This document shows, one piece after another, positions 1 to 64,000 of a stretch of DNA of 64,000 nt; within the stretch, counting starts at the first letter, position 1; each line of letters begins with the position of its first letter. Source of the stretch: Syntrophales bacterium. GTDB lineage: Bacteria; Desulfobacterota; Syntrophia; Syntrophales; UBA2210. The position numbers and the translations under genes were made by a program. Under the pieces are notes generated by a model that ran no database searches, was not told where the DNA came from, and worked only from the letters and a program-made list of their open reading frames with translations. The stretch is from the NCBI GenBank assembly GCA_036825195.1, contig DAISYQ010000001.1, positions 179,629 through 243,628 on the forward strand, read 5' to 3'.

Positions 1-2
1 GC

Positions 3-176
3 TGTGAGGGAAATGGTAGAGGTGGTGTATATGATGAAGTTCTGTCGATAGTCGAAAAGGCCCTGATAAAAATTGCCATGAGACGCTCTAATAACGTAAA
101 AACAGCCGCTGCGGATTTCCTCGGTATCAACAGAAATACACTTCATTCCAAGATCAAGAAACTGAAGATACCGTAA
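3..176 (+). CDS. 3' fragment of a sigma-54-dependent (NtrC/Fis-family) transcriptional activator; the 5' end lies outside the window
   Basis: The frame is open from the window edge to TAA at 174-176. The translation ...EKALIKIAMRRSNNVKTAAADFLGINRNTLHSKIKKLKIP* is the typical Fis-type HTH tail of enhancer-binding proteins. Confidence 0.7.
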   Translation, partial: CEGNGRGGVYDEVLSIVEKALIKIAMRRSNNVKTAAADFLGINRNTLHSKIKKLKIP

Positions 177-305
177 TAACCGGTAATGATCAGATCCTTT
201 ATTGGTCGTACCGGCATCTCCGCTGGAATGCTCCTCTACCGTTCACCATTATTCTACCATCTTCAGCAGGGGGATATACAGGACGGTCTATCTCTCTACC
301 GATGG

Positions 306-1103
306 TTAGAGAAGCCGTTTGTCGAATGGATTGATACGGTTCAGAATGCGTATCATGCTATCATGTATAATCCTGTTTGACGCCACTATGCTCGGAGAGT
401 CGAGATGGTAGCTGTTACCTGAAATATCGGTGACGATTCCGCCAGCCTCACAGACGATGAGCCATCCGGCGGCCGTATCCCACTGGTGGAGCTTGAGTTC
501 CCAGAAACCATCAAAACGCCCCATCGCCGTATAGGCCAGATCGAGTGCTGCCGATCCTGCACGGCGGATAGCCTGGGCTTCCAGAGCCATCTCACTAAAA
601 TAGTTAATATTATTATTGGGATCCCTTCGTATATCATAGGGGAAACCCGTCGCCAGCAGGCTTTCCGAAATTTCCGTGGTTTGAGAAACTGAAATTGCTG
701 AACCATTCACGAATGCTCCGCCTCCCTTTTCTGCCACAAACAACTCCTCCGACACGGGATTGTGTACGACACCACATATGACCGCTCCATCTTTTTCCAG
801 AGCAATTGAAATGCAGAAAACGGGAAATCCGTGGGCATAGTTTGTCGTTCCGTCGAGGGGATCAATGATCCATCGATATGATGAACCTTTCCGTACCTCC
901 GTTGACTCCTCCGACAGAATATTATGATCGGGGAATTTCCGGCCGATTTCCGATACTAATATCGTTTCGGACATCCTGTCGGCCTCTGTTACAATATCGA
1001 TCTCTCCTTTGTAATCGATCTCGTGCTTCTCCTTAAATCTTTCTTTCAGAATCGCTCCCGCTTCCTTGGCGATTGATACGGCAAATTTCCCATACTCTGT
1101 CAT
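306..1103 (-). CDS. suhB: Inositol monophosphatase family protein (SuhB-like)
   Basis: 265-aa ORF with the IMPase signature WIIDPLDGTTNYAHGFP. An SD (GGGAGA) precedes the ATG at 1103. Confidence 0.9.
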   Translation of the reverse strand: MTEYGKFAVSIAKEAGAILKERFKEKHEIDYKGEIDIVTEADRMSETILVSEIGRKFPDHNILSEESTEVRKGSSYRWIIDPLDGTTNYAHGFPVFCISIALEKDGAVICGVVHNPVSEELFVAEKGGGAFVNGSAISVSQTTEISESLLATGFPYDIRRDPNNNINYFSEMALEAQAIRRAGSAALDLAYTAMGRFDGFWELKLHQWDTAAGWLIVCEAGGIVTDISGNSYHLDSPSIVASNRIIHDSMIRILNRINPFDKRLL

Positions 1104-1243
1104 TTCATTTCTCCCTGATACGATAGTATCAGGGAGGTTCTTAACACTATTTTAAAAAACGTTAAAACAAAATCTGTTGCTTCCCTCGTTGATTAATGAT
1201 AGGTTTTACAATAATTTTTAAAGGATCTGGCGTATCGGCTGTT

Positions 1244-2308
1244 ATGGGCAAGAGGGAAAATGACATTGATACAATAGAAGTGAATGTCAGTTCGGATGAT
1301 CCCGTTCTTGATTTGAAAGCGATTAGGGAGGCCAAGGGTCTTACCTTAGAAGAGTTGACCTCCTCCACGAGAGTGAGTCCTTCAAATCTTAAAGCCATCG
1401 AAAACCAACAATTTGATAAGCTTCCTGAGCCGATATATGCGAAAGCTTTTATTGATACGTACGCTCGTGCACTTGACATTGACAGCAACGAAATCCTCTC
1501 TCGTTACGACAAATTTCTGGTGAATCTTGCGCCCGATGAAAACCGGCACAAACTGCTAAAAAAGCTCGCACCGAAAAAAAGTCACACGAAATTTTGGATC
1601 TGGCTCGTCATTGCATCCTGTGTGATCGTATGCATAGGAGTTTTTTCTTTTTATCAATGGAGTCAGGACGGCGGTCAGAAAATCCAACAACTGGCATCTG
1701 TCGGAGAGATTAAGCCTGCCGGAGGGATCAAGGATACCACCGTGGAAGTTCCCTCAGCACCTGAAAAAGAGGCTGCCACCATTGCGGAAAATGATCTTCA
1801 GGATTCGTCAGCGGAGATGGCCGCACCGGAGAACGAGGGTATCGACACCGAAGGAGATGGGAATGAACCGGAGGTGCAGGAAACAGACGTGGTAGACAGC
1901 TCTGATGCCGATACCATACAAGATACCGCACCTGCAATCGCAGAAGAGGTACCGTCGAAAGAGGGGGGCGCCCAGCCGGTGGAAGAGGGTCCTCAACAGG
2001 AGAGTACAGATCAGCAGGAGGTTACGGTACAACAGCCTGCCGACGATGCTGTAACCGACAACGAGGGATCGTACATACTTGTTATCGCGGCATCCGAATT
2101 GACTTGGATACAGATCCAACGGGATGCGGGAGCGGCAGCAGAGATCATGTTACGACCGGGTGAAAAAATTACAAAAAGGGCATTGGAGAAATTCAGCCTT
2201 ATCATTGGTAATGCGGCGGGTGTGGATATCAGCTTTCAGGGAAAACCCCTCGGCCTTTTAGGCAAACACGGCGAGGTTGTCCACCTGATATTACCGGCTG
2301 ATATATAA
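1244..2308 (+). CDS. rodZ: RodZ-like cytoskeleton/cell-shape protein (HTH, TM helix, acidic linker, DUF4115-like C-terminus)
   Basis: N-terminal HTH (LKAIREAKGLTLEELTSSTRVSPSNLKAIE...YAKAFIDTYARALDID). One TM helix (FWIWLVIASCVIVCIGVFSF). Asp/Glu/Pro-rich linker. C-terminal beta domain (LVIAASELTWIQIQ...GNAAGVDISFQGKPLG). The start is ambiguous (1196 or 1244). Confidence 0.8.
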   Translation: MGKRENDIDTIEVNVSSDDPVLDLKAIREAKGLTLEELTSSTRVSPSNLKAIENQQFDKLPEPIYAKAFIDTYARALDIDSNEILSRYDKFLVNLAPDENRHKLLKKLAPKKSHTKFWIWLVIASCVIVCIGVFSFYQWSQDGGQKIQQLASVGEIKPAGGIKDTTVEVPSAPEKEAATIAENDLQDSSAEMAAPENEGIDTEGDGNEPEVQETDVVDSSDADTIQDTAPAIAEEVPSKEGGAQPVEEGPQQESTDQQEVTVQQPADDAVTDNEGSYILVIAASELTWIQIQRDAGAAAEIMLRPGEKITKRALEKFSLIIGNAAGVDISFQGKPLGLLGKHGEVVHLILPADI

Positions 2309-2448
2309 AAACAAGTATTGACAAGGATTGTCTTATACCCTAATCTCCACCAATACAACCCATCGAGAATCACAATGTATGGGGATTAGATTTTAAAACA
2401 ATCGTAAGACAGGGATTGCGATACCCTGTGTCGAGAGGTGAATCACGT

Positions 2449-2640
2449 ATGTTCGGAATAGGCGTGCCAGAGCTGTTGATTATCCTAGTGATTATTCTGA
2501 TTATCTTTGGTGCCGGTAAGCTTCCTGAAATAGGCGGTGCCATAGGCAAGGGCATCAAAAACTTCAAGAAATCTTACCAAGATAACGACGAGGTGGAAAA
2601 CGCCGAGGGTACCAAGAAGATCAACAACGACAGCAAGTAA
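2449..2640 (+). CDS. tatA: Twin-arginine translocase subunit TatA/E
   Basis: [41 protein letters not shown] is a canonical TatA N-terminus. SD GAGAGGTG lies 8 nt upstream of ATG 2449. The tracked ORF start at 2416 is probably too early. Confidence 0.9.
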
Positions 2641-2818
2641 TCCATTTCGAGACAGACGGAGGTGGTCCATCGAGTCATTATCGATCCTACAAATTTCTGT
2701 AGGTTGTCGGAACGCCAACCGTAAGATGCTCCCTTCGGCCTCGTAATATCATCACGAAGAAGGATTCCCGCCTTTCAAAGTATCAAGCCCCAAAATTTCC
2801 GGATCCTTCAGCCATATC

Positions 2819-3523
2819 TCATAATGACTTCTCAGGCTTTTCAGAGGGCAGAAGGTACGATTCAACAAAATCCATGACAAATCGGGCATAGTCCTCCACG
2901 GACACCTTTCTTCTTCGGTATTTCCACCGCTTAAGATACCAGTCCTGAAGCACGGCCTTGATGACGGCCGCCGTGAGATCCCCTTCAACGGTCGCAAAGA
3001 GCCCCGCCGCAATACCTTCTTCAACGATGTCGGAAAAGATATTTTCCGTAAACAGCTCCGCCTCGATGGCTTTTTTGTGTGTGTCTTTATTGAGGTTTTT
3101 GGTCTCCATATAGGCAAAGTAAAACCAGAGTTGCATGACTTCACTGAGATACAGGTGAGTCTGTATCGCCCTTCTCAGTTTCTGATGCGGATCGTCGATT
3201 CCTTCAATCTGGTCGGCAAGCACCTTCACAACAAGGGTTTGCCCCTGGGTTTGTATCATATCGAGGAGCTCTTCCTTACTGGAAAAATAGGTATAGAGGG
3301 CGCCCATGCTGAGTCCCGCTTCGGTGCTCAACTCCCGAAGGCTCATGGCCGTAAATCCCTTCTTGTTGCTTATGGCGAGTGCCGCATCGAATATCTTGAC
3401 AAGATTCTTGACGGCAACACCCTCTTTCTTTATCTTTATTTTTTCCCTGTTTTCCAGAAAGAGTTCCCTGCAGATATCCTCCTCGGAAAGATTGACCATC
3501 TTTTTAAAGGTTTCAAATCTCAC
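2819..3523 (-). CDS. TetR/AcrR-family transcriptional regulator
   Basis: 234-aa ORF. The N-terminal HTH region (AVKNLVKIFDAALAISNKKGFTAMSLRELSTEAGLSMGALYTYFSSKEELL) is typical of TetR_N. It starts 9 nt after the upstream acyl-CoA dehydrogenase stop, so it is probably the last gene of the operon. Confidence 0.85.
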   Translation of the reverse strand: MRFETFKKMVNLSEEDICRELFLENREKIKIKKEGVAVKNLVKIFDAALAISNKKGFTAMSLRELSTEAGLSMGALYTYFSSKEELLDMIQTQGQTLVVKVLADQIEGIDDPHQKLRRAIQTHLYLSEVMQLWFYFAYMETKNLNKDTHKKAIEAELFTENIFSDIVEEGIAAGLFATVEGDLTAAVIKAVLQDWYLKRWKYRRRKVSVEDYARFVMDFVESYLLPSEKPEKSL

Positions 3524-3532
3524 GTTCGCCTC

Positions 3533-4741
3533 TTACCTCACTTCTCGATCCTTGTATTCCCTCAGAATCCTGCGGGCAACGGACACCTTGTGCACCTCGT
3601 CCGCACCGTCATATATCCTGGCTGCCCGTTCATGGCGGTAATAATAGGGAATTATGCAGTCATCCGTCATCCCCAGTCCTCCGTGGACCTGCAGTGCCTT
3701 GTCCATTACATTCTGCATCACATTCGCCACGTAGAATTTGATGAGAGAAATATCCTCTCGCACCTCTTTGACGCCATGGTTCTCGATCTTCCATGCGGTA
3801 TGGAGTGTGAACAGCCGCGCCGCCTGTATATCGGCGGCACACTCGGCAATCCAGGCCTGAATGATCTGCTTTGTTGCAAGGGTCCTTCCATCCGGTGTCA
3901 CCACCCTCTCCGATGCCCGTTTGCACATGAGGTCAAACATCCTCTTGCAGATTCCCAGCCATCTCATACAGTGATGAATGCGGCCCGGTCCGAGTCGCTC
4001 CTGGGCGATGACAAATGCATGTCCTTCCGGACCCAGAAGATTTGTCAGGGGCACGCGACAATTCTGATACATGATCTCTCCATGACCGGTATAATCCGTG
4101 CCTGCTTCTCCCATGACCGGGATATTCCGAACCTGATTGAAGCCGGGGGTGTCGGTGGGAACGATGATCATACTGGTCCGAAGATAGGGAGGATTTTCCG
4201 GGTTTGTCGTGGCCATCACAATGGCAAAGGCAGCGCCGTCCGATGAAGAGGAGTACCACTTATGACCATTGATGACATACTCGTCCCCATCTTTGACGGC
4301 CGTGGCATTCATCATCACCGGGTTGGAGCCGGGCATGTCGATCTCGGTCATGGAAAAACAGCTCCTCATATCTCCCGCCACGAGCGGTCTGAGCCACTTC
4401 TCTTTCTGCTCGTCGGTTCCGTACTTGTAAAGGATCTCTATATTACCGGCATCAGGGGCCTGACACCCAAAAACGTAGTGACCGATGGGCGATCTACCCA
4501 GGGATTCGGATACAAAGGCATGTTCCACAAGATTAAGACCCATGCCGCCGAATTCCTTCGGATGATTCGGGGCCCAGAGCTCCATCTGTTTCACCATTTT
4601 TCTCTTTTCCGCAAGCACGGGGAGCATCTCCCTGAACGTCTTGTTCAGAAATTCGGGCTCGAGGGGTATGAGTTCCTTATCTACAAACTCATCGATCATG
4701 CCCGTAATAACCTGGATTGTTTCAGGTATTGAAAAATCCAT
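3533..4741 (-). CDS. Acyl-CoA dehydrogenase, FadE2 / ACAD10-11 C-terminal-domain type
   Basis: The sequence from MDFSIPETIQVITGMIDEFVDKELIPLEPEF... onward has ACAD-fold length and motifs (MTEIDMPGSNP, RIYDGADEVH). SD AAGGAGG precedes ATG 4741. The tracked ORF start at 4819 is probably too early. Confidence 0.85.
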   Translation of the reverse strand: MDFSIPETIQVITGMIDEFVDKELIPLEPEFLNKTFREMLPVLAEKRKMVKQMELWAPNHPKEFGGMGLNLVEHAFVSESLGRSPIGHYVFGCQAPDAGNIEILYKYGTDEQKEKWLRPLVAGDMRSCFSMTEIDMPGSNPVMMNATAVKDGDEYVINGHKWYSSSSDGAAFAIVMATTNPENPPYLRTSMIIVPTDTPGFNQVRNIPVMGEAGTDYTGHGEIMYQNCRVPLTNLLGPEGHAFVIAQERLGPGRIHHCMRWLGICKRMFDLMCKRASERVVTPDGRTLATKQIIQAWIAECAADIQAARLFTLHTAWKIENHGVKEVREDISLIKFYVANVMQNVMDKALQVHGGLGMTDDCIIPYYYRHERAARIYDGADEVHKVSVARRILREYKDREVR

Positions 4742-4870
4742 GTGACACCTCCTTCGAGGATATGTTGTGATCATGATTGGGTTTACAAGATTGCACTCCC
4801 TTGTGTTTCTTATGGACAAACATATGAAACCCCGAACGGTTTATGCTTTCAATGCAAGGATATAGATGCC

Positions 4871-5938
4871 TTACAGAGAGCCCTTTTCTAGTGCCCGCAA
4901 CGCCGCCCGTTCCAGGATTTGAACCCCCACGATCATCATCTGGAACCTCTGATCGGATGTCTGTCCGTGATAGTAACGGTAGTAGATCTGCTGGGCGATA
5001 ACCGCCAGGCGGAACAGACCGAAACAGTAGTAAAAGGTGATATCATCAAATGATATGCCGGATTTTTCCGCGTAGAGATCGATCTGTTCTTTCCGGGTCA
5101 TCGCAAACTCGATTGGCTCCGGCATAAACCGCAGCATCTGCAGTTCGGGCGGATCATTTTTTTCCACACGATATGCCAGAATATTCCCGATATCCATGGC
5201 CGGATCTCCGATGGTGGCCATCTCCCAATCCAATACCCCGATAATACTGGTCGGATCGTTGATGTCGACGACCATGTTATCGAGCTTGAAATCGTTATGT
5301 ACAATGGCCGCGCGATCGGGATCGGGGGGCATGTTTGCATGAATCCATGACATGATAACTTCACAATCCGGAGCATCAGGGGTGCGAGCCTGACGGTAGC
5401 GTTCGCTCCAACCTTCGACCTGGCGCTGTATATATCCTTCGGGCTTGCCGAAGGTCTCGAGCCCGACCTGTTTGTAATCGATGGAGTGCAGACGGGCATG
5501 CACATCCACCATGTTTTCGTTCAACGCACGGGCCTGATCCGGGTTGAACATGACACCATCGGGAAGCTCCTTCCTGATTACCATCCCCTTGATACGCTTC
5601 ATCAGATAGAATGGACTGCCCAGTATGGAATCGTCTTCCGTATACAGAACAGGTGCCGGACACCAGGGGAACACCCCGTGCAGTGCACCCAGAATCGTGT
5701 ACTCCCGTTGCATATCATGGGCGGTCTTTGCCTTCCTGCCTATGGGAGGCCGTCTGAGAATCAACTCTTCGTTCCCGATCCTGACAAGATAGGTGAGGTT
5801 TGAGTGACCGCCGGGAAATTGTTTGAGCATGACAGGGCCTTTCAGACTCGGGAGAGCCTCTTTCAGAAATGACTCTATCGTGCCGATATTGAGTTCCTCT
5901 CCTTTCCTGGCCGAGACCGCCTGGTCTGCTGCTTTCAT
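4871..5938 (-). CDS. Aminoglycoside-phosphotransferase-fold kinase, ACAD10/11 N-terminal-domain / LvaA-like
   Basis: Catalytic loop IVHNDFKLDNMVVD (HxDxxxxN) and metal-binding VLDWEMATIGDPAMD. It is adjacent to and co-directional with the FadE2-type ACAD. SD AGGGGGGTGG precedes ATG 5938. Confidence 0.8.
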   Translation of the reverse strand: MKAADQAVSARKGEELNIGTIESFLKEALPSLKGPVMLKQFPGGHSNLTYLVRIGNEELILRRPPIGRKAKTAHDMQREYTILGALHGVFPWCPAPVLYTEDDSILGSPFYLMKRIKGMVIRKELPDGVMFNPDQARALNENMVDVHARLHSIDYKQVGLETFGKPEGYIQRQVEGWSERYRQARTPDAPDCEVIMSWIHANMPPDPDRAAIVHNDFKLDNMVVDINDPTSIIGVLDWEMATIGDPAMDIGNILAYRVEKNDPPELQMLRFMPEPIEFAMTRKEQIDLYAEKSGISFDDITFYYCFGLFRLAVIAQQIYYRYYHGQTSDQRFQMMIVGVQILERAALRALEKGSL

Positions 5939-5963
5939 CACCACCCCCCTTTCGTAGGTACAT

Positions 5964-6941
5964 TTACGATCCTTCAAATAATCGACGCGGATTGTCTACC
6001 ATCATGGTTGTGATCTGCTCCTCAGTTATTCCGGCCTTTTTCAAAACGGGAAGCACCTCTTCAAAGATGCGGGTGGGCCTCCAGTTCGGCATCCCTTTCG
6101 AGATGATCTTCGAAACGCCTGGCCTGGCCAGCCAGAAATTAACCCAGTCATGGGAGAGCATAATCTGCGTCGCATAGCCTAATCCCAAAAGACCGATCAG
6201 ACACGCCTCACGACGCGAATCAGGCGGTGCTCCAACGATACCTTCGACTCCGAAACGATCGAACCCGATGTATACTCCCTTTTCCAGGATACGCATCAGA
6301 TATTCCATATCGGTGCTGCCGCCAATATGGCCTATCATGACACGTTGAGGGTCCGCCCCTTCGGCAATCAGCAGTTCCGCCTGCTCAAGCCCCATGGTGC
6401 CCTTCTCTGTGTGGGTCAGGATAGGAATCGCTTCTTCCTTCGAGACTTTTGCAGCCGCTCTGAAAAACATCTCTTCATAAGCGGAAATTACGCCTTTACT
6501 TGATGCCAGTTTCAATACTCCGGGTCTTATGCCCGTTGTGCCTATACCGTCGATCACCTCTTTCTTAAACATGTCGTATATCTGTGTGACACCTTTTCCG
6601 AATTTACTCATTGTCTTGAAATACGGGGAAGCACCCTCCGCTTCCGAATAGTATCCCGAAGCACAGATGATATTGAGTCCACTTTTCTCCGCAATTTCCC
6701 GCAACAACAGCGGATTGCGGCCGCAGTCATTCGTCGTGGCGTCCACGACGGTATTCACTCCGTGGGCCATGATATTTTCCGCCATTTCCAATCCAGCGTT
6801 TATACAGGCATTCCGATCGAACGGTGCCAGGGTGATGTCTCCTTCAAAGCCTGGATAACCAAAGACAAAGTGCTCGTGCATCAGTGTCGTGCCTAAAGCA
6901 TCCGATGGTACGGTCCCTGATACAGTCTGAATTTTCCGCAT
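5964..6941 (-). CDS. Phosphotriesterase-family (PHP / PTE-like lactonase) binuclear-metal amidohydrolase
   Basis: 325 aa. The metal-ligand pattern is intact: LMHEHF (HxH), VLKLASSKG (Lys), LTHTEKG, MIGHIGGS, MLSHDW. SD AGGAGG is upstream. Confidence 0.85.
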   Translation of the reverse strand: MRKIQTVSGTVPSDALGTTLMHEHFVFGYPGFEGDITLAPFDRNACINAGLEMAENIMAHGVNTVVDATTNDCGRNPLLLREIAEKSGLNIICASGYYSEAEGASPYFKTMSKFGKGVTQIYDMFKKEVIDGIGTTGIRPGVLKLASSKGVISAYEEMFFRAAAKVSKEEAIPILTHTEKGTMGLEQAELLIAEGADPQRVMIGHIGGSTDMEYLMRILEKGVYIGFDRFGVEGIVGAPPDSRREACLIGLLGLGYATQIMLSHDWVNFWLARPGVSKIISKGMPNWRPTRIFEEVLPVLKKAGITEEQITTMMVDNPRRLFEGS

Positions 6942-6969
6942 GTTTCAACTCCTCCTGATGTAGATATGA

Positions 6970-8655
6970 TTACATATTCTTTAGTTCATTTTTTAATATT
7001 TTTCCACCAGGATTCTTGGGAAGCATGGTATTGGTTACGACAACATAATCGGGCACCTTGAAATCCGCGATACGTTTGCGGCAAAAATCTTTAATTTCAT
7101 CCTCTGAGAGGATCTCACCCGGTACCGGCCAGATCACCGCCTTTGTTTTTTCACCCAGTACCGTGTCCGGAACGCCGACGACACCGACTTCAAGCACCTT
7201 GGGATGCAGGCTGATCAGGTTTTCGAGTTCAACGGAATAGACATTCTCGCCACCCCTGCATATCATGCTTTTAATGCGGTCCACCACATAGGTATAACCG
7301 TCATCATCCATGTAGCCCAAATCTCCCGTTTTAAACCAGCGCCTGTCATTTTCGTCGGTACAGAAGCTTGCGACTGTCTCTTCCGGCAGGTTCCAGTACC
7401 CCGGGCTGATTGAGGGGCTGCATGCCAGGATCTCGCCGGTCTCTCCCCGGGCCACGTCGCGCAGTTGTGAATCGACGATGCGCAGACCGCTGTTCCCCAT
7501 GGCACCCCCAACGCTGCCGGGCTTGGAAAGGATCGTGTCCCAGTCACCGGCCATACCCAGCAGCCAGCCGGCGGAAGCCCCTTCGGTGAAACCGTAGCCA
7601 TTTCCAATGCGGGAATTCGGAAAATCTTCTGAGAGCCTGAGGCACATCTCGGGTGGCATGGGGGAACCGCCCTGCAGGATGTAGGCAAGTTTGTTGGCCT
7701 TCACGAGGTCGGGATAGCGAGGCTGGAGGCTTAAAATCCAGTACATGGCGGCAACGATGATGGTGAAGTTTATCTTTTCATCGATCAACGCATCCAACAC
7801 CTGTCCCGGGCTGAAGGTGGTAACTGCTACGGCCGAGGCACCCATGAGGTTCAGATTGATCAGGGTATGCAGTGTGGTGACATGAAAAAAGGGCGTCACA
7901 ATCAGTTGCTTCCATTCGCTGATGTCCGTGTCGGGATCATAGATCTTTGCCAGGGAGTGTTTGCAGTTCATGGCATTGTTGATCACGCCGCGGTGCAGGG
8001 TAATGGTTCCCTTGGGCCTACCGGTTGTGCCTGAGGTATAGATCAGACTGCAGATATCTCGCTCGGTTACGTCAACCAGGACTTCACGGGGAGCCTTTTT
8101 CTCCATCATAGCGCCGAGCGGTATCGCCGAGTCTTTTGCCTCCGTGCCGGAAACAAAGAGGTACCGCAGATTGGGTACTATCCTCTCAATATCCTTAACG
8201 GTCTCCCACAGGCTCGCTTCTATTGCCGCGGCGATGCAACCGCTGTCTTCGAGCTGCCTCCGGGCCTCGTCTGCGGCAAGCCTTGCATTGATAATAACGG
8301 AAATGGCCCCGATCTGCGACAATGCCAGATACATGACGAAGGCCTCGGGAATATTGTTCATCATGATTGCAACCCGTTCGCCCTTTTCAATGCCGTAGTC
8401 CTGCTGCAGGCAGTAGGCAACGTTGTTGACCACCGCATCAAATTCATTGTAACTCCAGCGGATGTTGAAATCCGGGAAAAAGAGCATCTCCCTGTCACCA
8501 AACCGGGCCACCCCTTCTTTCATGAGTTCGGTCAACGTCCCATACCGGCAGGCCCATACATCCTGAATCTCGTTTTCATAGCGTACCCTGATTACCCCGT
8601 CCCTTGGCCATTGCAGAGGCGGCGTAAGGGACACGTGAGAAGATCTTCTTGACAT
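6970..8655 (-). CDS. AMP-forming acyl-CoA ligase (adenylate-forming superfamily)
   Basis: AMP-binding core IYTSGTTGRPKGTI, GYGFTE, TGDLGYMDDDGY, and a C-terminal K in PKNPGGKILK. SD AAGGAGGG precedes ATG 8655. The tracked start at 8688 is an alternative. Confidence 0.85.
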   Translation of the reverse strand: MSRRSSHVSLTPPLQWPRDGVIRVRYENEIQDVWACRYGTLTELMKEGVARFGDREMLFFPDFNIRWSYNEFDAVVNNVAYCLQQDYGIEKGERVAIMMNNIPEAFVMYLALSQIGAISVIINARLAADEARRQLEDSGCIAAAIEASLWETVKDIERIVPNLRYLFVSGTEAKDSAIPLGAMMEKKAPREVLVDVTERDICSLIYTSGTTGRPKGTITLHRGVINNAMNCKHSLAKIYDPDTDISEWKQLIVTPFFHVTTLHTLINLNLMGASAVAVTTFSPGQVLDALIDEKINFTIIVAAMYWILSLQPRYPDLVKANKLAYILQGGSPMPPEMCLRLSEDFPNSRIGNGYGFTEGASAGWLLGMAGDWDTILSKPGSVGGAMGNSGLRIVDSQLRDVARGETGEILACSPSISPGYWNLPEETVASFCTDENDRRWFKTGDLGYMDDDGYTYVVDRIKSMICRGGENVYSVELENLISLHPKVLEVGVVGVPDTVLGEKTKAVIWPVPGEILSEDEIKDFCRKRIADFKVPDYVVVTNTMLPKNPGGKILKNELKNM

Positions 8656-8840
8656 GGCTCCCTCCTTTTTTATGGTCGTACATGACATGAATTTGACAGC
8701 ATCTGTCTTGTACTGTGCAATGCATCGTGTGTCAACAAAATAATGAGCGAGCGCTCGTTTTTTAATTGCAATATTTCACCCGCTACAGTACCATCTGGCA
8801 GAATGCATAAATACAAATGTATCTCAGGACTGGATGGTGT

Positions 8841-9611
8841 ATGAAAATTCTGGTATGCGTAAAGCAGGTTCCCGACTCTGATGGGGCGATATCCATAAGC
8901 ACCTCAGAGAGCAGGGTCGTCTTTGAGGGGACCTACCGGATGAACCGCTTTGACGAGTATGCCTTGGAGGAAGCCCTCCGGATACGGGAAAAGATATCCG
9001 TCGAGACCATTGATATCGTATCGGTAGGTCCCGTCAGGGTCGAATCGACGATACGAAAATCCTTAGAGATGGGCGCATCGAGGGGCTTTCATATCTTCAT
9101 CGAAGGTGAGGAACACATGAACCCGTTTGAGACGGCCACACGGATTGCATCATTTGCCGGAAGGGAGGGGTACGATCTCATTCTCACCGGAGTCATGGCC
9201 GAAGACGATATGCAGAGCCAGGTAGGTCCGATGATCGCCGAGATGCTCGGTTATCCCTCCGCATCGTCCGTCATCTCCGAGGACATAGATCAGGAAAAAG
9301 GAATCCTCTACGCAGAGCGGGAAATCGAATCGGGGATGAGGGAATGCATCGAAATGCAACTCCCCGCCCTGATCACCGTACAGTCGGGCATTAATCGCCC
9401 CCGCTACCCCGCACTTTCGCACGTACTGCGGGCGCGATCCCAGAGAATAACAGTACTCACGGAAAACCCGGGAGAGGAACCGGCAAAACGGGAAAAGATC
9501 GTTACCTTCAGGTATCCCGAGACGACATCGAAGGGGCTGTTCCTGGAAGGCGAAACGAGAGAAAAGGCCAGGGAACTCATGCAGATATTGCACGAGAGAA
9601 CAATCATATGA
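8841..9611 (+). CDS. etfB: Electron transfer flavoprotein beta subunit
   Basis: Canonical N-terminus MKILVCVKQVPD with EtfB-length architecture. Its stop overlaps the etfA start (ATGA). Confidence 0.9.
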   Translation: MKILVCVKQVPDSDGAISISTSESRVVFEGTYRMNRFDEYALEEALRIREKISVETIDIVSVGPVRVESTIRKSLEMGASRGFHIFIEGEEHMNPFETATRIASFAGREGYDLILTGVMAEDDMQSQVGPMIAEMLGYPSASSVISEDIDQEKGILYAEREIESGMRECIEMQLPALITVQSGINRPRYPALSHVLRARSQRITVLTENPGEEPAKREKIVTFRYPETTSKGLFLEGETREKARELMQILHERTII

Positions 9612-10621
9612 ACAATACGATACGGAAGAATAAGATCGTCGCAATCGCCGAACATCGTCAGGGAACTATCACGCCAGCAACGGGGGAAACCCTCTCCCTT
9701 GTCCGGGAGATCGGAGAACTGCTCAACCTGGAAGCAACTATCCTGCTTCTTGGCACATCCATAGAGCATGGGGCATCTCAGATTGCTGCGACGACCGGTA
9801 TGGATGTAATCGCTATCGAAGGAACGGGCCTCGAACCGTACAATTGCGAAGCCTATCTGACCGCTCTCACGAGACCGCTCAAGGCATTAGATCCGCACTA
9901 TATCGTACTGCCGCATACTGCCATGGGATATGATCTCGCACCCCGTCTTGCCGTCCTCCTGCAGGCCTCTTCCATAACGGCCGTCGAGCAACTGTCTGTA
10001 AGAGGTGAATCTCTCACGTTTTTGCGGTCTCAGTGGAACGGGAAGGTCATCCTTGAAGTTGTCCCACTGACCGAACGGACGGTGGTCACCGCACTTCCCG
10101 GCTGCTGGCCCGAACTTGTTGAAAAACCGGAAAAAATCGGGAAGGTAACAATCATCCCTTGCGATACATTCCCGGTTCGTTCGAAAACCACCGGCATCAA
10201 AGAGGCCTCAAGAATGGAATTCGACCTTACTAAAGCGGATGTGATCGTAGCGGCGGGGAGAGGACTGGGGAAAGAAGAGAATCTGCAGCTTATCTACGAA
10301 CTGTCCGGGATCTTTCAGAAATCGGCGGTAGGTGCATCAAGGGCGGCCTGCGATGCGGGATGGTTTGACTACGGCAGACAGATAGGAATTACGGGGCAAA
10401 CCGTTTCACCAAATCTGTACATCGCCTGCGGGATCTCCGGGTCAACACAGCATATGGCAGGTATGAAGAGGTCTCGGATGGTGATCGCTATCAACACCGA
10501 TCCATTGGCATCGATTTTCGGCATAGCGGACTATTGTATCGTGGAAGATCTTGCCACCTTTATCCCCTGCCTCCTGGAAGAATACAATCTCGTTTCCCGT
10601 GGTCGCCACGATCCGGAGTAA
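9608..10621 (+). CDS. etfA: Electron transfer flavoprotein alpha subunit
   Basis: The C-terminal FAD-binding region (VVAAGRGLG...AVGASRAACDAGW...QIGITGQTVSPNLYIACGISGSTQHMAGM...IVAINTDP) is a diagnostic EtfA motif set. Confidence 0.9.
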   Translation: MNNTIRKNKIVAIAEHRQGTITPATGETLSLVREIGELLNLEATILLLGTSIEHGASQIAATTGMDVIAIEGTGLEPYNCEAYLTALTRPLKALDPHYIVLPHTAMGYDLAPRLAVLLQASSITAVEQLSVRGESLTFLRSQWNGKVILEVVPLTERTVVTALPGCWPELVEKPEKIGKVTIIPCDTFPVRSKTTGIKEASRMEFDLTKADVIVAAGRGLGKEENLQLIYELSGIFQKSAVGASRAACDAGWFDYGRQIGITGQTVSPNLYIACGISGSTQHMAGMKRSRMVIAINTDPLASIFGIADYCIVEDLATFIPCLLEEYNLVSRGRHDPE

Positions 10622-10818
10622 TGCCTTTCTCCTTTGGCTCGGCACCTCATCACAAAACAGGCATAAGGTCCATGCAATGCATATGCTGACGGCACCCGTA
10701 ACCGTCGGAAAGATCCCCCGTAACGATTCCGATCTGTTGTATGTTTGCAGGTACCGTGTGGGAGCATCTCCTCCCCAAGGCGAGATCTCTTCAGATACAA
10801 GGAGGGAAATTCAAACCC

Positions 10819-11226
10819 TTAAAAAGGCACATCATCGTCAGGCATACTAAAACCATTCGGTGACGACATCTCCGTCCCGAACGACTGGTTGGATCCCTGG
10901 TCTTTGCGTTCAAGCATCTGCATGTTGGAGGCTATGATTTCCGTGGTGTAGCGTTTGTTGCCATCCTTGTCGTCCCAGGCCCTCGTTTGCAGCCGACCTT
11001 CAATATAGACCAGTCTCCCTTTTGACAGGTAATTTCCTGAGATCTCCGCAAGTTTTCTGAACGTAACAATCCTGTGCCACTCCGTTTTCTGGATCTTTTC
11101 TCCATTCTTGTCCTTCCACTGTTCATCGGTGGCCAGGTTGAAATTGGTTACCATGGTACCATCCTGGGTGTACCGTACCTCCGGATCCGCACCCAGTCTT
11201 CCAATCAATATGACTTTATTAACCAT
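10819..11226 (-). CDS. ssb: Single-stranded DNA-binding protein
   Basis: [22 protein letters not shown]-fold start with an acidic C-terminal tip DDDVPF. Confidence 0.95.
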
Positions 11227-11457
11227 TTCTCGCTCCTTGTGAAAATTTCTTTATGAGATACCAAACAGACTATATTGTTGAATGTTAATCCTGTCAAATT
11301 AATTATCTGTACTATGGTTCCGGTGCACTACCGTATATTCTCCATTGACTTCGTCAGTATTATTAAGTAGAAAATTGCACATATCCCTTGGTTGTATCCC
11401 CATGTTGCGGGATATGGCGCTTATTACAGTATTCTTGGTAGAAAGAAGGATGTATAG

Positions 11458-12282
11458 TTGGACATTTGGGGGGGAATCCTACTTGGTATAATTCAGGGAC
11501 TGACAGAATTTCTTCCCGTGAGCAGTTCCGGTCACCTGGTGCTGGTGCAAAGTTTCATACAGGAGTTTCAACAACCGGGGGTACTGTTCGATGTTATGCT
11601 GCATTCCGGGACGCTTCTGGCCGTTCTGGTTTTTTTCAGGAAAGAAATTCTGGATATTATACGATCACTCATGCCGGTTGGATGGTTCCCGAGTTCCAAG
11701 AGAAGCAATGACCCCATGCAGATCCGTTCCGGGAGAAAGATGGCGCTCTATATTATAATCGGAACGATAGTAACAGGGATTATCGGTCTCTCATGTGAGG
11801 ACAGGATACACCGTCTTTTTGCCTCGCCAACAACGGCTTCCTGCATGTTGCTTATCACCGGAATGCTGCTGTTTATATCCGACCGATTTCGGGGGGGCAG
11901 AGTGGAAAAGGATATGAATATTACCGACAGCGTTGTGATCGGAATTGTTCAGGGATTTTCGCTGATTCCCGGAATATCACGATCCGGCTCCACGATTGCT
12001 TTCGGCATCTTTCGGGGGCTGGACGGCCAGACGGCTGCCCGATTTTCATTTATGCTCTCCATCCCCGCCATCGTGGGCGCCCTTGTTCTCGAGTCAAGAT
12101 ATATAGGGATGGTGCCCCCCGGCGATATGACAATCTATCTGACAGGAATGATCGTCGCCGCTGTAACCGGTTTTCTGACGCTGAAGCTTCTGCTCTTTGT
12201 GATCAGAAAACGGAAACTGAGCATATTTGCTTATTATTGCTGGATTCTTGGAATTTCTACATTGATTATTAACATAATTTAA
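11458..12282 (+). CDS. uppP: Undecaprenyl-diphosphate phosphatase
   Basis: GLTEFLPVSSSGHL and PGISRSGSTI motifs with multiple TM segments. Apparent TTG start. Confidence 0.9.
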   Translation: MDIWGGILLGIIQGLTEFLPVSSSGHLVLVQSFIQEFQQPGVLFDVMLHSGTLLAVLVFFRKEILDIIRSLMPVGWFPSSKRSNDPMQIRSGRKMALYIIIGTIVTGIIGLSCEDRIHRLFASPTTASCMLLITGMLLFISDRFRGGRVEKDMNITDSVVIGIVQGFSLIPGISRSGSTIAFGIFRGLDGQTAARFSFMLSIPAIVGALVLESRYIGMVPPGDMTIYLTGMIVAAVTGFLTLKLLLFVIRKRKLSIFAYYCWILGISTLIINII

Positions 12283-12308
12283 TCTAATCTTCCGAGAGAA
12301 GGCGGAGG

Positions 12309-14519
12309 ATGGTTTTGAGTAAAAAAGGTGCAGGCAAAGAGAACATCATGGCGAAGGAAATCGGGGGCGTTATATCCCTCGCCTGTGCTGTCTTCGTATT
12401 TGTATGTCTCTTTTCGTACAACCCTCACGATCCTTCTCTGACCCATTACGAAGCGGATACCGTAATGGTGGCCAACTACGGCGGCCTCATAGGATCGTAC
12501 CTCTCCGATGGTATGCTCAGGGTGTTCGGCATGACCTCCTATCTGTTTCCCCTATTGCTTGTTTTCATCGCCTTCAAGCTCTTTCTCGGAGGACGGTTCC
12601 GGATGACCCTCTCTCCCGCCGTCGGTTTTACGGGTCTCGTGTTTGCCCTATCGGCGCTTCTGGCGGCACAGTACAGCGCTGTCTCCTTTTATGGTGTGGA
12701 TCTTAACGCCGGAGGTCTTCTCGGTAAACTCTCACTGAGTGTATTATACTCCGGCTTGAATCACATAGGGGCCAACATTGTTCTGGTCGTTATCTTACTG
12801 GTATCATTGATGATCACTCTGAACGTTTCACTTGTATCGCTCGTAAGAAGACTGACAATACTGCTGTCGAGCACGCTTCTGAGGTTCAAGACATTCGTGG
12901 TGGTCGGGATGGGGCGTCTGAAAAGGAAAAAAACAGTCAAAAAACGGAAAAGACCGGCCATTACACGGAAGGTTCCTGTTATTTCAACCGAGTTTGTGAG
13001 AGAGGAAGAGAAAAATGAGGGCGAACAGGTCTCCTTCGAATTTCTCCAATCGGAGGGCAGTTTTACTCTTCCTTCGCTGAATCTCCTTGACAAAGTCGAG
13101 GTCAGGAATACGAAAATGAAGCGGGAAAGCCTTATTATGAATTCCCGTATCCTTGAAAAAAAACTTGCGGATTTCGGGGTTGAAGGGACTGTTACGGAAG
13201 TTAAGCCGGGTCCGGTGGTAACCATGTATGAGCTCGAACCGGCCGCCGGCGTCAAGATCAACAAAATAACAAATCTCTCCGACGATCTTGCCCTCGCCCT
13301 GAAGGCTCAGAGCATCAGGATCGTGGCGCCCATTCCCGGGAAAGCCGCCATAGGCATCGAAATTCCCAACCAGGAGCGGGAATCGGTCTATCTGAGGGAT
13401 GTGCTTGACAGCGAGGAGTTTCTGGAATCGAAGTATATTTTGCCCATAGCGCTGGGGAAAAATATTACAGGGAAAACCATGATAACCGACCTTGTCAAGA
13501 TGCCCCATCTCCTCATCGCCGGCACCACCGGTTCCGGGAAAAGCGTCTCTCTCAACGCCATGATATGCAGTATCCTGTTCAAGGCGAAGCCGGACGAGGT
13601 CAAATTTATCATGATCGATCCGAAGAGGCTTGAACTGTCAGGATACGATGGCATACCGCACCTCCTCCACCCGGTGGTGGTCAATCCCAAACAGGCATCG
13701 CAGGCCCTCAAATGGACCGTCGATGAAATGGAGCGGAGGTATGCCGTGATAGCCGCATCGGGCGTCAAGAGCATCGAGCGGTACAACCGACTGATAGAAA
13801 AACAAAAAGGTACACCCAAAAATCAATTGCTGGGAACATCTGCCTCAGAGAGCGAAGGGCCCCCTGAGAAACTTCCCTACATAATCATCATCATAGATGA
13901 ACTGGCCGACCTGATGATGGTGGCGCAGAGGAATGTTGAGGCATCCCTTGCCCGCCTGGCACAGATGGCGCGGGCCGCCGGCATACACCTCATCCTGGCA
14001 ACACAGAGACCCTCCGTCGATGTCATCACCGGCATCATAAAGGCCAACTTTCCCACACGGATATCGTTTCAGGTATCGTCGAGGGTGGATTCGAGAACCA
14101 TTCTGGACGAATTGGGTGCGGAAAAACTTCTCGGAGCCGGTGACATGTTGTTTCTCCCGCCCGGTACATCGAAGCTGGTGCGTATCCACGGCGCTTTTGT
14201 CTCCGACGGGGAGATTTCCAATATTGTAAGTTTATTAAAAAAGCAGGGGAGGCCCTCATACGATCAATCGATATCCCGTTACGATCCGGAGTCAAAGGAA
14301 GGATCGGGTCCGGAAGAAGAGTTTGATGAAAAGTATGACGAAGCGGTCGAACTGGTGACCGACCTAGGACAGGCCTCCATATCACTTGTGCAACGATACT
14401 TGAAGATAGGTTATAATCGTGCCGCCCGTATTGTAGAAAAAATGGAGGCTGAAGGTGTCGTGGGTCCGTCCGATGGCGCCAAGCCCCGGAAGATATTGGT
14501 AGGAAAACTTCCACGATAA
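12309..14519 (+). CDS. ftsK: DNA translocase FtsK
   Basis: N-terminal TM helices, a linker, a motor domain with Walker A GTTGSGKS and IIIIDELADLMM, and a C-terminal gamma winged helix (ISLVQRYLKIGYNRAARIVEKME). Confidence 0.95.
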   Translation: MVLSKKGAGKENIMAKEIGGVISLACAVFVFVCLFSYNPHDPSLTHYEADTVMVANYGGLIGSYLSDGMLRVFGMTSYLFPLLLVFIAFKLFLGGRFRMTLSPAVGFTGLVFALSALLAAQYSAVSFYGVDLNAGGLLGKLSLSVLYSGLNHIGANIVLVVILLVSLMITLNVSLVSLVRRLTILLSSTLLRFKTFVVVGMGRLKRKKTVKKRKRPAITRKVPVISTEFVREEEKNEGEQVSFEFLQSEGSFTLPSLNLLDKVEVRNTKMKRESLIMNSRILEKKLADFGVEGTVTEVKPGPVVTMYELEPAAGVKINKITNLSDDLALALKAQSIRIVAPIPGKAAIGIEIPNQERESVYLRDVLDSEEFLESKYILPIALGKNITGKTMITDLVKMPHLLIAGTTGSGKSVSLNAMICSILFKAKPDEVKFIMIDPKRLELSGYDGIPHLLHPVVVNPKQASQALKWTVDEMERRYAVIAASGVKSIERYNRLIEKQKGTPKNQLLGTSASESEGPPEKLPYIIIIIDELADLMMVAQRNVEASLARLAQMARAAGIHLILATQRPSVDVITGIIKANFPTRISFQVSSRVDSRTILDELGAEKLLGAGDMLFLPPGTSKLVRIHGAFVSDGEISNIVSLLKKQGRPSYDQSISRYDPESKEGSGPEEEFDEKYDEAVELVTDLGQASISLVQRYLKIGYNRAARIVEKMEAEGVVGPSDGAKPRKILVGKLPR

Positions 14520-14520
14520 A

Positions 14521-15870
14521 TTGAATACAACAGTCCACATTACAAGCCTGGGATGTCCCAAGAACCTGATCGACTCGGAAGTCATGGCGGCCACTCTGAT
14601 GGAGGGCGGTTTTGAGATCGTTTCTCTACCCGAAGAAGCGGATACGATCATCGTCAATACCTGCGCCTTCATACTTCCTGCAAAGGAGGAATCGATCGAT
14701 GAAATCTTCCGTATGGCGGAGTTCAAATATACGGGTCGATGTCGGCACCTGATCGTTACGGGTTGCCTTCCCCAGCGATACGGTACCATACTCGAAAAAG
14801 AACTCCCCGAGGTCGATCTCTTTCTGGGGACCGGCGAAATCCCCCATATAGCCTCTCTCGTCGCATCCCTGCGAGGAGGCAGCCAGCCGGAGCGACGATC
14901 TTGCATCGGGAAACCCGATTTTCTCATGAACTCCTCCCATGCCCGTCAATTGATGACGCCGTCGTATACCGCCTATCTGAAGATAGCGGAGGGATGCTCC
15001 AATCACTGTTCATACTGTGTGATACCCTCCGTGAGAGGGGCGTTCAGAAGCAGACAGATGGACGACATACTGCGGGAAGCCGAAACGCTTGCCCGGGGTG
15101 GTGTTAAGGAGATCATCGTCACGGCACAGGAAACAACCCGCTACGGGGAAGACCTCGGCAAGAGATCCGCGTTGAGTTCTCTTTTGAAAGAAATGGCTCT
15201 GATAGAGGGAATCAGGTGGATCAGGCTTCTCTATACCTATCCAGCAAATCTGGACGACGAACTGTTCAGGACCATCCAAGAGGTCGAAAAGATATGCAGC
15301 TATATCGATATTCCGGTGCAGCACATAGATGACGGTATATTGCGTGCCATGAACAGACGGGACAACAGCAAGCTTATCAGAACGGTTTTAGCGAATGCCA
15401 GAAAAATGATTCCCGGCGTGGCCCTGAGGACATCACTGATCGTGGGATTCCCCGGAGAGACACAGGAGCGGTTTGACAGGCTCCTCGCCTTTGTGAGGGA
15501 AGCACGGTTTGATCATCTGGGAGCCTTTGAGTATTCGAGGGAAGAGGGAACCGCTGCAGACGCGCTCCCCGGCCATATCTCAGAGAAGGTCAAAAAGCGC
15601 AGAAGAGGGATTATCATGAAGGAACAGGCATCGATTTCCCGTGAGATCAACCAATCGCTCATCGGTTCCGTGACGGACGTTATCATAGAAGAGACATCGG
15701 ATCTTCCGGGGTACGACTATGTCGGGAGAGCGAGAAGACAAGCGCCCGATATAGACGGGATCACCTATGTGAAAGCCGGGAATAAGACACGTGGTGATAT
15801 TGTGGAATGCCGGATCGTTTCGGCGGATGAGTATGACCTGTTTGCCGAAGAGGTGAAGTCTGGTTGCTGA
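14521..15870 (+). CDS. rimO: Ribosomal protein S12 methylthiotransferase RimO
   Basis: UPF0004 N-domain (ITSLGCPKNLIDSE), radical-SAM CSNHCSYC, and a C-terminal TRAM domain. TTG start 1 nt after the ftsK stop. Confidence 0.9.
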   Translation: MNTTVHITSLGCPKNLIDSEVMAATLMEGGFEIVSLPEEADTIIVNTCAFILPAKEESIDEIFRMAEFKYTGRCRHLIVTGCLPQRYGTILEKELPEVDLFLGTGEIPHIASLVASLRGGSQPERRSCIGKPDFLMNSSHARQLMTPSYTAYLKIAEGCSNHCSYCVIPSVRGAFRSRQMDDILREAETLARGGVKEIIVTAQETTRYGEDLGKRSALSSLLKEMALIEGIRWIRLLYTYPANLDDELFRTIQEVEKICSYIDIPVQHIDDGILRAMNRRDNSKLIRTVLANARKMIPGVALRTSLIVGFPGETQERFDRLLAFVREARFDHLGAFEYSREEGTAADALPGHISEKVKKRRRGIIMKEQASISREINQSLIGSVTDVIIEETSDLPGYDYVGRARRQAPDIDGITYVKAGNKTRGDIVECRIVSADEYDLFAEEVKSGC

Positions 15871-15950
15871 AACCGTGAGTGGAAGAAAAGACTATAATTC
15901 TGATATATTCGATTAATTCGATACAGTCATCACATACTACACGGCATTAT

Positions 15951-16661
15951 TTATGTCTGAGGTATCGCCTTTTTCAAGAGATAGATGTGAGCGATTCCGA
16001 AAAACTGTGAGAATGATCGGGTGACTTCGAATCCCCTTTTCTCCATCAGGCGTTCAAGTTTAGCGGGAGAAGGGAACCCCATCACCGAATCGCGCAGATA
16101 CCGGTAGGCCTTGAAATCACCCGATACCAGTCCTCCGATATACGGGAGAAGGACCTTAAAATAGGTAAGATATATCCACCGCCAGGGAAGATGAGACGGT
16201 ACTGACAGTTCGAGCACCGCCAGGTTTCCACCATCTTTCAGTACCCTGCGGGCCTCGTCCAGGAAGGCGGGCAGGTCTGTCATGTTCCGTATCCCGAAGG
16301 CTGTCATCGCGTGATCAAAGGTTTCGTTCAAGAAGGGCATGGCGGTGGCATCCCCCACCGTGATACGGAAGCGCCCGCCAAACTCTCTATTTTTCCGCGC
16401 GGCAATTTCCAGCATCCTGGGAGATATATCCATACCGATGACCGTGCATCCGGTAGTGCTACAGGCACGGGATGCCATATCTCCGGTACCGGTTGCTATA
16501 TCAAGTACCGTGTCGCCATCCTTGATATGCAGGGATGATATGACTCTTTTTCTCCAGCGGCTATCCATGGATAATGAAAGTGCGGCGTTGAGCCGGTCGT
16601 AGGTGGGGGCGATTCTGTCGAACATGGAACTTATGATGGCCGGTGATTTATCAATCCGCAT
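15951..16661 (-). CDS. ubiE: Demethylmenaquinone/ubiquinone C-methyltransferase
   Basis: FDRIAPTYDRLN start, SAM motif VLDIATGTGD, and LKDGGNLAVLE. 236 aa. Confidence 0.9.
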   Translation of the reverse strand: MRIDKSPAIISSMFDRIAPTYDRLNAALSLSMDSRWRKRVISSLHIKDGDTVLDIATGTGDMASRACSTTGCTVIGMDISPRMLEIAARKNREFGGRFRITVGDATAMPFLNETFDHAMTAFGIRNMTDLPAFLDEARRVLKDGGNLAVLELSVPSHLPWRWIYLTYFKVLLPYIGGLVSGDFKAYRYLRDSVMGFPSPAKLERLMEKRGFEVTRSFSQFFGIAHIYLLKKAIPQT

Positions 16662-17102
16662 CTTTTGTAAAACCTTCTTTGACGTTGGTATAGAATGATG
16701 CTTACCGCATATGGTTCGGCAAGACTAAATCATATGATAGGGGATTGCAAGTATCATGTCATGGCGATTCCGGAGTATTGGAAAACGGTTCTGATGGCCT
16801 CGGTCTGATGGTATGTTTGAAAAATGAAATCCTGATAAAAGATTGTCAAGGAATGTTGATTGTCGTGGGGGTACAATGTTCTTGGTTTGCAACGAAACCG
16901 TATCTGCCTCGGAAGAATCGCGACACTATTTCCCCATTATTGTCTTCACCTACAAACAAATGATCTTGACCAAAAGAAAAAATGACAATTACCATTGGAA
17001 TGGGAGTATAAGATATGAGCGACAGATGTGGAGGTCCTTTACCCGGGCATATTTGTCCAGTTCAATATTAGAGGGTTGTCCTATATCCTAACATGAGATA
17101 GC

Positions 17103-18296
17103 CTAAAAGGGAACTGGTGGTTTACTAATAGAAACGGGCATCCATGGGAACTTGTCTATCTTCGTTACAAGGTCTTTACTCGACATTTCTAAATTGCCCC
17201 AGTACTCCTCTGGATCATTAGCTTGTACTGGTCGAAGCAACGGGCTCATGTCGAAACGCCAATAAGATTTTCCCGAAGCACCTTTTTTCTCCCATGCCCG
17301 TACCTTCACCAACCGAATTAGTTCACCTCTGGCGAGGTGATCCTCACTAATAAGTTCCACCTCTTCGGCAATTTGTGAAATGAGACCCTCAAAGTCAGCC
17401 TTGATCTTTTCGTGGTTTTGTCCAAGAAGTTTAGCCGCGAAAGTGAATTGGAGATCTTTACGAAAGGACATTTCAGACTTAGCCTCCCACCCTGGAAAAG
17501 AGATCTCCTCGGTAAGGATAGCAAGGTTTTGACGGATATTGATAAATTTCTTTATACACTCGGGAGAATCTAGCTTAAGGGCCTCATAAACAGCTAAGGT
17601 TGAGGGAGTCAGCCCTGAATAACTAGAGGCGGAGCAACTGAACTGAAGTGTTATCCTCACCCAATCTTTATTTTGACTCTGGTTGAGAAGGAATTGGCAT
17701 TGCTGCGTTCCAAGGGTGGAGATCTCTCGATACCATGTCTCCTGAGTATTAGTGGGGACCCTATCTATACAGCTTGTAGCTTCGATTAATGCATTCTCCA
17801 CACCTGAAAGCACTTGATTTGCATTCTGCTTTACCACCTCCACGTCATCACTCGTAATCGGCCGGAAGTGAGCAAGTGAATTTCGGATGTTTCCAATCTC
17901 TTGAAGCTTAAGGGTTACAACACGCTTAACTGCTCTAAAGTATCTGCTAAAGTATTTCCAGTAGGAATCGGAAGTAATTAACCCTACCAACTCTCCACTA
18001 GTGAGATGCATTAGGGGTGAATTTATAGTAAAACCAAGGTACCCAAACGTTTCATTTTGAGCGATCCGCTTTTTGGCTAAAGAAGCTATCGTCGTATGAT
18101 TTCCATCATCGCTGTAAATCTCGAAAGTTGGCCAAGAGTCTCCAGCCTCGGTCTTGAGTACAAGAAAGACAAAAGTTCTGAGAGCGTTCTCAATACGGAA
18201 CAGACAAGACAAAGCTTCATAATAGTGAATGTGCAACCAAGTGTCTGGTATTGTTAATCCATCTTTATCAGCATCTTTGGTTTTGAGCCACTCCAT
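17103..18296 (-). CDS. Orphan Swt1-like HEPN-domain protein (predicted RNase) with an uncharacterised C-terminal domain of about 220 aa
   Basis: 397-aa ORF in visibly AT-richer DNA. The N-terminal region has LFRIENALRTFVFLVL... and IGNIRNSLAHFRP, an R-N-x-x-A-H (Rx4H) HEPN catalytic motif. I recognise no motif in residues about 175-397. Confidence 0.6.
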   Translation of the reverse strand: MEWLKTKDADKDGLTIPDTWLHIHYYEALSCLFRIENALRTFVFLVLKTEAGDSWPTFEIYSDDGNHTTIASLAKKRIAQNETFGYLGFTINSPLMHLTSGELVGLITSDSYWKYFSRYFRAVKRVVTLKLQEIGNIRNSLAHFRPITSDDVEVVKQNANQVLSGVENALIEATSCIDRVPTNTQETWYREISTLGTQQCQFLLNQSQNKDWVRITLQFSCSASSYSGLTPSTLAVYEALKLDSPECIKKFINIRQNLAILTEEISFPGWEAKSEMSFRKDLQFTFAAKLLGQNHEKIKADFEGLISQIAEEVELISEDHLARGELIRLVKVRAWEKKGASGKSYWRFDMSPLLRPVQANDPEEYWGNLEMSSKDLVTKIDKFPWMPVSISKPPVPF

Positions 18297-18732
18297 ACTC
18301 TTATCCTATCAGAGAGCCTCGGTAAATTACTTTGCCGGCTTTGAATTTTTCAATTCTTGATGCAATCTTACTTCATTTTACTCAGAATGAAAAGATGAAA
18401 TACCATTGTATAATCAACATAATGAATTTTCACCACTGGGTAGTTTGCGGTATTGTAGAGCAGAAACAAGTTTGTGAAATATGAAGAAAATGGCAACAAC
18501 TAATAGTGAATTTAATCTGAAATAATACATATTTTCCTAAAGTGCCGAATGCTTACTTACAGGAAGTAATACAAGCGATGGGTAACAGATATTCGTATAT
18601 GGCCTATAGAACCGCCCTCACAATTTCATCTATTTTATTCTCTTGTTTCCAACTATGGAAGGACTTATATAAACGGGGGCCAAGATCCTGACGGAAGGAA
18701 AAGGGGGACGTTATTTATTATTTGTTCGCTTA

Positions 18733-18760
18733 CACCGCAGGCGCTATCGCGCCTGCGGTG
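18733..18760 (-). terminator. Perfect 12-bp inverted repeat downstream of ilvN (possible terminator, but no U-tract)
   Basis: CACCGCAGGCGC-tatc-GCGCCTGCGGTG, about 85 nt past the ilvN stop. On the minus strand it is followed by A-rich rather than T-rich sequence, so its function as an intrinsic terminator is uncertain. Confidence 0.35.
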
Positions 18761-18843
18761 TTGTGATTCCGGTCCGGCTAACACGGTATGGGACCGGTGC
18801 GGCCGCCGGTATCAGTAAAGATTGTTCTCAGATACTTTGCTAA

Positions 18844-19338
18844 TCAAGAGCTACTATCTTTATACCGCAGAGCAAGTACACCGGTTCGTGCGATTTTATC
18901 AATACCGAAAGGTCTGAGGAAATTGATCACTGTTTCCACCTCTTCCCTGGTTCCCGCAACCTGGATAATACAATAATCATTCCGCATGGAAATCATCTTG
19001 CAGTCAAACATGCCCATAACCCGCACCAACTCGGCTCTGTCTTTCTGATCCAGATTGATCCCGATGAGGACCATTTCCCTCTGGGCGGATTGTCCCGGGA
19101 GCAGTTCGGTGACATCCAGGACATCGACCAGACGGGTCAACTGCTTTTTCACCTTTTCAATAAAGTTCGAATCCGCATTGGTTATCGACGTTATTCTTGA
19201 AACTTCAGGAGAAATTGTCTCCGCCACACAGAGACTCTCGATATTATAGCCGAGTCGTCCGAAGACGCCGGCAACCCGGGCCAGGACGCCCGGTTTATTG
19301 TTGACCAGTATGGCGATTATACGTTCTCTTATTCCCAT
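18844..19338 (-). CDS. ilvN: Acetolactate synthase small (regulatory) subunit
   Basis: ACT-domain start (IIAILVNNKPGVLARVAGVFGRLGYNIESL). 164 aa, immediately downstream of ilvB. Confidence 0.9.
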   Translation of the reverse strand: MGIRERIIAILVNNKPGVLARVAGVFGRLGYNIESLCVAETISPEVSRITSITNADSNFIEKVKKQLTRLVDVLDVTELLPGQSAQREMVLIGINLDQKDRAELVRVMGMFDCKMISMRNDYCIIQVAGTREEVETVINFLRPFGIDKIARTGVLALRYKDSSS

Positions 19339-19387
19339 GATGTATTCACCCTTTCATTATATATATCGTCAGCTCATCTTCGGTATG

Positions 19388-21064
19388 TTATCCCTGCCGC
19401 CCGCTGATCATGTCGATATTCGACTTCCCCGGGGGGATGATCGGGTAGACATAGTTGTCGGGATCGACCATGACCTCCAGCAGGAAGGGTCCCGTGGAGG
19501 AGATCATCTTCTCAATGCCGGCAGCGGCATCGCCAACCGGAACTCGGTCCGCCTCGATCCCGAATCCTCGGGCGATGGCAACCAGATCGACCGTGCTGGT
19601 TCCCAGTTCGATATCACAGAACCGAGCCCCGTAGAAGAGATCCTGAATCTGCCGGATCATGCCAAGGTTCCCGTTGTTGAAGACCACGATCTTGATCGGG
19701 ATCTGGTAACAGGTAACCGTGACGAGTTCCTGTATGTTCATGAAGAAACCGCCGTCCCCGGAAAAAACGACCACGGTCCGGTCCGGCGCCCCCATCTGAA
19801 CGCCCATAGCCGCGGGGAGACTGAACCCCATGGTCCCCAGCCCGCCCGGCGTAATCACGCTCCGAGGCGCCTTCGCCTTCCAGGACCGCAGGGTCCATAT
19901 CTGGTTCAGCCCCACATCAGTGATCGCGGTGGTCTTCTCCGGCATGGCCGCCTGGACATCCCGGATAAACGGCCCCACCGCTCCGCACTCATCCATCGCT
20001 CCGTTCTGATCCCGGGCCTCTCGTTCCCGTTTGATCCGTTCCAGCCAGTCCTTTCGATCCTTCTTCTCCACGAGGGGGATGAGCCCGGCCAGGGCCTCAC
20101 GGATATCACAGACCAGGGATAGATCCGCCTTGATAACCTTGCCGATGGATGATGCATCGATATCGATCTGCGCGATCGTAGCCAGCGGGGCGAATTCCGA
20201 GACAATTGATGTGCTTCGGTCACTGAAACGGGCCCCGATCGTCAGGATAAAGTCGGAATCGTGCACGATGCGGTTGGCCAGTTCATTCCCGTGGGTTCCG
20301 ATGAACCCCAGGTTGTACCCGTTCGCGGCGGTCACCGAACCGATCCCCATCATCGTCGATACGAAAGGGATACTTCCCTTCTCGATCAGCCCGGCCAGAC
20401 CGTCGCAGGCCTGGGCGAGTTTCACTCCTCCGCCGATCAGGAGGACCGGCCGCTCGGCCCGGTTCAGAGAAGCGGCGATATTCCGAAGTTGTTCACCGAC
20501 CTGTTCTCCATGGGGAACGGGTTTTATACGCGACGAGGACTCCTTTGGCTCGCTGTACTCACAAGAGGCTGCCATTACATCCCGAGGAAGGTCCACCAGG
20601 ACCGGCCCCGGGCGGCCGCTCCGGGCGATCTCAAAGGCCTCCTTCACCGTGGAGGCGATATCGCACGGATCGGTAACCAGGTAACTGTGCTTTGTGATCG
20701 GCATCGTTATCCCGATGATGTCCGTCTCCTGGAATGCGTCGCTCCCCAGGAGGTTCGTCGTCACCTGCCCCGTCAGAACAACAAGGGGCGTCGAATCCAT
20801 GTATGCCGTCGCGATTCCGGTTACAAGGTTGGTGGCCCCCGGCCCCGACGTGGCGAGACAGACGCCGACCTTCCCGGTCGCCCGCGCATAGCCGTCGGCG
20901 GCATGAGCGGCCGCCTGCTCGTGCCGCACCATATAGTGGCGTATCGAACTTTTCAGCAAACTGTCGTGGATCGGCAGGCTGTTCGCCCCCGGATATCCGA
21001 AGATGGTATCCACCCCTTCGTTCTGTAATGTCTTTATCAGTATGTCAGCTCCTGTCGTTTCCAT
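19388..21064 (-). CDS. ilvB: Acetolactate synthase large subunit (biosynthetic, ThDP-dependent)
   Basis: GADILIKTLQNEGVDTIFGYPG start and the ThDP motif FSGDGGFFMNIQEL...NNGNLGM. 558 aa. Confidence 0.95.
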   Translation of the reverse strand: METTGADILIKTLQNEGVDTIFGYPGANSLPIHDSLLKSSIRHYMVRHEQAAAHAADGYARATGKVGVCLATSGPGATNLVTGIATAYMDSTPLVVLTGQVTTNLLGSDAFQETDIIGITMPITKHSYLVTDPCDIASTVKEAFEIARSGRPGPVLVDLPRDVMAASCEYSEPKESSSRIKPVPHGEQVGEQLRNIAASLNRAERPVLLIGGGVKLAQACDGLAGLIEKGSIPFVSTMMGIGSVTAANGYNLGFIGTHGNELANRIVHDSDFILTIGARFSDRSTSIVSEFAPLATIAQIDIDASSIGKVIKADLSLVCDIREALAGLIPLVEKKDRKDWLERIKREREARDQNGAMDECGAVGPFIRDVQAAMPEKTTAITDVGLNQIWTLRSWKAKAPRSVITPGGLGTMGFSLPAAMGVQMGAPDRTVVVFSGDGGFFMNIQELVTVTCYQIPIKIVVFNNGNLGMIRQIQDLFYGARFCDIELGTSTVDLVAIARGFGIEADRVPVGDAAAGIEKMISSTGPFLLEVMVDPDNYVYPIIPPGKSNIDMISGRQG

Positions 21065-21132
21065 TGTATCCCTTCCTGGTCATCTTTTTGTCGTACACCC
21101 TGATTTCTCGCACGCTGGAGAACTGGGGCCAT

Positions 21133-21174
21133 AAAAAAAGCCGCACCCTCCGTATTCGAGATGCGGCTTTTTTT
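21133..21174 (-). terminator. Second hairpin+U-tract in the ilvB leader (minus-strand RNA AAAAAAAGCCGCA...UGCGGCUUUUUUU)
   Basis: On the minus strand, stem AAGCCGCA/TGCGGCTT flanks a 16-nt loop and is followed by T7. It is preceded by an A7 that can extend the stem. It lies about 70 nt upstream of the ilvB ATG. Confidence 0.55.
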
Positions 21175-21176
21175 AC

Positions 21177-21208
21177 AAAAAAAGCCGCGAGCTTCGGGGC
21201 CCGCGGCT
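21177..21208 (-). terminator. First attenuator terminator in the ilvB leader
   Basis: Minus-strand RNA AGCCGCGGGC-cccgaa-GCUCGCGGCU forms a 10-bp stem (one G-U) followed by U7. It starts 25 nt after the leader-peptide stop codon. Confidence 0.65.
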
Positions 21209-21233
21209 TGATTTCTCTTTTAGTCCATCAGGA

Positions 21234-21317
21234 TCAAGCAGCGGTCCCCGTAAGTACTACGACGAGTACAAGTACGTTTACCACAAGGACTACTGCTCTC
21301 TCTAACGGATGTATCAC
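21234..21317 (-). CDS. Val/Leu-rich leader peptide of the ilvBN operon (27 aa)
   Basis: Minus strand: SD GAGGAGA, 8 nt, then GTG ATA CAT CCG TTA GAG AGA GCA GTA GTC CTT GTG GTA AAC GTA CTT GTA CTC GTC GTA GTA CTT ACG GGG ACC GCT GCT TGA. This translates to (M)IHPLERAVVLVVNVLVLVVVLTGTAA, with 9 Val and 5 Leu in 27 residues. Confidence 0.7.
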   Translation of the reverse strand: MIHPLERAVVLVVNVLVLVVVLTGTAA

Positions 21318-21349
21318 TGATACATTCTCCTCAACTAAATTAAGGGCGA

Positions 21350-21377
21350 ATTGTATATGAAAAGATTCGTTTGTCAA
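21350..21377 (-). promoter_or_regulatory. Near-consensus sigma-70-type promoter for the ilvBN leader
   Basis: Minus strand: TTGACA (21377-21372), 16 nt, TACAAT (21355-21350). It lies 16 nt after the mrcA stop and about 30 nt before the leader-peptide start. Confidence 0.55.
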
Positions 21378-21392
21378 GAGAATTTTCTATTT

Positions 21393-23795
21393 TCATTGTC
21401 CAGAATCGAGATCGTACCGGAAGAATCCTTTGTCTTCACTGTCATCATTGTCCTGTACCGGTTCGGTCGGTTCCGTCCCTTCCAGAAAACACTCAAATAT
21501 GGATTTTTCGGAATCGGGACCGGCAAGCGCCCCTGTTTCGGGATCTATCTTGGCAAATACGACCCCTTCGGGAGGCGAAAAGGAGTCAACCGGTTTACCT
21601 TCAAGCGCCTTTTCCATAAAATAGAGAAAGATAGGGCTGGCGGCGCGTGAACCGGTCTCATATTTACCCAGCGGTTGCAGATCGTCGAAGCCGACCCATA
21701 CACCCGCGACGAGTGAAGGGGTAAATCCCATGAACCATGCATCCTTGAGATCGTTTGTGGTACCCGTCTTCCCCGCCACAGGTCTGCCGAGCGCCCTGAC
21801 TCGCCAGCCGGTACCTCCCTTAACGGCCTCCTGAAGCAGATGCGATGTTATGTAAGCGATCCCGGGATCCACAGCCTGTTCCGATTCCGGTTTGTTTTCT
21901 TCCACTATGTTACCGGTGCGGTCAACTATCTTTTTTATGAAGTATGGTTTTACCTTCTTTCCGCCGGCGGCAAAGATCCCATAACCTCGTACCATTTCCT
22001 GCAGTGTTACACCCGATGTCCCGAGGGCCATTGAAAGATCTCTCGTTATCGGGGTGGTGATCCCCATATTGACCGCATAATCCGCCGCGTAATCTATCCC
22101 GATCTCTTTCAAGAGCTTTATGGTCACCAGATTTCTCGATTTGATGAGAGCGGTCCGAAGGGTTGTGGGGCCATAGAACTTCTCTGAAAAATTTCGCGGC
22201 TTCCACAGGCTGTCCTTCAGGGTATCTTTGTAAATGACCGGGGTATCCATGATGATACTCGCGGGAGTCATCCCTTTGTCAAAGGCCGCGGTAAAGATAA
22301 AAGGTTTGAAGGCTGAGCCCGGCTGCCTCTTTGCCTGCGTTGCGCGGTTGAACTCACTCTTGCTGTAGTTTCTGCCCCCGACCATCGCCTTGATCTCCCC
22401 GGTATGCGCGTCCATGGCGAGAAGTGCGGCCTGTACTTTAGGCTCCTGTTCCAAGGCTAGTTCCAGTTTTTTGTCCGTAACACTTAAGACCTGTACCTGT
22501 ACAACGTCTCCCCTTTTGAGTACATCTGCCGGTTCCTTCACTTTGGCTGTATTATAGGCAACATTGGGATCGGGCACCCTGGCCCACGACATATGCTCCA
22601 GCGTCATGATCCCTTTGTATTCGCCCACCCGTAATTGTACGATCTTTTGTTCGCTGTCCACAGCCACGACGATGGCTTCCACGATGCGGCCTTCCAGCGG
22701 CTCATCCATCTCCACTTCCATGGCTTGCACGAACGAGTCTATGTCCTCTTCCGGCACCTTTCTCAGGACGCCTCTGTATCCCTGCCGTTTATCAAGTTCC
22801 CTGAGACCCCTCGTCACAGCACCACGGCCCGCCTTCTGACTGGTTATATCCAACGTGGTATATACTTCCAGACCTTCTTTATACAGGACGTCACTCCCAT
22901 AGGTTGTCTGGATATATCGCCGAACATTTTCGGTGAAATAGGGAGCTATCTTAGCTTTATCCTCCGCCTTCTTCAGCTGAATCGGCGCTTCAAGGGCCTC
23001 CTTCTTCTCCGCTTCTGTTATATACCCATCTTCCGCTACCCTTTGCAGAACATAGACCAGTCTCCGGCGGGCACGTTCGGAATGCAACAAAGGAGAATAC
23101 CGATTAGGAGCCTTGGGAAGACCGGCAAGGAGAGCGGCTTCAGCAAGGGTCAGCTTCTCAGCGGCCTTTCCAAAATACTGTTGTGCCGCAGCCTCTACTC
23201 CATATGCCCCATGTCCGAGGTATATATGATTCAGATAGAGATTGAGTATTTCATACTTATTCAAGTATCTGTCTATTTTATAAGCAAGAATGGCCTCTTT
23301 CAGTTTTCTGATATACTTTTTCTCGGGGGACAGGAACAGTGATTTCGCTACCTGCTGGGTAATGGTACTTCCTCCCTGGACGATGGCTCCGGCTTCCACA
23401 TTCTTGAAAAAAGCCCTGGTAATGCCCTGGAAATCGATCCCCTGATGTCGAAAAAAGCGGGCATCTTCCGCCGCCACAAATGTTTGTATGACAAATTTCG
23501 GCAGATCGGTGACCTGGACGACTTTCCTGTCTTCAAGGTAAAATTCATCTATCAACTGGCCATCATTCGCATATACCCTGGTTATGATGCTGGGCCGGTA
23601 ATCTTTCAGCGACGCTATGCTGGGGAGTCCGTCAACAAGAAAATAGATAAATCCTGCTCCTGCCACGATCAGCAGGAGGAGTGAAATGGAGGTCCAGATA
23701 AGGATTTGTTTCCCAATCCCCCTTTTTTTCCCCCTTCTTTTCCGTATGCTTCTGAGGGATTTCTTTTCGTTACCCATCATTTTTATCTTCTTCAT
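21393..23795 (-). CDS. mrcA: Penicillin-binding protein 1A (bifunctional transglycosylase/transpeptidase)
   Basis: GT51 motifs (AAEDARFFRHQGID, GGSTITQQ) and transpeptidase motifs (SAFKP for SxxK, KTGTT). An N-terminal basic tail precedes a TM segment. 800 aa. Confidence 0.95.
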   Translation of the reverse strand: MKKIKMMGNEKKSLRSIRKRRGKKRGIGKQILIWTSISLLLLIVAGAGFIYFLVDGLPSIASLKDYRPSIITRVYANDGQLIDEFYLEDRKVVQVTDLPKFVIQTFVAAEDARFFRHQGIDFQGITRAFFKNVEAGAIVQGGSTITQQVAKSLFLSPEKKYIRKLKEAILAYKIDRYLNKYEILNLYLNHIYLGHGAYGVEAAAQQYFGKAAEKLTLAEAALLAGLPKAPNRYSPLLHSERARRRLVYVLQRVAEDGYITEAEKKEALEAPIQLKKAEDKAKIAPYFTENVRRYIQTTYGSDVLYKEGLEVYTTLDITSQKAGRGAVTRGLRELDKRQGYRGVLRKVPEEDIDSFVQAMEVEMDEPLEGRIVEAIVVAVDSEQKIVQLRVGEYKGIMTLEHMSWARVPDPNVAYNTAKVKEPADVLKRGDVVQVQVLSVTDKKLELALEQEPKVQAALLAMDAHTGEIKAMVGGRNYSKSEFNRATQAKRQPGSAFKPFIFTAAFDKGMTPASIIMDTPVIYKDTLKDSLWKPRNFSEKFYGPTTLRTALIKSRNLVTIKLLKEIGIDYAADYAVNMGITTPITRDLSMALGTSGVTLQEMVRGYGIFAAGGKKVKPYFIKKIVDRTGNIVEENKPESEQAVDPGIAYITSHLLQEAVKGGTGWRVRALGRPVAGKTGTTNDLKDAWFMGFTPSLVAGVWVGFDDLQPLGKYETGSRAASPIFLYFMEKALEGKPVDSFSPPEGVVFAKIDPETGALAGPDSEKSIFECFLEGTEPTEPVQDNDDSEDKGFFRYDLDSGQ

Positions 23796-24555
23796 TCGTT
23801 ATAGTGTCGTCATCTCCGTCAGTACTGACACGGTTTTTCTCTCCCATCTTAACAACCCAGACACTTATTTCATAGAGGAGCATAAGGGGCAACGCCATCA
23901 ATACCTGCGTAACAACATCCGGTGGAGTAAACAGGGCGGCGACAACGAACACAAGCAGTATGGCATACTTCCTTTTTTTGGTCAGTGTCGTGGCATTGAC
24001 CAACCCAATCCTCGCCAGAAAAAACATGAAAATGGGAAGCTCAAAGATGACTCCGAACGCTATGAGCAGCTTCATGGAAAAGGAGAGATACTCCTTGAGG
24101 GTAAGCATGGGACGTATATATTCATTTCCGAAACCGACAAAAAATTTAAATCCGAACGGGAAAACAATGTAGTATGCGAAAAGGGACCCGCCGATAAAGA
24201 ATATGGTGGAAAAAATGACGAAGGGCGCCGCCTGTTTTTTTTCTGTTGGAAAGAGACCTGGGGATACAAATTTCCATAGTTGGTAGAGTATGAATGGACT
24301 GACAAGAAAAATAGACGCAAAAAACGAAACCTTGAGATAGGTAAAAAACGCCTCGGGAAGACTGGTGAATATCATGGAACTGTTGTCGGGAAGTACGGCA
24401 ACAAGGGGAAGCGTTAAGACCCAGAACAACTGTTCCCTGAAAAGGTAGCATATGACAAAACCGATGCCGACCGCGATCAGCACCCGCATCAGCCTGGTTC
24501 TCAATTCTTCCAGGTGTTGCGTAAAAGGCATTTTTTCATCTATCTGATCGGTCAT
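23770..24555 (-). CDS. tatC: Twin-arginine translocase subunit TatC
   Basis: FTQHLEELRTRL start with six predicted TM helices and TatC length. The 3' end overlaps the annotated mrcA start by 26 nt. Confidence 0.9.
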   Translation of the reverse strand: MTDQIDEKMPFTQHLEELRTRLMRVLIAVGIGFVICYLFREQLFWVLTLPLVAVLPDNSSMIFTSLPEAFFTYLKVSFFASIFLVSPFILYQLWKFVSPGLFPTEKKQAAPFVIFSTIFFIGGSLFAYYIVFPFGFKFFVGFGNEYIRPMLTLKEYLSFSMKLLIAFGVIFELPIFMFFLARIGLVNATTLTKKRKYAILLVFVVAALFTPPDVVTQVLMALPLMLLYEISVWVVKMGEKNRVSTDGDDDTITNEEDKNDG

Positions 24556-24748
24556 AACACAGACTCACAGTAACGCTTCATGACTGGCATATCCGTGATA
24601 AGTCGCATCGGGACTGATCCGGGCATGTTGGAGAAACCGATACAATCATCAACCATCTGTAGACTCCGGGGAATCAATCATGAATGCAGCATACGGATAG
24701 CGGGTGATTATGCACGTTCAGCGGGAAAAAGATCGAAATCACCGTGGA

Positions 24749-25036
24749 TTATTGTGAATCACGATCCGGCGGCTCCGGGTTATCTTCCTTCGCCTTTGAA
24801 CCGTTGTTTTCGGGTTCTTCCTTCTTTTTTCCATAGAGGACCGAATCCTTAAAATCACTCGCTTCGTCTTTGATCTGTTCTATATTGAGGCTTTCTTTAA
24901 CATCATCGGTGGCACGACGGAATTCCGCGAGCCCCTTCCCGAGAGATTTTGCCAGATCAGGTAGCTTTTTCGGCCCGATGACAAGCAGGGCAACAATAAG
25001 TATTATCACCAACTCCGGCATTCCAATACCAAACAT
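24749..25036 (-). CDS. tatB: TatA/B-family protein (TatB-like, next to tatC)
   Basis: MFGIGMPELVIILIVALLVIGPKKLPDLAKSLGKGLAEFRRA with a longer acidic tail. The true start is probably ATG 25036 rather than the tracked 25069. Confidence 0.8.
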   Translation of the reverse strand: MFGIGMPELVIILIVALLVIGPKKLPDLAKSLGKGLAEFRRATDDVKESLNIEQIKDEASDFKDSVLYGKKKEEPENNGSKAKEDNPEPPDRDSQ

Positions 25037-25199
25037 ACCACCACCATATCCCAGAAAGACTCTGATCATAATATATTATTGCCTGAATCTTTGTCAATCT
25101 GAAATCAAATCTAACCGTTTGCAACTTGCACGGTTCTGTGATAGGAGATTTTCCACATGCAAGGAGACACACAACACCGTAAAAAGGAGGAGTGGCACG

Positions 25200-25487
25200 G
25201 TGAAGATAACAACACAGGAGGTAGGATATGTCGCCCATCTTGCCCGGCTTGAACTGAGTGAAGATGAAAAGGGCACTCTCACCTCACAGCTGAACAATAT
25301 ATTGATGTATATGGATATATTGAATGGAGTGGATACCGAGGGAATTGCACCTATGACACATGCCATCTCCCTCAACAATGTTTTCCGGAACGATACGGAG
25401 ATACCGTCCATCGGAGTGAATACGGCACTTGCCAATGCTCCGGACGGGGATATGGGCTTCTTCGGCGTTCCCAAGATTATAGAATAA
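25200..25487 (+). CDS. gatC: Asp/Glu-tRNA amidotransferase subunit C
   Basis: GTG start after SD AAAAAGGAGGAG. The product VKITTQEVGYVAHLARLELSEDEKGTLTSQLNNILMYMDILNGVDTEG... is typical GatC. The longer tracked ORF (24870) runs antisense over tatB. Confidence 0.85.
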   Translation: MKITTQEVGYVAHLARLELSEDEKGTLTSQLNNILMYMDILNGVDTEGIAPMTHAISLNNVFRNDTEIPSIGVNTALANAPDGDMGFFGVPKIIE

Positions 25488-25539
25488 CCTATTGCATGTT
25501 CGGGTTTGTCCCGGATTGAGACAGTAATCAGGAAAAGAC

Positions 25540-26997
25540 ATGGAACCGTATCAATTAACAATTCATGAACTACAGGAACGGCTGAGTGAAGGGACTCTCA
25601 CATCCGTTGAAATTACCAAATCAGTGTTCCGAAGGATAGCATCCGTAGAAGATCGGGTGCACGCATACATCACCTTGATGGAAGATTATGCAATCGAACA
25701 GGCCCGCGCGGCCGATATGCGCATACAAGGAGGAACCGGAGGTGTACTGACCGGGATACCCATAGCTCTCAAGGATGTCCTGTGCACGGAAGGCATCAGG
25801 ACAACCTGTGGCTCTCGTATGCTTGAAAACTTTGTCCCCCCCTATGATGCCACGGTAATCAGGAAACTGAGGGACGACGGTGCGGTCTTTCTGGGGAAGA
25901 CCAATATGGACGAATTCGCCATGGGGTCCTCAACGGAGACTTCGTATTTCGGCGTGACCAGGAACCCCTGGAACCTGGAATGTATTCCCGGGGGATCGAG
26001 CGGCGGTTCGGCCGCGGCGATCGCCGCCGACGAATGCATCGCTTCTTTGGGTACCGATACGGGCGGCTCCATCAGACAGCCGGCAGCTCTGTGCGGTGTC
26101 GTCGGTCTGAAACCCACCTACGGAAGGGTTTCGCGCTTCGGCCTGGTGGCGTACGCATCTTCCTTGGATCAAATAGGACCCATCACCAAGGATGTGGAAG
26201 ATTGCGCCATCATGATGAATGCGATTGCCGGTTATGACCCGCAGGATTCCACCTCCGTCCCCGCAGAGGTCCCTGATTACCGAGAGTTCATTTCCAGAGA
26301 TATCGATGGATGGACCATCGGCATCCCCAAGGAGTATTTTGTCGAAGGGATCGACCCAGAGATCAGGGCAGCCATAGACGCCACGATCAAAACCCTCGAG
26401 GGTCTCGGGGCACGGTGTCGTGATATATCGCTCCCCCATACCGAATACTGCGTCGCAACGTACTACATTATCGCACCCTCAGAGGCAAGCTCGAACCTGG
26501 CTCGATACGACGGTGTCCGATACGGATTCAGGGCTCCGGATGAAGAAAACCTCCTTGATATGTATAAAAAGACCCGCTCAAACGGTTTCGGGGCGGAAGT
26601 CAAGAGGAGGATCATCATAGGAACTTACTCCCTCTCTTCAGGATATTACGACGCCTACTACAAAAAGGCATCGCAGGTTCGAGCTCTGATCAGAGACGAC
26701 TTCGATCGTGCGTTCACCCAGTGCGATGTCATCCTGACACCCGCTACACCGACCCCGGCCTTCCGTATCGGAGAAAAGATGGACGATCCCCTGCAGATGT
26801 ACCTCTACGACATTTTCACCCTCTCAACGAATCTGGCAGGGATTCCGGGAATCTCGGTCCCCTGTGGTTACACGAAAGACGGTCTCCCTCTGGGAGCCCA
26901 ATTCATGGCTGCTCACTTCAACGAGGGGAAACTGCTGCAAATAGCTTCGGCATGCGAGAATCATGCAAAACACGAGAAAAGGAAACCCAATCTATAA
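25540..26997 (+). CDS. gatA: Glu/Asp-tRNA amidotransferase subunit A
   Basis: Amidase signature [12 protein letters not shown]...[12 protein letters not shown]. 485 aa. Confidence 0.95.
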
Positions 26998-28430
26998 TGG
27001 ATTACGAACCAGTAATAGGTCTTGAGGTACACGCCCAACTCCTTACAAAAACCAAAATTTTCTGCGGCTGCTCGACCCGCTTCGGCGAGGAGCCGAACAG
27101 CCACACGTGCCCCATCTGTCTCGGCATGCCCGGCGTTCTCCCGGTCCTCAACAAAAAGGTGGTGGAGTATGCGATGAAGATGGCAATCGCGACCCATTGC
27201 AGGATAAACCAAACCAGCACCTGGGCACGGAAAAACTATTTCTACCCCGATCTGCCGAAAGGTTATCAGATCACACAGTTCGCCTATCCCCTCGCCGAAG
27301 CTGGGTATGTGGATATCGAAAAAGACGGGGGCAAGAAAAGGATCGGCATTACGCGGATACACATGGAGGAGGATGCCGGTAAATCCATTCACGATGATTT
27401 GAGCGGCTACAGCTACGTAGATCTGAACAGGGCGGCGGTCCCTCTGATAGAGATCGTCAGCGAACCCGACATGCGGAGTCCTGAGGAAGCGGCCCAGTAT
27501 CTTCGAAGACTGTACGAGATCCTCGTCTATCTTGAGGTGTGCGACGGCAACATGGAAGAGGGGAGTTTTCGCTGCGACGCCAATATCTCCCTGAGGCCAA
27601 AGGGACAGGAGGCCTTCGGAATCAGATCGGAACTCAAGAATATGAACTCCTTTAACAACGTACAGCACGCCCTCGAATACGAGATCCGTCGGCAGAGCGC
27701 CGTCTTGGACAGGGGAGGGAAGGTCGTCCAGGAAACGCGTCTCTGGGACGCTTCACAGGGAGTCACCCATTCCATGAGAGGGAAGGAAGAGGCCCATGAC
27801 TACCGGTACTTCCCAGAGCCCGATCTCGTTCCCATTGTTATATCCGACGCATGGAAGGAAGAAATTACAAGCACCATCCCCGAACTTCCCATGGAGAAGA
27901 GGGAACGATTTGTCAGTGAATACGGTATTCCGCCTTACGATGCAGGCGTTCTGACGGCAAGTCAGGCTACAGCGAATTATTACGAAGAGGTGGCCCGGAT
28001 CTGTGGCAAACCGAAGATAGCGAGCAACTGGGTTATGGGCGACCTTTTGGCATATCTGAAGGAAACGAAGCGGGACGTAGGAGAGAGCCCTGTTTCACCC
28101 GACGCACTGGCGGAATTGATCGATATCATAGAGGACGGAACAATCAGCGGAAAGATTGCCAAAGAGGTTTTCGAGGGGATGTGGAACTCGGGCAAACGGC
28201 CTATGGACATCGTACAAGAGAAGGGTCTTGTACAGATCAGCGACACCGGGGAACTGGAGCGAACCGTGGAAGAGGTGCTTTTAACGCATCCGAAGCAGCT
28301 CGAACAGTACCGTAGCGGTAAGGAACAGCTATTCGGATTCTTCGTGGGACAAACAATGAAGGCCACCGGCGGCAAGGCAAATCCAAAGATCGTCAACGAA
28401 CTGCTGAAAAAGAAGCTTTCCACGTCATGA
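26997..28430 (+). CDS. gatB: Asp/Glu-tRNA amidotransferase subunit B
   Basis: [15 protein letters not shown] start with the ATG overlapping the gatA TAA (TAATG). C-terminal GatB/YqeY domain. The tracked ORF start at 26721 is inside gatA. Confidence 0.95.
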
Positions 28431-29500
28431 TCGCGACCATTTCGTGGAACGGGAGTGCCGTGGTGCTGATCGATCAGCGGGCTCTTCCGCATGAAGAACG
28501 ATATCTAACCTGCCGGACATACCAGGATGTCATTGATGCCATCAACAATATGTCCATCCGGGGTGCACCTGCAGTCGGTATAGCCGCTGCTATGGGCATA
28601 GCTCTTGGTGTCCTGAACGCACCTGAAAAATGCATGAGGGAAGATTTCTACCGCATCTGTGACGCCTTCTCAAAAACCCGCCCCACCGCCGTGAACCTCT
28701 TCTGGGCCATAGATCGCATGAAGACCCGTTTCGAGCAGGAAACTTCATCATCTTCTCATGTAGAAACGGGTGCCGTAAAAAGGGCCCTCATAGAAGAGGC
28801 CCGGCACATCCTGGAAGAAGATATCCGAGCGAACCGGCAGATGGGAGACCATGGGAAGGATCTGATACGGGATGGAGACACCGTTCTGACCCACTGCAAT
28901 GCAGGGGCACTCGCAACCGGTGGCTATGGAACGGCACTGGGCGTCATACGGGCCGCCCATGAAGAGGGAAAAACAATCCATGTCCTGATGGATGAAACGA
29001 GACCCCTCCTCCAGGGAGCGAGACTGACTGCATGGGAAATGCAAAAGGAAGGGATACCCGCCACGCTCATAACCGACAGCATGGCTGGTTCCTTTATGCA
29101 GCGGGGCATGATCAATCTCGTGATCGTGGGTGCTGACCGCATTGCGGCCAACGGCGATACGGCCAACAAGATCGGAACATACGGCCTTGCCGTTCTGGCA
29201 AAGACAAACAGGATCCCCTTGTATGTCGCGGCTCCCCTTTCCACAATCGACGGTCACACAAAAACCGGCAGAGAGATCCCTATTGAAGAAAGAGAAGGGG
29301 CAGAGGTCCTCCGATTCCATGGTATGCAAATAGCACCAGAGGGCATCAATGCATACAATCCGGCCTTTGACGTAACCCCAAACCGATATATAACCGCTAT
29401 CATCACAGAAAAGGGAATTATCAGAAAACCATTCGGGAAAGGGATCAGCGAACTTCTCAATAGCCCAGGACATCCAGGACTTCGTTCAACTGAAAAATGA
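28427..29500 (+). CDS. mtnA: S-methyl-5-thioribose-1-phosphate isomerase (eIF-2B alpha/beta/delta family)
   Basis: [27 protein letters not shown], and [25 protein letters not shown] motifs. The start overlaps the gatB stop (ATGA). Confidence 0.85.
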
Positions 29501-30141
29501 TACAACAAGACAAGGCACAACCACAGACAAAAAAACTGTTTCTCTTCGATTTCGATGGCGTTATCGCCGATTCCCTGACCTTCTACGAGGAATTTGTCAA
29601 CGCCTGCCTTAAAAAAACAGGGGCACCGATCATATTGACACGTGAAGAATACCTTGATTTATTTAACGGTAATTTTTACGAATCTCTCCGCGCACGAGGG
29701 GTCGATATACGGGCCTTCAATGATGCCGCCCTAGCAGCCACCCCGGAAATAGATTACGGAAGGATCCCCCTCTTCGTCGATCTGCTCCCCGTCATCTGCA
29801 GACTCAGGGAGCAGAACACCCTGCTCGTCATATCGTCCAATACGTCATCCACGATACGGTCTGCACTCACGAGGTATGGGTTTGACGGAGCCTTTGATGA
29901 TGTTCTGGGGGCCGATTTTATGCTCAGCAAAATAGATAAGATCCGTCACGCCGTCAAAAAATGGAATATCGCCAGAGACCTCGTGTACTACGTGGGAGAC
30001 ACCGTCGGCGACATCAAGGAAGGAAGGGCGGCCGGTATCCAAACAGTGGCCGCGACCTGGGGATGGCATCCGAGGGAACGGCTCGAGGGAGCACGGCCCG
30101 ATTATATCGCCGATTCCCCTGAGGATCTCCTCTCAATCTGA
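29497..30141 (+). CDS. HAD-superfamily hydrolase (phosphoglycolate-phosphatase-like)
   Basis: Motif I LFLFDFDGVIADS and motif IV YVGDTVGDI. The start overlaps the mtnA stop. Confidence 0.8.
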   Translation: MIQQDKAQPQTKKLFLFDFDGVIADSLTFYEEFVNACLKKTGAPIILTREEYLDLFNGNFYESLRARGVDIRAFNDAALAATPEIDYGRIPLFVDLLPVICRLREQNTLLVISSNTSSTIRSALTRYGFDGAFDDVLGADFMLSKIDKIRHAVKKWNIARDLVYYVGDTVGDIKEGRAAGIQTVAATWGWHPRERLEGARPDYIADSPEDLLSI

Positions 30142-30156
30142 TTGTCCGAATGCCAT

Positions 30157-30189
30157 AAAAAAGAGGCCCCTTGTTTAACAAGGGGCCTC
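30157..30189 (-). terminator. Rho-independent terminator after groEL (also faces the HAD gene)
   Basis: GAGGCCCCTTG-tttaa-CAAGGGGCCTC is a perfect 11-bp stem. On the minus strand it is followed by T6 (the plus-strand A6 at 30157-30162). Confidence 0.8.
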
Positions 30190-30217
30190 GTGTTCATCGT
30201 ATAGTTGGGTTACGACA

Positions 30218-31894
<1,677 letters not shown>

Positions 31895-32185
31895 TTATTT
31901 TTCAATTATTCCGAGTATATCGTCTTCACGCATGATAAGGTGTTCCACACCATTTATCTTGATTTCATTCCCGGCATATTTACTGAACAGCACTCTATCG
32001 CCGGCCTTCACGTCCATCTTGATCACCTTACCATCGTCCGTCTTCTTACCGTTTCCGACGGCTATTACCTCTCCCTCCATGGGTTTTTCCTTGGCACTGT
32101 CGGGGATAATGATTCCTCCCTTGGTTTTTTCCTCTTCGTCGAGACGTTTAACGATGATTCTGTCATGTAATGGTCGTATCTTCAT
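31895..32185 (-). CDS. groS: Co-chaperonin GroES
   Basis: [14 protein letters not shown]...[13 protein letters not shown]. 96 aa. Confidence 0.98.
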
Positions 32186-32293
32186 ACCTCGTATTCTCCT
32201 CCCTTACACTTTTTTTAAAAGTTTATATTAATATCGTTACTACAGAGGTAACATAAACATCAATCTCACCCTGTCAAGTACCATCAGAAAATT

Positions 32294-32899
32294 TCATGCA
32301 TGTTTTATATCAACCGGAACTTCACACAGTCCCTTGAATCTTTTCGCATCGTCTTCGGTACCGACTATATCATCGTAGTGGATGGGTATGGCTATTTTGG
32401 GTTTGATCATATTGACTGCACGGGCGGCCTCTTCGGCGGTCATCGTATAGGTCCCACCGACAGGCACCAGCATAATATCCGCCTCTATACTCTCCATTTC
32501 CGGAATGAGATCGGTGTCGCCACAATAGTATATCCTCTTCCCCCCCACTGTTACTACAAACCCGAGCCAGTTATTTTCTTTTGGGTGAAAAGCCTTGTCA
32601 ACATTATAGGAAGGAACCGCCTCAACCGATATCTCGCCGATTTGGACTACATCGCCCGGTTTTACTACCCGTATATCACCGGTCAGACCATCGGTACAAT
32701 CCGGTGTCGTGATAATAATCGTATCGTTTTTTTGTATCTTTTTTATATCCTCCACAGACAAATGATCGTGATGACTGTGGCTGACCAGGATAATATCAGC
32801 TTCCTTGACATCTTTCAGTTTCCAGGGATCGATATAGATAACTTTTTCCCCATCTATTCTCACACTTGAATGTCCAAGCCAGAAAATATTGTTCACCAT
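32294..32899 (-). CDS. MBL-fold metallo-hydrolase (UPF0173-like)
   Basis: MVNNIFWLGHSSVRI... with HSHHDH metal motif. SD AAGGAGG precedes ATG 32899. Confidence 0.8.
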   Translation of the reverse strand: MVNNIFWLGHSSVRIDGEKVIYIDPWKLKDVKEADIILVSHSHHDHLSVEDIKKIQKNDTIIITTPDCTDGLTGDIRVVKPGDVVQIGEISVEAVPSYNVDKAFHPKENNWLGFVVTVGGKRIYYCGDTDLIPEMESIEADIMLVPVGGTYTMTAEEAARAVNMIKPKIAIPIHYDDIVGTEDDAKRFKGLCEVPVDIKHA

Positions 32900-32979
32900 G
32901 GTAATCCTCCTTACATAGTATATAGTTCTTGAATTCCCTTGTTGAACTCCATATTGCAAATCACAACTTTTTCGTATCG

Positions 32980-34587
32980 TTACCTTTTTCCGATATGTAA
33001 TATGCCTTTTGTAATATTACACAGATGATCGTTCAGTCTGTCGATGGCCGTCAGGACATCCGAATACACGAGACCGGCATCACTGATACATTCTCCTTTC
33101 CCAAGCCGTTCTATATGGTTCGCTCTGGACTGTTTCACCAGGGCATGCGTTTCTCTGTCGATATTCAGTGCAATGGCTGCAGCCCTGTGATCGTCATGTT
33201 CGATGGCTTTCTTTGTCTGCTTCATAAGCACACGCGTCTTGTCGAAGAGTTTACCAAGTTCCATCTTCGCAGGGGCGGAAAAGCTCAGATTGTATTCATA
33301 TCCACGCTGGGATAATTTCACAATGCTTTCACAGTAATCTCCCACCCTCTCAAGATCGTTTACGCTGTGAAGCAGTGAAGGGACCAGATTCCGTTCCTTG
33401 TCAGACAGTTCCCTCTTTGTGATTCGAACCAGGTACTCGGTGATATTCTTCTGCATCTCGTCAACAGAATCCTCGTCAAGCGCTATCTCGTTCCTGAGTT
33501 TATGATTGTACGTGGCGATGCATTGCGCCGCTTTCTCAAACATCTCTTGACATAAATTCAGCATCGAGACCATCTCCTGGATGGCGGCCTTGATCGCCAG
33601 ATTTGGAGTGATAAGCAGATGGACATCGAGATGTTTTGCTTCTCTCCTCTCGTAATCTTCTCCGGGAATCACCTTGTTCAGAAATGCAACAAAAAGAGGA
33701 ACAAAGGGAAGGAAAATCAATGCATTGACCAGATTGAATGCCGTATGGGAATTGGCAATCTGTCTCGCGATGTCTCCCGATATCATGGGGATGTACCGCA
33801 GATACAGGGGAACCAGAGGTAGCATGATCAGGGTGCCTGTTACGTTAAATAGCGTATGCCCTACAGCCAGTCTCTTACTGGACAAGTTCCCGCCGATGCT
33901 CGCAATAATTGCGGTAATGCAGGTTCCGATTTCAATCCCAAAGAGCAGATAAATAGATGCCTGGAGGTTCAGTAATCCAGCGGACGCGAAGGCTATGATC
34001 ATACCGGTGGTTGTACTGCTGCTCTGCAAGATTGCCGTTACGATCATCCCGGTCAATATCCCGAGGAGAGGACTGGTTCCGAAACTGACAAAGGCGTTTC
34101 GTATCACTTCATTATCGGCCAGGGGTTTGACCGATGAACTCATCATTGCCAGTCCCAGAAACAGCAGGCCGAAACCAAGGAGCGCCCGTCCTTTATTCTT
34201 ATGTTTATCCCTTCGTGCAACAAGAAAAATCACCGTCCCCAAAAACACAAACAGGGGCGCTATCGTCGTAAACTTGAATGCAATCAACTGCGCGGTAACC
34301 GTGGTTCCCACGTTGGCGCCGATCATGATCGCAACGCCTCCCATAAGGGGGATAAACCCGGCATTGAGAAACCCTATGACAATAACCGACGTCGCGCTCG
34401 AGCTCTGAATGACCGCGGTAACAAAGGCGCCCATGAGGACCGATCTGACTCTGCCCGATGTCACCTTCTCGAGCATCGCCTTGAGAAGCCCAAGAGATAA
34501 CTTCTTCAGAGAATCACTCAGGAGGTACATGCCGTAAATAAACAGCCCCAACCCTCCGATAATTCCCAAAACTATCTTGAATTCCAT
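32980..34587 (-). CDS. Na+/phosphate cotransporter family protein with C-terminal PhoU-like domains
   Basis: Duplicated NptA-type membrane repeats (QSSSATS.., QSSSTTTG..) are followed by soluble PhoU-like helical repeats. 535 aa. Confidence 0.85.
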   Translation of the reverse strand: MEFKIVLGIIGGLGLFIYGMYLLSDSLKKLSLGLLKAMLEKVTSGRVRSVLMGAFVTAVIQSSSATSVIVIGFLNAGFIPLMGGVAIMIGANVGTTVTAQLIAFKFTTIAPLFVFLGTVIFLVARRDKHKNKGRALLGFGLLFLGLAMMSSSVKPLADNEVIRNAFVSFGTSPLLGILTGMIVTAILQSSSTTTGMIIAFASAGLLNLQASIYLLFGIEIGTCITAIIASIGGNLSSKRLAVGHTLFNVTGTLIMLPLVPLYLRYIPMISGDIARQIANSHTAFNLVNALIFLPFVPLFVAFLNKVIPGEDYERREAKHLDVHLLITPNLAIKAAIQEMVSMLNLCQEMFEKAAQCIATYNHKLRNEIALDEDSVDEMQKNITEYLVRITKRELSDKERNLVPSLLHSVNDLERVGDYCESIVKLSQRGYEYNLSFSAPAKMELGKLFDKTRVLMKQTKKAIEHDDHRAAAIALNIDRETHALVKQSRANHIERLGKGECISDAGLVYSDVLTAIDRLNDHLCNITKGILHIGKR

Positions 34588-34608
34588 GTCTAGTACCTAT
34601 GTTGTTTT

Positions 34609-35457
34609 CTATCCGCAAGCCTTAGCCGCATTCAATGTATTTTTCAGCAACATTGCTATGGTCATCGGGCCTACACCTCCCGGAACAGGAGTGATATATG
34701 ATGCCCTTTCTGACACCTCGGCAAAGGCGACATCTCCTAATAGTTTTCCGTTCTCCATCCTGTTTGTACCCACATCGATGACGACGGCTCCGTCCCTCAC
34801 CATATCCCCCCGTATCATCTCGGTACTTCCCGCTGCGGCAACAAGTATTTCCGCCCTTCTCGTAATTTTGGGAAGATCTTGCGTCCTCGTATGACAAATG
34901 GTGACCGTGGCGTGTCGATTCAGGAGCATCAGTGCAAGAGGCTTTCCCACCAAGATACTTCTTCCCACAACAACCGCCTCTTTCCCCTTGATATCCACGC
35001 CATACCTGTCAAGGAGTTCTATGATACCCGCCGGTGTACAGGATCGATGGTACGGATTGCCGGAAAAAAGTTTCCCCACATTATAGGGATGTAAACCGTC
35101 GACATCCTTTTTCGGATCTATTGCCTCAACAATGGCTTCTGGCCGTATATGACCGGGTACGGGAAGCTGGACCAGGAACCCGTGTATATCGTGGTCTCTA
35201 TTTAAACCATCAATAATTCCCAGCAGTTCTTCTTCACTCGTAGAGGCGGCGAGTCTTATTTCTTTCGATAGGAAGCCCACCCCTTCACAGGCATTTTTCT
35301 TCCCACGGACATAAATCTGTGAGGCCGGGTCATCACCCACAAGGACAACCGCGAGGCCGGGAACGAATCCCTTATCATCTTTTAACCGCTGAACTTCTTC
35401 CCTGATTTCATCTCTCACGTCCTGAGAAATCTTCTTTCCGTCAATTATTACAGCCAT
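34609..35457 (-). CDS. folD: Bifunctional 5,10-methylene-THF dehydrogenase/cyclohydrolase
   Basis: MAVIIDGKKISQDVRDEI..., VGDDPASQIYVRGK, VVGRSILVGKPLALML, PVPGGVGPMT. The start is 35457 (alternatives 35469 and 35499). Confidence 0.93.
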   Translation of the reverse strand: MAVIIDGKKISQDVRDEIREEVQRLKDDKGFVPGLAVVLVGDDPASQIYVRGKKNACEGVGFLSKEIRLAASTSEEELLGIIDGLNRDHDIHGFLVQLPVPGHIRPEAIVEAIDPKKDVDGLHPYNVGKLFSGNPYHRSCTPAGIIELLDRYGVDIKGKEAVVVGRSILVGKPLALMLLNRHATVTICHTRTQDLPKITRRAEILVAAAGSTEMIRGDMVRDGAVVIDVGTNRMENGKLLGDVAFAEVSERASYITPVPGGVGPMTIAMLLKNTLNAAKACG

Positions 35458-35679
35458 ACGCTCACCCATATAGTTTTCTTGTACCAGCATGGCAACCAAT
35501 CCACCACACCGAATTTTGTGACATGTATATTAGACAATACCACAATGTCAAGGTAATCAACCATCAAACACGACAAATATGATATATGTATGCATATATT
35601 GACTCAATTTTGTTGAACTAAATTGCCTGTTGTGATAGAAAAAGTCGTTTGCCTGGTGGTGGTTGACGGAGGTTCTTAC

Positions 35680-37140
35680 ATGAAACAAAACCTGCGAGAG
35701 ATGCTGGAATGTACCTGCAGTAAATACCCTGACAGGACATTCCTGATATACAAGGGAAGGAACATCTCGTACGCGGAACTGAATCGAGCGGTAAATGCAT
35801 TCGGTAACAGACTGAAGATGCTTGGTATAACAAAGGGAGACCATGTAGCGATTATGCTCCCCAATATACCGGAATTTATTGTCTCCTATTTTGCCCTTCT
35901 GAAAATCGGAGCCGTTGCCGTTACCATCCATACCCTGTCGACATCCCATGAATTGCTGTACCTCCTTGACAATTGTGACGCCAAAGCATTGATCACCATT
36001 CCGTCATCGACAAAAAGATTCGAAGAAATACGGGAAAAGCTTCCGAAATGCGAACACCTGATAACAACGGACGACTCCCATGAGACCCTCTCCATAGACG
36101 GATCCATGGAAATGAATACCTTCGAACTGGACATGACGGACATTTCGGCTGATGATCCAGCCGTTATGATTTACACCGCCGGCCTGACAGGGAAACCGCT
36201 CGGCGCCGTTCTCACCCACAGCAATCTGTCAACCCAGTCTCTCCTCCTTGAAGATATATGCAACGGAACCATGGATGACAGAGGCCTGTGCCTTATCCCG
36301 CTCTTTCATTCCTTCGGGGCCACCGTCAATATGCTGATGATCATAAGGTCAGGTGCAAGCGTTGTCATGATCGATCAGTTCAACCTGGAAACCATCTTCA
36401 AAGCCATTGAGGAACAGCAGATCACCTATATAGCGGCTGTCCCCCGGGTTTTCCTTGGTATGTTGCTTTTTGAAGGGGCGGATCGATACGACATGGGTTC
36501 TCTGAGATTCTGCATTACCGGCGGATCGGCAATGCCGTCTGAGTATATGCCGATCTTTGAAAAGAAGTTTGGAGTCACCCTCGTTGAGGGGTACGGCCTT
36601 ACCGAGGCATCTCCGGTATGTTCGGTAAGCCGGATCGGCGAAACTTACAAAGCGGGCTCTATCGGTCCTCCAATACCCGATGTTGAAGCAAAGGTGGTTG
36701 ACGCCAAAGGGTCCTCCCTACCGACCGGTAGTACCGGTGAGCTTCTTATCAAGGGCCCCAATGTCATGAAGGGGTACTACAAAGATGAGCAGGCCACCGC
36801 GGGGGTGATACAGAACGGGTGGCTCCATACCGGTGATCTGGCACGGATCGACGAAGAGGGTCATATATTCCTCGAAGGACGTTTGAAGCGCATGATAATC
36901 ACCAACGGGTTCAATGTGTACCCCGCTGAGGTGGAAAACATTCTTCGAATGCATCCGGCTGTCAGAGACGCACGGGCAATAGGCAAAGACGATCTCTTGA
37001 GAGGAGAGATTGTCCGAGCACTTGTTATCAAAAATCAGGACGCTCCGATCGGTGAAAAAGTTATTATGAAACACTGCAGGGAATACCTCTCTTCCTATAA
37101 GTGCCCTAGAGAGGTAGAGTTTGTCGAAAAGTTTGACTGA
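35680..37140 (+). CDS. AMP-forming acyl-CoA ligase (medium/long-chain type)
   Basis: IYTAGLTGKPLGAVLTH, GYGLTE, TGDLARIDEEGH. SD GGAGG lies 7 nt before ATG 35680. It is the first gene of the beta-oxidation operon. Confidence 0.85.
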   Translation: MKQNLREMLECTCSKYPDRTFLIYKGRNISYAELNRAVNAFGNRLKMLGITKGDHVAIMLPNIPEFIVSYFALLKIGAVAVTIHTLSTSHELLYLLDNCDAKALITIPSSTKRFEEIREKLPKCEHLITTDDSHETLSIDGSMEMNTFELDMTDISADDPAVMIYTAGLTGKPLGAVLTHSNLSTQSLLLEDICNGTMDDRGLCLIPLFHSFGATVNMLMIIRSGASVVMIDQFNLETIFKAIEEQQITYIAAVPRVFLGMLLFEGADRYDMGSLRFCITGGSAMPSEYMPIFEKKFGVTLVEGYGLTEASPVCSVSRIGETYKAGSIGPPIPDVEAKVVDAKGSSLPTGSTGELLIKGPNVMKGYYKDEQATAGVIQNGWLHTGDLARIDEEGHIFLEGRLKRMIITNGFNVYPAEVENILRMHPAVRDARAIGKDDLLRGEIVRALVIKNQDAPIGEKVIMKHCREYLSSYKCPREVEFVEKFD

Positions 37141-37306
37141 ATGTCAGAGAACGGGGAAACCGAGAATTCGCCTGGTATTTACTCCCCCGGACATACAGTC
37201 ACGAAACCATAAGGGGTGGCAGGAATCTGCCGATTGACTGAGTGTACATTCAGGAATATGATCCTCCCTGAATAACCACCGCATAAACAAACAAAGGAGA
37301 CGTTTT

Positions 37307-38602
37307 ATGAAAGAAGTAGTTATTGTTAGTGGGGCGAGGACTGCAGTCGGAACCTTTGGCGGTTCTCTTAAGGATGTCAAATGCGTTGATCTCGGTGCGC
37401 TCGTTATCAAAGAGGCGATCAAAAGGGCCGGACTCAGACCAGGTATCACCGATTTCATCAAATCATGCCGTCCGGGTGTCTTTGGGGAATTCGACAAGAC
37501 GGAGATAAACGCAAAGCATTACGATTATGACGATTCGCTGACTCCCGCATATTTTGATGAATGCATTATGGGAAATGTCATCCAAGGGGGACAGGGACAG
37601 AACCCGGGACGTCAGGCATCCATATATGCCGGCCTTCCCGAGGAGACCAATGCAATCACCGTCAACAAGATCTGCGCCTCTGGGATGAAGGCGATAACGC
37701 TGGCCGCACAGGTCATCAAGGCAGGCGACGCCGATATGATCGTTGCAGGCGGCATGGAATCCATGAGCACTGCCCCCTTTGCCCTGCCGAATGCACGCTG
37801 GGGATACAGAATGAGCATGCCCTTCGGTCAGCTTACCGATATCATGGTTCATGACGGTCTCTATGAAATCTTTAACAAATACCATATGGGATTTACCGCT
37901 GAAAATATCGCCGCAAAATATGGTATCACCAGAGAGGAACAGGATGAACTGGGGCTCCTCAGCCACCAGAGGGCACGGGCGGCTATCGCCAACGGCGAAT
38001 TCAAGGATGAGATTGTACCGGTCGTCATGCCGCAACGCAAGGGTGATCCCAAGGTATTCGATGTGGATGAACGCCCAATGGACACAACACTGGAACAAAT
38101 GGCAAAGCTTGCTCCCGTCTTCACGAAAGATGGGAAGGGAACCGTAACCGCCGGCAACGCATCCGGCATCAATGATGCTGCTGCAGCCGTTGTATTGATG
38201 ACCGCGGAAAAGGCAAAGGAACTGGGGCTCGAACCCATAGCGAAGATAAAGGGATATGCCGCGGGTGGCGTGGATCCCGCCTATATGGGGCTGGGACCCA
38301 TTCCGGCCACACGGAAGGTTCTGCATAAGCTGGGATTGACGATAAAAGACATAGATTACGTCGAATTGAACGAGGCCTTCGCATGCCAGGCGATCGCGTG
38401 CATGCGCGAGCTGGATATCAGTCTTGACAAGTGCAATCTCAACGGCAGCGGGATTTCCATCGGCCATCCCATCGGATGTACCGGCGCCCGGATCACGTAC
38501 AGTCTTGCCATGCAGATGAAGAAAAAGAATTTTAATCTCGGACTTGCCACACTCTGCATCGGCGGTGGCCAAGGTATGGCTATCGTCCTTGAAAGAGCGT
38601 AA
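37307..38602 (+). CDS. Acetyl-CoA C-acetyltransferase (thiolase II type, with an N-proximal insertion)
   Basis: MKEVVIVSGARTAVGTFGG, active-site NKICASGMKA, NLNGSGISIGHPIGCTGAR, CIGGGQGMAIVLE. Confidence 0.92.
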   Translation: MKEVVIVSGARTAVGTFGGSLKDVKCVDLGALVIKEAIKRAGLRPGITDFIKSCRPGVFGEFDKTEINAKHYDYDDSLTPAYFDECIMGNVIQGGQGQNPGRQASIYAGLPEETNAITVNKICASGMKAITLAAQVIKAGDADMIVAGGMESMSTAPFALPNARWGYRMSMPFGQLTDIMVHDGLYEIFNKYHMGFTAENIAAKYGITREEQDELGLLSHQRARAAIANGEFKDEIVPVVMPQRKGDPKVFDVDERPMDTTLEQMAKLAPVFTKDGKGTVTAGNASGINDAAAAVVLMTAEKAKELGLEPIAKIKGYAAGGVDPAYMGLGPIPATRKVLHKLGLTIKDIDYVELNEAFACQAIACMRELDISLDKCNLNGSGISIGHPIGCTGARITYSLAMQMKKKNFNLGLATLCIGGGQGMAIVLERA

Positions 38603-38732
38603 GTCTCGAGGTAACAACATACCTGAATGAACCGGACAGAAAAACAGACGGACAGTGTACACAGAACAGTAATCCATTCGCTTGCATAGTACACATGCCG
38701 GTTTATTCTATTGAAAATAAAAGGAGAAAATA

Positions 38733-39593
38733 ATGGAAATAAAAACTTTCGGCGTTGTTGGTGCCGGTCAGATGGGAAACGGGATAGCTCAGGTCGCCGC
38801 ACATCAGGGTGGGTTGCATATTATTTTGAACGATATCGCCGATGAATTTGTGGAACGAGGATATACAACCATATCAAAAAATCTCGACAGGATGGTCGCC
38901 AAGGAGAAGATCACAGCCGAGGCAAAGGAAGACATACTCGGCCGCATCAGGAAGAGCACCAATCTGGAAGACATGAAAGATGCCGATTTTGTGATTGAGG
39001 CTGCTGTGGAGCGGCAAGATCTGAAGCTCGATATCTTCAGGAAGCTCGATGCAATCTGCAAGCCGGGCGTCGTCCTCGCCTCGAACACTTCTTCAATACC
39101 GATCACCAGGATTGCCGCAGCCACGAAGAGACCGGAGCTGGTCATCGGCATGCATTTCATGAACCCCGTACCGGCAATGAAACTCGTCGAGGTGATCAAG
39201 GGTCTTGCCACATCGGAGGAAACCTTTGCCCTCACCAACGCTCTCGCGACGCAGTTCGGAAAGACCCCCGTGGCATGTGAAGACTTCCCGGGGTTTATTG
39301 CAAACCGCATACTCATACCCATGCTGAACGAAGCGGTCTACGCTCTCTATGAAGGCGTCGGTACGGTTGAAGCGATCGACAACATTATGACGCTCGGAAT
39401 GAATCACCCCATGGGACCACTGAAACTGGCGGATCTGATCGGGCTCGACACCTGTCTCGCCATCATGAATGTCCTCCACCAGGGCCTCGGTGATTCGAAA
39501 TATCGTCCCTGTCCTCTGCTGAAAAAATATGTGGATGCCGGATACCTTGGGAAAAAGACAGGGAGAGGATTTTACGATTACAGTAACCAGTAA
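38733..39593 (+). CDS. hbd: 3-Hydroxybutyryl-CoA dehydrogenase
   Basis: Rossmann start [37 protein letters not shown]. 286 aa. Confidence 0.92.
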
Positions 39594-39608
39594 ACAAGGA
39601 GATACCAC

Positions 39609-40391
39609 ATGGAATATAAGAATATTACCTATACGGTGGAAGAGGGTATAGCCATCATTACCTTCAACAGGCCAAAGGCGCTCAATGCCATGAATTCCGA
39701 GACCATGCTGGAACTCAAAGATGCAATCACGGTATGCAAAGATGATGACAGCGTACGGGTCCTCATACTGACCGGATCAGGGGAAAAGTCCTTCGTGGCC
39801 GGTGCAGACATAGCACAGATGCAGGATATGGAGCCCCGCGAGGCACTTGCCTTCATGGAACTGGGACATGAAACACTGAGAATTCTCGAAACACTGCCAA
39901 AACCATCTATTGCAGCGGTCAACGGATTCGCGCTTGGTGGAGGAGCAGAAATCTCTATGGCCTGCGATGTTCGGTTTGTTGCCGAGAACGCGAAATTCGG
40001 TCAGCCGGAAATCATGATAGGTCTGATCCCCGGCTGGGGCGGTACCCAGAGACTTTCCCGCCTGATTGGCATGGGACGCGCAAAAGAACTGGTATTGGGA
40101 GGAGGACAGATCGATGCCCAGAGAGCGTATGAAATCGGCCTGGCAAACCGGGTATATCCGCTCGATCAGCTTCTGGAAGAAGCCAAGAAATTTGCGCGAA
40201 AACTGATCGGTATGCCTCCGTTCGGGATCAAGATGGCAAAACATGCCATGAACTTTGGATATGATCTCTCACTCGACAATGCTAACAGACTCGAGGTTGA
40301 GTGCTGTGCCCAATGTTTCAGCACACAGGATCAAAAGGAAGGTATGAAGGCATTTCTCGAAAAAAGAAAGCCGAACTACATCGGCAGGTAA
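39609..40391 (+). CDS. crt: Enoyl-CoA hydratase (crotonase)
   Basis: ITFNRPKALNAMN, GADIAQM, NGFALGGGAEISMACD, GQPEIMIGLIPGWGGTQRL. 260 aa. Confidence 0.92.
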   Translation: MEYKNITYTVEEGIAIITFNRPKALNAMNSETMLELKDAITVCKDDDSVRVLILTGSGEKSFVAGADIAQMQDMEPREALAFMELGHETLRILETLPKPSIAAVNGFALGGGAEISMACDVRFVAENAKFGQPEIMIGLIPGWGGTQRLSRLIGMGRAKELVLGGGQIDAQRAYEIGLANRVYPLDQLLEEAKKFARKLIGMPPFGIKMAKHAMNFGYDLSLDNANRLEVECCAQCFSTQDQKEGMKAFLEKRKPNYIGR

Positions 40392-40484
40392 GAATACCGC
40401 AGGCGGGTTTGCCAGTATTATCGTAGCGGTGATTTATACCACAAAGAATGATGTACGGATGCAGTTCTTTGATGAAACAGGTAA

Positions 40485-40527
40485 GAAGTCGGTATCTCGG
40501 CTTACATTCAGATACCGGCTTCTTTCT
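40485..40527 (+). terminator. Candidate terminator after crt
   Basis: GAAGTCGGTATC-14 nt-GATACCGGCTTC forms a 12-bp stem with one G-U, followed by TTTCT. It lies about 95 nt past the crt stop. Confidence 0.4.
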
Positions 40528-41467
40528 GACAACTTTTAACAACTCAGAAGTACTGACATCCTGCGGGCATTCATACAAACTGATACCGGTGGATCAGCGT
40601 CGAAATGACATACGGCATGTCATTTCAGCATACGACAGGTAACCCGTTGATTATATGCATGAAAAAATATTACAATTCTGCGGATAGGCCATAATGACAT
40701 ACCGTATGGTTCCTCAGATTATATGGTTTTATACGAAGAATATCTTTAACATATAAAGATTACATGATAATAAAGACATACAGTCCACAATTCACAAGCT
40801 GGCATCATTACTGCATGAGGCCCCTGACAGGAGTTGTGGTTTATTGTTAAGGTTCTTTTATAACAATACTATCGGTATTGCGTTTATTGAATCAGAACTC
40901 ATATTCTTTCAGATGACGAGGGACAGGGTCGATACGGACTTGTACAGCTGTTCATGCCCATTTGCTGTGCATATGGAGAGGACACGACCATTACAACGAT
41001 CATATTCTAGAAAGGGGTAGCTGCGTCGATACATACGGTAAAACAGCTATATACGGCAGCGTAACCAAGTTGTTAATTGTTATATCTTGGCGTTAAGCAA
41101 TCTGAGATATACCCTTATCTGATCCTGATACTACCCTGAAGTGTCTTGTCTGGATAAAGAGGATCACAATTCGGGTTCACTCTTTTTGTTGATGGTACCA
41201 AAGAAAGGAGTTTTTTCTCGTACAGCAGCCACGCTCACTTTGACCTGTTTTGCACATCATGAGGAGTCATTTATCGACTTCGGTCTCTCCCTGCACAGGT
41301 GAAGCCTTTTCGAATACTTCGTTGTCTTTTACGAATCAGATGCATATATCGATTCACCGTATTTCTATTGGATTTTTTAAAGAGCGACCAGGTAAACATG
41401 ACGCTTTTTAAAAAGTTTTCGGAAATAAGGCTTTGTAGCAAATCCGATCTGTTGCCCGACAGGGTAG

Positions 41468-41596
41468 ATTTTGCACGACTATATGGAATGGCACGGTCTT
41501 CGGTGCTGTTTCAGTCAGGAGCCTTGTTTTAAGCAGGACCAAAAGGAAGGGATTGAGGCATTTCTCGATACGAGAAAGCCATTCACTATATCGTAG
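41468..41596 (+). pseudogene. 3' remnant of a second (paralogous) enoyl-CoA hydratase gene
   Basis: The frame translates ...RCCFSQEPCFKQDQKEGIEAFLDTRKPFTIS*. This parallels the C-terminus of the intact crt (ECCAQCFSTQDQKEGMKAFLEKRKPNYIGR*). The frame is closed by TAG at 41465-41467. Weaker crotonase-like stretches in other frames reach back to about 40851. Confidence 0.6.
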
Positions 41597-41662
41597 GTAC
41601 AGATCCGATCAAACGGATCCACCGGTTCCGGTATAGAATATCTTTTTTAGAAGGAGAAGGTT

Positions 41663-42811
41663 ATGAATTTAGCACTTACAGAAGAACAACAGATGGTAAA
41701 GGACATGGTTGCACGGTTTGTCAATGAAGAGATCAAACCGAAAGCGGAAGAATTTGATCGTACTCACAAACATCCCAACGAAGTAATCCGACAGCTCGGA
41801 GAGATGGGTCTTATGGGCGTATCGGTTCCGACGGAATACGGCGGAGCGGGTATGGACAACGTGACATATGCCATTGCCCTTATGGAAATTTCGAGAGGCT
41901 GCGCGAGCTGCGGAGTTATAACATCGGTAAATAATTCTCTCTATGGACATCCCGTCAAGACATTCGGTACCGATGAACAGAAGAAAAAATTCCTGGCACC
42001 GGTTGCCGGTGGAGAAGTCGAAGGATGCTACGCCCTGACGGAAGCGGATGCGGGTTGTGATGCTGCTTCTCTTCGATGTAAAGCGGAACTGAAGGGAGAT
42101 AAATACATCGTCAACGGTGTCAAGAAGTTTATCACCAACGGTAACGTGGCACGGTACTGTGTCCTGGCGGCAACCGAAGATGTATCAAAGGGCTACAAGG
42201 GTATTTTGAATCTGATCGTAGACCTCGAAAATACCCCGGGCTTTTCCGTCGGTACCATTGAGGACAAGATGGGCATACTCGCCTCCGGAACGGCGGAGCT
42301 GGTTTTTGAAGACGCGGAAGTGCCCGTCGAGAATCTCCTCGGTAAACCGGGAGAGGGATTTCACCAGATGATGGAAGGTCTCAACGCCGGCAGGATAGGC
42401 ATCGGATGCCAGGCATGCGGCATCGGCAGGGCAGTCCTTGAGGATTCACTGGAATATGCAAAGGAACGGGTGCAGTTCGGTAAACCCATCACCTCATTCC
42501 AGGCGATTCAGTGGAAACTGGCTGATATGGCCACCGAGCTGGACGCAGCGGAGATGCTGCTTCTCAAAGCCGCTTGGCTGGAAGATAACGGGTATAACTT
42601 TGAAAAGGAATCGGCAATGGCAAAGATGTACGCCTCCGACGTGGCCATGAGAGCCGCCGTAGAGGGCGTTCAGATATTCGGAGGCTATGGATACTGTAAA
42701 GATTATCCTGCCGAACGACATATGCGCGACGCAAAGATATGCCAGATATACGAAGGAACCAATGAAGTCCAGAGAATGGTCATTGCCCGGAAACTGTTAG
42801 GGGCAAGATAG
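41663..42811 (+). CDS. bcd: Short-chain (butyryl-CoA) acyl-CoA dehydrogenase
   Basis: MNLALTEEQQMVKDMVARF..., ALTEADAGCDA, and QIFGGYGYCKDYPAERHMRDAKICQIYEGTNEVQR. 382 aa. SD AGAAGGAGAAGG. Confidence 0.92.
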   Translation: MNLALTEEQQMVKDMVARFVNEEIKPKAEEFDRTHKHPNEVIRQLGEMGLMGVSVPTEYGGAGMDNVTYAIALMEISRGCASCGVITSVNNSLYGHPVKTFGTDEQKKKFLAPVAGGEVEGCYALTEADAGCDAASLRCKAELKGDKYIVNGVKKFITNGNVARYCVLAATEDVSKGYKGILNLIVDLENTPGFSVGTIEDKMGILASGTAELVFEDAEVPVENLLGKPGEGFHQMMEGLNAGRIGIGCQACGIGRAVLEDSLEYAKERVQFGKPITSFQAIQWKLADMATELDAAEMLLLKAAWLEDNGYNFEKESAMAKMYASDVAMRAAVEGVQIFGGYGYCKDYPAERHMRDAKICQIYEGTNEVQRMVIARKLLGAR

Positions 42812-42825
42812 TATGTACCTGATTG

Positions 42826-42870
42826 AGGATTGAGAGGCTGATGAATTGAGCCTCTCAATCCTTTAATTTC
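42826..42870 (+). terminator. Rho-independent terminator after bcd
   Basis: AGGATTGAGAGGCT-9 nt-AGCCTCTCAATCCT is a perfect 14-bp stem followed by TTAATTTCT. Confidence 0.75.
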
Positions 42871-42908
42871 TGTGAGTTCCCCAACCGATCATTATCTAAC
42901 AAGGTACC

Positions 42909-44603
42909 ATGAACCTTACACTCACCAGACTACCCCATTATGAAGGGGTACAGGGGCCTCTGCTCCTGATTATCTTGGATGGTATGGGCCTGTATCGCGG
43001 GAGAGATAGGGGATACCCCGGCAATGCCATTGAACTTGCTGCCCCGCCACACCTGTGTCGCCTCTTGAAAAATGAAAAGATATCGACCCGTCTCAAGGCA
43101 CATGGAACGGCGGTCGGGATGCCTTCCGACACAGACCAGGGAAACAGCGAAGTAGGGCATAACGCCATGGGAGCGGGCCGAGTATTCGCCCAAGGGGCAA
43201 AACTGGTTGATGATGCCATTGAAAGCGGCAGCCTCTTTGAAGGAAAGACATGGAAGAGGATTATTGCCAATTCACTGGCAGCAAAGACACCTATCCACTT
43301 CATAGGTCTCATATCGGATGGAAACGTCCATAGTAACATATCCCAGCTCATCTCTCTCATAGGGCAATGCGACCGGGAAGGGATCGAGGAGGTATATGTC
43401 CATGGCCTCTTGGATGGACGGGATGTCCCCCCCATCAGCGCCCTTCGTTATTTTGGTGAACTGGAAGACTACCTGTGGTCACTGTGCTCCCGTGCCAAGA
43501 AAATGGGCAAAAAACGCCTCTATTGTGTGGCATCGGGAGGGGGTAGAATGGTGACTACCATGGACCGTTATGAGGCGGACTGGTCCATCGTTGAAAGAGG
43601 ATATCATGCCCATGTTCTGGGTATGGGACCGAAATTTCCCAATTGTTTTACAGCCATCAGATCTCTACGTGACAAAGAAGGTGCTGACGACCAATACCTT
43701 TCTCACTGGGTCATTCACAAACCCGGCAGCGCGGATACACCCCTTGCACAGATCAGAGATGGTCATGGTGTGGTTTTGTTCAACTTCCGGGGAGACCGGG
43801 CGCTCGAGATCAGCCGCGCCTTTGTTGAAGATGACTTTACAGGGTTCAAACGTATATACCGGCCCGAGGTCATATACGCAGGGATCCTCGAGTATGATGC
43901 GGACACGCGGATGCCGCCTGAATACCTCGTCGCCCCCCCTGCCATTGACCGTACTCTGTCTGAATATCTGTCGAAAAACGGCGTTTCGCAATACGCCATA
44001 AGCGAGACCCAGAAGTTCGGCCATGTCACCTATTTCTGGAACGGAAACAATTCCGCCAAATTTAACGAGAAGCTTGAGGAGTGGGTGAACATCGAATCCG
44101 ACCGCGTGCCCTTTGATCAGGCGCCGGAGATGAAGGCAGAGGCCATCGCATCTGAGACAATATCGGCTCTGCAATCCGGTAGATACAAATTTCTCCGTTT
44201 GAATTTTCCAAACGGGGATATGGTGGCACATACAGGATCGATGTCGGCGGCGGTGAAGGCGGTCAATGCCGTTGACCGGGCCTTAGGCAGGCTGATCGAA
44301 GCGGTGGACAGGCTCGGTGGCACGGTTGTAATAACCGCCGATCACGGAAACTGCGAGCAGATGATAGCCGTGGACGAAAAGACGGGAAGGGCGATCATGG
44401 GACCGGGCGGGGAGTACAAACCGCAAACGAGTCACACACTCAATCCGGTACCGTTCATTGTCCATGGACCCGATACCGACCGTTACGAACTTTCCAGTAT
44501 TCTAGATCCGGGCCTCGGTAATATAGCCGCCACTATCCTGTTGCTCCTCGGATACGAAAAACCGGACGATTACCTCGAATCTATCATAACATTGAAAGAT
44601 TGA
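42909..44603 (+). CDS. gpmI: 2,3-Bisphosphoglycerate-independent phosphoglycerate mutase
   Basis: LLIILDGMG, GNSEVGHNAMGAGR, and ITADHGNCE metalloenzyme motifs. 564 aa. Confidence 0.88.
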   Translation: MNLTLTRLPHYEGVQGPLLLIILDGMGLYRGRDRGYPGNAIELAAPPHLCRLLKNEKISTRLKAHGTAVGMPSDTDQGNSEVGHNAMGAGRVFAQGAKLVDDAIESGSLFEGKTWKRIIANSLAAKTPIHFIGLISDGNVHSNISQLISLIGQCDREGIEEVYVHGLLDGRDVPPISALRYFGELEDYLWSLCSRAKKMGKKRLYCVASGGGRMVTTMDRYEADWSIVERGYHAHVLGMGPKFPNCFTAIRSLRDKEGADDQYLSHWVIHKPGSADTPLAQIRDGHGVVLFNFRGDRALEISRAFVEDDFTGFKRIYRPEVIYAGILEYDADTRMPPEYLVAPPAIDRTLSEYLSKNGVSQYAISETQKFGHVTYFWNGNNSAKFNEKLEEWVNIESDRVPFDQAPEMKAEAIASETISALQSGRYKFLRLNFPNGDMVAHTGSMSAAVKAVNAVDRALGRLIEAVDRLGGTVVITADHGNCEQMIAVDEKTGRAIMGPGGEYKPQTSHTLNPVPFIVHGPDTDRYELSSILDPGLGNIAATILLLLGYEKPDDYLESIITLKD

Positions 44604-44697
44604 AAGGTGGGGAGAGGAACGATCCTTCTCTCTTCATTACACCGCGTACCAGAAGGTTTCTGAACCAGCCATACTGGAACCTTACATCCCGGATTTC

Positions 44698-45168
44698 TTA
44701 GTATATCCCAGCCTCGATACCGCCGGCAATCGTCTGTCCCAGTTCCCTGCACTGAGCAAGGATCTCGCCGGTAACTCCTCCCGTCGAATTCCGCGCAATA
44801 ACGGGATTGTATACCTTCTTGAACTGATACCCGAGGGCGATGCGTTCTATGCTGTTCAGGGCCCCCGTTCCGTCGTTTCCCGCACTGATAAATACAACAA
44901 AGGGTTTTCTGAAAACCTTGCCTTCCACCGGATAAAAGGTGCGGTCAAAAAAATCCTTGAGGGCACCCGACATGTAGCCGAAGTTTTCCGGGGTTCCGAT
45001 CGCAATCCCGTCGCAGTCGAGAAGATCTTCAAGAGATGTGTCGAGCGCCTTTTTCAGAATCACCTCCGTGTTTTCGATACTCGACACCCCCTGAGCGACC
45101 GCTTCGGCCATCTTTTCGGTGTTCCCTGTCTGTGAATGATACACTACCAAAATCTTGATCATCATCAC
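44698..45168 (-). CDS. Flavodoxin-fold FMN protein (NAD(P)H-dependent oxidoreductase-like)
   Basis: IKILVVYHSQTGNTEKMAEAV and GIAIGTPENFGYMSGALKDFFD. 156 aa. The start overlaps the upstream hydrolase stop. Confidence 0.8.
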   Translation of the reverse strand: MMMIKILVVYHSQTGNTEKMAEAVAQGVSSIENTEVILKKALDTSLEDLLDCDGIAIGTPENFGYMSGALKDFFDRTFYPVEGKVFRKPFVVFISAGNDGTGALNSIERIALGYQFKKVYNPVIARNSTGGVTGEILAQCRELGQTIAGGIEAGIY

Positions 45169-45938
45169 TCCAGTGAATCGACAAATTCACGCAAGGCTCC
45201 ATTACAGGCAGCCGGTTCCTCCATCATGACAAAGTGACCCGCGTCCTTTATCAGCACCATCCGAGCCCCTGGGATATGTTCCTCCAGGTACCGGGAATAT
45301 TTGGGAGGCATCATCTTATCGTCTTCTCCGCAGATAAGAAGGGTTGGTGGTGTAATTCCTCCCAGTCGTTCCGATATATCAAACCGGCTGCAGGCGAGAA
45401 AATTACCGTATGCGACCTCTTTGTTCACCCGTTCAAAATTCCCGATCAGAACGTCCTTTAACCGTTCGCGGTGTTTCTTCGAAACGGCAAAAACGGGGAT
45501 GGAATTGATGATCATCGAAGGGTCGGTGCGCAAGCCGTCCAAAACCAGCGGATTTACCGGCATGGTTGCTCCACCTCCGATCGCAACGATCCCGGATACT
45601 ATGGTACCGTATTGTATCGCCGATTCGAGAGCTATCGCGGCTCCGAGTGAGTGACCTACCAGAACCGGTCTGTAAAGGCCGAGCTTCTCTATCACCTTTT
45701 TGATCCACCGGGCATATTCGGAAACCTCTTGCTCACCGTGCCCGCCTGATTCACCGCTCCCGGGGAGATCCACCGCGATCGTCGTATACTGATCATCCAG
45801 TACGCCGTACTGTTCCTGCCAATTGGTATGGTTTCCCGCGGCACCATGGATGAAAAGCAGCGTTTTTCTCTTGTCTTCCATGCCTCTCTCGTTCATCCGA
45901 AAGGCAATCCGTACGCCATCGATATCCAGCCTATTCAT
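45165..45938 (-). CDS. Alpha/beta-fold hydrolase
   Basis: Oxyanion HGAAGN, nucleophile elbow VGHSLGAAIA, and C-terminal DAGHFVMME. 257 aa. Confidence 0.85.
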   Translation of the reverse strand: MNRLDIDGVRIAFRMNERGMEDKRKTLLFIHGAAGNHTNWQEQYGVLDDQYTTIAVDLPGSGESGGHGEQEVSEYARWIKKVIEKLGLYRPVLVGHSLGAAIALESAIQYGTIVSGIVAIGGGATMPVNPLVLDGLRTDPSMIINSIPVFAVSKKHRERLKDVLIGNFERVNKEVAYGNFLACSRFDISERLGGITPPTLLICGEDDKMMPPKYSRYLEEHIPGARMVLIKDAGHFVMMEEPAACNGALREFVDSLE

Positions 45939-45969
45939 ACCAAACCCTCACTTTTACTCTATACGCTAC

Positions 45970-45993
45970 GGGCGGGGAGATCCCTCCCCGCCC
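45970..45993. repeat. GC-rich perfect inverted repeat between the fadD-like and hydrolase genes
   Basis: GGGCGGGGAG-atcc-CTCCCCGCCC is a 10-bp stem. There is no adjacent T-run on either strand. Confidence 0.6.
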
Positions 45994-46020
45994 GCATGGT
46001 ACCATACATAGGGTTCTTCC

Positions 46021-47718
46021 TTACCGTTTCCTTTTTTCCAGTTCCTCTTTTCTCAAATCCTTCCGGAGGATTTTACCGATATTGGTTTTGGGAAGCTCCT
46101 TTCGGAATTCCACCTCTGTTGGAAGCTTATAGGTTGCCAGCCTTCCCTTGCAAAATTCTATCATCTCTTCCTCTGTTGCGGTTTCTCCTTCCTTCAGCAC
46201 CACAAAGACCTTGACATTTTCCCCCCGTTTCGGATCGGGTACCCCTATGGCGCAGGCCTCCTGAACCTTCGGATTCTCATAGAAGACTTCGTCGATGTCG
46301 CGGGGATAGACATTGTATCCCCCCGATATGATCATATCCTTCTTGCGGTCAACGATGTAGAAATATCCGTCATCATCCATCGTCGCAATGTCTCCCGTAT
46401 AAACCCAACCGTCTCTCAGGGTATTCGCTGTCTCATTAGGCATACCCTTGTAGCCCTTCATGGTCTGCGGTCCCTTGATGATCAGTTCTCCCGCTTCACC
46501 GACCGGCATGTCTGTCTCTCCGTCATCCAGATCAACGATCCTGGCAAGCGTATCTGAGATGGGCACACCGATGCTGCCGACCTTACGCTCTCCTCCAGCA
46601 AAGGGATTTACATGGGTAACGGGCGTTGTCTCCGTCATGCCGAATCCTTCAATAATGATCGACCCCGTAACCTTCTCAAAATCATGGATAACCTCGACCG
46701 GAAGAGGAGCACTCCCGGAGAAACAACCCTTAATGCAGCTCATATCGGTTTTCTTGATGTTTGGGTGATTTAACATCCCGATATACATGGTTGGCACCAA
46801 TGGCGCAAAGGTCGGTTTAAATTTTCCGATCGTTTCAAGGAGTGGTTCGGACTGAGGTTTCGGTACCAGGATATCGGTCCACCCCATACAAACAGAAAGA
46901 TTCATGGCCGTGGACAGACCGAAGACATGGAAAAAGGGGAGTGCCCCCAGCATCCTTTCCTTACCGCGTTTGAATGTCGGAATCCACGCGGCTATCTGCT
47001 GCACCTGTTTACTCAGGTTTGCGTGGGTGAGCATGACACCCTTTGAAACGCCTGTCGTTCCACCAGTATACTGGTACATGGCTACGTCTTCAAAATCAAT
47101 CGTTACCGAAGTCGGCTCAGGCCCATATTGTGCGATACACTCCTTCCATTTATAAACGTCTTGTGCGGGCTTGACATCCGCTGCCAGCTTCTGTTTCTTT
47201 GCCACAAGGGGAAACAGGATGTTCTTGGGAAAGGGAAGGTAATCACCAATAGAGGTATAGACAATCTGTTTAATCTGCGTCTTCGGCCGAAGGTCGATCA
47301 TCCGATTGCCAAGAAGATCAAGCGTTATGAGCACCTTTGTACCGGAATCGGTAAATTGATGTTCAAGTTCCACATCCGAATAGAGGGGATTATTCATGAC
47401 CGCTATGCCCCCAACTTGCAGGATGGCGTAATAGGCAGCGACACAGGGGATCAGGTTGGGGAGGAGTATTCCAACGGCATCCCCCTTGGTAACACCGAAG
47501 GCGGTAAGGCAGGTAGCAAAACGATCAACCATCTCCTTGAGGCCTGCATAGGTTACCTTGTATCCTTGAAATATCAGTGCATCCAATCCGGGAAAATCGC
47601 GGGCTGCCCGGTCAAGGAAATCCGGTATGCATACATCTTCATAATCAACAAATTCCGGGACACCTTTTTCATACGATGTAAGCCAAGGTTTGTCCTCATA
47701 TCTGATTGCATGTGCCAT
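46021..47718 (-). CDS. fadD: Long-chain-fatty-acid--CoA ligase
   Basis: YQYTGGTTGVSKGVMLTH, GFGMTE, TGDIATMDDDGYFYIVDRKKD, and the FadD-type start AIRYEDKPWLTSYEKGVP. SD AAGGAGGG precedes ATG 47718. Confidence 0.88.
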   Translation of the reverse strand: MAHAIRYEDKPWLTSYEKGVPEFVDYEDVCIPDFLDRAARDFPGLDALIFQGYKVTYAGLKEMVDRFATCLTAFGVTKGDAVGILLPNLIPCVAAYYAILQVGGIAVMNNPLYSDVELEHQFTDSGTKVLITLDLLGNRMIDLRPKTQIKQIVYTSIGDYLPFPKNILFPLVAKKQKLAADVKPAQDVYKWKECIAQYGPEPTSVTIDFEDVAMYQYTGGTTGVSKGVMLTHANLSKQVQQIAAWIPTFKRGKERMLGALPFFHVFGLSTAMNLSVCMGWTDILVPKPQSEPLLETIGKFKPTFAPLVPTMYIGMLNHPNIKKTDMSCIKGCFSGSAPLPVEVIHDFEKVTGSIIIEGFGMTETTPVTHVNPFAGGERKVGSIGVPISDTLARIVDLDDGETDMPVGEAGELIIKGPQTMKGYKGMPNETANTLRDGWVYTGDIATMDDDGYFYIVDRKKDMIISGGYNVYPRDIDEVFYENPKVQEACAIGVPDPKRGENVKVFVVLKEGETATEEEMIEFCKGRLATYKLPTEVEFRKELPKTNIGKILRKDLRKEELEKRKR

Positions 47719-47982
47719 AAGTTTCCGCCCTCCTTTGGTTAGAGTAAAAATATAAAAACATACTTCCGTTATGTCAGTACGCAACAGGTCGCACAACCTG
47801 TTACCTACTCTGTCCCCCCCTTGTGATTCCTATCTATGCCCTTAATATACTTTTCCGGAAATTGCCATAAAAACCTTTTGGTCGCACCCCAGTGTCTGCA
47901 CGGGATCGGACAGAACCATCCTTCCGGACGACACCGTATCGTCCTCCCTACCCAGCGGTCACAACCATTGCAACGTCCCATG

Positions 47983-48019
47983 AAAAAGGGCCCGCGATTT
48001 CAAGATCGGGGCCCTTTTC
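47983..48019 (-). terminator. Rho-independent terminator after the Fe-S oxidoreductase gene
   Basis: AAAAGGGCCC...GGGCCCTTTT inverted repeat 23 nt past the stop at 48042. On the minus strand the GC stem is followed by TTTTT. Confidence 0.7.
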
Positions 48020-48041
48020 ACATAATGGTAACAAGTATTGT

Positions 48042-50192
48042 TTATACCGCCTCTGCAGGGGCACCCTCTTCCGGGGTCATAGCCTCTTCGACGGGTTCAC
48101 CGCTATCCATGGCTTGCCAGACTATTTCTGCGATATCAAGGGCCTTCATCTTTTCTTCCATCGCTCGGTCCTTGATGCCGTCCGACATCATTGTCAGACA
48201 GAAGGGACAGCCGACCGCTATGGTATCCGCCTTGATTTCAATGGCCTGATCCGCTCTCATATCGTTGATTCGATCTCCGATATCCTCTTCCATCCACATC
48301 CGTCCGCCGCCGGCTCCACAACAGAAGCTCTTGGCGTGATTCCTCTTCATCTCGGCCAGATTCATGCCGGGAACGGCTGCGAGTATATTCCGCGGCTGTT
48401 CGTAGATATCATTGTATCTACCGAGGAAACAGGAATCGTGGTAGGTAAAGAGACCGCTGACCGATTTCTTCAACTTGATCTTACCTTTAGCTATCAGATC
48501 GGCGATAATCTCCGTGTGATGATAGACCTCAAAATTACCGCCGAAATGGGGATAATCCTTCTTGAGGGTATTGTATCCATGGGGACAGGTACAGATAATC
48601 TTCTTTACGCCATATCCGTTCATCACGTCTATGTTCATCTGTGCCAAAGTCTGCGAGAGGTACTCATTACCACCCCTCATGGCGGAATCACCGCAGCATC
48701 CCTCTTCCTCACCCAGGATGCCGAAACTGACACCGGCCTCTTTCAGAATTTTTGCAAAGGCGACTGAAACTTTTTTACCCCGGTCATCAAATGACCCGGA
48801 ACATCCCACATAAAAGAGGTACTCCACACTCGGATCTTCGGCAAGGGTCTTGATGCCCAGCTCTTTGGCCCAATCGCCTCTCATGTGAGCCCCTATCCCC
48901 CAGGGATTGGAATTGTTCTCCATATTGCGGTAGGTCAACTGCAATTCGGGAGAAAAATCGGCCTCCATCAGTACCTTGTACTGTCTCATACCGGTAATCA
49001 TCGGAACGTGTTCATTATATATCGGACATATCTCCATACAGTACATACAGTTTGTACATGCCCACAGTTCGTGAAGATCGATAACGTCGCCCACCATTAT
49101 CTTCTCCGGCTCCGGTATAACCGGCTCTTCACCCTCCTGAGCAGCCTTTTTCGCCGCCATTACAACAGGCGCCCGCTCAAGCCAGTATTCCTTGATGTCC
49201 TGATGGAGTTTCTTCGGCGACAGGGGTTTGCCCGACAGGTATGCGGGGCAACCGTCCTGACATCGTCCGCATTTTAAACACGCATCGGAATTGAAGATCT
49301 GCTTCCAGGTGAAATCCTCAAGCTGCCCCACGCCGAAGGACTCGGCCGTCTCAAAATCCGCAATGGGTTCGAGATACCCCGCCGGTTTGAGTGATTTCAT
49401 ATATTGATTGGCAGGGGCGAGGACGATATGTATCAGTTTCGAGAAGGGCAGGTATGCGATAAAACCAAAGGCGATAAAGGCGTGCAACCACCACGTCACT
49501 TTATGGAGGACCTTGACGGTGTCGTAACTGATGCCGGTCAGGGTCTTCGAAAAGGCGTATCCCACAAACGACCATCCACCCCAGGTGTACCCGTCCACAT
49601 TGACATTCACATACAACCGGAACCCTTCGAGGAGAAATCCCGTTACGATAATCCCGCCTATGAGAAGGAGAATAATGGCATCGTCTGCAACCGCATCCGC
49701 CTTCCCTCGGTAGCCGAGTCGGTCAGGTTTCTGGATATATTTTCTCCAGACCGCCAGGACAATACCAACGAGGACGGCCAGACCGAACACCTCCATGATG
49801 AACGAAAACCACAGATAAAACGTACCATTAAAGAAGGGGACGAGGAAGGGAAGATGGAAGTGGGTTGCGTCGAAAGCCGCACCGAATATCAGGACAAAGA
49901 ATCCGAAAAATATGAGGGCATGCATAATGCCGGGGAATGTTTCTTTGAATGTCCTGATCTGTAACAAACCATTGAGAAGGAGAGACTTGATTCGTTCTCC
50001 CGGTTGATCGGTTCTCTTTTCCGGCCGTCCGATCGCCTTCCACATCTGCCAGCGCAGGTAAAAACCATAGACGCATATTGCTATGGCAATAGCAGCGAAT
50101 AGGAATAGTATCAATTCGGATGGGAAAGGGGCATTCCAAAATACCTCTCTCCCCTCATTTCCAACAGAGTATACATCTCCACCGTGTGTCAT
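48042..50192 (-). CDS. Membrane-bound HdrD/GlpC-like Fe-S oxidoreductase (N-terminal multi-TM domain, 2x[4Fe-4S], 2 CCG domains); predicted ETF:menaquinone oxidoreductase
   Basis: 716 aa. About 6 N-terminal TM helices. Ferredoxin motifs CLKCGRCQDGCP and CTNCMYCMEICP. CCG-domain cysteines (EGCCGDS, FCCGAGGG). It lies directly downstream of etfBA. Confidence 0.85.
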   Translation of the reverse strand: MTHGGDVYSVGNEGREVFWNAPFPSELILFLFAAIAIAICVYGFYLRWQMWKAIGRPEKRTDQPGERIKSLLLNGLLQIRTFKETFPGIMHALIFFGFFVLIFGAAFDATHFHLPFLVPFFNGTFYLWFSFIMEVFGLAVLVGIVLAVWRKYIQKPDRLGYRGKADAVADDAIILLLIGGIIVTGFLLEGFRLYVNVNVDGYTWGGWSFVGYAFSKTLTGISYDTVKVLHKVTWWLHAFIAFGFIAYLPFSKLIHIVLAPANQYMKSLKPAGYLEPIADFETAESFGVGQLEDFTWKQIFNSDACLKCGRCQDGCPAYLSGKPLSPKKLHQDIKEYWLERAPVVMAAKKAAQEGEEPVIPEPEKIMVGDVIDLHELWACTNCMYCMEICPIYNEHVPMITGMRQYKVLMEADFSPELQLTYRNMENNSNPWGIGAHMRGDWAKELGIKTLAEDPSVEYLFYVGCSGSFDDRGKKVSVAFAKILKEAGVSFGILGEEEGCCGDSAMRGGNEYLSQTLAQMNIDVMNGYGVKKIICTCPHGYNTLKKDYPHFGGNFEVYHHTEIIADLIAKGKIKLKKSVSGLFTYHDSCFLGRYNDIYEQPRNILAAVPGMNLAEMKRNHAKSFCCGAGGGRMWMEEDIGDRINDMRADQAIEIKADTIAVGCPFCLTMMSDGIKDRAMEEKMKALDIAEIVWQAMDSGEPVEEAMTPEEGAPAEAV

Positions 50193-50291
50193 AATGCTTC
50201 AGCCTCCGTATAATTGTCCCTCTGGGGTAAGGAGTCTCAAGTTATGAATTTATGATATAAAATCGAACCCTCCCCCGTGTATAGTGTTACT

Positions 50292-50325
50292 AAAAAAAAA
50301 GGAGGTGGATATGGTATCCACCTCC
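50292..50325 (-). terminator. Strong hairpin+T9 between etfA and the Fe-S oxidoreductase gene
   Basis: GGAGGTGGATA-tgg-TATCCACCTCC is a perfect 11-bp stem. On the minus strand it is followed by nine T (plus-strand A9 at 50292-50300). It starts 11 nt past the etfA stop. Confidence 0.75.
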
Positions 50326-50335
50326 CGGTTGTGTC

Positions 50336-51310
50336 TTACAGTATCTTTTTCGCCTCAGCTGTTACTTCTGGAACCACCTTAAAGAGATCGTCTACTATGC
50401 CGTAATCGGCCTTGGCAAAAATCGGTGCCTCGGCATCTTTATTAATTGCAACGATATATTTTGAAGAACTCATACCAGCGAGATGCTGAATGGCTCCGGA
50501 AATACCACATGCAACATACAGGTTCGGAGAGACAACCTTACCGGTCTGTCCAACCTGATCGGACTGCGGTCTCCATCCTGCGTCAACAGCGGCCCTTGAT
50601 GCGCCGACTGCCGCACCGAGAAGGTCTGCCAGTTCCTCTAGTATGCCGTACCCCTCCGGGCCCTTCATTCCGCGTCCTCCAGAAACGATAATGTCTGCCT
50701 CTGTAAGATCGACCTTGCCGCTCGTATCTTTCTGGGTTTCAAGTACCTTTGTCTTAAGATCACCCGCGGCGATCCCCGCGTCAAATTTCACCACTTCACC
50801 CGCTTTGGGATTTTCCACGGCGGCGAAGACATTCGGTCTCAGAGACGCCATTTGAGGATAACTTTCCACGGCGATTTCCCCAAAACACTTTCCTGCGTAC
50901 ATCGGCCTGATGGCGAGAAGTTTGCCATCGGCTATCTTAACATCCGTGCAGTCAGAAGCCATGCCCGTAGCGAGCTTTCCAACCAGTCTCGATGAAAGGT
51001 CCTTTCCCTGAACCGATGCCGCTAAGAGCAGGATGGATGCATCGTTCTCCTTTACAACTTTGGCAACCGCCGCACTGTACGCATCCGTCGTATAATCCGC
51101 AAAAATAGCGTCATCCGCCACATATACCTTATCCACACCATATTTAGCCAGTTCCGGGGCCAGTCCTTCCACGCCGGACCCTACCAGAACCGCACTCACC
51201 TCTTCGCCCAATTCGTCCGCAAGTTTTCGTGCCGCACTGGCAATCTCGAATGAAACCTTGCGAAGGGCGCCGTCTCTCTGTTCAGCGACTATCCATACAC
51301 CTTTTGCCAT
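50336..51310 (-). CDS. etfA: Electron transfer flavoprotein alpha subunit (second copy)
   Basis: IVSGGRGMKG...AVGASRAAVDAGW...QVGQTGKVVSPNLYVACGISGAIQHLAGM...IVAINKD. 324 aa. Confidence 0.93.
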   Translation of the reverse strand: MAKGVWIVAEQRDGALRKVSFEIASAARKLADELGEEVSAVLVGSGVEGLAPELAKYGVDKVYVADDAIFADYTTDAYSAAVAKVVKENDASILLLAASVQGKDLSSRLVGKLATGMASDCTDVKIADGKLLAIRPMYAGKCFGEIAVESYPQMASLRPNVFAAVENPKAGEVVKFDAGIAAGDLKTKVLETQKDTSGKVDLTEADIIVSGGRGMKGPEGYGILEELADLLGAAVGASRAAVDAGWRPQSDQVGQTGKVVSPNLYVACGISGAIQHLAGMSSSKYIVAINKDAEAPIFAKADYGIVDDLFKVVPEVTAEAKKIL

Positions 51311-51334
51311 TTTTCTATCCTCCTCCCTTTCGCG

Positions 51335-52096
51335 TTAAATTACCTTGGCTTCTTCCCTCAGCAGCTTGACCAGCTCAGCGGCCTTCACAGCCGGATCATC
51401 ACCTTCAATGATCTTTCCAGGAGCTCTTTCCGGAGGGGGAGTCATTTTGACAATTTTTGCCTTCGGCTCAACGGATATACCGAGGGCCGCCGCATCCTTG
51501 ACATCAACCGGTTTTTTCTTCGCCTTCATAATACCGGGGAGTGAAGCATACCGTGGCTCATTTAATCCCTTCTGCGCCGTAATAACACACGGCATCGCGC
51601 TCTCTATGACGAGCTGTGCACCCTCTATGGGTTTAACAGCCTTCACCTTGCCATCCGCCACTTCAAGCCCCGTTACGATGGTGACCTGCGGCATATCGAG
51701 AAGTTCGGCAAGGGCGGAACCTACCTGACCGGAATCGTCATCAATCGCCCTCTGTCCGCAGAAAATAATATCCGGGGTAACATCCTTTATGACGGCTGCA
51801 AGAGCGGCGGCTGTATTATATGCATCCGCCCCGTCGATAGTAATATGGACACCCTTATCGGCACCCATAGCAAGGGCGGTCCTGATCGACTCCATCGTCC
51901 GTGCGGGACCAAGGGATACAATCGTTACTTCACCGCCGTTTGCTTCTTTCAGCTTCAGGGCCTCTTCCACGCCAAATTCATCGTAGGGATTCATTACCCA
52001 CTTAATGCCGCCCTCATCAATACCGGAGCCATCGGGTTTTACCTTAATCAACGCCTCGGTATCAGGAACTTGTTTTACACATGCAACTATGTTCAC
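51335..52096 (-). CDS. etfB: Electron transfer flavoprotein beta subunit (second copy)
   Basis: (GTG)NIVACVKQVPDTEA... 253 aa. SD GGAAGGAGG. Confidence 0.93.
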   Translation of the reverse strand: MNIVACVKQVPDTEALIKVKPDGSGIDEGGIKWVMNPYDEFGVEEALKLKEANGGEVTIVSLGPARTMESIRTALAMGADKGVHITIDGADAYNTAAALAAVIKDVTPDIIFCGQRAIDDDSGQVGSALAELLDMPQVTIVTGLEVADGKVKAVKPIEGAQLVIESAMPCVITAQKGLNEPRYASLPGIMKAKKKPVDVKDAAALGISVEPKAKIVKMTPPPERAPGKIIEGDDPAVKAAELVKLLREEAKVI

Positions 52097-52208
52097 AATA
52101 ACCTCCTTCCGCGGATGGATACGGGGCGTTTTACGCGCCCCCTTCCATCGCCTTTAAATTATTAAATTTCTAGGTCCAACATTGAACCACGTCTTCGTAA
52201 TCTGTGAC

Positions 52209-54179
52209 CTACACTCTGTTCTTTACGATATCGTCCACGACAGAGGGATCGGCCAGTGTCGATGTATCTCCCAAATCGTCGATATCGTCGGCCGCAACCT
52301 TCTTCAAAATCCTGCGCATGATCTTTCCGCTTCTCGTCTTGGGAAGACCGTCGGCCCACTGTATCTTCTCGGGAGTCGCAATCGGGCCGATCTCCTTACG
52401 AACATGGGCGACCAGTTCCTTCATCAGTTCAGGGGTTTTCTCCACGCCGGTATTCAGAGTGACATAGGCGTAGATCGACTGTCCCTTCAACTCATGGGGA
52501 TACCCGACGACGGCAGCCTCGGCAACCGACGGATGTTTGACGAGGGCGGACTCTACTTCCGCCGTTCCCATCCTGTGCCCGGAGACGTTGATAACGTCAT
52601 CGATACGGCCGGTAATCTGATAATACCCATCCTCATCTCTTCTCGCACCGTCACCGGCCACATAGTACCCGGGGAACTGCTCGAAGTAGGTCTCTTTGAA
52701 TCTATTGGGATCACCATAGACTCCTCTCGTGATCCCCGGCCAGGGTTTCTTCATGCAGAGGGCGCCAGATGCAACCGTCGCCGTGAGTTCCTTGCCCTCA
52801 TCGTCCAGGAGGACAGGCCATACACCCATGAAGGGAACGGTCGCCATACCCGGTTTGATGTCGATGGCTCCGGGGAGCGGAGTGATCAGAATACCACCCG
52901 TTTCTGACTGCCACCAGGTATCAACGATCGGGCACTCGCCACGTCCAATGAGATTGTAGTACCAGTTCCACGCCTCGGGGTTAATCGGTTCACCTACCGT
53001 TCCGAGGATTCTCAGCGAGGAAATGTCCACTCCCTTCAACCATTCGTTTCCTTCTTTGGCGATGGCGCGGATGGCGGTCGGTGCCGTATAGAAGATATTA
53101 ACCTTGTATTTTTCAATGATCTGCCAAAAGCGACTGTTATTCGGGTAACTAGGAACCCCTTCAAATTGGATCGATGTGGCGCCGTTGCACAACGGGCCGT
53201 AGACGATATAGCTGTGTCCCGTGACCCATCCGATATCGGCGCTACTCCAGTAGACATCACCCTCATGGTAATCGAAGACCATCTTGTGTGTATATGCTAC
53301 AAAAACAAGATATCCCGCTGTTGTGTGCACCACACCCTTCGGGGTCCCGGTGGAACCCGATGTATAGAGGATAAAGAGCGGATCTTCCGCGTCCATCCAC
53401 TCTGGCTCGCAATTGGCATCTACCTTAGCCATCTCGTCATGCCACCAGAGATCTTTTCCTTCCGACCAGTCACACTTAATCTTGTCACCGACACGCGCCA
53501 CAACGATAGACTTCTCGATGGAAGGACACTTCTCCACCGCGGCGTCAGCATTGACTTTTTGAGGAACCGCCTTAGCGCCGCGGAATGTTCCGTCACAGGT
53601 CACGAGAAGTTTAGCCTGACTGTCCTGTATCCTGTCCTTCAGGGCGTCAGAGGAAAATCCGCCGAAGACGATGCTGTGGACTGCACCGATACGCGTGCAC
53701 GCCAACATGGAGATGACCAGTTCGGGGATCATGGGCAGATAGATAACGACCCTGTCGCCCTTCTTGATACCGTGGGCCTTGAGCACATTGGCGAACTTAC
53801 AGACTTCTTCATGCAACATCTTGTAGGTGTAGCCCTTCTCTTCCCCCGGTTCGTTTCCCTCCCACTGAATGGCGACTTGATCACCCCGTTTTTCAAGATG
53901 ACGGTCGAGGCAGTTATAGGAAACATTGAGTTTGGCACCCTCAAAGTACTTGATAAAGATGGGGCCCTTGCGGATATCGAAATTGTACTCCTCAACCTTG
54001 TCCCACTTTTTGAACCAGGTCACGTATTCATCCGCTATCTCGCTCCAGAAACCGGCCGGATCCTCAATGGACTGCTTATAGAGTTTCTCATACCCTTCTT
54101 TGCCCTTGATATGGGCCTTCTCTTTTATCCACTCTGGGACAGGATATACCGCCTTCAATTCTACCTTTTCTTCCGCCAT
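52209..54179 (-). CDS. acs: Acetyl-CoA synthetase (AMP-forming)
   Basis: 656 aa. FWSEIADE.., [25 protein letters not shown], and [25 protein letters not shown] are classical Acs motifs. Confidence 0.95.
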
Positions 54180-54754
54180 CTTTTCACTACCTCCATTCTG
54201 TGTTTTTCTATAAAAAACGCGTGGTTAAGGATTTCCTCCCACTGTTTTATCCGTAGGAACACTACGACCCCCCTCAGAGAGCAAACCAAGGTCAGAATAT
54301 GACTAAAGGTCATAATTAACTGAGTGAGGTAATCAAAAAACAGAATATATGTCAAGGAAAAAAACATCCAAAAGTCCAATAGAGTCGAAACATAAGTCAC
54401 AGTGAATTGCTACTGTGTATAGGGCCCTGTGCTCGACATCCATCGCATTCACATTGCAAGGATATACACCTATTCCGTCATCCAAGCAATAATCCTGAAA
54501 GACAAAACAGTCACCACCGTGAAAAGTGGCAGAAATATTAAAAAATATCTTGACATTAAAACTCTTGCGGTGTTACAGGTTCAATTATAATATGTTATTG
54601 TTCGCTCCGCGGGGGGAGAGGGGTATGCATGGTGTACACCTCGAATATGGAGCAAAAGGAGGTGATAAAGGGGGAAAACAATCAGCGATATTTGAGTCTG
54701 ATGATTCTAAGTCAACAAACTCAGGGTTTAAGAAAAAAACATTCAGGAGGAAGA

Positions 54755-56017
54755 ATGATGAAGAAGCTATTGATTATACTCTTCACACTGGGCATAGTAT
54801 TTTCATTTTCAATACCCGCGATGGCTACAGATGTATCGGTGGAAGGTTCCTATCGCATAAGAGGGTGGTCGGATACCAACTCTCCCTTAGTTGAAGAATC
54901 CACATCGAGCTCATATTATGATCAGAGACTTCGAGTCAACGTTACCTTCCAGGTTTTGGAAGGACTGAAAGTTATTACCAGATGCGACATCATGGACGGT
55001 GTTATGGGTGAGCCCGCCATGACGGATCCCTCAGAAGACGATAATATTGAATTCGACAAGGCCTATGTCGAGTTCATGACCGGTGTCGGCAGAGTGAGAG
55101 CGGGTATCTTCTCCGACAATGTCTGGGGTACCGGTTTTGGCGACTATGAGATATTCGTGGCGAAGATTGATTTTCTGACTAAGTTGGGTGATTTGTACAT
55201 ATATTTCAACACATTAAAATCGTACGAGGGCGACCAAGGACATGCCCTTGCCGATCGTGACGATGACGCATATACAGCCGCTCTCATATATAAGAGCGAG
55301 GGAATAGACACCGGTTTTCTCTACAAATACCTCAGATATGCCCATGACCCGGTGGGATATGGGTCCTCTTTGGGATTGAAAGCTGACGTACATGTTCTCA
55401 CACCCTATGTAAAGCTGACCAGGGGCGACCTTTATGTGGAAGGAGAGATCGGCTGGGTGGCTGATGGTGAATTAGACATGAGCCCTCTCGGGATGCGCAA
55501 TATGGACTTAGAGGGCTTCAGGGCATATCTGATGGCAAAGTACACCATCGGTCCCACATATGTTGGCGCTTTTGCCTCCTGGGTCCAGGGTGATGACCCC
55601 GAAACCAACGACAAGGTAGAAAATATGTTGGATTCAGGCGTTGACTGGGATCCCTGTTTGATCCTCTTCAACGACACGTGTCCGACCTCACTGGGTCACG
55701 TTGCCGGTGCCACTACGGGAACCTTTATGGATAATGGATGGCTCTATCAGTTCTTCGTGGGCGCGAGCCCCGTGGACAAACTCTCCGTAAAGGGTTCTGT
55801 ATCCCATGCCTTTGCGGATGAGAAACCGAGAAATTTTGTAGACGATGTATACGGCACAGAATTCGACGTGGAGGCCGCATACAAAATCTTTGATAATCTC
55901 ACCTATTCAGCGGGCTTCGGTTATCTCGCCGCAGGCGACTTCTACAAGGGAACAGATAAAAACAACAAGATCGACGATACCTACCTCTTCATGAACAAAC
56001 TGGAAGTGAGCTTCTAA
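54755..56017 (+). CDS. Predicted outer-membrane beta-barrel (porin-like) protein
   Basis: Signal peptide MMKKLLIILFTLGIVFSFSIPAMA. Alternating amphipathic strands rich in Y/G/D. C-terminal ...LEVSF (terminal Phe). SD AGGAGG precedes ATG 54755/54758. Confidence 0.65.
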   Translation: MMKKLLIILFTLGIVFSFSIPAMATDVSVEGSYRIRGWSDTNSPLVEESTSSSYYDQRLRVNVTFQVLEGLKVITRCDIMDGVMGEPAMTDPSEDDNIEFDKAYVEFMTGVGRVRAGIFSDNVWGTGFGDYEIFVAKIDFLTKLGDLYIYFNTLKSYEGDQGHALADRDDDAYTAALIYKSEGIDTGFLYKYLRYAHDPVGYGSSLGLKADVHVLTPYVKLTRGDLYVEGEIGWVADGELDMSPLGMRNMDLEGFRAYLMAKYTIGPTYVGAFASWVQGDDPETNDKVENMLDSGVDWDPCLILFNDTCPTSLGHVAGATTGTFMDNGWLYQFFVGASPVDKLSVKGSVSHAFADEKPRNFVDDVYGTEFDVEAAYKIFDNLTYSAGFGYLAAGDFYKGTDKNNKIDDTYLFMNKLEVSF

Positions 56018-56042
56018 AGCCCTTGTGTAAAAACCGTTCTGC

Positions 56043-56081
56043 AAAGGTCCCGGGAAAGCTGGTTTTCCCGGGACCTTTTTT
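56043..56081 (+). terminator. Rho-independent terminator after the porin-like gene
   Basis: AAAGGTCCCGGGAAA-loop-TTTCCCGGGACCTTT is a perfect 15-bp stem followed by a T-run. Confidence 0.85.
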
Positions 56082-56167
56082 CATGGACAGAGCAGGCATG
56101 TATCGAGATCGCCCCTATCTTCTATTCTCGCTTTGTGATAGAATCCTCTTAAAAAAGGAGACGAACC

Positions 56168-57802
56168 ATACACAAGATTCATGGTAATATCGTAGGTCTG
56201 AAGGCAAGTGATATACGGGACATCGAGCGATTTTATAAAAGGAAAATCCCTCCGAGACAAATAATAACCCCCGAACTGGCACGAATCCTTGCCGGTCTGT
56301 CTCGCCGTATTAATCGACAGATAGGGATTCTCGTCAACCGCCGGGGGGAAATCCTGTTCGTAATCGTCGGCGATCACCGGCAGATCTTTATCCCAAGCCT
56401 TGAGGGTTTAAGGTCGTCTGCTACTCGTCTGGCGGGTCTGCGCCTTATCCACACCCATCTCGGTGGTGAGACACTAACGGAGGATGACCTGACCGACCTC
56501 GCCCTTCTGCGATTTGACCTGATTTCAGCCATCGATGTCGAAGAAAACGGCCTGCCGGGCAAAATGCACGCGGCGCACCTGATCCCCGAAAATCCCGGGG
56601 GTACATTCTGGCTCCTGATGGATCCTGCCTATGCCTTCGAAACGAATCTGAATTTTCTTGATTTTATACAGGCCCTGGATGAACAGTTCGCACGAAGGCA
56701 GCGGGTCAGAAAAGTGGACTCCACGGAGCGGGCCATCCTGGTTCGCGTCGAGACGGATCCTCTGTTCGACAGCGAGGCATCCATGGAAGAATTGAAGGAG
56801 CTGGCACGATCCGCCGGCGTTGAGGTCTTTGACACCATCATACAGCACCGGCACACCTATGATCCAAAGTATCTCATGGGCAAGGGAAAGCTCTCGGATA
56901 TAGTTATAAAAGCGCTCCAGATCGGTTCCAATCTCCTGATCTTTGACCATGAACTCTCCCCTGCCCAAGTGCGCTCCATTACCGATTTCACCGAACTGAA
57001 GGTGATTGATCGGGCTCAGTTGATCCTCGACATTTTTGCCCATCGTGCCCACAGCCGTGAGGGGAAAGTCCAAGTCGAACTCGCCCAGATGCAGTACCTT
57101 CTTCCTCGGCTTGCGACAAAGAACACCGCCATGTCCCGTCTCACCGGAGGCATTGGAGGTACCGGCCCGGGAGAGACAAAACTCGAAATCAACCGGCGCA
57201 GGGCAAGGGATAGAATCGGTCGTCTGAAAAAGGAATTAAAGGAGATACAGAAAGGAAGATTCCAACGGCGAAGGCTCAGACAGAAGAGAACCCTTCCCAT
57301 TATCTCGATCATCGGCTATACCAACACGGGGAAATCGACACTCCTCAACGCGCTTACACAGAGCAGCGTCCTGACCGAGAATCTTCTCTTCGCTACACTG
57401 GATCCGAAGAGCTCTCGACTCCGGTTTCCCCGCGACAGGGAGGCCATTATCACTGACACGGTGGGATTTATACGAAATCTTCCGAAAGAGCTTGCTTCCG
57501 CCTTCCGTGCATCGCTGGAAGAACTGGATGAAGCAGATCTGCTGCTCCACGTCATAGATGTGAGCAATCCGGACTTTGAGGAGCAGATACTCGCGGTGGA
57601 AAACATTCTGGAAGAACTCGACCTGCAAACAAAAAAGAGCATACGGGTATTCAACAAAGTGGATATCTTCCCCGACAGGGATATGCTGGATAACCTGTGT
57701 CGCAGATTTGACGCTCTGCCCATCTCTGCCCTGAACCCCGATACCTTCCCTCCGCTGCTCGCGAAGATGGAGAAGGAGCTGTCATCCCTCATGGTCGATT
57801 AA
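56168..57802 (+). CDS. hflX: GTPase HflX (long form with N-terminal extension); start codon uncertain
   Basis: G-domain motifs: G1 GYTNTGKST, G3 DTVGF, G4 NKVD. HflX N-domain (RAILVRV..., VQVELAQMQYLLPRL). The frame is open from 56153 and encodes a conserved-looking extension (IHGNIVGLKASDIRDIERFY...LRLIHTHLGGETLTEDDLTDLALLRFDL) upstream of the first ATG at 56564. Confidence 0.8.
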   Translation: MHKIHGNIVGLKASDIRDIERFYKRKIPPRQIITPELARILAGLSRRINRQIGILVNRRGEILFVIVGDHRQIFIPSLEGLRSSATRLAGLRLIHTHLGGETLTEDDLTDLALLRFDLISAIDVEENGLPGKMHAAHLIPENPGGTFWLLMDPAYAFETNLNFLDFIQALDEQFARRQRVRKVDSTERAILVRVETDPLFDSEASMEELKELARSAGVEVFDTIIQHRHTYDPKYLMGKGKLSDIVIKALQIGSNLLIFDHELSPAQVRSITDFTELKVIDRAQLILDIFAHRAHSREGKVQVELAQMQYLLPRLATKNTAMSRLTGGIGGTGPGETKLEINRRRARDRIGRLKKELKEIQKGRFQRRRLRQKRTLPIISIIGYTNTGKSTLLNALTQSSVLTENLLFATLDPKSSRLRFPRDREAIITDTVGFIRNLPKELASAFRASLEELDEADLLLHVIDVSNPDFEEQILAVENILEELDLQTKKSIRVFNKVDIFPDRDMLDNLCRRFDALPISALNPDTFPPLLAKMEKELSSLMVD

Positions 57803-59658
57803 TCCTGTGACCCTCCCTTGTGGGCTTGAAAATATTCGGCTATCCTGTTAGCCGCATCTTTGCCTATGCCCGGGACCGCTGCGAGTTTTTCACGAGACGC
57901 ATTCGCGATGGCATCCATTTCCAAAAAGTGTGAAAGCAATGCGTTTTTTCTGGCCGTGCCGATTCCGGGAATGTCGTCCAGAACGGACTTGAAATCCCTC
58001 TTTTTCTTAACCGAACGGTGGTAGGTTACCGCAAAACGATGTGCTTCATCTCTTATTCGCTGAAGGAGCAACAACGCACGGGGATGTTTTGTCAGGTAAA
58101 GGGGATTTTTCCTGTTCTGCAGATACACCCGGTCCCTGTCTTTGGAAACCCGGGGGAATCCTTTTCCTTGGAACATGTGCGCTTCCTTCGCGAGACCGAT
58201 AATATCCACCTCTTCCAATCCCAGTCCCCTAAGGACGGAAAGAGCGACGCCAAGCTGCCCTTTACCGCCGTCTACAACAATGAGATCGGGGAGGTCCGTC
58301 TTTGTTCCGTACCGTCTCTCAAGCACTTCGCGCATCATTCCGTAGTCGTCTGCATCTTCTTTTGTCCGTATTTTGAACCGCCGGTAGCGGGATCGTTCCG
58401 GTACACCCTCGCAGAAAGAAACCATGGAACCGACAGCGTACTTTCCACCGATATTGGATATGTCAAAGCATTCTATTCGGTGCGGCATCCGCTTCAGGAG
58501 GAGTTTTTGCGCAAGATCCTCCAGCACCCGTTTAATATCCACCTCCAGTTTTTCCTCCGCTCGAAACGCACTCTTGGCATTGGACAGCGCCATGGCAAGA
58601 AGCGCTTTTTTGTCCCCCCTCAGAGGAACGACTAGAGAAACCTTCCTCCCTCTTTTTTCAGCGAGCCACTGTTCGATGATCCGCTCATCTTCCATCCGTT
58701 CGGAAATGATAATCTCCTCGGGAATTGTCTGATCTGTATGGTAATACTGCGCCAGGAGAGACGACAGGGCATCGGGCGATTCCATCCTCGCTGTTATGAG
58801 AGGAAACCTCCTCTGGCCGATAATGGCCCCCTTTCGTATATAAATGGCGTATACTTGGATTCTGTCCCCTTCCCTGTAGAGGCCGAAAACATCCCGATCC
58901 TTGAAGACCGTGGAAACGATCCGCTGTCTTTCCAGCGTTGCCTCAATCGCGTTGATTTTATCTCTGATCCGCGCCGCCTCCTCAAAGTCCAGTTCCTGAG
59001 AGGCTCTGTCCATCCGCAACCGGAGCTGCCGGACAAGCTTCTCACCGCGACCCTCCATAAACAGAATCGCATCCGCTACAAGCTCCCGGTATTGCGTATC
59101 TGAAATCCGGTCACAGCAGGGGGCGAGACACCGCTGTATCTGGAACTCCATGCAGGGTCTCGTCCTCGTCTTGAATTCCAGATCCTTGCATGTCCTGAGG
59201 GGAAATATGCGATGCAGGTAATAAAAGGTCTCCTTCACCGAAGAGCTTGATGAATAGGGTCCGAAATATCGTGCTCCGTCATTTTTTAACCGCCTCACCA
59301 ACCGAAAGCGGGGGAAAGCTTCTCGGGTATCGATCCGTATGCTGTAAAAATTCTTGTCATCTCTCAGATTGATATTGTACCGGGGCCGGTATTTTTTTAT
59401 CAGGTTATTTTCAAGGATCAGCGCCTCTTTTTCCGTATGGGTGACAAAAAATTCGATGTCCCGTATTCTGGAAACCAGAAAGGGGATCATCCTTCGTGTA
59501 TCCGTTCCCCCGAAGTATGAACGGACACGGGAGTGGAGATTCTTTGCCTTTCCGACGTAGATGACCCGGTTATCCCTGTCCTTCATGAGATACACACCCG
59601 GATGGCCGGGGGCATTGCGTACCTTTTCTTTCAGGAGATCATCCTCTGTCATTCCCAC
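57799..59658 (-). CDS. uvrC: Excinuclease ABC subunit C
   Basis: GIY-YIG ([22 protein letters not shown]), a UVR domain, and a C-terminal (HhH)2. 619 aa. Confidence 0.95.
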
Positions 59659-61712
59659 AATCCGATCTCTGCCTCCATACGCGACAGTTCCTTAATCTCA
59701 TCTCTGATTCGTGCCGCCCTTTCAAATTCGAGCTTTTTGGCGGCTCGTTTCATCTCTCCCTCGAGCTTTTTGATCATGGCGGGAATATCACCGGATACAT
59801 ACGCCTCCACCTTCTCCTCCACGCTGACGGTAATATAATCCGCTTCATAAATGGAACTCAAAAGATCGCTTATCTCCTTCTTGACAGATTCCGGCGTGAT
59901 ATGGTGTTCCTCATTAAACTTCTGTTGTATCTGCCTTCTTCTTCTCGTCTCGTCAAGACAGGACTGAATGGCCTTTGTAATCCTGTCCGCATACATGATG
60001 ACCTGGCCCTTGACGTTTCTTGCCGTCCTCCCGCTCGTCTGTATAAGCGAGCGCTCGGAACGAAGGAATCCCTCCTTGTCGGCGTCAAGGATTGCCACGA
60101 GAGATACTTCGGGGATATCGAGCCCCTCTCTGAGGAGATTTATTCCAATAAGGGTGTCATACTTTCCCATCCGAAGGTCCCGTATGATCGCAACCCGTTC
60201 GAGCGTGTCGATATCGGAGTGAAGGTACGCCACTTTCATCCCGAGATCATGATAGTGCTCCGTGAGATTTTCCGCCATCCTCTTTGTCAGCGTGGTCACC
60301 AGTACGCGATCCCCCTGCTTGACCCGTTTGTTGATTTCTCCGAATAGATCGTCCACCTGATTGGCAACCGGTCTGATCATTATTTCCGGGTCCATAAGTC
60401 CGGTAGGGCGAATGATCTGTTCCGCAACGACGCCGGCGGCCTTCTTCAGCTCATACTCCGCCGGGGTGGCCGATATATAGAGTCTCTGGTTCGGAAAGGT
60501 CTCATATTCCTTAAAGGTAAGGGGCCGGTTATCGAGGGCGGAGGGCAGACGGAATCCATACTCTACGAGGGTTTCCTTCCGCGATCGATCCCCCCGGTAC
60601 ATGGCGTTTATCTGTGGAATCGTGGCATGACTCTCATCAATGATTACGAGGGCATCCTTGGGAAGGTATTCCATCAGCGTGGGTGGCGGCTCCCCCGTCA
60701 TACGTCCCGTGAGATGACGGGAATAATTTTCAATTCCCTGGCAGTACCCCATCTCCTCCATCATCTCCAGGTCGAACAGCGTTCTCTGTTCAAGGCGCTG
60801 TGCCTCCAAGAGTTTGTCCCGCGATCTCAGGCTGTCAAGACGCAATGCCAACTCCTCACGTATGGCGGCAAGGGCTCTCGTCATGGTGTCTCGTGTCGTC
60901 ACATAGTGGCTTGACGGATATATGGAAGTACTGCTGAGTCTGCTCAAGGCTTTTCCCCGGAGGGGGTCCACAAGGGATATGGATTCAATGACATCACCGA
61001 AAAAATCCACCCGTATCGCCTGCTCCTCTTCATAGGCAGGAAAAATTTCCACCACGTCTCCACGGACGCGAAAAGTGCCTCGATGAAAATCTATATCATT
61101 GCGCTCATACTGAATCTCCACCAGTTTCCTCAGCAGTTGATCTCTTTCGATCTCCATATCCTTTTCAAGAGATATCTGCATATCGGCATATTTATCCGGA
61201 GCGCCTATTCCATAGATGCATGATACACTGGCCACAACAATCACGTCTCTCCTCTCCAACAGCGAGCGGGTGGCGGAATGGCGCATCTTGTCTATCCGGT
61301 CGTTTATGGAGGAATCTTTCTCAATATATGTGTCGGTGCTGGGCACATAGGCTTCCGGCTGGTAGTAGTCATAGTAACTGACAAAATATTCAACGGCATT
61401 CTGAGGAAAGAGCACTTTGAATTCATTGTAGAGTTGCGCCGCCAGGGTCTTGTTATGGGCGATGACAAGAGAGGGTTTCTGTGTCGCCTCAATAACATTC
61501 GCGATGGTAAAGGTCTTGCCGGAACCGGTAACTCCGAGAAGCACCTGGTGCTCCAATCCTTTTTCAATACCACGTACCAGATCTGCTATTGCTCGCGGCT
61601 GATCTCCCTGTGGTGTAAAATCGGTTATTATCTTAAGAGGTTCCACTCCATACTCCCCGGATGTATAAGCGTTCTTGCGTGCCCTCGCCGTGCGGGCCAA
61701 AATGATGCCCAT
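59649..61712 (-). CDS. uvrB: Excinuclease ABC subunit B
   Basis: [11 protein letters not shown], Walker A GVTGSGKT, helicase motifs, and a C-terminal UVR domain ([12 protein letters not shown]). An alternative GTG start at 61646 ([10 protein letters not shown]...) fits the family N-terminus better. Confidence 0.95.
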
Positions 61713-62028
61713 ATGATCGTTGTACAGGAAACCCTCTCACTAAGTTACCCTTTTTGTCAATATATTGATGGATTCCTTACCAATAACGAAACGGTTCATT
61801 ACATGGGCACCAGGCTCGGGCCAGGTTTCTGCCGGTTTCTATTACGAACGAAGAGGTGACAAACAATGCGGTGCCTTTGATATGTTGACTTTTTTTCACG
61901 GGAACGATAATCTATAAAATAGGTAACGGATTTGATTGCCCTATCTTCTCTTTTCCCGGCCATTCGTGGGAGAATATGAGGTGTGGCAACCCTGAATCGA
62001 TCCTATTTACGAAAGTTTATTAAAACCA

Positions 62029-63297
62029 TTGGAATACGATCTTATCTTCAAGCTGATCCTTTTGGTTGTTCTCATCGTCCTATCGGGATTTTTTTCCGGT
62101 TCAGAGGCGTCGTTATTCTCCCTGTCTTCCTTGCATTTATATAAAATGAAAGAGGATCGCATCCCCTTTGCGTCATCCGTCAAAAAACTGCTGGGACGCC
62201 CCAGAAGGCTTCTCGTCACTATCCTTACAGGAAATGAGTCCGTCAATATCGCCATCGCCGCCCTGACGACATCCGTCTCAATTTATCTCTTCGGAACTGA
62301 AGGGAAATGGATCGCCATAGCCGTTGCAAGTGTCGCGCTCATTATTTTCGGTGAAGCGATCCCCAAAAACCTTGCGATCGTCAATTCCATGAGATTTTCC
62401 AGCGCCGTTGCACTGCCACTGGTCCTGCTGACCACCCTGCTCCGTCCGGTGGTATGGTCAATCGAAAAGATATCAGACCTCTTTGTATTTCTCTTCGGTA
62501 GGGAGAAGCAGGGAGATGAAAAGGCGCTGACCGAAGACACCTTCAAGGCACTGGTTGACGCAGGCCATCAGGAGGGGGCACTGGAAGAATCCCAGAAGGA
62601 CCTGATCCACGAGGTATTCAAACTCGCCGACACGAGGGTGTCGGAGATCATGGTTCCGAGAGTCGACATGTTCTGCCTGCCGGTATCCATGAATATACAG
62701 GAAATAGAGCAGGAAGTCATTCGTGAACGCGTATCCAGGATACCTGTCTACGGAACGGACAGGGACAATATTCTGGGTGTTCTCCATGCAAAACATCTGC
62801 TATCAGAAGTGGCAAAGAAACAGAAGAGGAGTGGATGGCAGCACCTCATTACGAAACCCTATTTCGTTCCCACGGAAAAGAGGGCGGATAGAATGCTCCG
62901 GGATTTTCAGCGGAGAAGTCTCCAGATAGCTATCGTGGTCGACGAGTACGGCGGAGTGGCCGGGCTTATAACACTGAATGACATACTCAGGAACCTGTTC
63001 GTGGATATCTATGAAGATCCCAGTCAAACCCGAGAAATGTTTTACCGGATCAGTGAAGATGCGTTTGTGGTATCCGGTATGATGGATATTGATGATTTCA
63101 ATGAGCTTGTAGATATTCCTATTACAACGGAGGAGTTCGATACAGTGGGAGGGTTCGTGTTTCATCTCTTTGGACAACTCCCGGCGGAGGGTGAGGAAAT
63201 ATCGGTACCACCCTATACCTTAAGGGTGGAAAAGATCGATAAGGCGAGGATCATGAGCATACGCGTCACAAAGCGCGAGGAATCCAACGATGACTGA
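62029..63297 (+). CDS. CNNM/HlyC-CorC family protein (DUF21 TM domain, CBS pair, CorC_HlyC)
   Basis: LSGFFSGSEASLFSL (DUF21), a CBS pair (VSEIMVPRVDM...IPVYG...), and a C-terminal transporter-associated domain. Apparent TTG start. Confidence 0.85.
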   Translation: MEYDLIFKLILLVVLIVLSGFFSGSEASLFSLSSLHLYKMKEDRIPFASSVKKLLGRPRRLLVTILTGNESVNIAIAALTTSVSIYLFGTEGKWIAIAVASVALIIFGEAIPKNLAIVNSMRFSSAVALPLVLLTTLLRPVVWSIEKISDLFVFLFGREKQGDEKALTEDTFKALVDAGHQEGALEESQKDLIHEVFKLADTRVSEIMVPRVDMFCLPVSMNIQEIEQEVIRERVSRIPVYGTDRDNILGVLHAKHLLSEVAKKQKRSGWQHLITKPYFVPTEKRADRMLRDFQRRSLQIAIVVDEYGGVAGLITLNDILRNLFVDIYEDPSQTREMFYRISEDAFVVSGMMDIDDFNELVDIPITTEEFDTVGGFVFHLFGQLPAEGEEISVPPYTLRVEKIDKARIMSIRVTKREESNDD

Positions 63298-64000
63298 TCT
63301 CTTCTTCATCATTCCCATTCTCATATTCCTCTTCCTGGAAGGGCTCTTCTCCGGTGGAGAACTCTCTCTGGTAGCATGTGATATCAATATCATGAGACAT
63401 AAGGCTAGGAAGGGATCACGTTCTGCAGCCATGGCGTTGAAACTGATGGAACGACCGGAATGGTTCCTGGCTACAACACTGATCGGGACGAATCTCTGCG
63501 CCGTCAGCAACACCGCTCTCACCACGGCTCTGTTGATATCTCACTTCGGAATCGAAACGGGGGAACTCCTCTCCATCATCATCATGATACCCCTCATCCT
63601 GACTGTGGGAGAGGTGATACCGAAAAGCATCTTCCAACAGAATGCGGATCGGATGGCGCCTAAGATTTCATGGTTCATATGGGCCGCTTCGTGGATTTTA
63701 TATCCCGCCGTTTTTATACTCTCAAGAATCTCTCACAGGGTCCTTACCGCCTTCTCAGGGAAGAAGGATCTCTCATATGCGTCCTATATTACGAAGGACG
63801 GACTGGAATTACTCCTGCGGGAAGAACAAAGCGGGGATATTATGAGGTCGGAAAAGGAAATGATACAGAGAATCTTTGATTTTTCCGACTCCACAGTCGA
63901 TCAGATCATGGTACCCCTCTCCAATGTAACCGTTGTTCCGTCACAAATGACCATCAGCGAGGCCACCCCTATCATTATCGACAAGGGATACTCCCAGATT
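63290..64000 (+). CDS. Second CNNM/HlyC-CorC family protein, 5' part (runs off the window)
   Basis: ATG 63290 overlaps the upstream stop (ATGACTGA). The product MTDLFFIIPILIFLFLEGLFSGGELSLVAC...GEVIPKSI...VDQIMVPLSNV matches DUF21 plus the start of the CBS pair. There is no stop before the window end, so it is absent from the ORF track. Confidence 0.8.
   Translation, partial: MTDLFFIIPILIFLFLEGLFSGGELSLVACDINIMRHKARKGSRSAAMALKLMERPEWFLATTLIGTNLCAVSNTALTTALLISHFGIETGELLSIIIMIPLILTVGEVIPKSIFQQNADRMAPKISWFIWAASWILYPAVFILSRISHRVLTAFSGKKDLSYASYITKDGLELLLREEQSGDIMRSEKEMIQRIFDFSDSTVDQIMVPLSNVTVVPSQMTISEATPIIIDKGYSQI

What the first reader, a model, noticed from the sequence alone, without database searches (positions are those of the whole stretch)
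2819..8655. Operon pairing an ACAD10/11-type kinase and FadE2-type ACAD with a phosphotriesterase-like lactonase and a CoA ligase: predicted lactone / 4-hydroxy-acid catabolism
Seen in sequence: five co-directional, tightly spaced minus-strand genes.
- CoA ligase (8655-6970).
- PTE-family hydrolase (6941-5964), with intact binuclear-metal ligands HEH...K...HTE...GHIGGS...SHD.
- APH-fold kinase (5938-4871), with HNDFKLDN and DWE motifs.
- Acyl-CoA dehydrogenase (4741-3533).
- TetR regulator (3523-2819).
- A divergent etfBA pair lies at 8841-10621.

Established knowledge:
- The kinase+ACAD pair is the architecture of Pseudomonas putida LvaA/LvaC (levulinate pathway) and of mammalian ACAD10/ACAD11.
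- These enzymes convert 4-hydroxyacyl-CoA to 2-enoyl-CoA via a 4-phosphoacyl-CoA intermediate.
- PTE-like lactonases hydrolyse gamma/delta-lactones to hydroxy acids.

Inference: the four enzymes form a complete route. A lactone is opened to a 4-hydroxy acid, which is converted to a CoA ester, then 4-phosphorylated. Phosphate elimination then yields an enoyl-CoA that feeds the beta-oxidation genes in this window. To my knowledge this lactonase-containing combination has not been characterised in an anaerobic fatty-acid oxidiser.
Basis: partly seen in the sequence, partly recalled or inferred. Interest (0 to 1): 0.6.

Follow-up and report, generated by a model that had tools for sequence, protein, structure and literature searches.

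The report
Lactone and 4-hydroxy-acid breakdown operon
An uncultured Syntrophales bacterium keeps a lactone-opening enzyme, a CoA ligase and the bacterial counterparts of mammalian ACAD10/11 (kinase plus phosphate-eliminating flavoenzyme) under one repressor. This is a sensible, untested route for feeding gamma-lactones into fat breakdown, and it suggests a natural job for a well-studied lactonase family whose role was unclear.

Summary
The five co-directional minus-strand genes are real, at the stated coordinates, and every family assignment holds.

- **Kinase:** it groups with the ACAD11 kinase domain and keeps the catalytic Asp/Asn and both CoA-contacting arginines.
- **ACAD:** it carries the ACAD10/11/LvaC signature (Arg, HCMR motif, catalytic Asp in place of Glu).
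- **Hydrolase:** it is a PLL-B lactonase, close to GsP/GKL/Dr0930, with all metal ligands.

- Of 80 PLL-B loci from other species, 44 have a CoA ligase directly adjacent.
- 36 have this kinase and/or an HCMR-type ACAD within 10 kb, in Syntrophales, Bacillota and Rubrobacteria.
- 10 anaerobe loci carry an AbfD-like 4-hydroxybutyryl-CoA dehydratase, nine of them in place of the kinase/ACAD pair.
- A second operon in this same genome pairs lactonase and ligase with a kinase and a 25-phosphosteroid-lyase-like protein.

Same-genus genomes without the lactonase keep only ACAD-TetR-kinase, so lactonase plus ligase looks like an add-on. The divergent etfBA is not conserved with the operon.

Nothing is shown biochemically. 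The closest precedents are the P. putida lva operon, ACAD10/11 and the Rhodococcus qsdR-qsdA-qsdC operon. I found no paper describing this combination. This scan has noted similar modules on other DNA (e1-2950998, e1-5281163, e1-4785022). Verdict: a new variant of a known kind, of moderate interest.

The parts
6970..8655 (-). AMP-forming acyl-CoA ligase (561 aa), first gene of the operon
   Evidence: Pfam AMP-binding 2e-64 plus AMP-binding_C. Nearest solved relatives are FadD5 and FadD13. AAGGAGG lies 6 nt before the ATG at 8655. A ligase sits directly beside the lactonase in 44 of 80 related loci.
5964..6941 (-). PLL-B type phosphotriesterase-like lactonase (325 aa), cytoplasmic
   Evidence: E 1e-110 to GsP/GKL (3f4c, 3orw, 4h9u) and 3e-108 to Dr0930 (3fdk), against 1e-47 to 1e-53 for PLL-A enzymes. 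Metal ligands H22, H24, K144, H177, H205, D265, plus Y98 and R229, are invariant.
4871..5938 (-). APH-fold kinase of the ACAD10/11 kinase-domain type; predicted 4-hydroxyacyl-CoA kinase (355 aa)
   Evidence: PDB hits: 9o56 E 4e-94, 3dxp 3e-47, mouse ACAD11 8v3v 1e-45. The equivalents of ACAD11 D220, N225, R86 and R176 are conserved in the alignment (residues from PMC12440821).
3533..4741 (-). ACAD10/11/LvaC-type acyl-CoA dehydrogenase homologue; predicted 4-phosphoacyl-CoA phosphate-eliminating enzyme (402 aa)
   Evidence: Best PDB hits are 4hr3, human ACAD11 2wbi and mouse ACAD11 8v3u (E 4e-78 to 5e-76), against 2e-49 for ordinary ACADs. The sequence RLGPGRIHHCMR and the catalytic Asp in YDGADEVH match the family signature (PMC12440821).
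2819..3523 (-). TetR-family regulator, last gene of the operon
   Evidence: TetR_N plus TetR_C_24. Nearest solved relatives are 3vpr and B. subtilis FadR 3whb. It travels with the ACAD and kinase in same-genus genomes.
8656..8840 (.). Divergent control region with the palindrome CGAGCGCTCG (8748-8757) just upstream of a TTGACA box; candidate TetR operator
   Evidence: Sequence. The same exact 10-mer lies upstream of the related operons in L001, L002, L003 and L091.
8841..10621 (+). etfB/etfA pair, divergent neighbour; probably not part of the module
   Evidence: Pfam ETF and ETF_alpha. Conserved next to the operon only in the closest relative L001.

Best explanation
This is a TetR-repressed catabolic operon for alkyl gamma-lactones and the 4-hydroxy fatty acids they yield.

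Proposed steps:
1. The cytoplasmic PLL-B lactonase opens the lactone ring.
2. The AMP-forming ligase makes the 4-hydroxyacyl-CoA.
3. The APH-fold kinase phosphorylates the 4-hydroxyl with ATP.
4. The ACAD10/11/LvaC-type flavoenzyme eliminates phosphate to give a 2-enoyl-CoA, without net electron transfer. The product enters ordinary beta-oxidation.

The TetR protein probably binds the conserved CGAGCGCTCG palindrome and is released by a pathway intermediate.

Shown here: gene order, family membership, signature residues, and recurrent linkage across lineages. Inferred: the substrates, their chain length, the order of steps, the effector and co-transcription.

ACAD-TetR-kinase is the resident Syntrophales module. 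It is probably needed for any fatty acid whose hydroxyl ends up at C4 during beta-oxidation. Ligase plus lactonase is an accessory front end.
For: - Family and residue tests for kinase, ACAD and lactonase were all met.
- Tight co-directional spacing with no internal terminator.
- Among 80 PLL-B loci from other species: a ligase within 10 kb in 63 and directly adjacent in 44; the kinase in 29 (30 by HMM); an HCMR-type ACAD in 18-20; either one in 36.
- These genomes hold only 1-2 such kinases per 2-5 Mb, so chance would give fewer than about 2 of 80.
- On the lactonase tree the kinase/ACAD context needs 9-13 changes and occurs in Syntrophales, several Bacillota clades and Rubrobacteria.
- Ten anaerobe loci carry an AbfD-like 4-hydroxybutyryl-CoA dehydratase, nine of them with no kinase or HCMR-type ACAD within 10 kb (1u8v E 1e-83, all four Fe-S ligands kept). 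This is a different enzyme for the same chemical problem.
- In a sample of 201 Syntrophales genomes, lactonase and kinase co-occur in 8 and are within 3 kb of each other in 5.
- PLL-B enzymes hydrolyse alkyl gamma- and delta-lactones (PMC4338136, PMC4323659).
- ACAD10/11 and bacterial split homologues convert 4-hydroxyacyl-CoA to 2-enoyl-CoA through the 4-phosphate (PMC12440821, PMC11342911).
Against: - No biochemical, genetic or expression data exist; the organism is uncultured.
- The characterised PLL-B enzyme GkaP prefers delta- over gamma-lactones about tenfold (PMC4338136). Cells fed 5- or 6-hydroxyhexanoate form no phospho-hydroxyacyl-CoA (PMC11342911).
- 35 of 80 PLL-B loci show none of the 4-hydroxyl-removing enzymes within 10 kb.
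- 44 of 52 kinase-bearing Syntrophales genomes lack the lactonase. The two halves can therefore work independently.
- The window's kinase is only 56-58% identical to same-genus copies, while the ACAD and TetR are 66-86% identical. This points to a recent mosaic.
- The source of lactones in an anoxic habitat is unknown.
Confidence: 0.68

Rival explanations
1. The real substrates are free 4-hydroxy fatty acids, or hydroxy acids that become 4-hydroxy during beta-oxidation. The lactonase is then a salvage enzyme. It reopens gamma-lactones that form spontaneously from 4-hydroxy acids or their CoA esters, and the ligase re-activates the acid.
For: ACAD-TetR-kinase exists without a lactonase in same-genus genomes and in most kinase-bearing Syntrophales. 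The operon has no transporter or lactone-specific sensor. The TetR protein resembles acyl-CoA-responsive FadR-type regulators, not QsdR. That 4-hydroxyacyl thioesters lactonise readily is my own knowledge.
Against: In many lineages the lactonase-ligase pair is the conserved core, with no kinase or ACAD nearby. That fits an entry enzyme better than a repair enzyme. PLL-B enzymes reach kcat/Km of about 1e5-1e6 on exogenous flavour-type lactones (PMC4338136).
Confidence: 0.14
2. Two independent modules were joined by rearrangement. Lactonase plus ligase would handle delta-lactones or other esters whose products need no kinase. Kinase plus ACAD would serve unrelated 4-hydroxy acids.
For: The operon has a mosaic history. 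GkaP prefers delta-lactones (PMC4338136). 35 of 80 lactonase loci lack any 4-hydroxyl-removing enzyme.
Against: The linkage recurs in at least six separate lactonase clades with different gene orders. Two other 4-hydroxyl-removing systems take the same place beside the lactonase. A shared conserved operator lies upstream of the rearranged operon forms.
Confidence: 0.1
3. A quorum-quenching operon of the Rhodococcus qsd type that degrades N-acyl-homoserine lactones.
For: It shares the architecture of TetR plus PLL lactonase plus fatty-acyl-CoA ligase (PMC6262395).
Against: PLL-B enzymes are described as exclusive oxo-lactonases, unlike PLL-A (PMC4323659). The kinase/ACAD pair has no role in AHL breakdown. 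The TetR protein is not a detectable QsdR relative.
Confidence: 0.03

Closest known systems
Pseudomonas putida levulinate operon lvaABCDE (Rand et al. 2017, as summarised in PMC11342911 and PMC6692424)
   Same: One operon combines a CoA ligase (LvaE), an APH-type 4-hydroxyacyl-CoA kinase (LvaA) and an ACAD-type phosphate eliminase (LvaC). The chemistry from 4-hydroxyacyl-CoA to enoyl-CoA is the same.
   Different: lva has no lactonase. It needs LvaB and a 4-oxo reductase (LvaD) and uses a different regulator. No gap in the window's operon is long enough for an LvaB-sized ORF. The window's kinase is of the type closer to the ACAD10/11 kinase domains.
Mammalian ACAD10 / ACAD11 (PMC12440821, PMC11342911; PDB 8v3u, 8v3v, 2wbi)
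   Same: The kinase and ACAD domains are homologous to the two window proteins, with all named catalytic and substrate-binding residues conserved.
   Different: The mammalian proteins are single fused polypeptides (ACAD10 also has a HAD domain). They have no dedicated lactonase or ligase partner and are organellar.
Rhodococcus erythropolis qsdR-qsdA-qsdC gamma-lactone / AHL catabolic operon (PMC6262395, PMC6476934)
   Same: A TetR repressor controls a phosphotriesterase-like lactonase and a fatty-acyl-CoA ligase, and the system is used to catabolise gamma-lactones.
   Different: QsdA is a PLL-A enzyme and qsdR is divergently transcribed. No kinase or ACAD10/11-type gene is described in that operon, so the fate of the 4-hydroxyacyl-CoA was left open. 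The window's TetR protein is not a detectable QsdR relative.
PLL-B lactonases GsP, GKL/GkaP and Dr0930 (PDB 3f4c, 4h9u, 3fdk; PMC4338136, PMC4323659)
   Same: These are the closest solved relatives by a wide margin (E about 1e-110), with identical metal ligands. They hydrolyse alkyl gamma- and delta-lactones.
   Different: They were studied as isolated enzymes for promiscuity and engineering, and their biological role is stated to be unclear. In the Parageobacillus locus (L074) only a ligase is linked, with no kinase or ACAD.
4-hydroxybutyryl-CoA dehydratase AbfD (PDB 1u8v) and the 25-hydroxysteroid kinase / 25-phosphosteroid lyase pair (PDB 9fzn; PMC8449060)
   Same: Both are alternative ways to remove a hydroxyl from an activated substrate. 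Homologues of each occupy the kinase/ACAD position next to PLL-B lactonase plus ligase in other loci.
   Different: Neither is present in the window's operon. They bear on the pathway logic, not on membership.

Membership tests
ACAD10/11/LvaC-type phosphate-eliminating ACAD | Catalytic aspartate in place of the canonical ACAD glutamate (mouse ACAD11 D753) | tested here: met
   YDGADEVH aligns with ACAD11 ADGPDEVH. Feature taken from PMC12440821.
ACAD10/11/LvaC-type phosphate-eliminating ACAD | HCMR motif plus the upstream arginine (R626, H634, R637 of mouse ACAD11) | tested here: met
   RLGPGRIHHCMR is present with the same spacing. The same string occurs in the linked ACADs of L020, L025 and L044.
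ACAD10/11/LvaC-type phosphate-eliminating ACAD | Closer to ACAD11 than to ordinary ACADs | tested here: met
   E 4e-78 to 5e-76 for 4hr3, 2wbi and 8v3u, against 2e-49 for the best ordinary ACAD.
ACAD10/11/LvaC-type phosphate-eliminating ACAD | Releases phosphate from 4-phosphoacyl-CoA without an electron acceptor | not testable with these tools
   Needs an enzyme assay.
ACAD10/11-type 4-hydroxyacyl-CoA kinase (APH fold) | Catalytic Asp and its Asn partner (ACAD11 D220, N225) | tested here: met
   HNDFKLDN aligns with HGDFKLDN. The D-to-A mutant chain 8v3u marks the catalytic position.
ACAD10/11-type 4-hydroxyacyl-CoA kinase (APH fold) | CoA-contacting arginines (ACAD11 R86, R176) | tested here: met
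ACAD10/11-type 4-hydroxyacyl-CoA kinase (APH fold) | Groups with the ACAD10/11 kinase domain rather than with antibiotic or choline kinases | tested here: met
   ACAD11 E 1e-45 and 3dxp 3e-47, against 3.5e-13 for the next APH. NCBIfam antibiotic-kinase models score only E 1e-4. No tree including LvaA was built because no LvaA sequence was available from the tools.
PLL-B phosphotriesterase-like lactonase | Binuclear metal ligands (His, His, carboxylated Lys, His, His, Asp) and the lactonase Tyr and Arg | tested here: met
   H22, H24, K144, H177, H205, D265, Y98 and R229 are invariant in alignment A1.
PLL-B phosphotriesterase-like lactonase | Clusters with GKL/GsP/Dr0930 rather than with PLL-A or PTE | tested here: met
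   E 1e-110 against 1e-47 to 1e-53 for PLL-A and 1e-41 for PTE.
Rhodococcus qsd-type operon | TetR repressor plus PLL lactonase plus fatty-acyl-CoA ligase in one locus | tested here: met
   All three are present. Architecture from PMC6262395.
Rhodococcus qsd-type operon | Orthology of the regulator to QsdR and of the lactonase to the PLL-A enzyme QsdA | tested here: not met
   QsdR (4za6) is not among the TetR hits at E <= 1e-3. The lactonase is PLL-B.
P. putida lva operon | Presence of the LvaB partner and the LvaD reductase | tested here: not met
   The operon has only five genes. Gaps of 9-129 nt leave no room for a further gene, and no SDR is present.

The most novel reading that the evidence does not exclude
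PLL-B lactonases, whose biological role has been called unclear, may be the regular entry enzymes of bacterial gamma-lactone / 4-hydroxyacyl-CoA catabolism. The blocking 4-hydroxyl would then be removed by one of three interchangeable systems placed beside lactonase plus ligase:
- kinase plus ACAD10/11-type flavoenzyme (this window);
- an AbfD-type Fe-S/flavin dehydratase (strict anaerobes);
- kinase plus a 25-phosphosteroid-lyase-like DUF7065/DUF7064 protein.

This genome carries the first system in the window and the third on contig C22. The third would be a flavin-free phospho-lyase acting on acyl-CoA esters, a reaction not yet described.
Probability: 0.4. Interest if true: 0.72.

Novelty: new variant of a known kind. 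Interest (0 to 1): 0.55.

Why it matters
- It gives a concrete, testable natural function to the PLL-B lactonases (Dr0930, GKL, GsP). These have been engineered for years without a known physiological role.
- It supplies the step left open in the Rhodococcus gamma-lactone pathway, namely what happens to the 4-hydroxyacyl-CoA.
- It shows that the ACAD10/11-type chemistry recently found in mammals is used by strictly anaerobic syntrophs, with a dedicated front end.
- Lactones such as gamma-valerolactone and flavour lactones are industrial solvents and products, so a compact four-enzyme route is also of practical use.

Tried and rejected
- **Papers not held:** Rand et al. 2017 (PMC5705400) and Xiang et al. 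2009 (PMC3176505) are not held. Statements on them rest on citing papers or on my memory.
- **PDB 9o56:** this closest kinase structure has no paper in the library.
- **Literature searches:** full-text searches combining ACAD10/ACAD11, 4-hydroxyacyl-CoA, lactonase and PLL terms found no paper that links a lactonase to the kinase/ACAD pair. This is absence in the held library only.
- **Single-sequence AlphaFold model of the DUF7065/7064 protein:** unusable (pLDDT 35). It was repeated with an alignment.
- **etfBA as part of the module:** rejected, because it is conserved only in L001.
- **Second copy of the palindrome at 60048:** it lies inside a 687-aa ORF and is probably chance.
- **The 248-aa ORF between the palindrome and the ACAD in L002:** it has no Pfam match and may not be a gene.
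- **APH kinases near the Rubrobacter lactonase-ACAD pairs:** none was found within 10 kb, even with an HMM.


Full report
**Observation.** The window holds five co-directional minus-strand genes at the coordinates given.
- An AMP-forming ligase at 6970-8655. Its ATG at 8655 follows AAGGAGG.
- A PTE-family hydrolase at 5964-6941.
- An APH-fold kinase at 4871-5938.
- An acyl-CoA dehydrogenase homologue at 3533-4741. Its ATG follows GAAGGAGG.
- A TetR regulator at 2819-3523.

The gaps are 28, 25, 129 and 9 nt, and the pattern scan finds no convincing minus-strand terminator in them. Pfam confirms every family. The neighbours on the left are rodZ and an inositol monophosphatase. On the right lie a divergent etfBA pair, then ssb, uppP and ftsK. 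The module is therefore a small island among housekeeping genes. Earlier notes of this scan describe the organism as an uncultured Syntrophales bacterium. The assembly is 3.49 Mb and 96% complete.

**Kinase.** Its best solved relatives are:
- an unnamed 'aminoglycoside phosphotransferase', 9o56 (E 4e-94);
- 3dxp (E 3e-47);
- the kinase domain of mouse ACAD11, 8v3v (E 1e-45).

The next APH-family structure scores only 3.5e-13, and NCBIfam antibiotic-kinase models score about 1e-4. In the ACAD11 alignment HNDFKLDN matches HGDFKLDN. The D-to-A mutant chain 8v3u marks that Asp as the catalytic D220, and the Asn partner N225 is kept. The two arginines that the ACAD11 study places on the CoA moiety (R86 beside the alpha-C glutamate, R176 in the RQV stretch) are also conserved (PMC12440821).

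**ACAD.** Its best hits are M. abscessus 4hr3, human ACAD11 2wbi and mouse ACAD11 8v3u (E 4e-78 to 5e-76). Ordinary ACADs begin at 2e-49. PMC12440821 defines the subgroup by three features: a catalytic aspartate instead of glutamate, an HCMR motif, and an upstream arginine thought to hold the phosphate. The window protein has RLGPGRIHHCMR with the same spacing, and YDGADEVH aligned to ADGPDEVH. Both ACAD10/11 papers report that this reaction needs no external electron acceptor (PMC11342911, PMC12440821).

**Lactonase.** It matches the Geobacillus enzymes GsP and GKL at E about 1e-110 and Deinococcus Dr0930 at 3e-108. PLL-A enzymes such as SsoPox score 1e-47 to 1e-53, and true phosphotriesterases about 1e-41. 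The six metal ligands, plus the conserved Tyr and Arg, are invariant in an alignment of 21 relatives. The literature describes PLL-B enzymes as exclusive oxo-lactonases whose biological function is unclear (PMC4323659). GkaP hydrolyses gamma-decalactone at 7e4 and delta-nona/decalactone at 5e5 to 1e6 per M per s (PMC4338136). The protein has no signal peptide, so it should act in the cytoplasm.

**Is the linkage more than chance?** I scanned one genome per species with the lactonase alignment and kept the 80 best loci, each with 10 kb of flank.

| Feature within 10 kb of the lactonase | Loci of 80 |
|---|---|
| CoA ligase | 63 |
| CoA ligase directly adjacent, same strand | 44 |
| This kinase family | 29 (30 with an HMM) |
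| ACAD with both signature motifs | 18, plus 2 with HCMR only |
| Kinase and/or such an ACAD | 36 |

Five of these genomes hold only one or two such kinases in 2-5 Mb, so chance proximity would give fewer than about two loci.
- The linked loci come from Syntrophales, several separate Bacillota groups (Neobacillus, Planococcaceae, Salirhabdus/Salinibacillus, Pueribacillus, Alicyclobacillus/Marinithermofilum) and Rubrobacteria. Gene orders differ between them.
- On a lactonase tree the kinase/ACAD context needs 13 changes, at least 9 of them forced by well-supported branches.
- The other frequent neighbours are SDRs, enoyl-CoA hydratases, 3-hydroxyacyl-CoA dehydrogenases, a quinone-oxidoreductase-type MDR and Liv-type ABC transporters. 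All fit acyl-CoA catabolism.

**An independent line of support.** Ten loci, almost all from strict anaerobes, carry a 520-aa HpaB-family gene close to the lactonase and ligase. Nine of the ten have no kinase or HCMR-type ACAD within 10 kb.
- The taxa are Sporomusa, Desulfitobacterium, Desulfosporosinus, a Peptococcaceae genome, Acididesulfobacillus, one Syntrophaceae MAG and MAGs deposited as delta-proteobacterium or Proteobacteria.
- The best solved relative of this gene is 4-hydroxybutyryl-CoA dehydratase AbfD (1u8v, E 1e-83).
- All four Fe-S ligands (C99, C103, H292, C299) are conserved.

This is a different enzyme for the same task, removing a 4-hydroxyl from an acyl-CoA. Such non-orthologous replacement argues that the product of lactonase plus ligase is indeed a 4-hydroxyacyl-CoA.

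**How the operon was assembled.** In a sample of 201 Syntrophales genomes:
- the lactonase is found in 22 and the kinase in 52;
- both occur in 8, and in 5 of those they lie within 3 kb of each other.

Same-genus and same-family genomes without the lactonase carry ACAD-TetR-kinase only. Their ACAD is 77-86% identical to the window's and their TetR 66-81%, but their kinase only 56-58%. Other relatives show ACAD-TetR-kinase-ligase-lactonase (L002, L003), ligase-lactonase-kinase (L004, L005) or TetR-kinase-ligase-lactonase-DUF7064 (L091). Only the closest relative, L001, shares the window's order and its etfBA and rodZ neighbours. I read ACAD-TetR-kinase as the resident module. It is probably needed whenever beta-oxidation brings a hydroxyl to C4. 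Ligase-lactonase, sometimes with its own kinase, would be a mobile front end. This last step is inference.

**Regulation.**
- The exact palindrome CGAGCGCTCG sits just upstream of a TTGACA box in the divergent region.
- It recurs upstream of the related operons in L001, L002, L003 and L091. A 10-mer is expected about 0.02 times per 20-kb locus. It is a good operator candidate.
- The TetR protein's nearest solved relatives are 3vpr and B. subtilis FadR. QsdR is not detected. I therefore guess that the effector is an acyl-CoA rather than the lactone ring. This is inference.

**Comparison with what is known.**
- The chemistry from 4-hydroxyacyl-CoA onward is that of LvaA/LvaC and ACAD10/11.
- The front end (TetR, PLL lactonase, fatty-acyl-CoA ligase) has a precedent in the Rhodococcus qsdR-qsdA-qsdC gamma-lactone operon (PMC6262395). 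That operon uses a PLL-A enzyme and a different TetR, and no kinase or ACAD is described in it.
- From memory, Rand et al. made P. putida grow on gamma-valerolactone by adding a foreign lactonase to the lva pathway. The logic has therefore been engineered. I could not check the paper.
- I found no paper in the held library that describes a natural operon joining the two halves.
- This scan has noted similar modules on other DNA: e1-2950998 and e1-5281163 in actinobacteria, and e1-4785022 in another Syntrophales genome. Those are unchecked AI notes. I tested their central claims again here.

**Outside the window: a second lactone module.** The same genome has a second lactonase module on contig C22. 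Its order is lactonase paralogue (63% identical), ligase, a DUF7065/DUF7064 protein, then a distant APH kinase. It has no ACAD.
- A profile of the DUF family matches 25-phosphosteroid lyase (9fzn, E 2.5e-7) in three collinear stretches. One stretch holds an RD-SWG motif whose Asp is Asn in the ligand-bound entry 9g4c.
- A confident model (pLDDT 94) finds the same lyase as top structural hit (E 1e-15, TM about 0.63).
- Family members also sit beside APH kinases in unrelated contigs.

This looks like a third, flavin-free way to remove the hydroxyl: phosphorylation followed by lyase-catalysed elimination.

**Verdict.** The pathway is still unproven.
- Main caveats: the known PLL-B preference for delta-lactones, the many lactonase loci with no 4-hydroxyl-removing enzyme nearby, and the mosaic history of the operon.
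- Class: a new variant of a known kind.
- Interest: moderate. It rises if the general link between PLL-B lactonases and 4-hydroxyacyl-CoA processing holds.

Noticed in passing
L085 (G000 contig C22:27000-45000), genes at 6756-11535 minus strand; also L006, L092, L091:12840-13841: A second lactone module in the same genome: PLL paralogue, AMP-ligase, DUF7065/DUF7064 protein and a distant APH kinase, with no ACAD. The DUF protein is a sequence and fold homologue of 25-phosphosteroid lyase (9fzn/9g4c). This suggests a kinase plus phospho-lyase dehydration of hydroxyacyl-CoA.
   Followed up: partly
L007, L008, L009, L018, L038, L048, L057, L067, L072, L042: In anaerobes the PLL-B lactonase and ligase sit beside an AbfD-like 4-hydroxybutyryl-CoA dehydratase with all Fe-S ligands conserved. 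In nine of the ten loci there is no kinase/ACAD pair; L042 also has kinase genes.
   Followed up: partly
L080:about 6560-7300 and 17 other Bacillaceae-type loci (e.g. L054:6557-7294): A ComB-like 2-phosphosulfolactate-phosphatase-family gene sits directly after the kinase in many Bacillaceae lactonase clusters. It may be a phosphatase partner analogous to the HAD domain of ACAD10. Its function is unknown.
   Followed up: no
G036:C9:39517-40608, G085:C22:215314-216405, G099:C10:87323-88411: Some Syntrophales genomes have open frames of 770-807 aa across the kinase match. These are probably bacterial kinase-ACAD fusions with the same architecture as ACAD10/11. L090 shows the kinase and ACAD matches only about 5 nt apart on the same strand.
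   Followed up: partly
window 8748-8757; L001:1031, L002:4087, L003:3760, L091:7810; window 60048: The exact palindrome CGAGCGCTCG is conserved upstream of the related operons and is a candidate TetR operator. A second exact copy in the window lies inside a 687-aa ORF and is probably chance.
   Followed up: partly
PDB 9o56, compared with window 4871-5938: The closest solved relative of the kinase (E 4e-94) is deposited only as 'aminoglycoside phosphotransferase' and has no paper in the library. It is probably a 4-hydroxyacyl-CoA kinase.
   Followed up: no
protein P0069 (metagenome gene call, 420 aa): One relative carries the PTE domain plus an AMP-binding_C domain in a single gene call. This is either a ligase-lactonase fusion or a missed stop between adjacent genes.
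   Followed up: no
L093:4471-8035 and a JGI contig carrying P0241: DUF7064-family genes lie next to APH kinases in unrelated metagenome contigs, in one case also with an AMP-ligase and an SDR. The kinase-lyase pairing therefore seems general.
   Followed up: partly

Follow-up and report, generated by a model that had tools for sequence, protein, structure and literature searches.

The HEPN superfamily is defined by an Rx4-6H motif with a polar residue (N, D, or H) after the arginine, together with an N-terminal acidic motif, E-x3-[KR] (PMC3710099). HEPN proteins that act alone are increasingly recognized as minimal immune modules that both sense and kill, with triggers known for few. Our working model for the protein described here is HepS, encoded by the Salmonella prophage Gifsy-1: a solo HEPN abortive-infection protein that has the canonical Rx4-6H motif but neither a partner nor an inhibitor gene, and that is autoinhibited, becomes activated by a phage protein, and cleaves RNA at the tRNA anticodon (PMC13043305). 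Within the Abi2/Swt1 clade, AbiD, AbiD1, and AbiF of the Abi2 family are apparently single-gene abortive-infection HEPN RNases, typically encoded by AT-rich mobile genes (PMC3710099, PMC13064643); AbiF and AbiV seemed solo until RNA antitoxins were found (PMC13064643). Bacterial Swt1-like HEPN domains (PF18731) are joined to AAA+ ATPases, transmembrane helices, or restriction endonucleases, one example being the HEPN-AAA+ protein Ava_2192 of restriction-modification operons (PMC3710099). Integron cassettes are reservoirs of defense genes, the homologs of which lack attC sites outside integrons (10.1101/2024.07.02.601719).

We analyzed a 64-kb window (64,000 nucleotides) from the genome of a Syntrophales bacterium, in which a 397-aa ORF lies between ilvN, encoding the acetolactate synthase small subunit (18844-19338), and a gene for a UbiE-type methyltransferase (15951-16661; Table 1). 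A first-pass annotation had called this ORF at 17103-18296 on the minus strand and read it as a HEPN protein with an R-N-x-x-A-H motif; the two peptides that it quoted, LFRIENALRTFVFLVL and IGNIRNSLAHFRP, are both present, and the HEPN reading is borne out by profile and motif. The Swt1-like HEPN profile PF18731 matches residues 33-165 at E = 1.5e-5 (profile positions 4-113 of 115), with a score of 25.7 bits that falls just below the 27.5-bit gathering cut-off and with 110 of the 115 profile positions covered. Each of the 40 aligned family members matches this profile too (E <= 0.01; 7.8e-8 for the best), many family members carry a precomputed PF18731 match, and NCBI names some of them “Swt1 family HEPN domain-containing protein”. 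Both published HEPN signatures are found in the window protein, R138-N139...H143 and, N-terminal to it, E36-x3-R40, and residues E36, N37, R40, R138, N139, and H143 are invariant in the 40 aligned sequences. A full-length AF2 model (pLDDT 85.8, pTM 0.86) predicts helices at residues 23-57, 70-84, 124-142, and 149-175 of the HEPN domain and places the Rx4H motif at a helix end, as the HEPN definition demands (PMC3710099). Foldseek recovered no solved HEPN structure for the N-terminal domain. By profile and motif, this domain is a Swt1/Abi2-type HEPN domain in which all residues predicted to be required for metal-independent RNA cleavage are present.

Table 1 Features of the ilvN-ubiE junction in the window.
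Feature	Position	Strand	Details
Native ubiE upstream region	16662..16773	-	83% identical to L145, L146; ancestral junction remnant
Lineage-specific insert, ~1.99 kb	16774..18764	-	41.6% GC; blastn against empty sites L145, L146, L147
Possible attC left-arm relic, CCTCTAATATTGAACTGGAC	17055..17074	-	Crossover-box AAC -> AAT; missed by covariance models
397-aa ORF (stop codon included), HEPN and family-specific C-terminal domain	17103..18296	-	
Predicted C-terminal alpha/beta domain, residues 176-397	17106..17771	-	Alignments and AF2 model
Swt1/Abi2-type HEPN domain, residues ~23-175, all-helical	17772..18230	-	PF18731, PADLOC, AF2 model
Predicted catalytic R138-N-S-L-A-H143 (Rx4H)	17868..17885	-	C-terminal end of helix 124-142
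E36-N-A-L-R40, second HEPN signature E-x3-[KR]	18177..18191	-	
AT-rich non-coding leader	18297..18731	-	GC 0.37
Perfect 13-bp GC-rich hairpin, left insert edge	18732..18761	.	CAAC before, GTGTAAGCGAAC after
Native ilvN 3' flank	18765..18843	-	82% identical to relatives up to 18765

The window protein thus belongs by profile to the same subfamily as the bacterial Swt1-like HEPN proteins, with its catalytic motifs intact, but its family lacks their restriction-modification operon context and carries a novel alpha/beta domain in place of their AAA+, transmembrane, or endonuclease partners. Unlike the Abi2 family, it shows no Pfam Abi_2 match, and its C-terminal domain is unrelated to theirs. The best PADLOC match is PDC-M34B (E = 1.6e-7, residues 31-158), which lies over the HEPN domain; however, PDC-M34B is a HEPN-only profile of ~190 aa from a multi-gene candidate system, and the match leaves the C-terminal domain uncovered. 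No PDC-M34A partner was seen at the window locus, where the neighbors are ilvN and ubiE, and the literature that we searched does not mention PDC-M34.

The C-terminal ~220 aa, in which the first-pass annotation had recognized no motif, carry the family's invariant motifs VPTN, D-x-L-A-x-G, E-Y-W-G, PW-MP, and a terminal PF, and are predicted with confidence to fold as an alpha/beta domain. This domain is exclusive to the HEPN fusion, occurring only in that arrangement in 219 clusters among 1.84 billion representatives. It has no relative in Pfam, in PDB sequence searches, or in Foldseek. With the whole chain or the C-terminal domain alone as query, Foldseek returned nothing below E = 0.016 from the PDB and BFVD (TM <=0.25), and PDB sequence and profile searches gave noise only. 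Weak Foldseek matches to the PP7 coat protein (probability 0.54), CutA/PII-like proteins, and the AP2 appendage were not significant. We also rejected an origin of the domain by fusion or fission from the partners of HEPN-only relatives (locus L064 and an Acidisarcina plasmid; hhalign probability <1%); the Swt1-type proteins of that plasmid and of L064 have C-terminal regions that are not homologous to it. The protein resembles HepS in being a single HEPN protein on mobile DNA, but no PDB chain is detectably similar to it in sequence or fold (HepS may not be among the chains searched); moreover, HepS is prophage-borne, whereas members of the window family have the extra 220-aa domain and are chromosomal or cassette-borne. 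In two AF2 models, the tail at residues 371-390 has a pLDDT of 77-82 in the full-length chain and drops under 50 in the chain lacking the HEPN domain, and we infer from such pLDDT differences that the C-terminal domain may be autoinhibitory.

We compared the ilvN-ubiE junction with that of relatives by protein search and contig look-ups, instead of a ubiE-anchored metagenome scan in which the best relatives were 57% identical, lacked synteny, and were uninformative on the junction. The two closest relatives, with ubiE genes 89% and 82% identical to that of the window, have the same gene order, with ilvN followed after ~235 bp by ubiE. Since these relatives, which represent two independent lineages, share synteny but lack the intervening DNA, the ~1.99 kb at 16774-18764 is a lineage-specific insertion. 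Its edges come from blastn against three empty sites (L145, L146, and L147) and a junction alignment, in which the relatives' homology ends at 18765 and restarts at 16773. The whole of 16662-18843 had earlier been taken as the insert; this stands for 16774-18764, and the outer parts (16662-16773 and 18765-18843) are native intergenic DNA. The first of these parts holds a conserved promoter-like ATGACA-17-TATCAT (site 16762-16734, 10/12), and the second holds the left arm of the ancestral ilvN terminator, the hairpin of which, in the junction alignment, is broken exactly at the site of the hairpin at the left insert edge. The sequence CCGGAATC lies at both insert edges, yet it is not a target-site duplication, since both copies are already present ~30 bp apart in the empty sites. 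Consistent with the first-pass annotation, the non-coding borders hold only ORFs of <=82 aa, and we found no integrase within +/-10 kb of the ORF, no tRNA anywhere in the 64-kb window, and no flanking direct repeats above chance 12-mers.

The insert is compositionally foreign. Windowed GC is 0.34-0.45 across ~16600-18800 and 0.50-0.63 in the flanks, as the AT-richness reported earlier relative to ubiE and ilvN had indicated, and the ORF has the lowest GC (0.436) and GC3 (0.432) of the 45 window ORFs that are 150 aa or longer (mean GC 0.509, mean GC3 0.573; z = -2.5 for GC and -2.7 for GC3). When the HEPN gene is compared with its host at 34 family loci, it is shifted toward AT in 33 of them, with a mean difference of -11.5 GC points (p = 4e-7). 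Together with the empty junction in syntenic relatives, this composition upholds the horizontal acquisition that had been proposed: the ubiE-ilvN junction is variable, and the gene is not conserved there with native composition. It is very improbable that the gene was instead ancestral at the junction and was deleted in the two closest relatives. Although the comparison covers only two independent empty-site lineages and another gene lies upstream of ubiE in more distant relatives, the empty sites hold an intact ilvN terminator that the insert interrupts in the window, the inserted DNA is foreign, the ORF recurs in unrelated settings and in cassette form in other phyla, and its closest homologs (71-72% identical) are at non-syntenic positions. 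The insert region is 100% identical across four independent assemblies, and dN/dS between the window ORF and its closest homolog locus (L151) is 0.18; the HEPN gene is fixed and under purifying selection in the window species.

The family comprises at least 523 homologs, the 120 listed being mostly full length (~395 aa), and is extremely patchy in distribution, occurring in 53 of 185,579 species genomes from at least 12 phyla. It is almost absent from sequenced collections of phages, plasmids, and viral contigs. No conserved partner gene was found across ~50 loci from at least 12 phyla, with no neighbor family in more than five loci or more than 4 of 150 neighbors, which agrees with the lack of a partner or antitoxin gene noted previously. 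That a HEPN nuclease without a partner would be unusual, as was also stated then, is outdated given HepS, a solo HEPN defense protein (PMC13043305). Defense-related or mobile neighbors are sporadic (MADS, GajB, AriA, HmaB, a type IV restriction endonuclease, transposases, a Mu-like prophage end, integrases, and a Phd/ParE pair), and PADLOC matches are scattered among the 150 neighbors (mad2/3/8, GajB, AriA, HmaB, mREase_IV, and PD-T4-3), none exceeding 4 of 150 as a raw count. Many copies, including that of the window, lie amid housekeeping genes such as ilvBN, nrdAB, uvrB/C, and gyrB; nrdAB, a neighbor at three loci, was considered as a recurrent neighbor and set aside as housekeeping rather than a partner.

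A partner might also be an RNA. The precedents are AbiF, from the sister Abi2/Swt1 HEPN clade, which is blocked by an upstream ncRNA, and AbiV, likewise a type III toxin-antitoxin system (PMC13064643); by this reading, a small structured RNA from the 435-bp upstream region would neutralize the HEPN RNase. The non-coding leader of the window gene is indeed unusually long, with one sigma-70-like site (18433-18405, 9/12 match), and upstream folding reaches z < -2 in 13 of 42 family loci. However, the structured upstream elements are attC sites of the preceding cassette, and cassette copies have a gap of only 22-30 nt between the GTT crossover triplet and the ATG (GTT starts 25-33 nt upstream). 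In four loci, upstream ORFs on the same strand stop 38-88 nt short of the start codon, upstream sequence is conserved no further than same-genus pairs, and homology of the window locus to its closest homolog ends ~10 bp upstream of the ATG, with no leader homology to the flanks of the closest homologs. No RNA element was detected in the window leader (z = 0.05 for the proximal 200 nt), and the non-coding insert flanks have no Rfam match and no tandem repeat. An AbiF-like upstream RNA antitoxin appears unlikely from these sequences, and we regard a type III toxin-antitoxin arrangement as quite improbable; the family differs from AbiF in having no such detectable RNA.

The HEPN gene is an attC-flanked integron gene cassette in several genomes. 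An attC site lies directly 3' of the HEPN ORF in L033, L035, L047, L017, and L151. The R' box that precedes the ORF matches the reverse complement of the R'' box that follows it at 10, 10, 11, 9, and 7 of 12 positions. A cassette junction test (>=9/11 complementarity) is passed by 5 of 42 loci, against a null of 2.3%. The arrays contain at least 30 elements in L033 and 19 in L035, the latter beginning straight after trkH, and the complementarity of consecutive junctions within them is 8.8/9 versus 5.2/9 (p = 5e-18 and 2e-10). We used covariance models for attC detection, having dropped a rigid regex-style detector that missed most by-eye elements and barely exceeded shuffles, and used anchored, trimmed elements in place of a MAFFT alignment of full-length attC sites, which misaligned at their 3' ends. 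The gene therefore moves horizontally as a single-ORF unit, which in some genomes is an integron cassette.

The window copy is solitary among housekeeping genes, with no array. Covariance models R1 and R2 find no attC in the window (best filters-off score 5 bits), and the 120 nt that precede the ATG lack a GTT. A 20-nt element downstream of the ORF (Table 1) is 16/20 identical to the attC downstream of L151 at an equal offset from the stop codon (shuffle p ~0.03), which is no more than suggestive of an attC relic. We also considered the boundary hairpin as an attC, its 3' flank resembling by eye the cassette 5' ends GTTGTAAGCAAGC and GTTATAGGCAAGCG (L033 and L047); the attC models did not support this. 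The integron cassette as a vehicle in other genomes is a point absent from the first-pass annotation.

These cassettes resemble integron-borne defense genes (BRiCs; the “biobanks” of sedentary chromosomal integrons) in being small, self-contained, and attC-flanked (10.1101/2024.07.02.601719; refs 4-6 in 10.64898/2026.03.17.712381). Non-integron homologs of defense cassettes keep the ORF and have either no attC or a pseudo-attC with a mutated crossover, a pattern that the window copy, with no attC and a possible AAC -> AAT relic, fits. The HEPN family differs in that it was not found among the cassette defense systems described in that literature. Moreover, its arrays are in Bacteroidota and Desulfobacterota, unlike those of Vibrio or mobile class 1 integrons, and the retrieved L033 and L035 DNA contains no integron integrase, having no integrase-sized ORF; the arrays may be either integrons or CALINs. 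With one gene found both as an attC-flanked cassette and as a stranded solitary copy, the family concretely illustrates a way in which chromosomal islets may be seeded by integron cargo. Toxin-antitoxin cassettes are well known in chromosomal integrons (see also 10.64898/2026.03.17.712381), the HEPN gene is found in very large arrays, and one homolog adjoins a Phd/ParE cassette; the protein might accordingly be read as a cis-neutralized, fused toxin-antitoxin that mainly stabilizes its mobile array or island, with any phage effect incidental. We judge this improbable, as a single stable polypeptide offers no differential-stability mechanism for post-segregational killing, and the solitary window copy has no array to stabilize.

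Our preferred reading, which we hold somewhat more readily than not on the strength of sequence, is that a single functional gene in the insert encodes a self-contained HEPN ribonuclease, most likely a one-protein abortive-infection or anti-phage effector. By analogy with characterized HEPN systems, the protein is a candidate for anti-phage defense. It would be made constitutively from its own AT-rich leader and kept inactive in cis by the C-terminal domain, with the conserved tail docked against the HEPN domain, and/or through assembly into an inactive oligomer, as in HepS. Sensing of a phage-derived cue by the C-terminal domain would then switch on the HEPN domain, and a HEPN dimer would cleave tRNA, rRNA, or mRNA, leading to translation arrest and aborted infection. 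A horizontally acquired RNase might instead serve a non-defense role, such as turning over or processing RNA under stress, or taking part in competition between mobile elements, and be kept as useful or neutral. The fixation and purifying selection in the window species would suit such a role, as would the housekeeping surroundings here and in several other genomes, the family's rarity in phage and plasmid collections, the fact that most integron cassettes have unknown and not necessarily defensive functions, and the action of HEPN domains in RNA processing (PMC3710099). We nevertheless find this doubtful: the patchy distribution, the persistent AT bias and cassette mobility typical of conflict genes, and the lack of a housekeeping operon partner all argue against it, and bacterial Swt1/Abi2-clade HEPNs are characteristically tied to restriction-modification and Abi systems (PMC3710099).

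Extending the effector reading to the whole family, we tentatively raise the possibility, in which we have less than even confidence, that these proteins are an unrecognized one-protein immune sensor-effector. Their unique C-terminal fold would sense a phage component and free an autoinhibited HEPN RNase, and the gene would have reached at least 12 phyla by traveling as an integron cassette able to “escape” into core-genome intergenic sites, where it would lose attC and become fixed. If true, this would provide a new sensor fold for bacterial immunity, and would document cassette-to-chromosome domestication in environmental lineages (Bacteroidota and Desulfobacterota) where integron biology has barely been explored. 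At the window locus, the protein is compact at 397 aa, its C-terminal domain is predicted with confidence but has no match, and the empty site in sister genomes marks a clean natural gain event. Cultured carriers of the family include Lutibacter maritimus DSM 24450, Psychroserpens algicola, Flavobacterium spp., Vibrio renipiscarius, Bradyrhizobium, Geothrix, Aromatoleum, and Massilia, and a further resource lies in the large cassette arrays of two Flavobacteriaceae, most genes of which are unknown.

Two relatives of the source genome (UbiE 89% and 82% identical) retain the gatC-to-ssb gene order unchanged, with ubiE following ilvN after ~235 bp in both. In the window, homology to these relatives in blastn stops at 18765 and restarts at 16773, which together with the junction alignment delimits an insert of ~1.99 kb (GC 41.6%). 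The alignment shows that the insert splits the ilvN terminator hairpin of the relatives and that the conserved promoter-like region of ubiE is undisturbed. The region is an insertion, as the first-pass annotation had proposed: the junction is empty in syntenic relatives, and the insert is compositionally foreign. GC is 0.34-0.45 over ~16600-18800 versus 0.50-0.63 in the flanks, and the single ORF, which contains both peptides quoted in that annotation, has the lowest GC (0.436) and GC3 (0.432) among 45 window ORFs of at least 150 aa (means 0.509 and 0.573; z = -2.5 and -2.7). It lies between a UbiE-type methyltransferase gene and ilvN/ilvB, with flanks that hold no convincing ORF and no meaningful direct repeat; there is no tRNA in the whole window, and neither blastn nor alignment with the empty sites revealed a target-site duplication at the insert edges. 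Four assemblies from separate studies carry the insert region with 100% identity, and the gene is under purifying selection (dN/dS = 0.18 versus the closest homolog locus). At a separate position, between ubiE and rimO, an aspartate kinase gene is present in the closest relatives; the window has an 80-bp gap there, indicating that this lineage lost or relocated the gene.

The N-terminal part of the protein matches PF18731 (Swt1-like HEPN, Pfam) at residues 33-165, covering 110 of 115 profile positions (E = 1.5e-5) with a score of 25.7 bits, slightly under the 27.5-bit cut-off. PADLOC candidate PDC-M34B also aligns to this region (E = 1.6e-7), and PF18731 is matched by all 40 aligned family members (best E = 7.8e-8). 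Invariant in this alignment are E36, N37, R40, R138, N139, and H143, so that E36/R40 and R138-N139/H143 reproduce both published HEPN signatures, E-x3-[KR] and Rx4-6H with a polar residue after R (PMC3710099). In an AF2 model of the full-length protein (pLDDT 85.8, pTM 0.86), residues 23-175 are all-helical and the Rx4H motif terminates helix 124-142, in agreement with the HEPN definition (PMC3710099). Because Foldseek recovered no solved HEPN structure, the fold assignment rests on profile, motifs, and secondary structure. By the profile match and both signatures, the HEPN identity put forward earlier holds, and the N-terminal domain is a HEPN domain with predicted RNase activity.

Residues 176-397 form a confident alpha/beta domain in the model, with invariant VPTN, D-x-L-A-x-G, EYWG, and PWMP motifs and a terminal PF. 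Consistent with the first-pass annotation, which recognized no motif here, this domain has no match in Pfam, NCBIfam, or PHROG and no PDB sequence match, and Foldseek searches with the whole chain or the domain alone returned nothing significant (best E = 0.026, TM <0.25). Just 219 of 1.84 billion representative proteins matched a profile of the domain. All complete matches are ~385-430 aa long with the domain at ~175-395. The domain does not recur as a promiscuous module, and two other Swt1-type HEPN proteins have extra regions that show no homology to it. The C-terminal domain is thus new and exclusive to its fusion with HEPN. Its conserved tail (residues 371-390) may dock on the HEPN domain, with pLDDT 77-82 in the full-length model and <50 when modeled without that domain. 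Separately, the top-probability Foldseek match of C-terminal model m795bfd83b3d7 (0.54, non-significant) is the PP7 (Leviviridae) coat protein dimer, whose beta-sheet/helix fold binds RNA hairpins; this resemblance is only a lead toward a possible RNA-binding role.

We count at least 523 homologs in the protein database; among the 120 listed, nearly all are full length and either unnamed or annotated as "Swt1 family HEPN domain-containing protein". With one genome per species, we found 53 loci among 185,579 species, in Bacteroidota, several Proteobacteria classes, Desulfobacterota, Acidobacteriota, Chloroflexota, Planctomycetota, Verrucomicrobiota, Spirochaetota, Zixibacteria, WOR-3, and Gracilibacteria. 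The sole archaeal-labeled carrier, on a 4.2-kb contig of a Candidatus Parvarchaeota bin (L019), could reflect binning contamination or genuine inter-domain transfer. Phage genomes (50,697) are essentially devoid of the family; 72,556 plasmids yielded a single partial match, and 2.9 million viral contigs a single locus. In 33 of 34 other loci, the gene exceeds its host in AT content (mean 11.5 GC points, p = 4e-7). Its GC nevertheless follows that of the host (r = 0.89, 34 loci; deficit up to 26 points in Geothrix), indicating a persistent AT bias and not recent arrival alone.

As the first-pass annotation suggested, the gene has no conserved partner gene: clustering of all neighboring ORFs gave no family shared by more than 5 of ~50 loci, and bulk Pfam and PADLOC scans of the 150 neighbors within two genes gave none in more than 4. 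Housekeeping contexts include nrdAB, uvrB/C, gyrB, and aspartokinase; scattered among the loci are a Mu-like prophage end, two integrases, Phd/ParE, and matches to MADS, GajB, AriA, HmaB, and a type IV REase. An RNA partner is conceivable by precedent, as AbiF and AbiV, formerly regarded as solo HEPN Abi proteins, have proved to be type III toxin-antitoxin systems with upstream ncRNA antitoxins (PMC13064643). Such neutralization is unlikely here: the window flanks contain no tandem repeat or Rfam family, the leader folds no more strongly than expected (z = 0.05), and upstream sequence is not conserved across the family. Moreover, in four loci upstream ORFs on the same strand stop 38-88 nt short of the start, and leaders of cassette-borne copies span just 22-30 nt.

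This cassette structure came to light during the test for upstream RNA. Several loci carry imperfect palindromes, 59-146 nt long and with ...AAC and GTT... at their boundaries, that end 25-33 nt before the ATG, with a second copy beginning right after the stop codon. The 12 nt at the upstream GTT match the reverse complement of those at the downstream AAC at 10, 10, 11, 9, and 7 of 12 positions (L033, L035, L047, L017, and the closest homolog locus L151, respectively), versus just 3-7 of 12 for the upstream element's own AAC box. The upstream GTT box thus complements the downstream AAC box and not its own, the junction expected from cassette recombination at G|TT. This junction test (at least 9 of 11) was passed by 5 of 42 family loci and by 2.3% of mismatched locus pairs. 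Covariance models built from the palindromes revealed an array spanning the whole 21 kb of the Lutibacter locus and 19 elements in the Psychroserpens locus, all on the ORF strand, with further matches in L047, L048, L050, L151, and L017. Between consecutive elements, the R' box of one matches the reverse complement of the R'' box of the next at 8.84 of 9 and 8.79 of 9 positions, versus ~5.2 of 9 for non-consecutive pairs (p = 5e-18 and 2e-10). Cassettes beside the HEPN cassette encode mostly ORFans and one GIY-YIG nuclease, and no integron integrase lies within the retrieved DNA of the family arrays. The gene therefore travels as an integron gene cassette in several other genomes. Integron cassettes are documented reservoirs of phage-defense genes (10.1101/2024.07.02.601719; 10.64898/2026.03.17.712381), homologs of which outside integrons are reported without attC or with pseudo-attC sites (10.1101/2024.07.02.601719). 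The two arrays are chromosomal and very large, with repeats of ~141 nt and cassettes that range over 491-1338 bp; most of their ORFs are ORFans, and nearly every ORF has the same orientation. They may represent sedentary chromosomal integrons or CALINs of Flavobacteriaceae. At L152, which passes the junction test (9 of 11), a 63%-identical homolog is directly followed by a Phd/YefM-ParE pair, with uvrB and uvrC on either side; this suggests a small cluster of cassettes inserted between core repair genes.

Coordinates of the insert, its surroundings, and related loci
Feature	Sequence	Position	Details
HEPN ORF	window	17103-18296(-)	397 aa; gatCAB-tatAC-PBP1-ilvBN-[ORF]-ubiE-rimO-ftsK-bacA-ssb
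Insert	window	~16774-18764
ubiE-rimO gap	window	15871-15950
attC-arm-like stretch	window	17055-17074	after stop codon
Left-edge hairpin	window	18732-18761
attC-like pattern match	window	57978-58120	probably chance
Aspartate kinase gene	L145, close relative	7745-9118
Aspartate kinase gene	L146, close relative	7719-9092
Array	L033, Lutibacter maritimus DSM 24450, NZ_FOZP01000012.1	1-21058	at least 30 attC-like repeats
Array	L035, Psychroserpens algicola Dm15	1542-15738	19 attC-like repeats; starts directly after trkH
Phd/YefM-ParE pair	L152	2572-3149
Core genes adjoining	L026, L057, L059	~5300-10000
Core gene adjoining	L064	7184-9745
Core genes adjoining	L152	2-925 and 3188-5032
Homolog near Mu-like prophage	L005/L006, Syntrophaceae MAG GCA_013177825.1	1-9191

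The window copy itself is not a recognizable cassette. Both covariance models fail to detect an attC in the window, scoring 5 bits at most with filters off; the 120 nt upstream of the ATG lack a GTT, and the closest homolog loci share DNA homology with the window over only the ORF plus ~10 bp. The stretch after the stop codon and the attC left arm of the closest homolog agree at 16 of 20 positions and share the same offset, with AAC changed to AAT in the window (shuffle p only ~0.03). A stranded ex-cassette is one plausible origin of the insert. The sequence following the left-edge hairpin resembles cassette 5' ends by eye only. The single attC-like match from a crude pattern scan elsewhere in the window is unsupported by the covariance models and probably due to chance.

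The best-supported model is a self-contained, autoinhibited HEPN RNase acting in abortive infection. In this model, the C-terminal domain or tail acting in cis, the oligomeric state, or both would hold the RNase in check until its activation by a phage cue; the activated protein would cleave cellular RNA and abort infection. The sequence data show the catalytic motifs, the architecture, the exclusive fusion, mobility, the lack of a partner, and purifying selection; RNase activity, autoinhibition, sensing, and the defense role are inferred. The nearest functional precedent is HepS, likewise a solo HEPN protein without a partner, which forms an autoinhibited tetramer, is activated by a tail-tip protein, and acts as a tRNA anticodon nuclease (PMC13043305). 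With this precedent, the claim that a partnerless HEPN nuclease is unusual does not stand; the first-pass interpretation is otherwise supported overall. The family belongs to no named defense system and is akin to solo HEPN Abi-like effectors and cassette-borne candidate defense genes. The family is a well-delimited, testable candidate within a class that is already crowded; what is new is the C-terminal domain and the integron link.

Highly conserved core genes immediately adjoin family members at several loci (nrdA-nrdB in three, gyrB, and uvrB/uvrC), a pattern that the window's ilvBN/ubiE site fits; such conserved flanks might help transfer through homologous recombination. In L048, L056, L057, L061, and L064, the HEPN gene is broken into two or more ORFs, which could be true pseudogenes or the product of frameshift errors where MAGs were assembled from long reads. 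In a Syntrophaceae MAG, a Mu-like prophage (Ner-like HTH, MuA, MuB, GemA, Gam) has its S24-type repressor ~750 bp upstream of a 59%-identical homolog and on the same strand, an arrangement that recalls repressor-linked exclusion genes.
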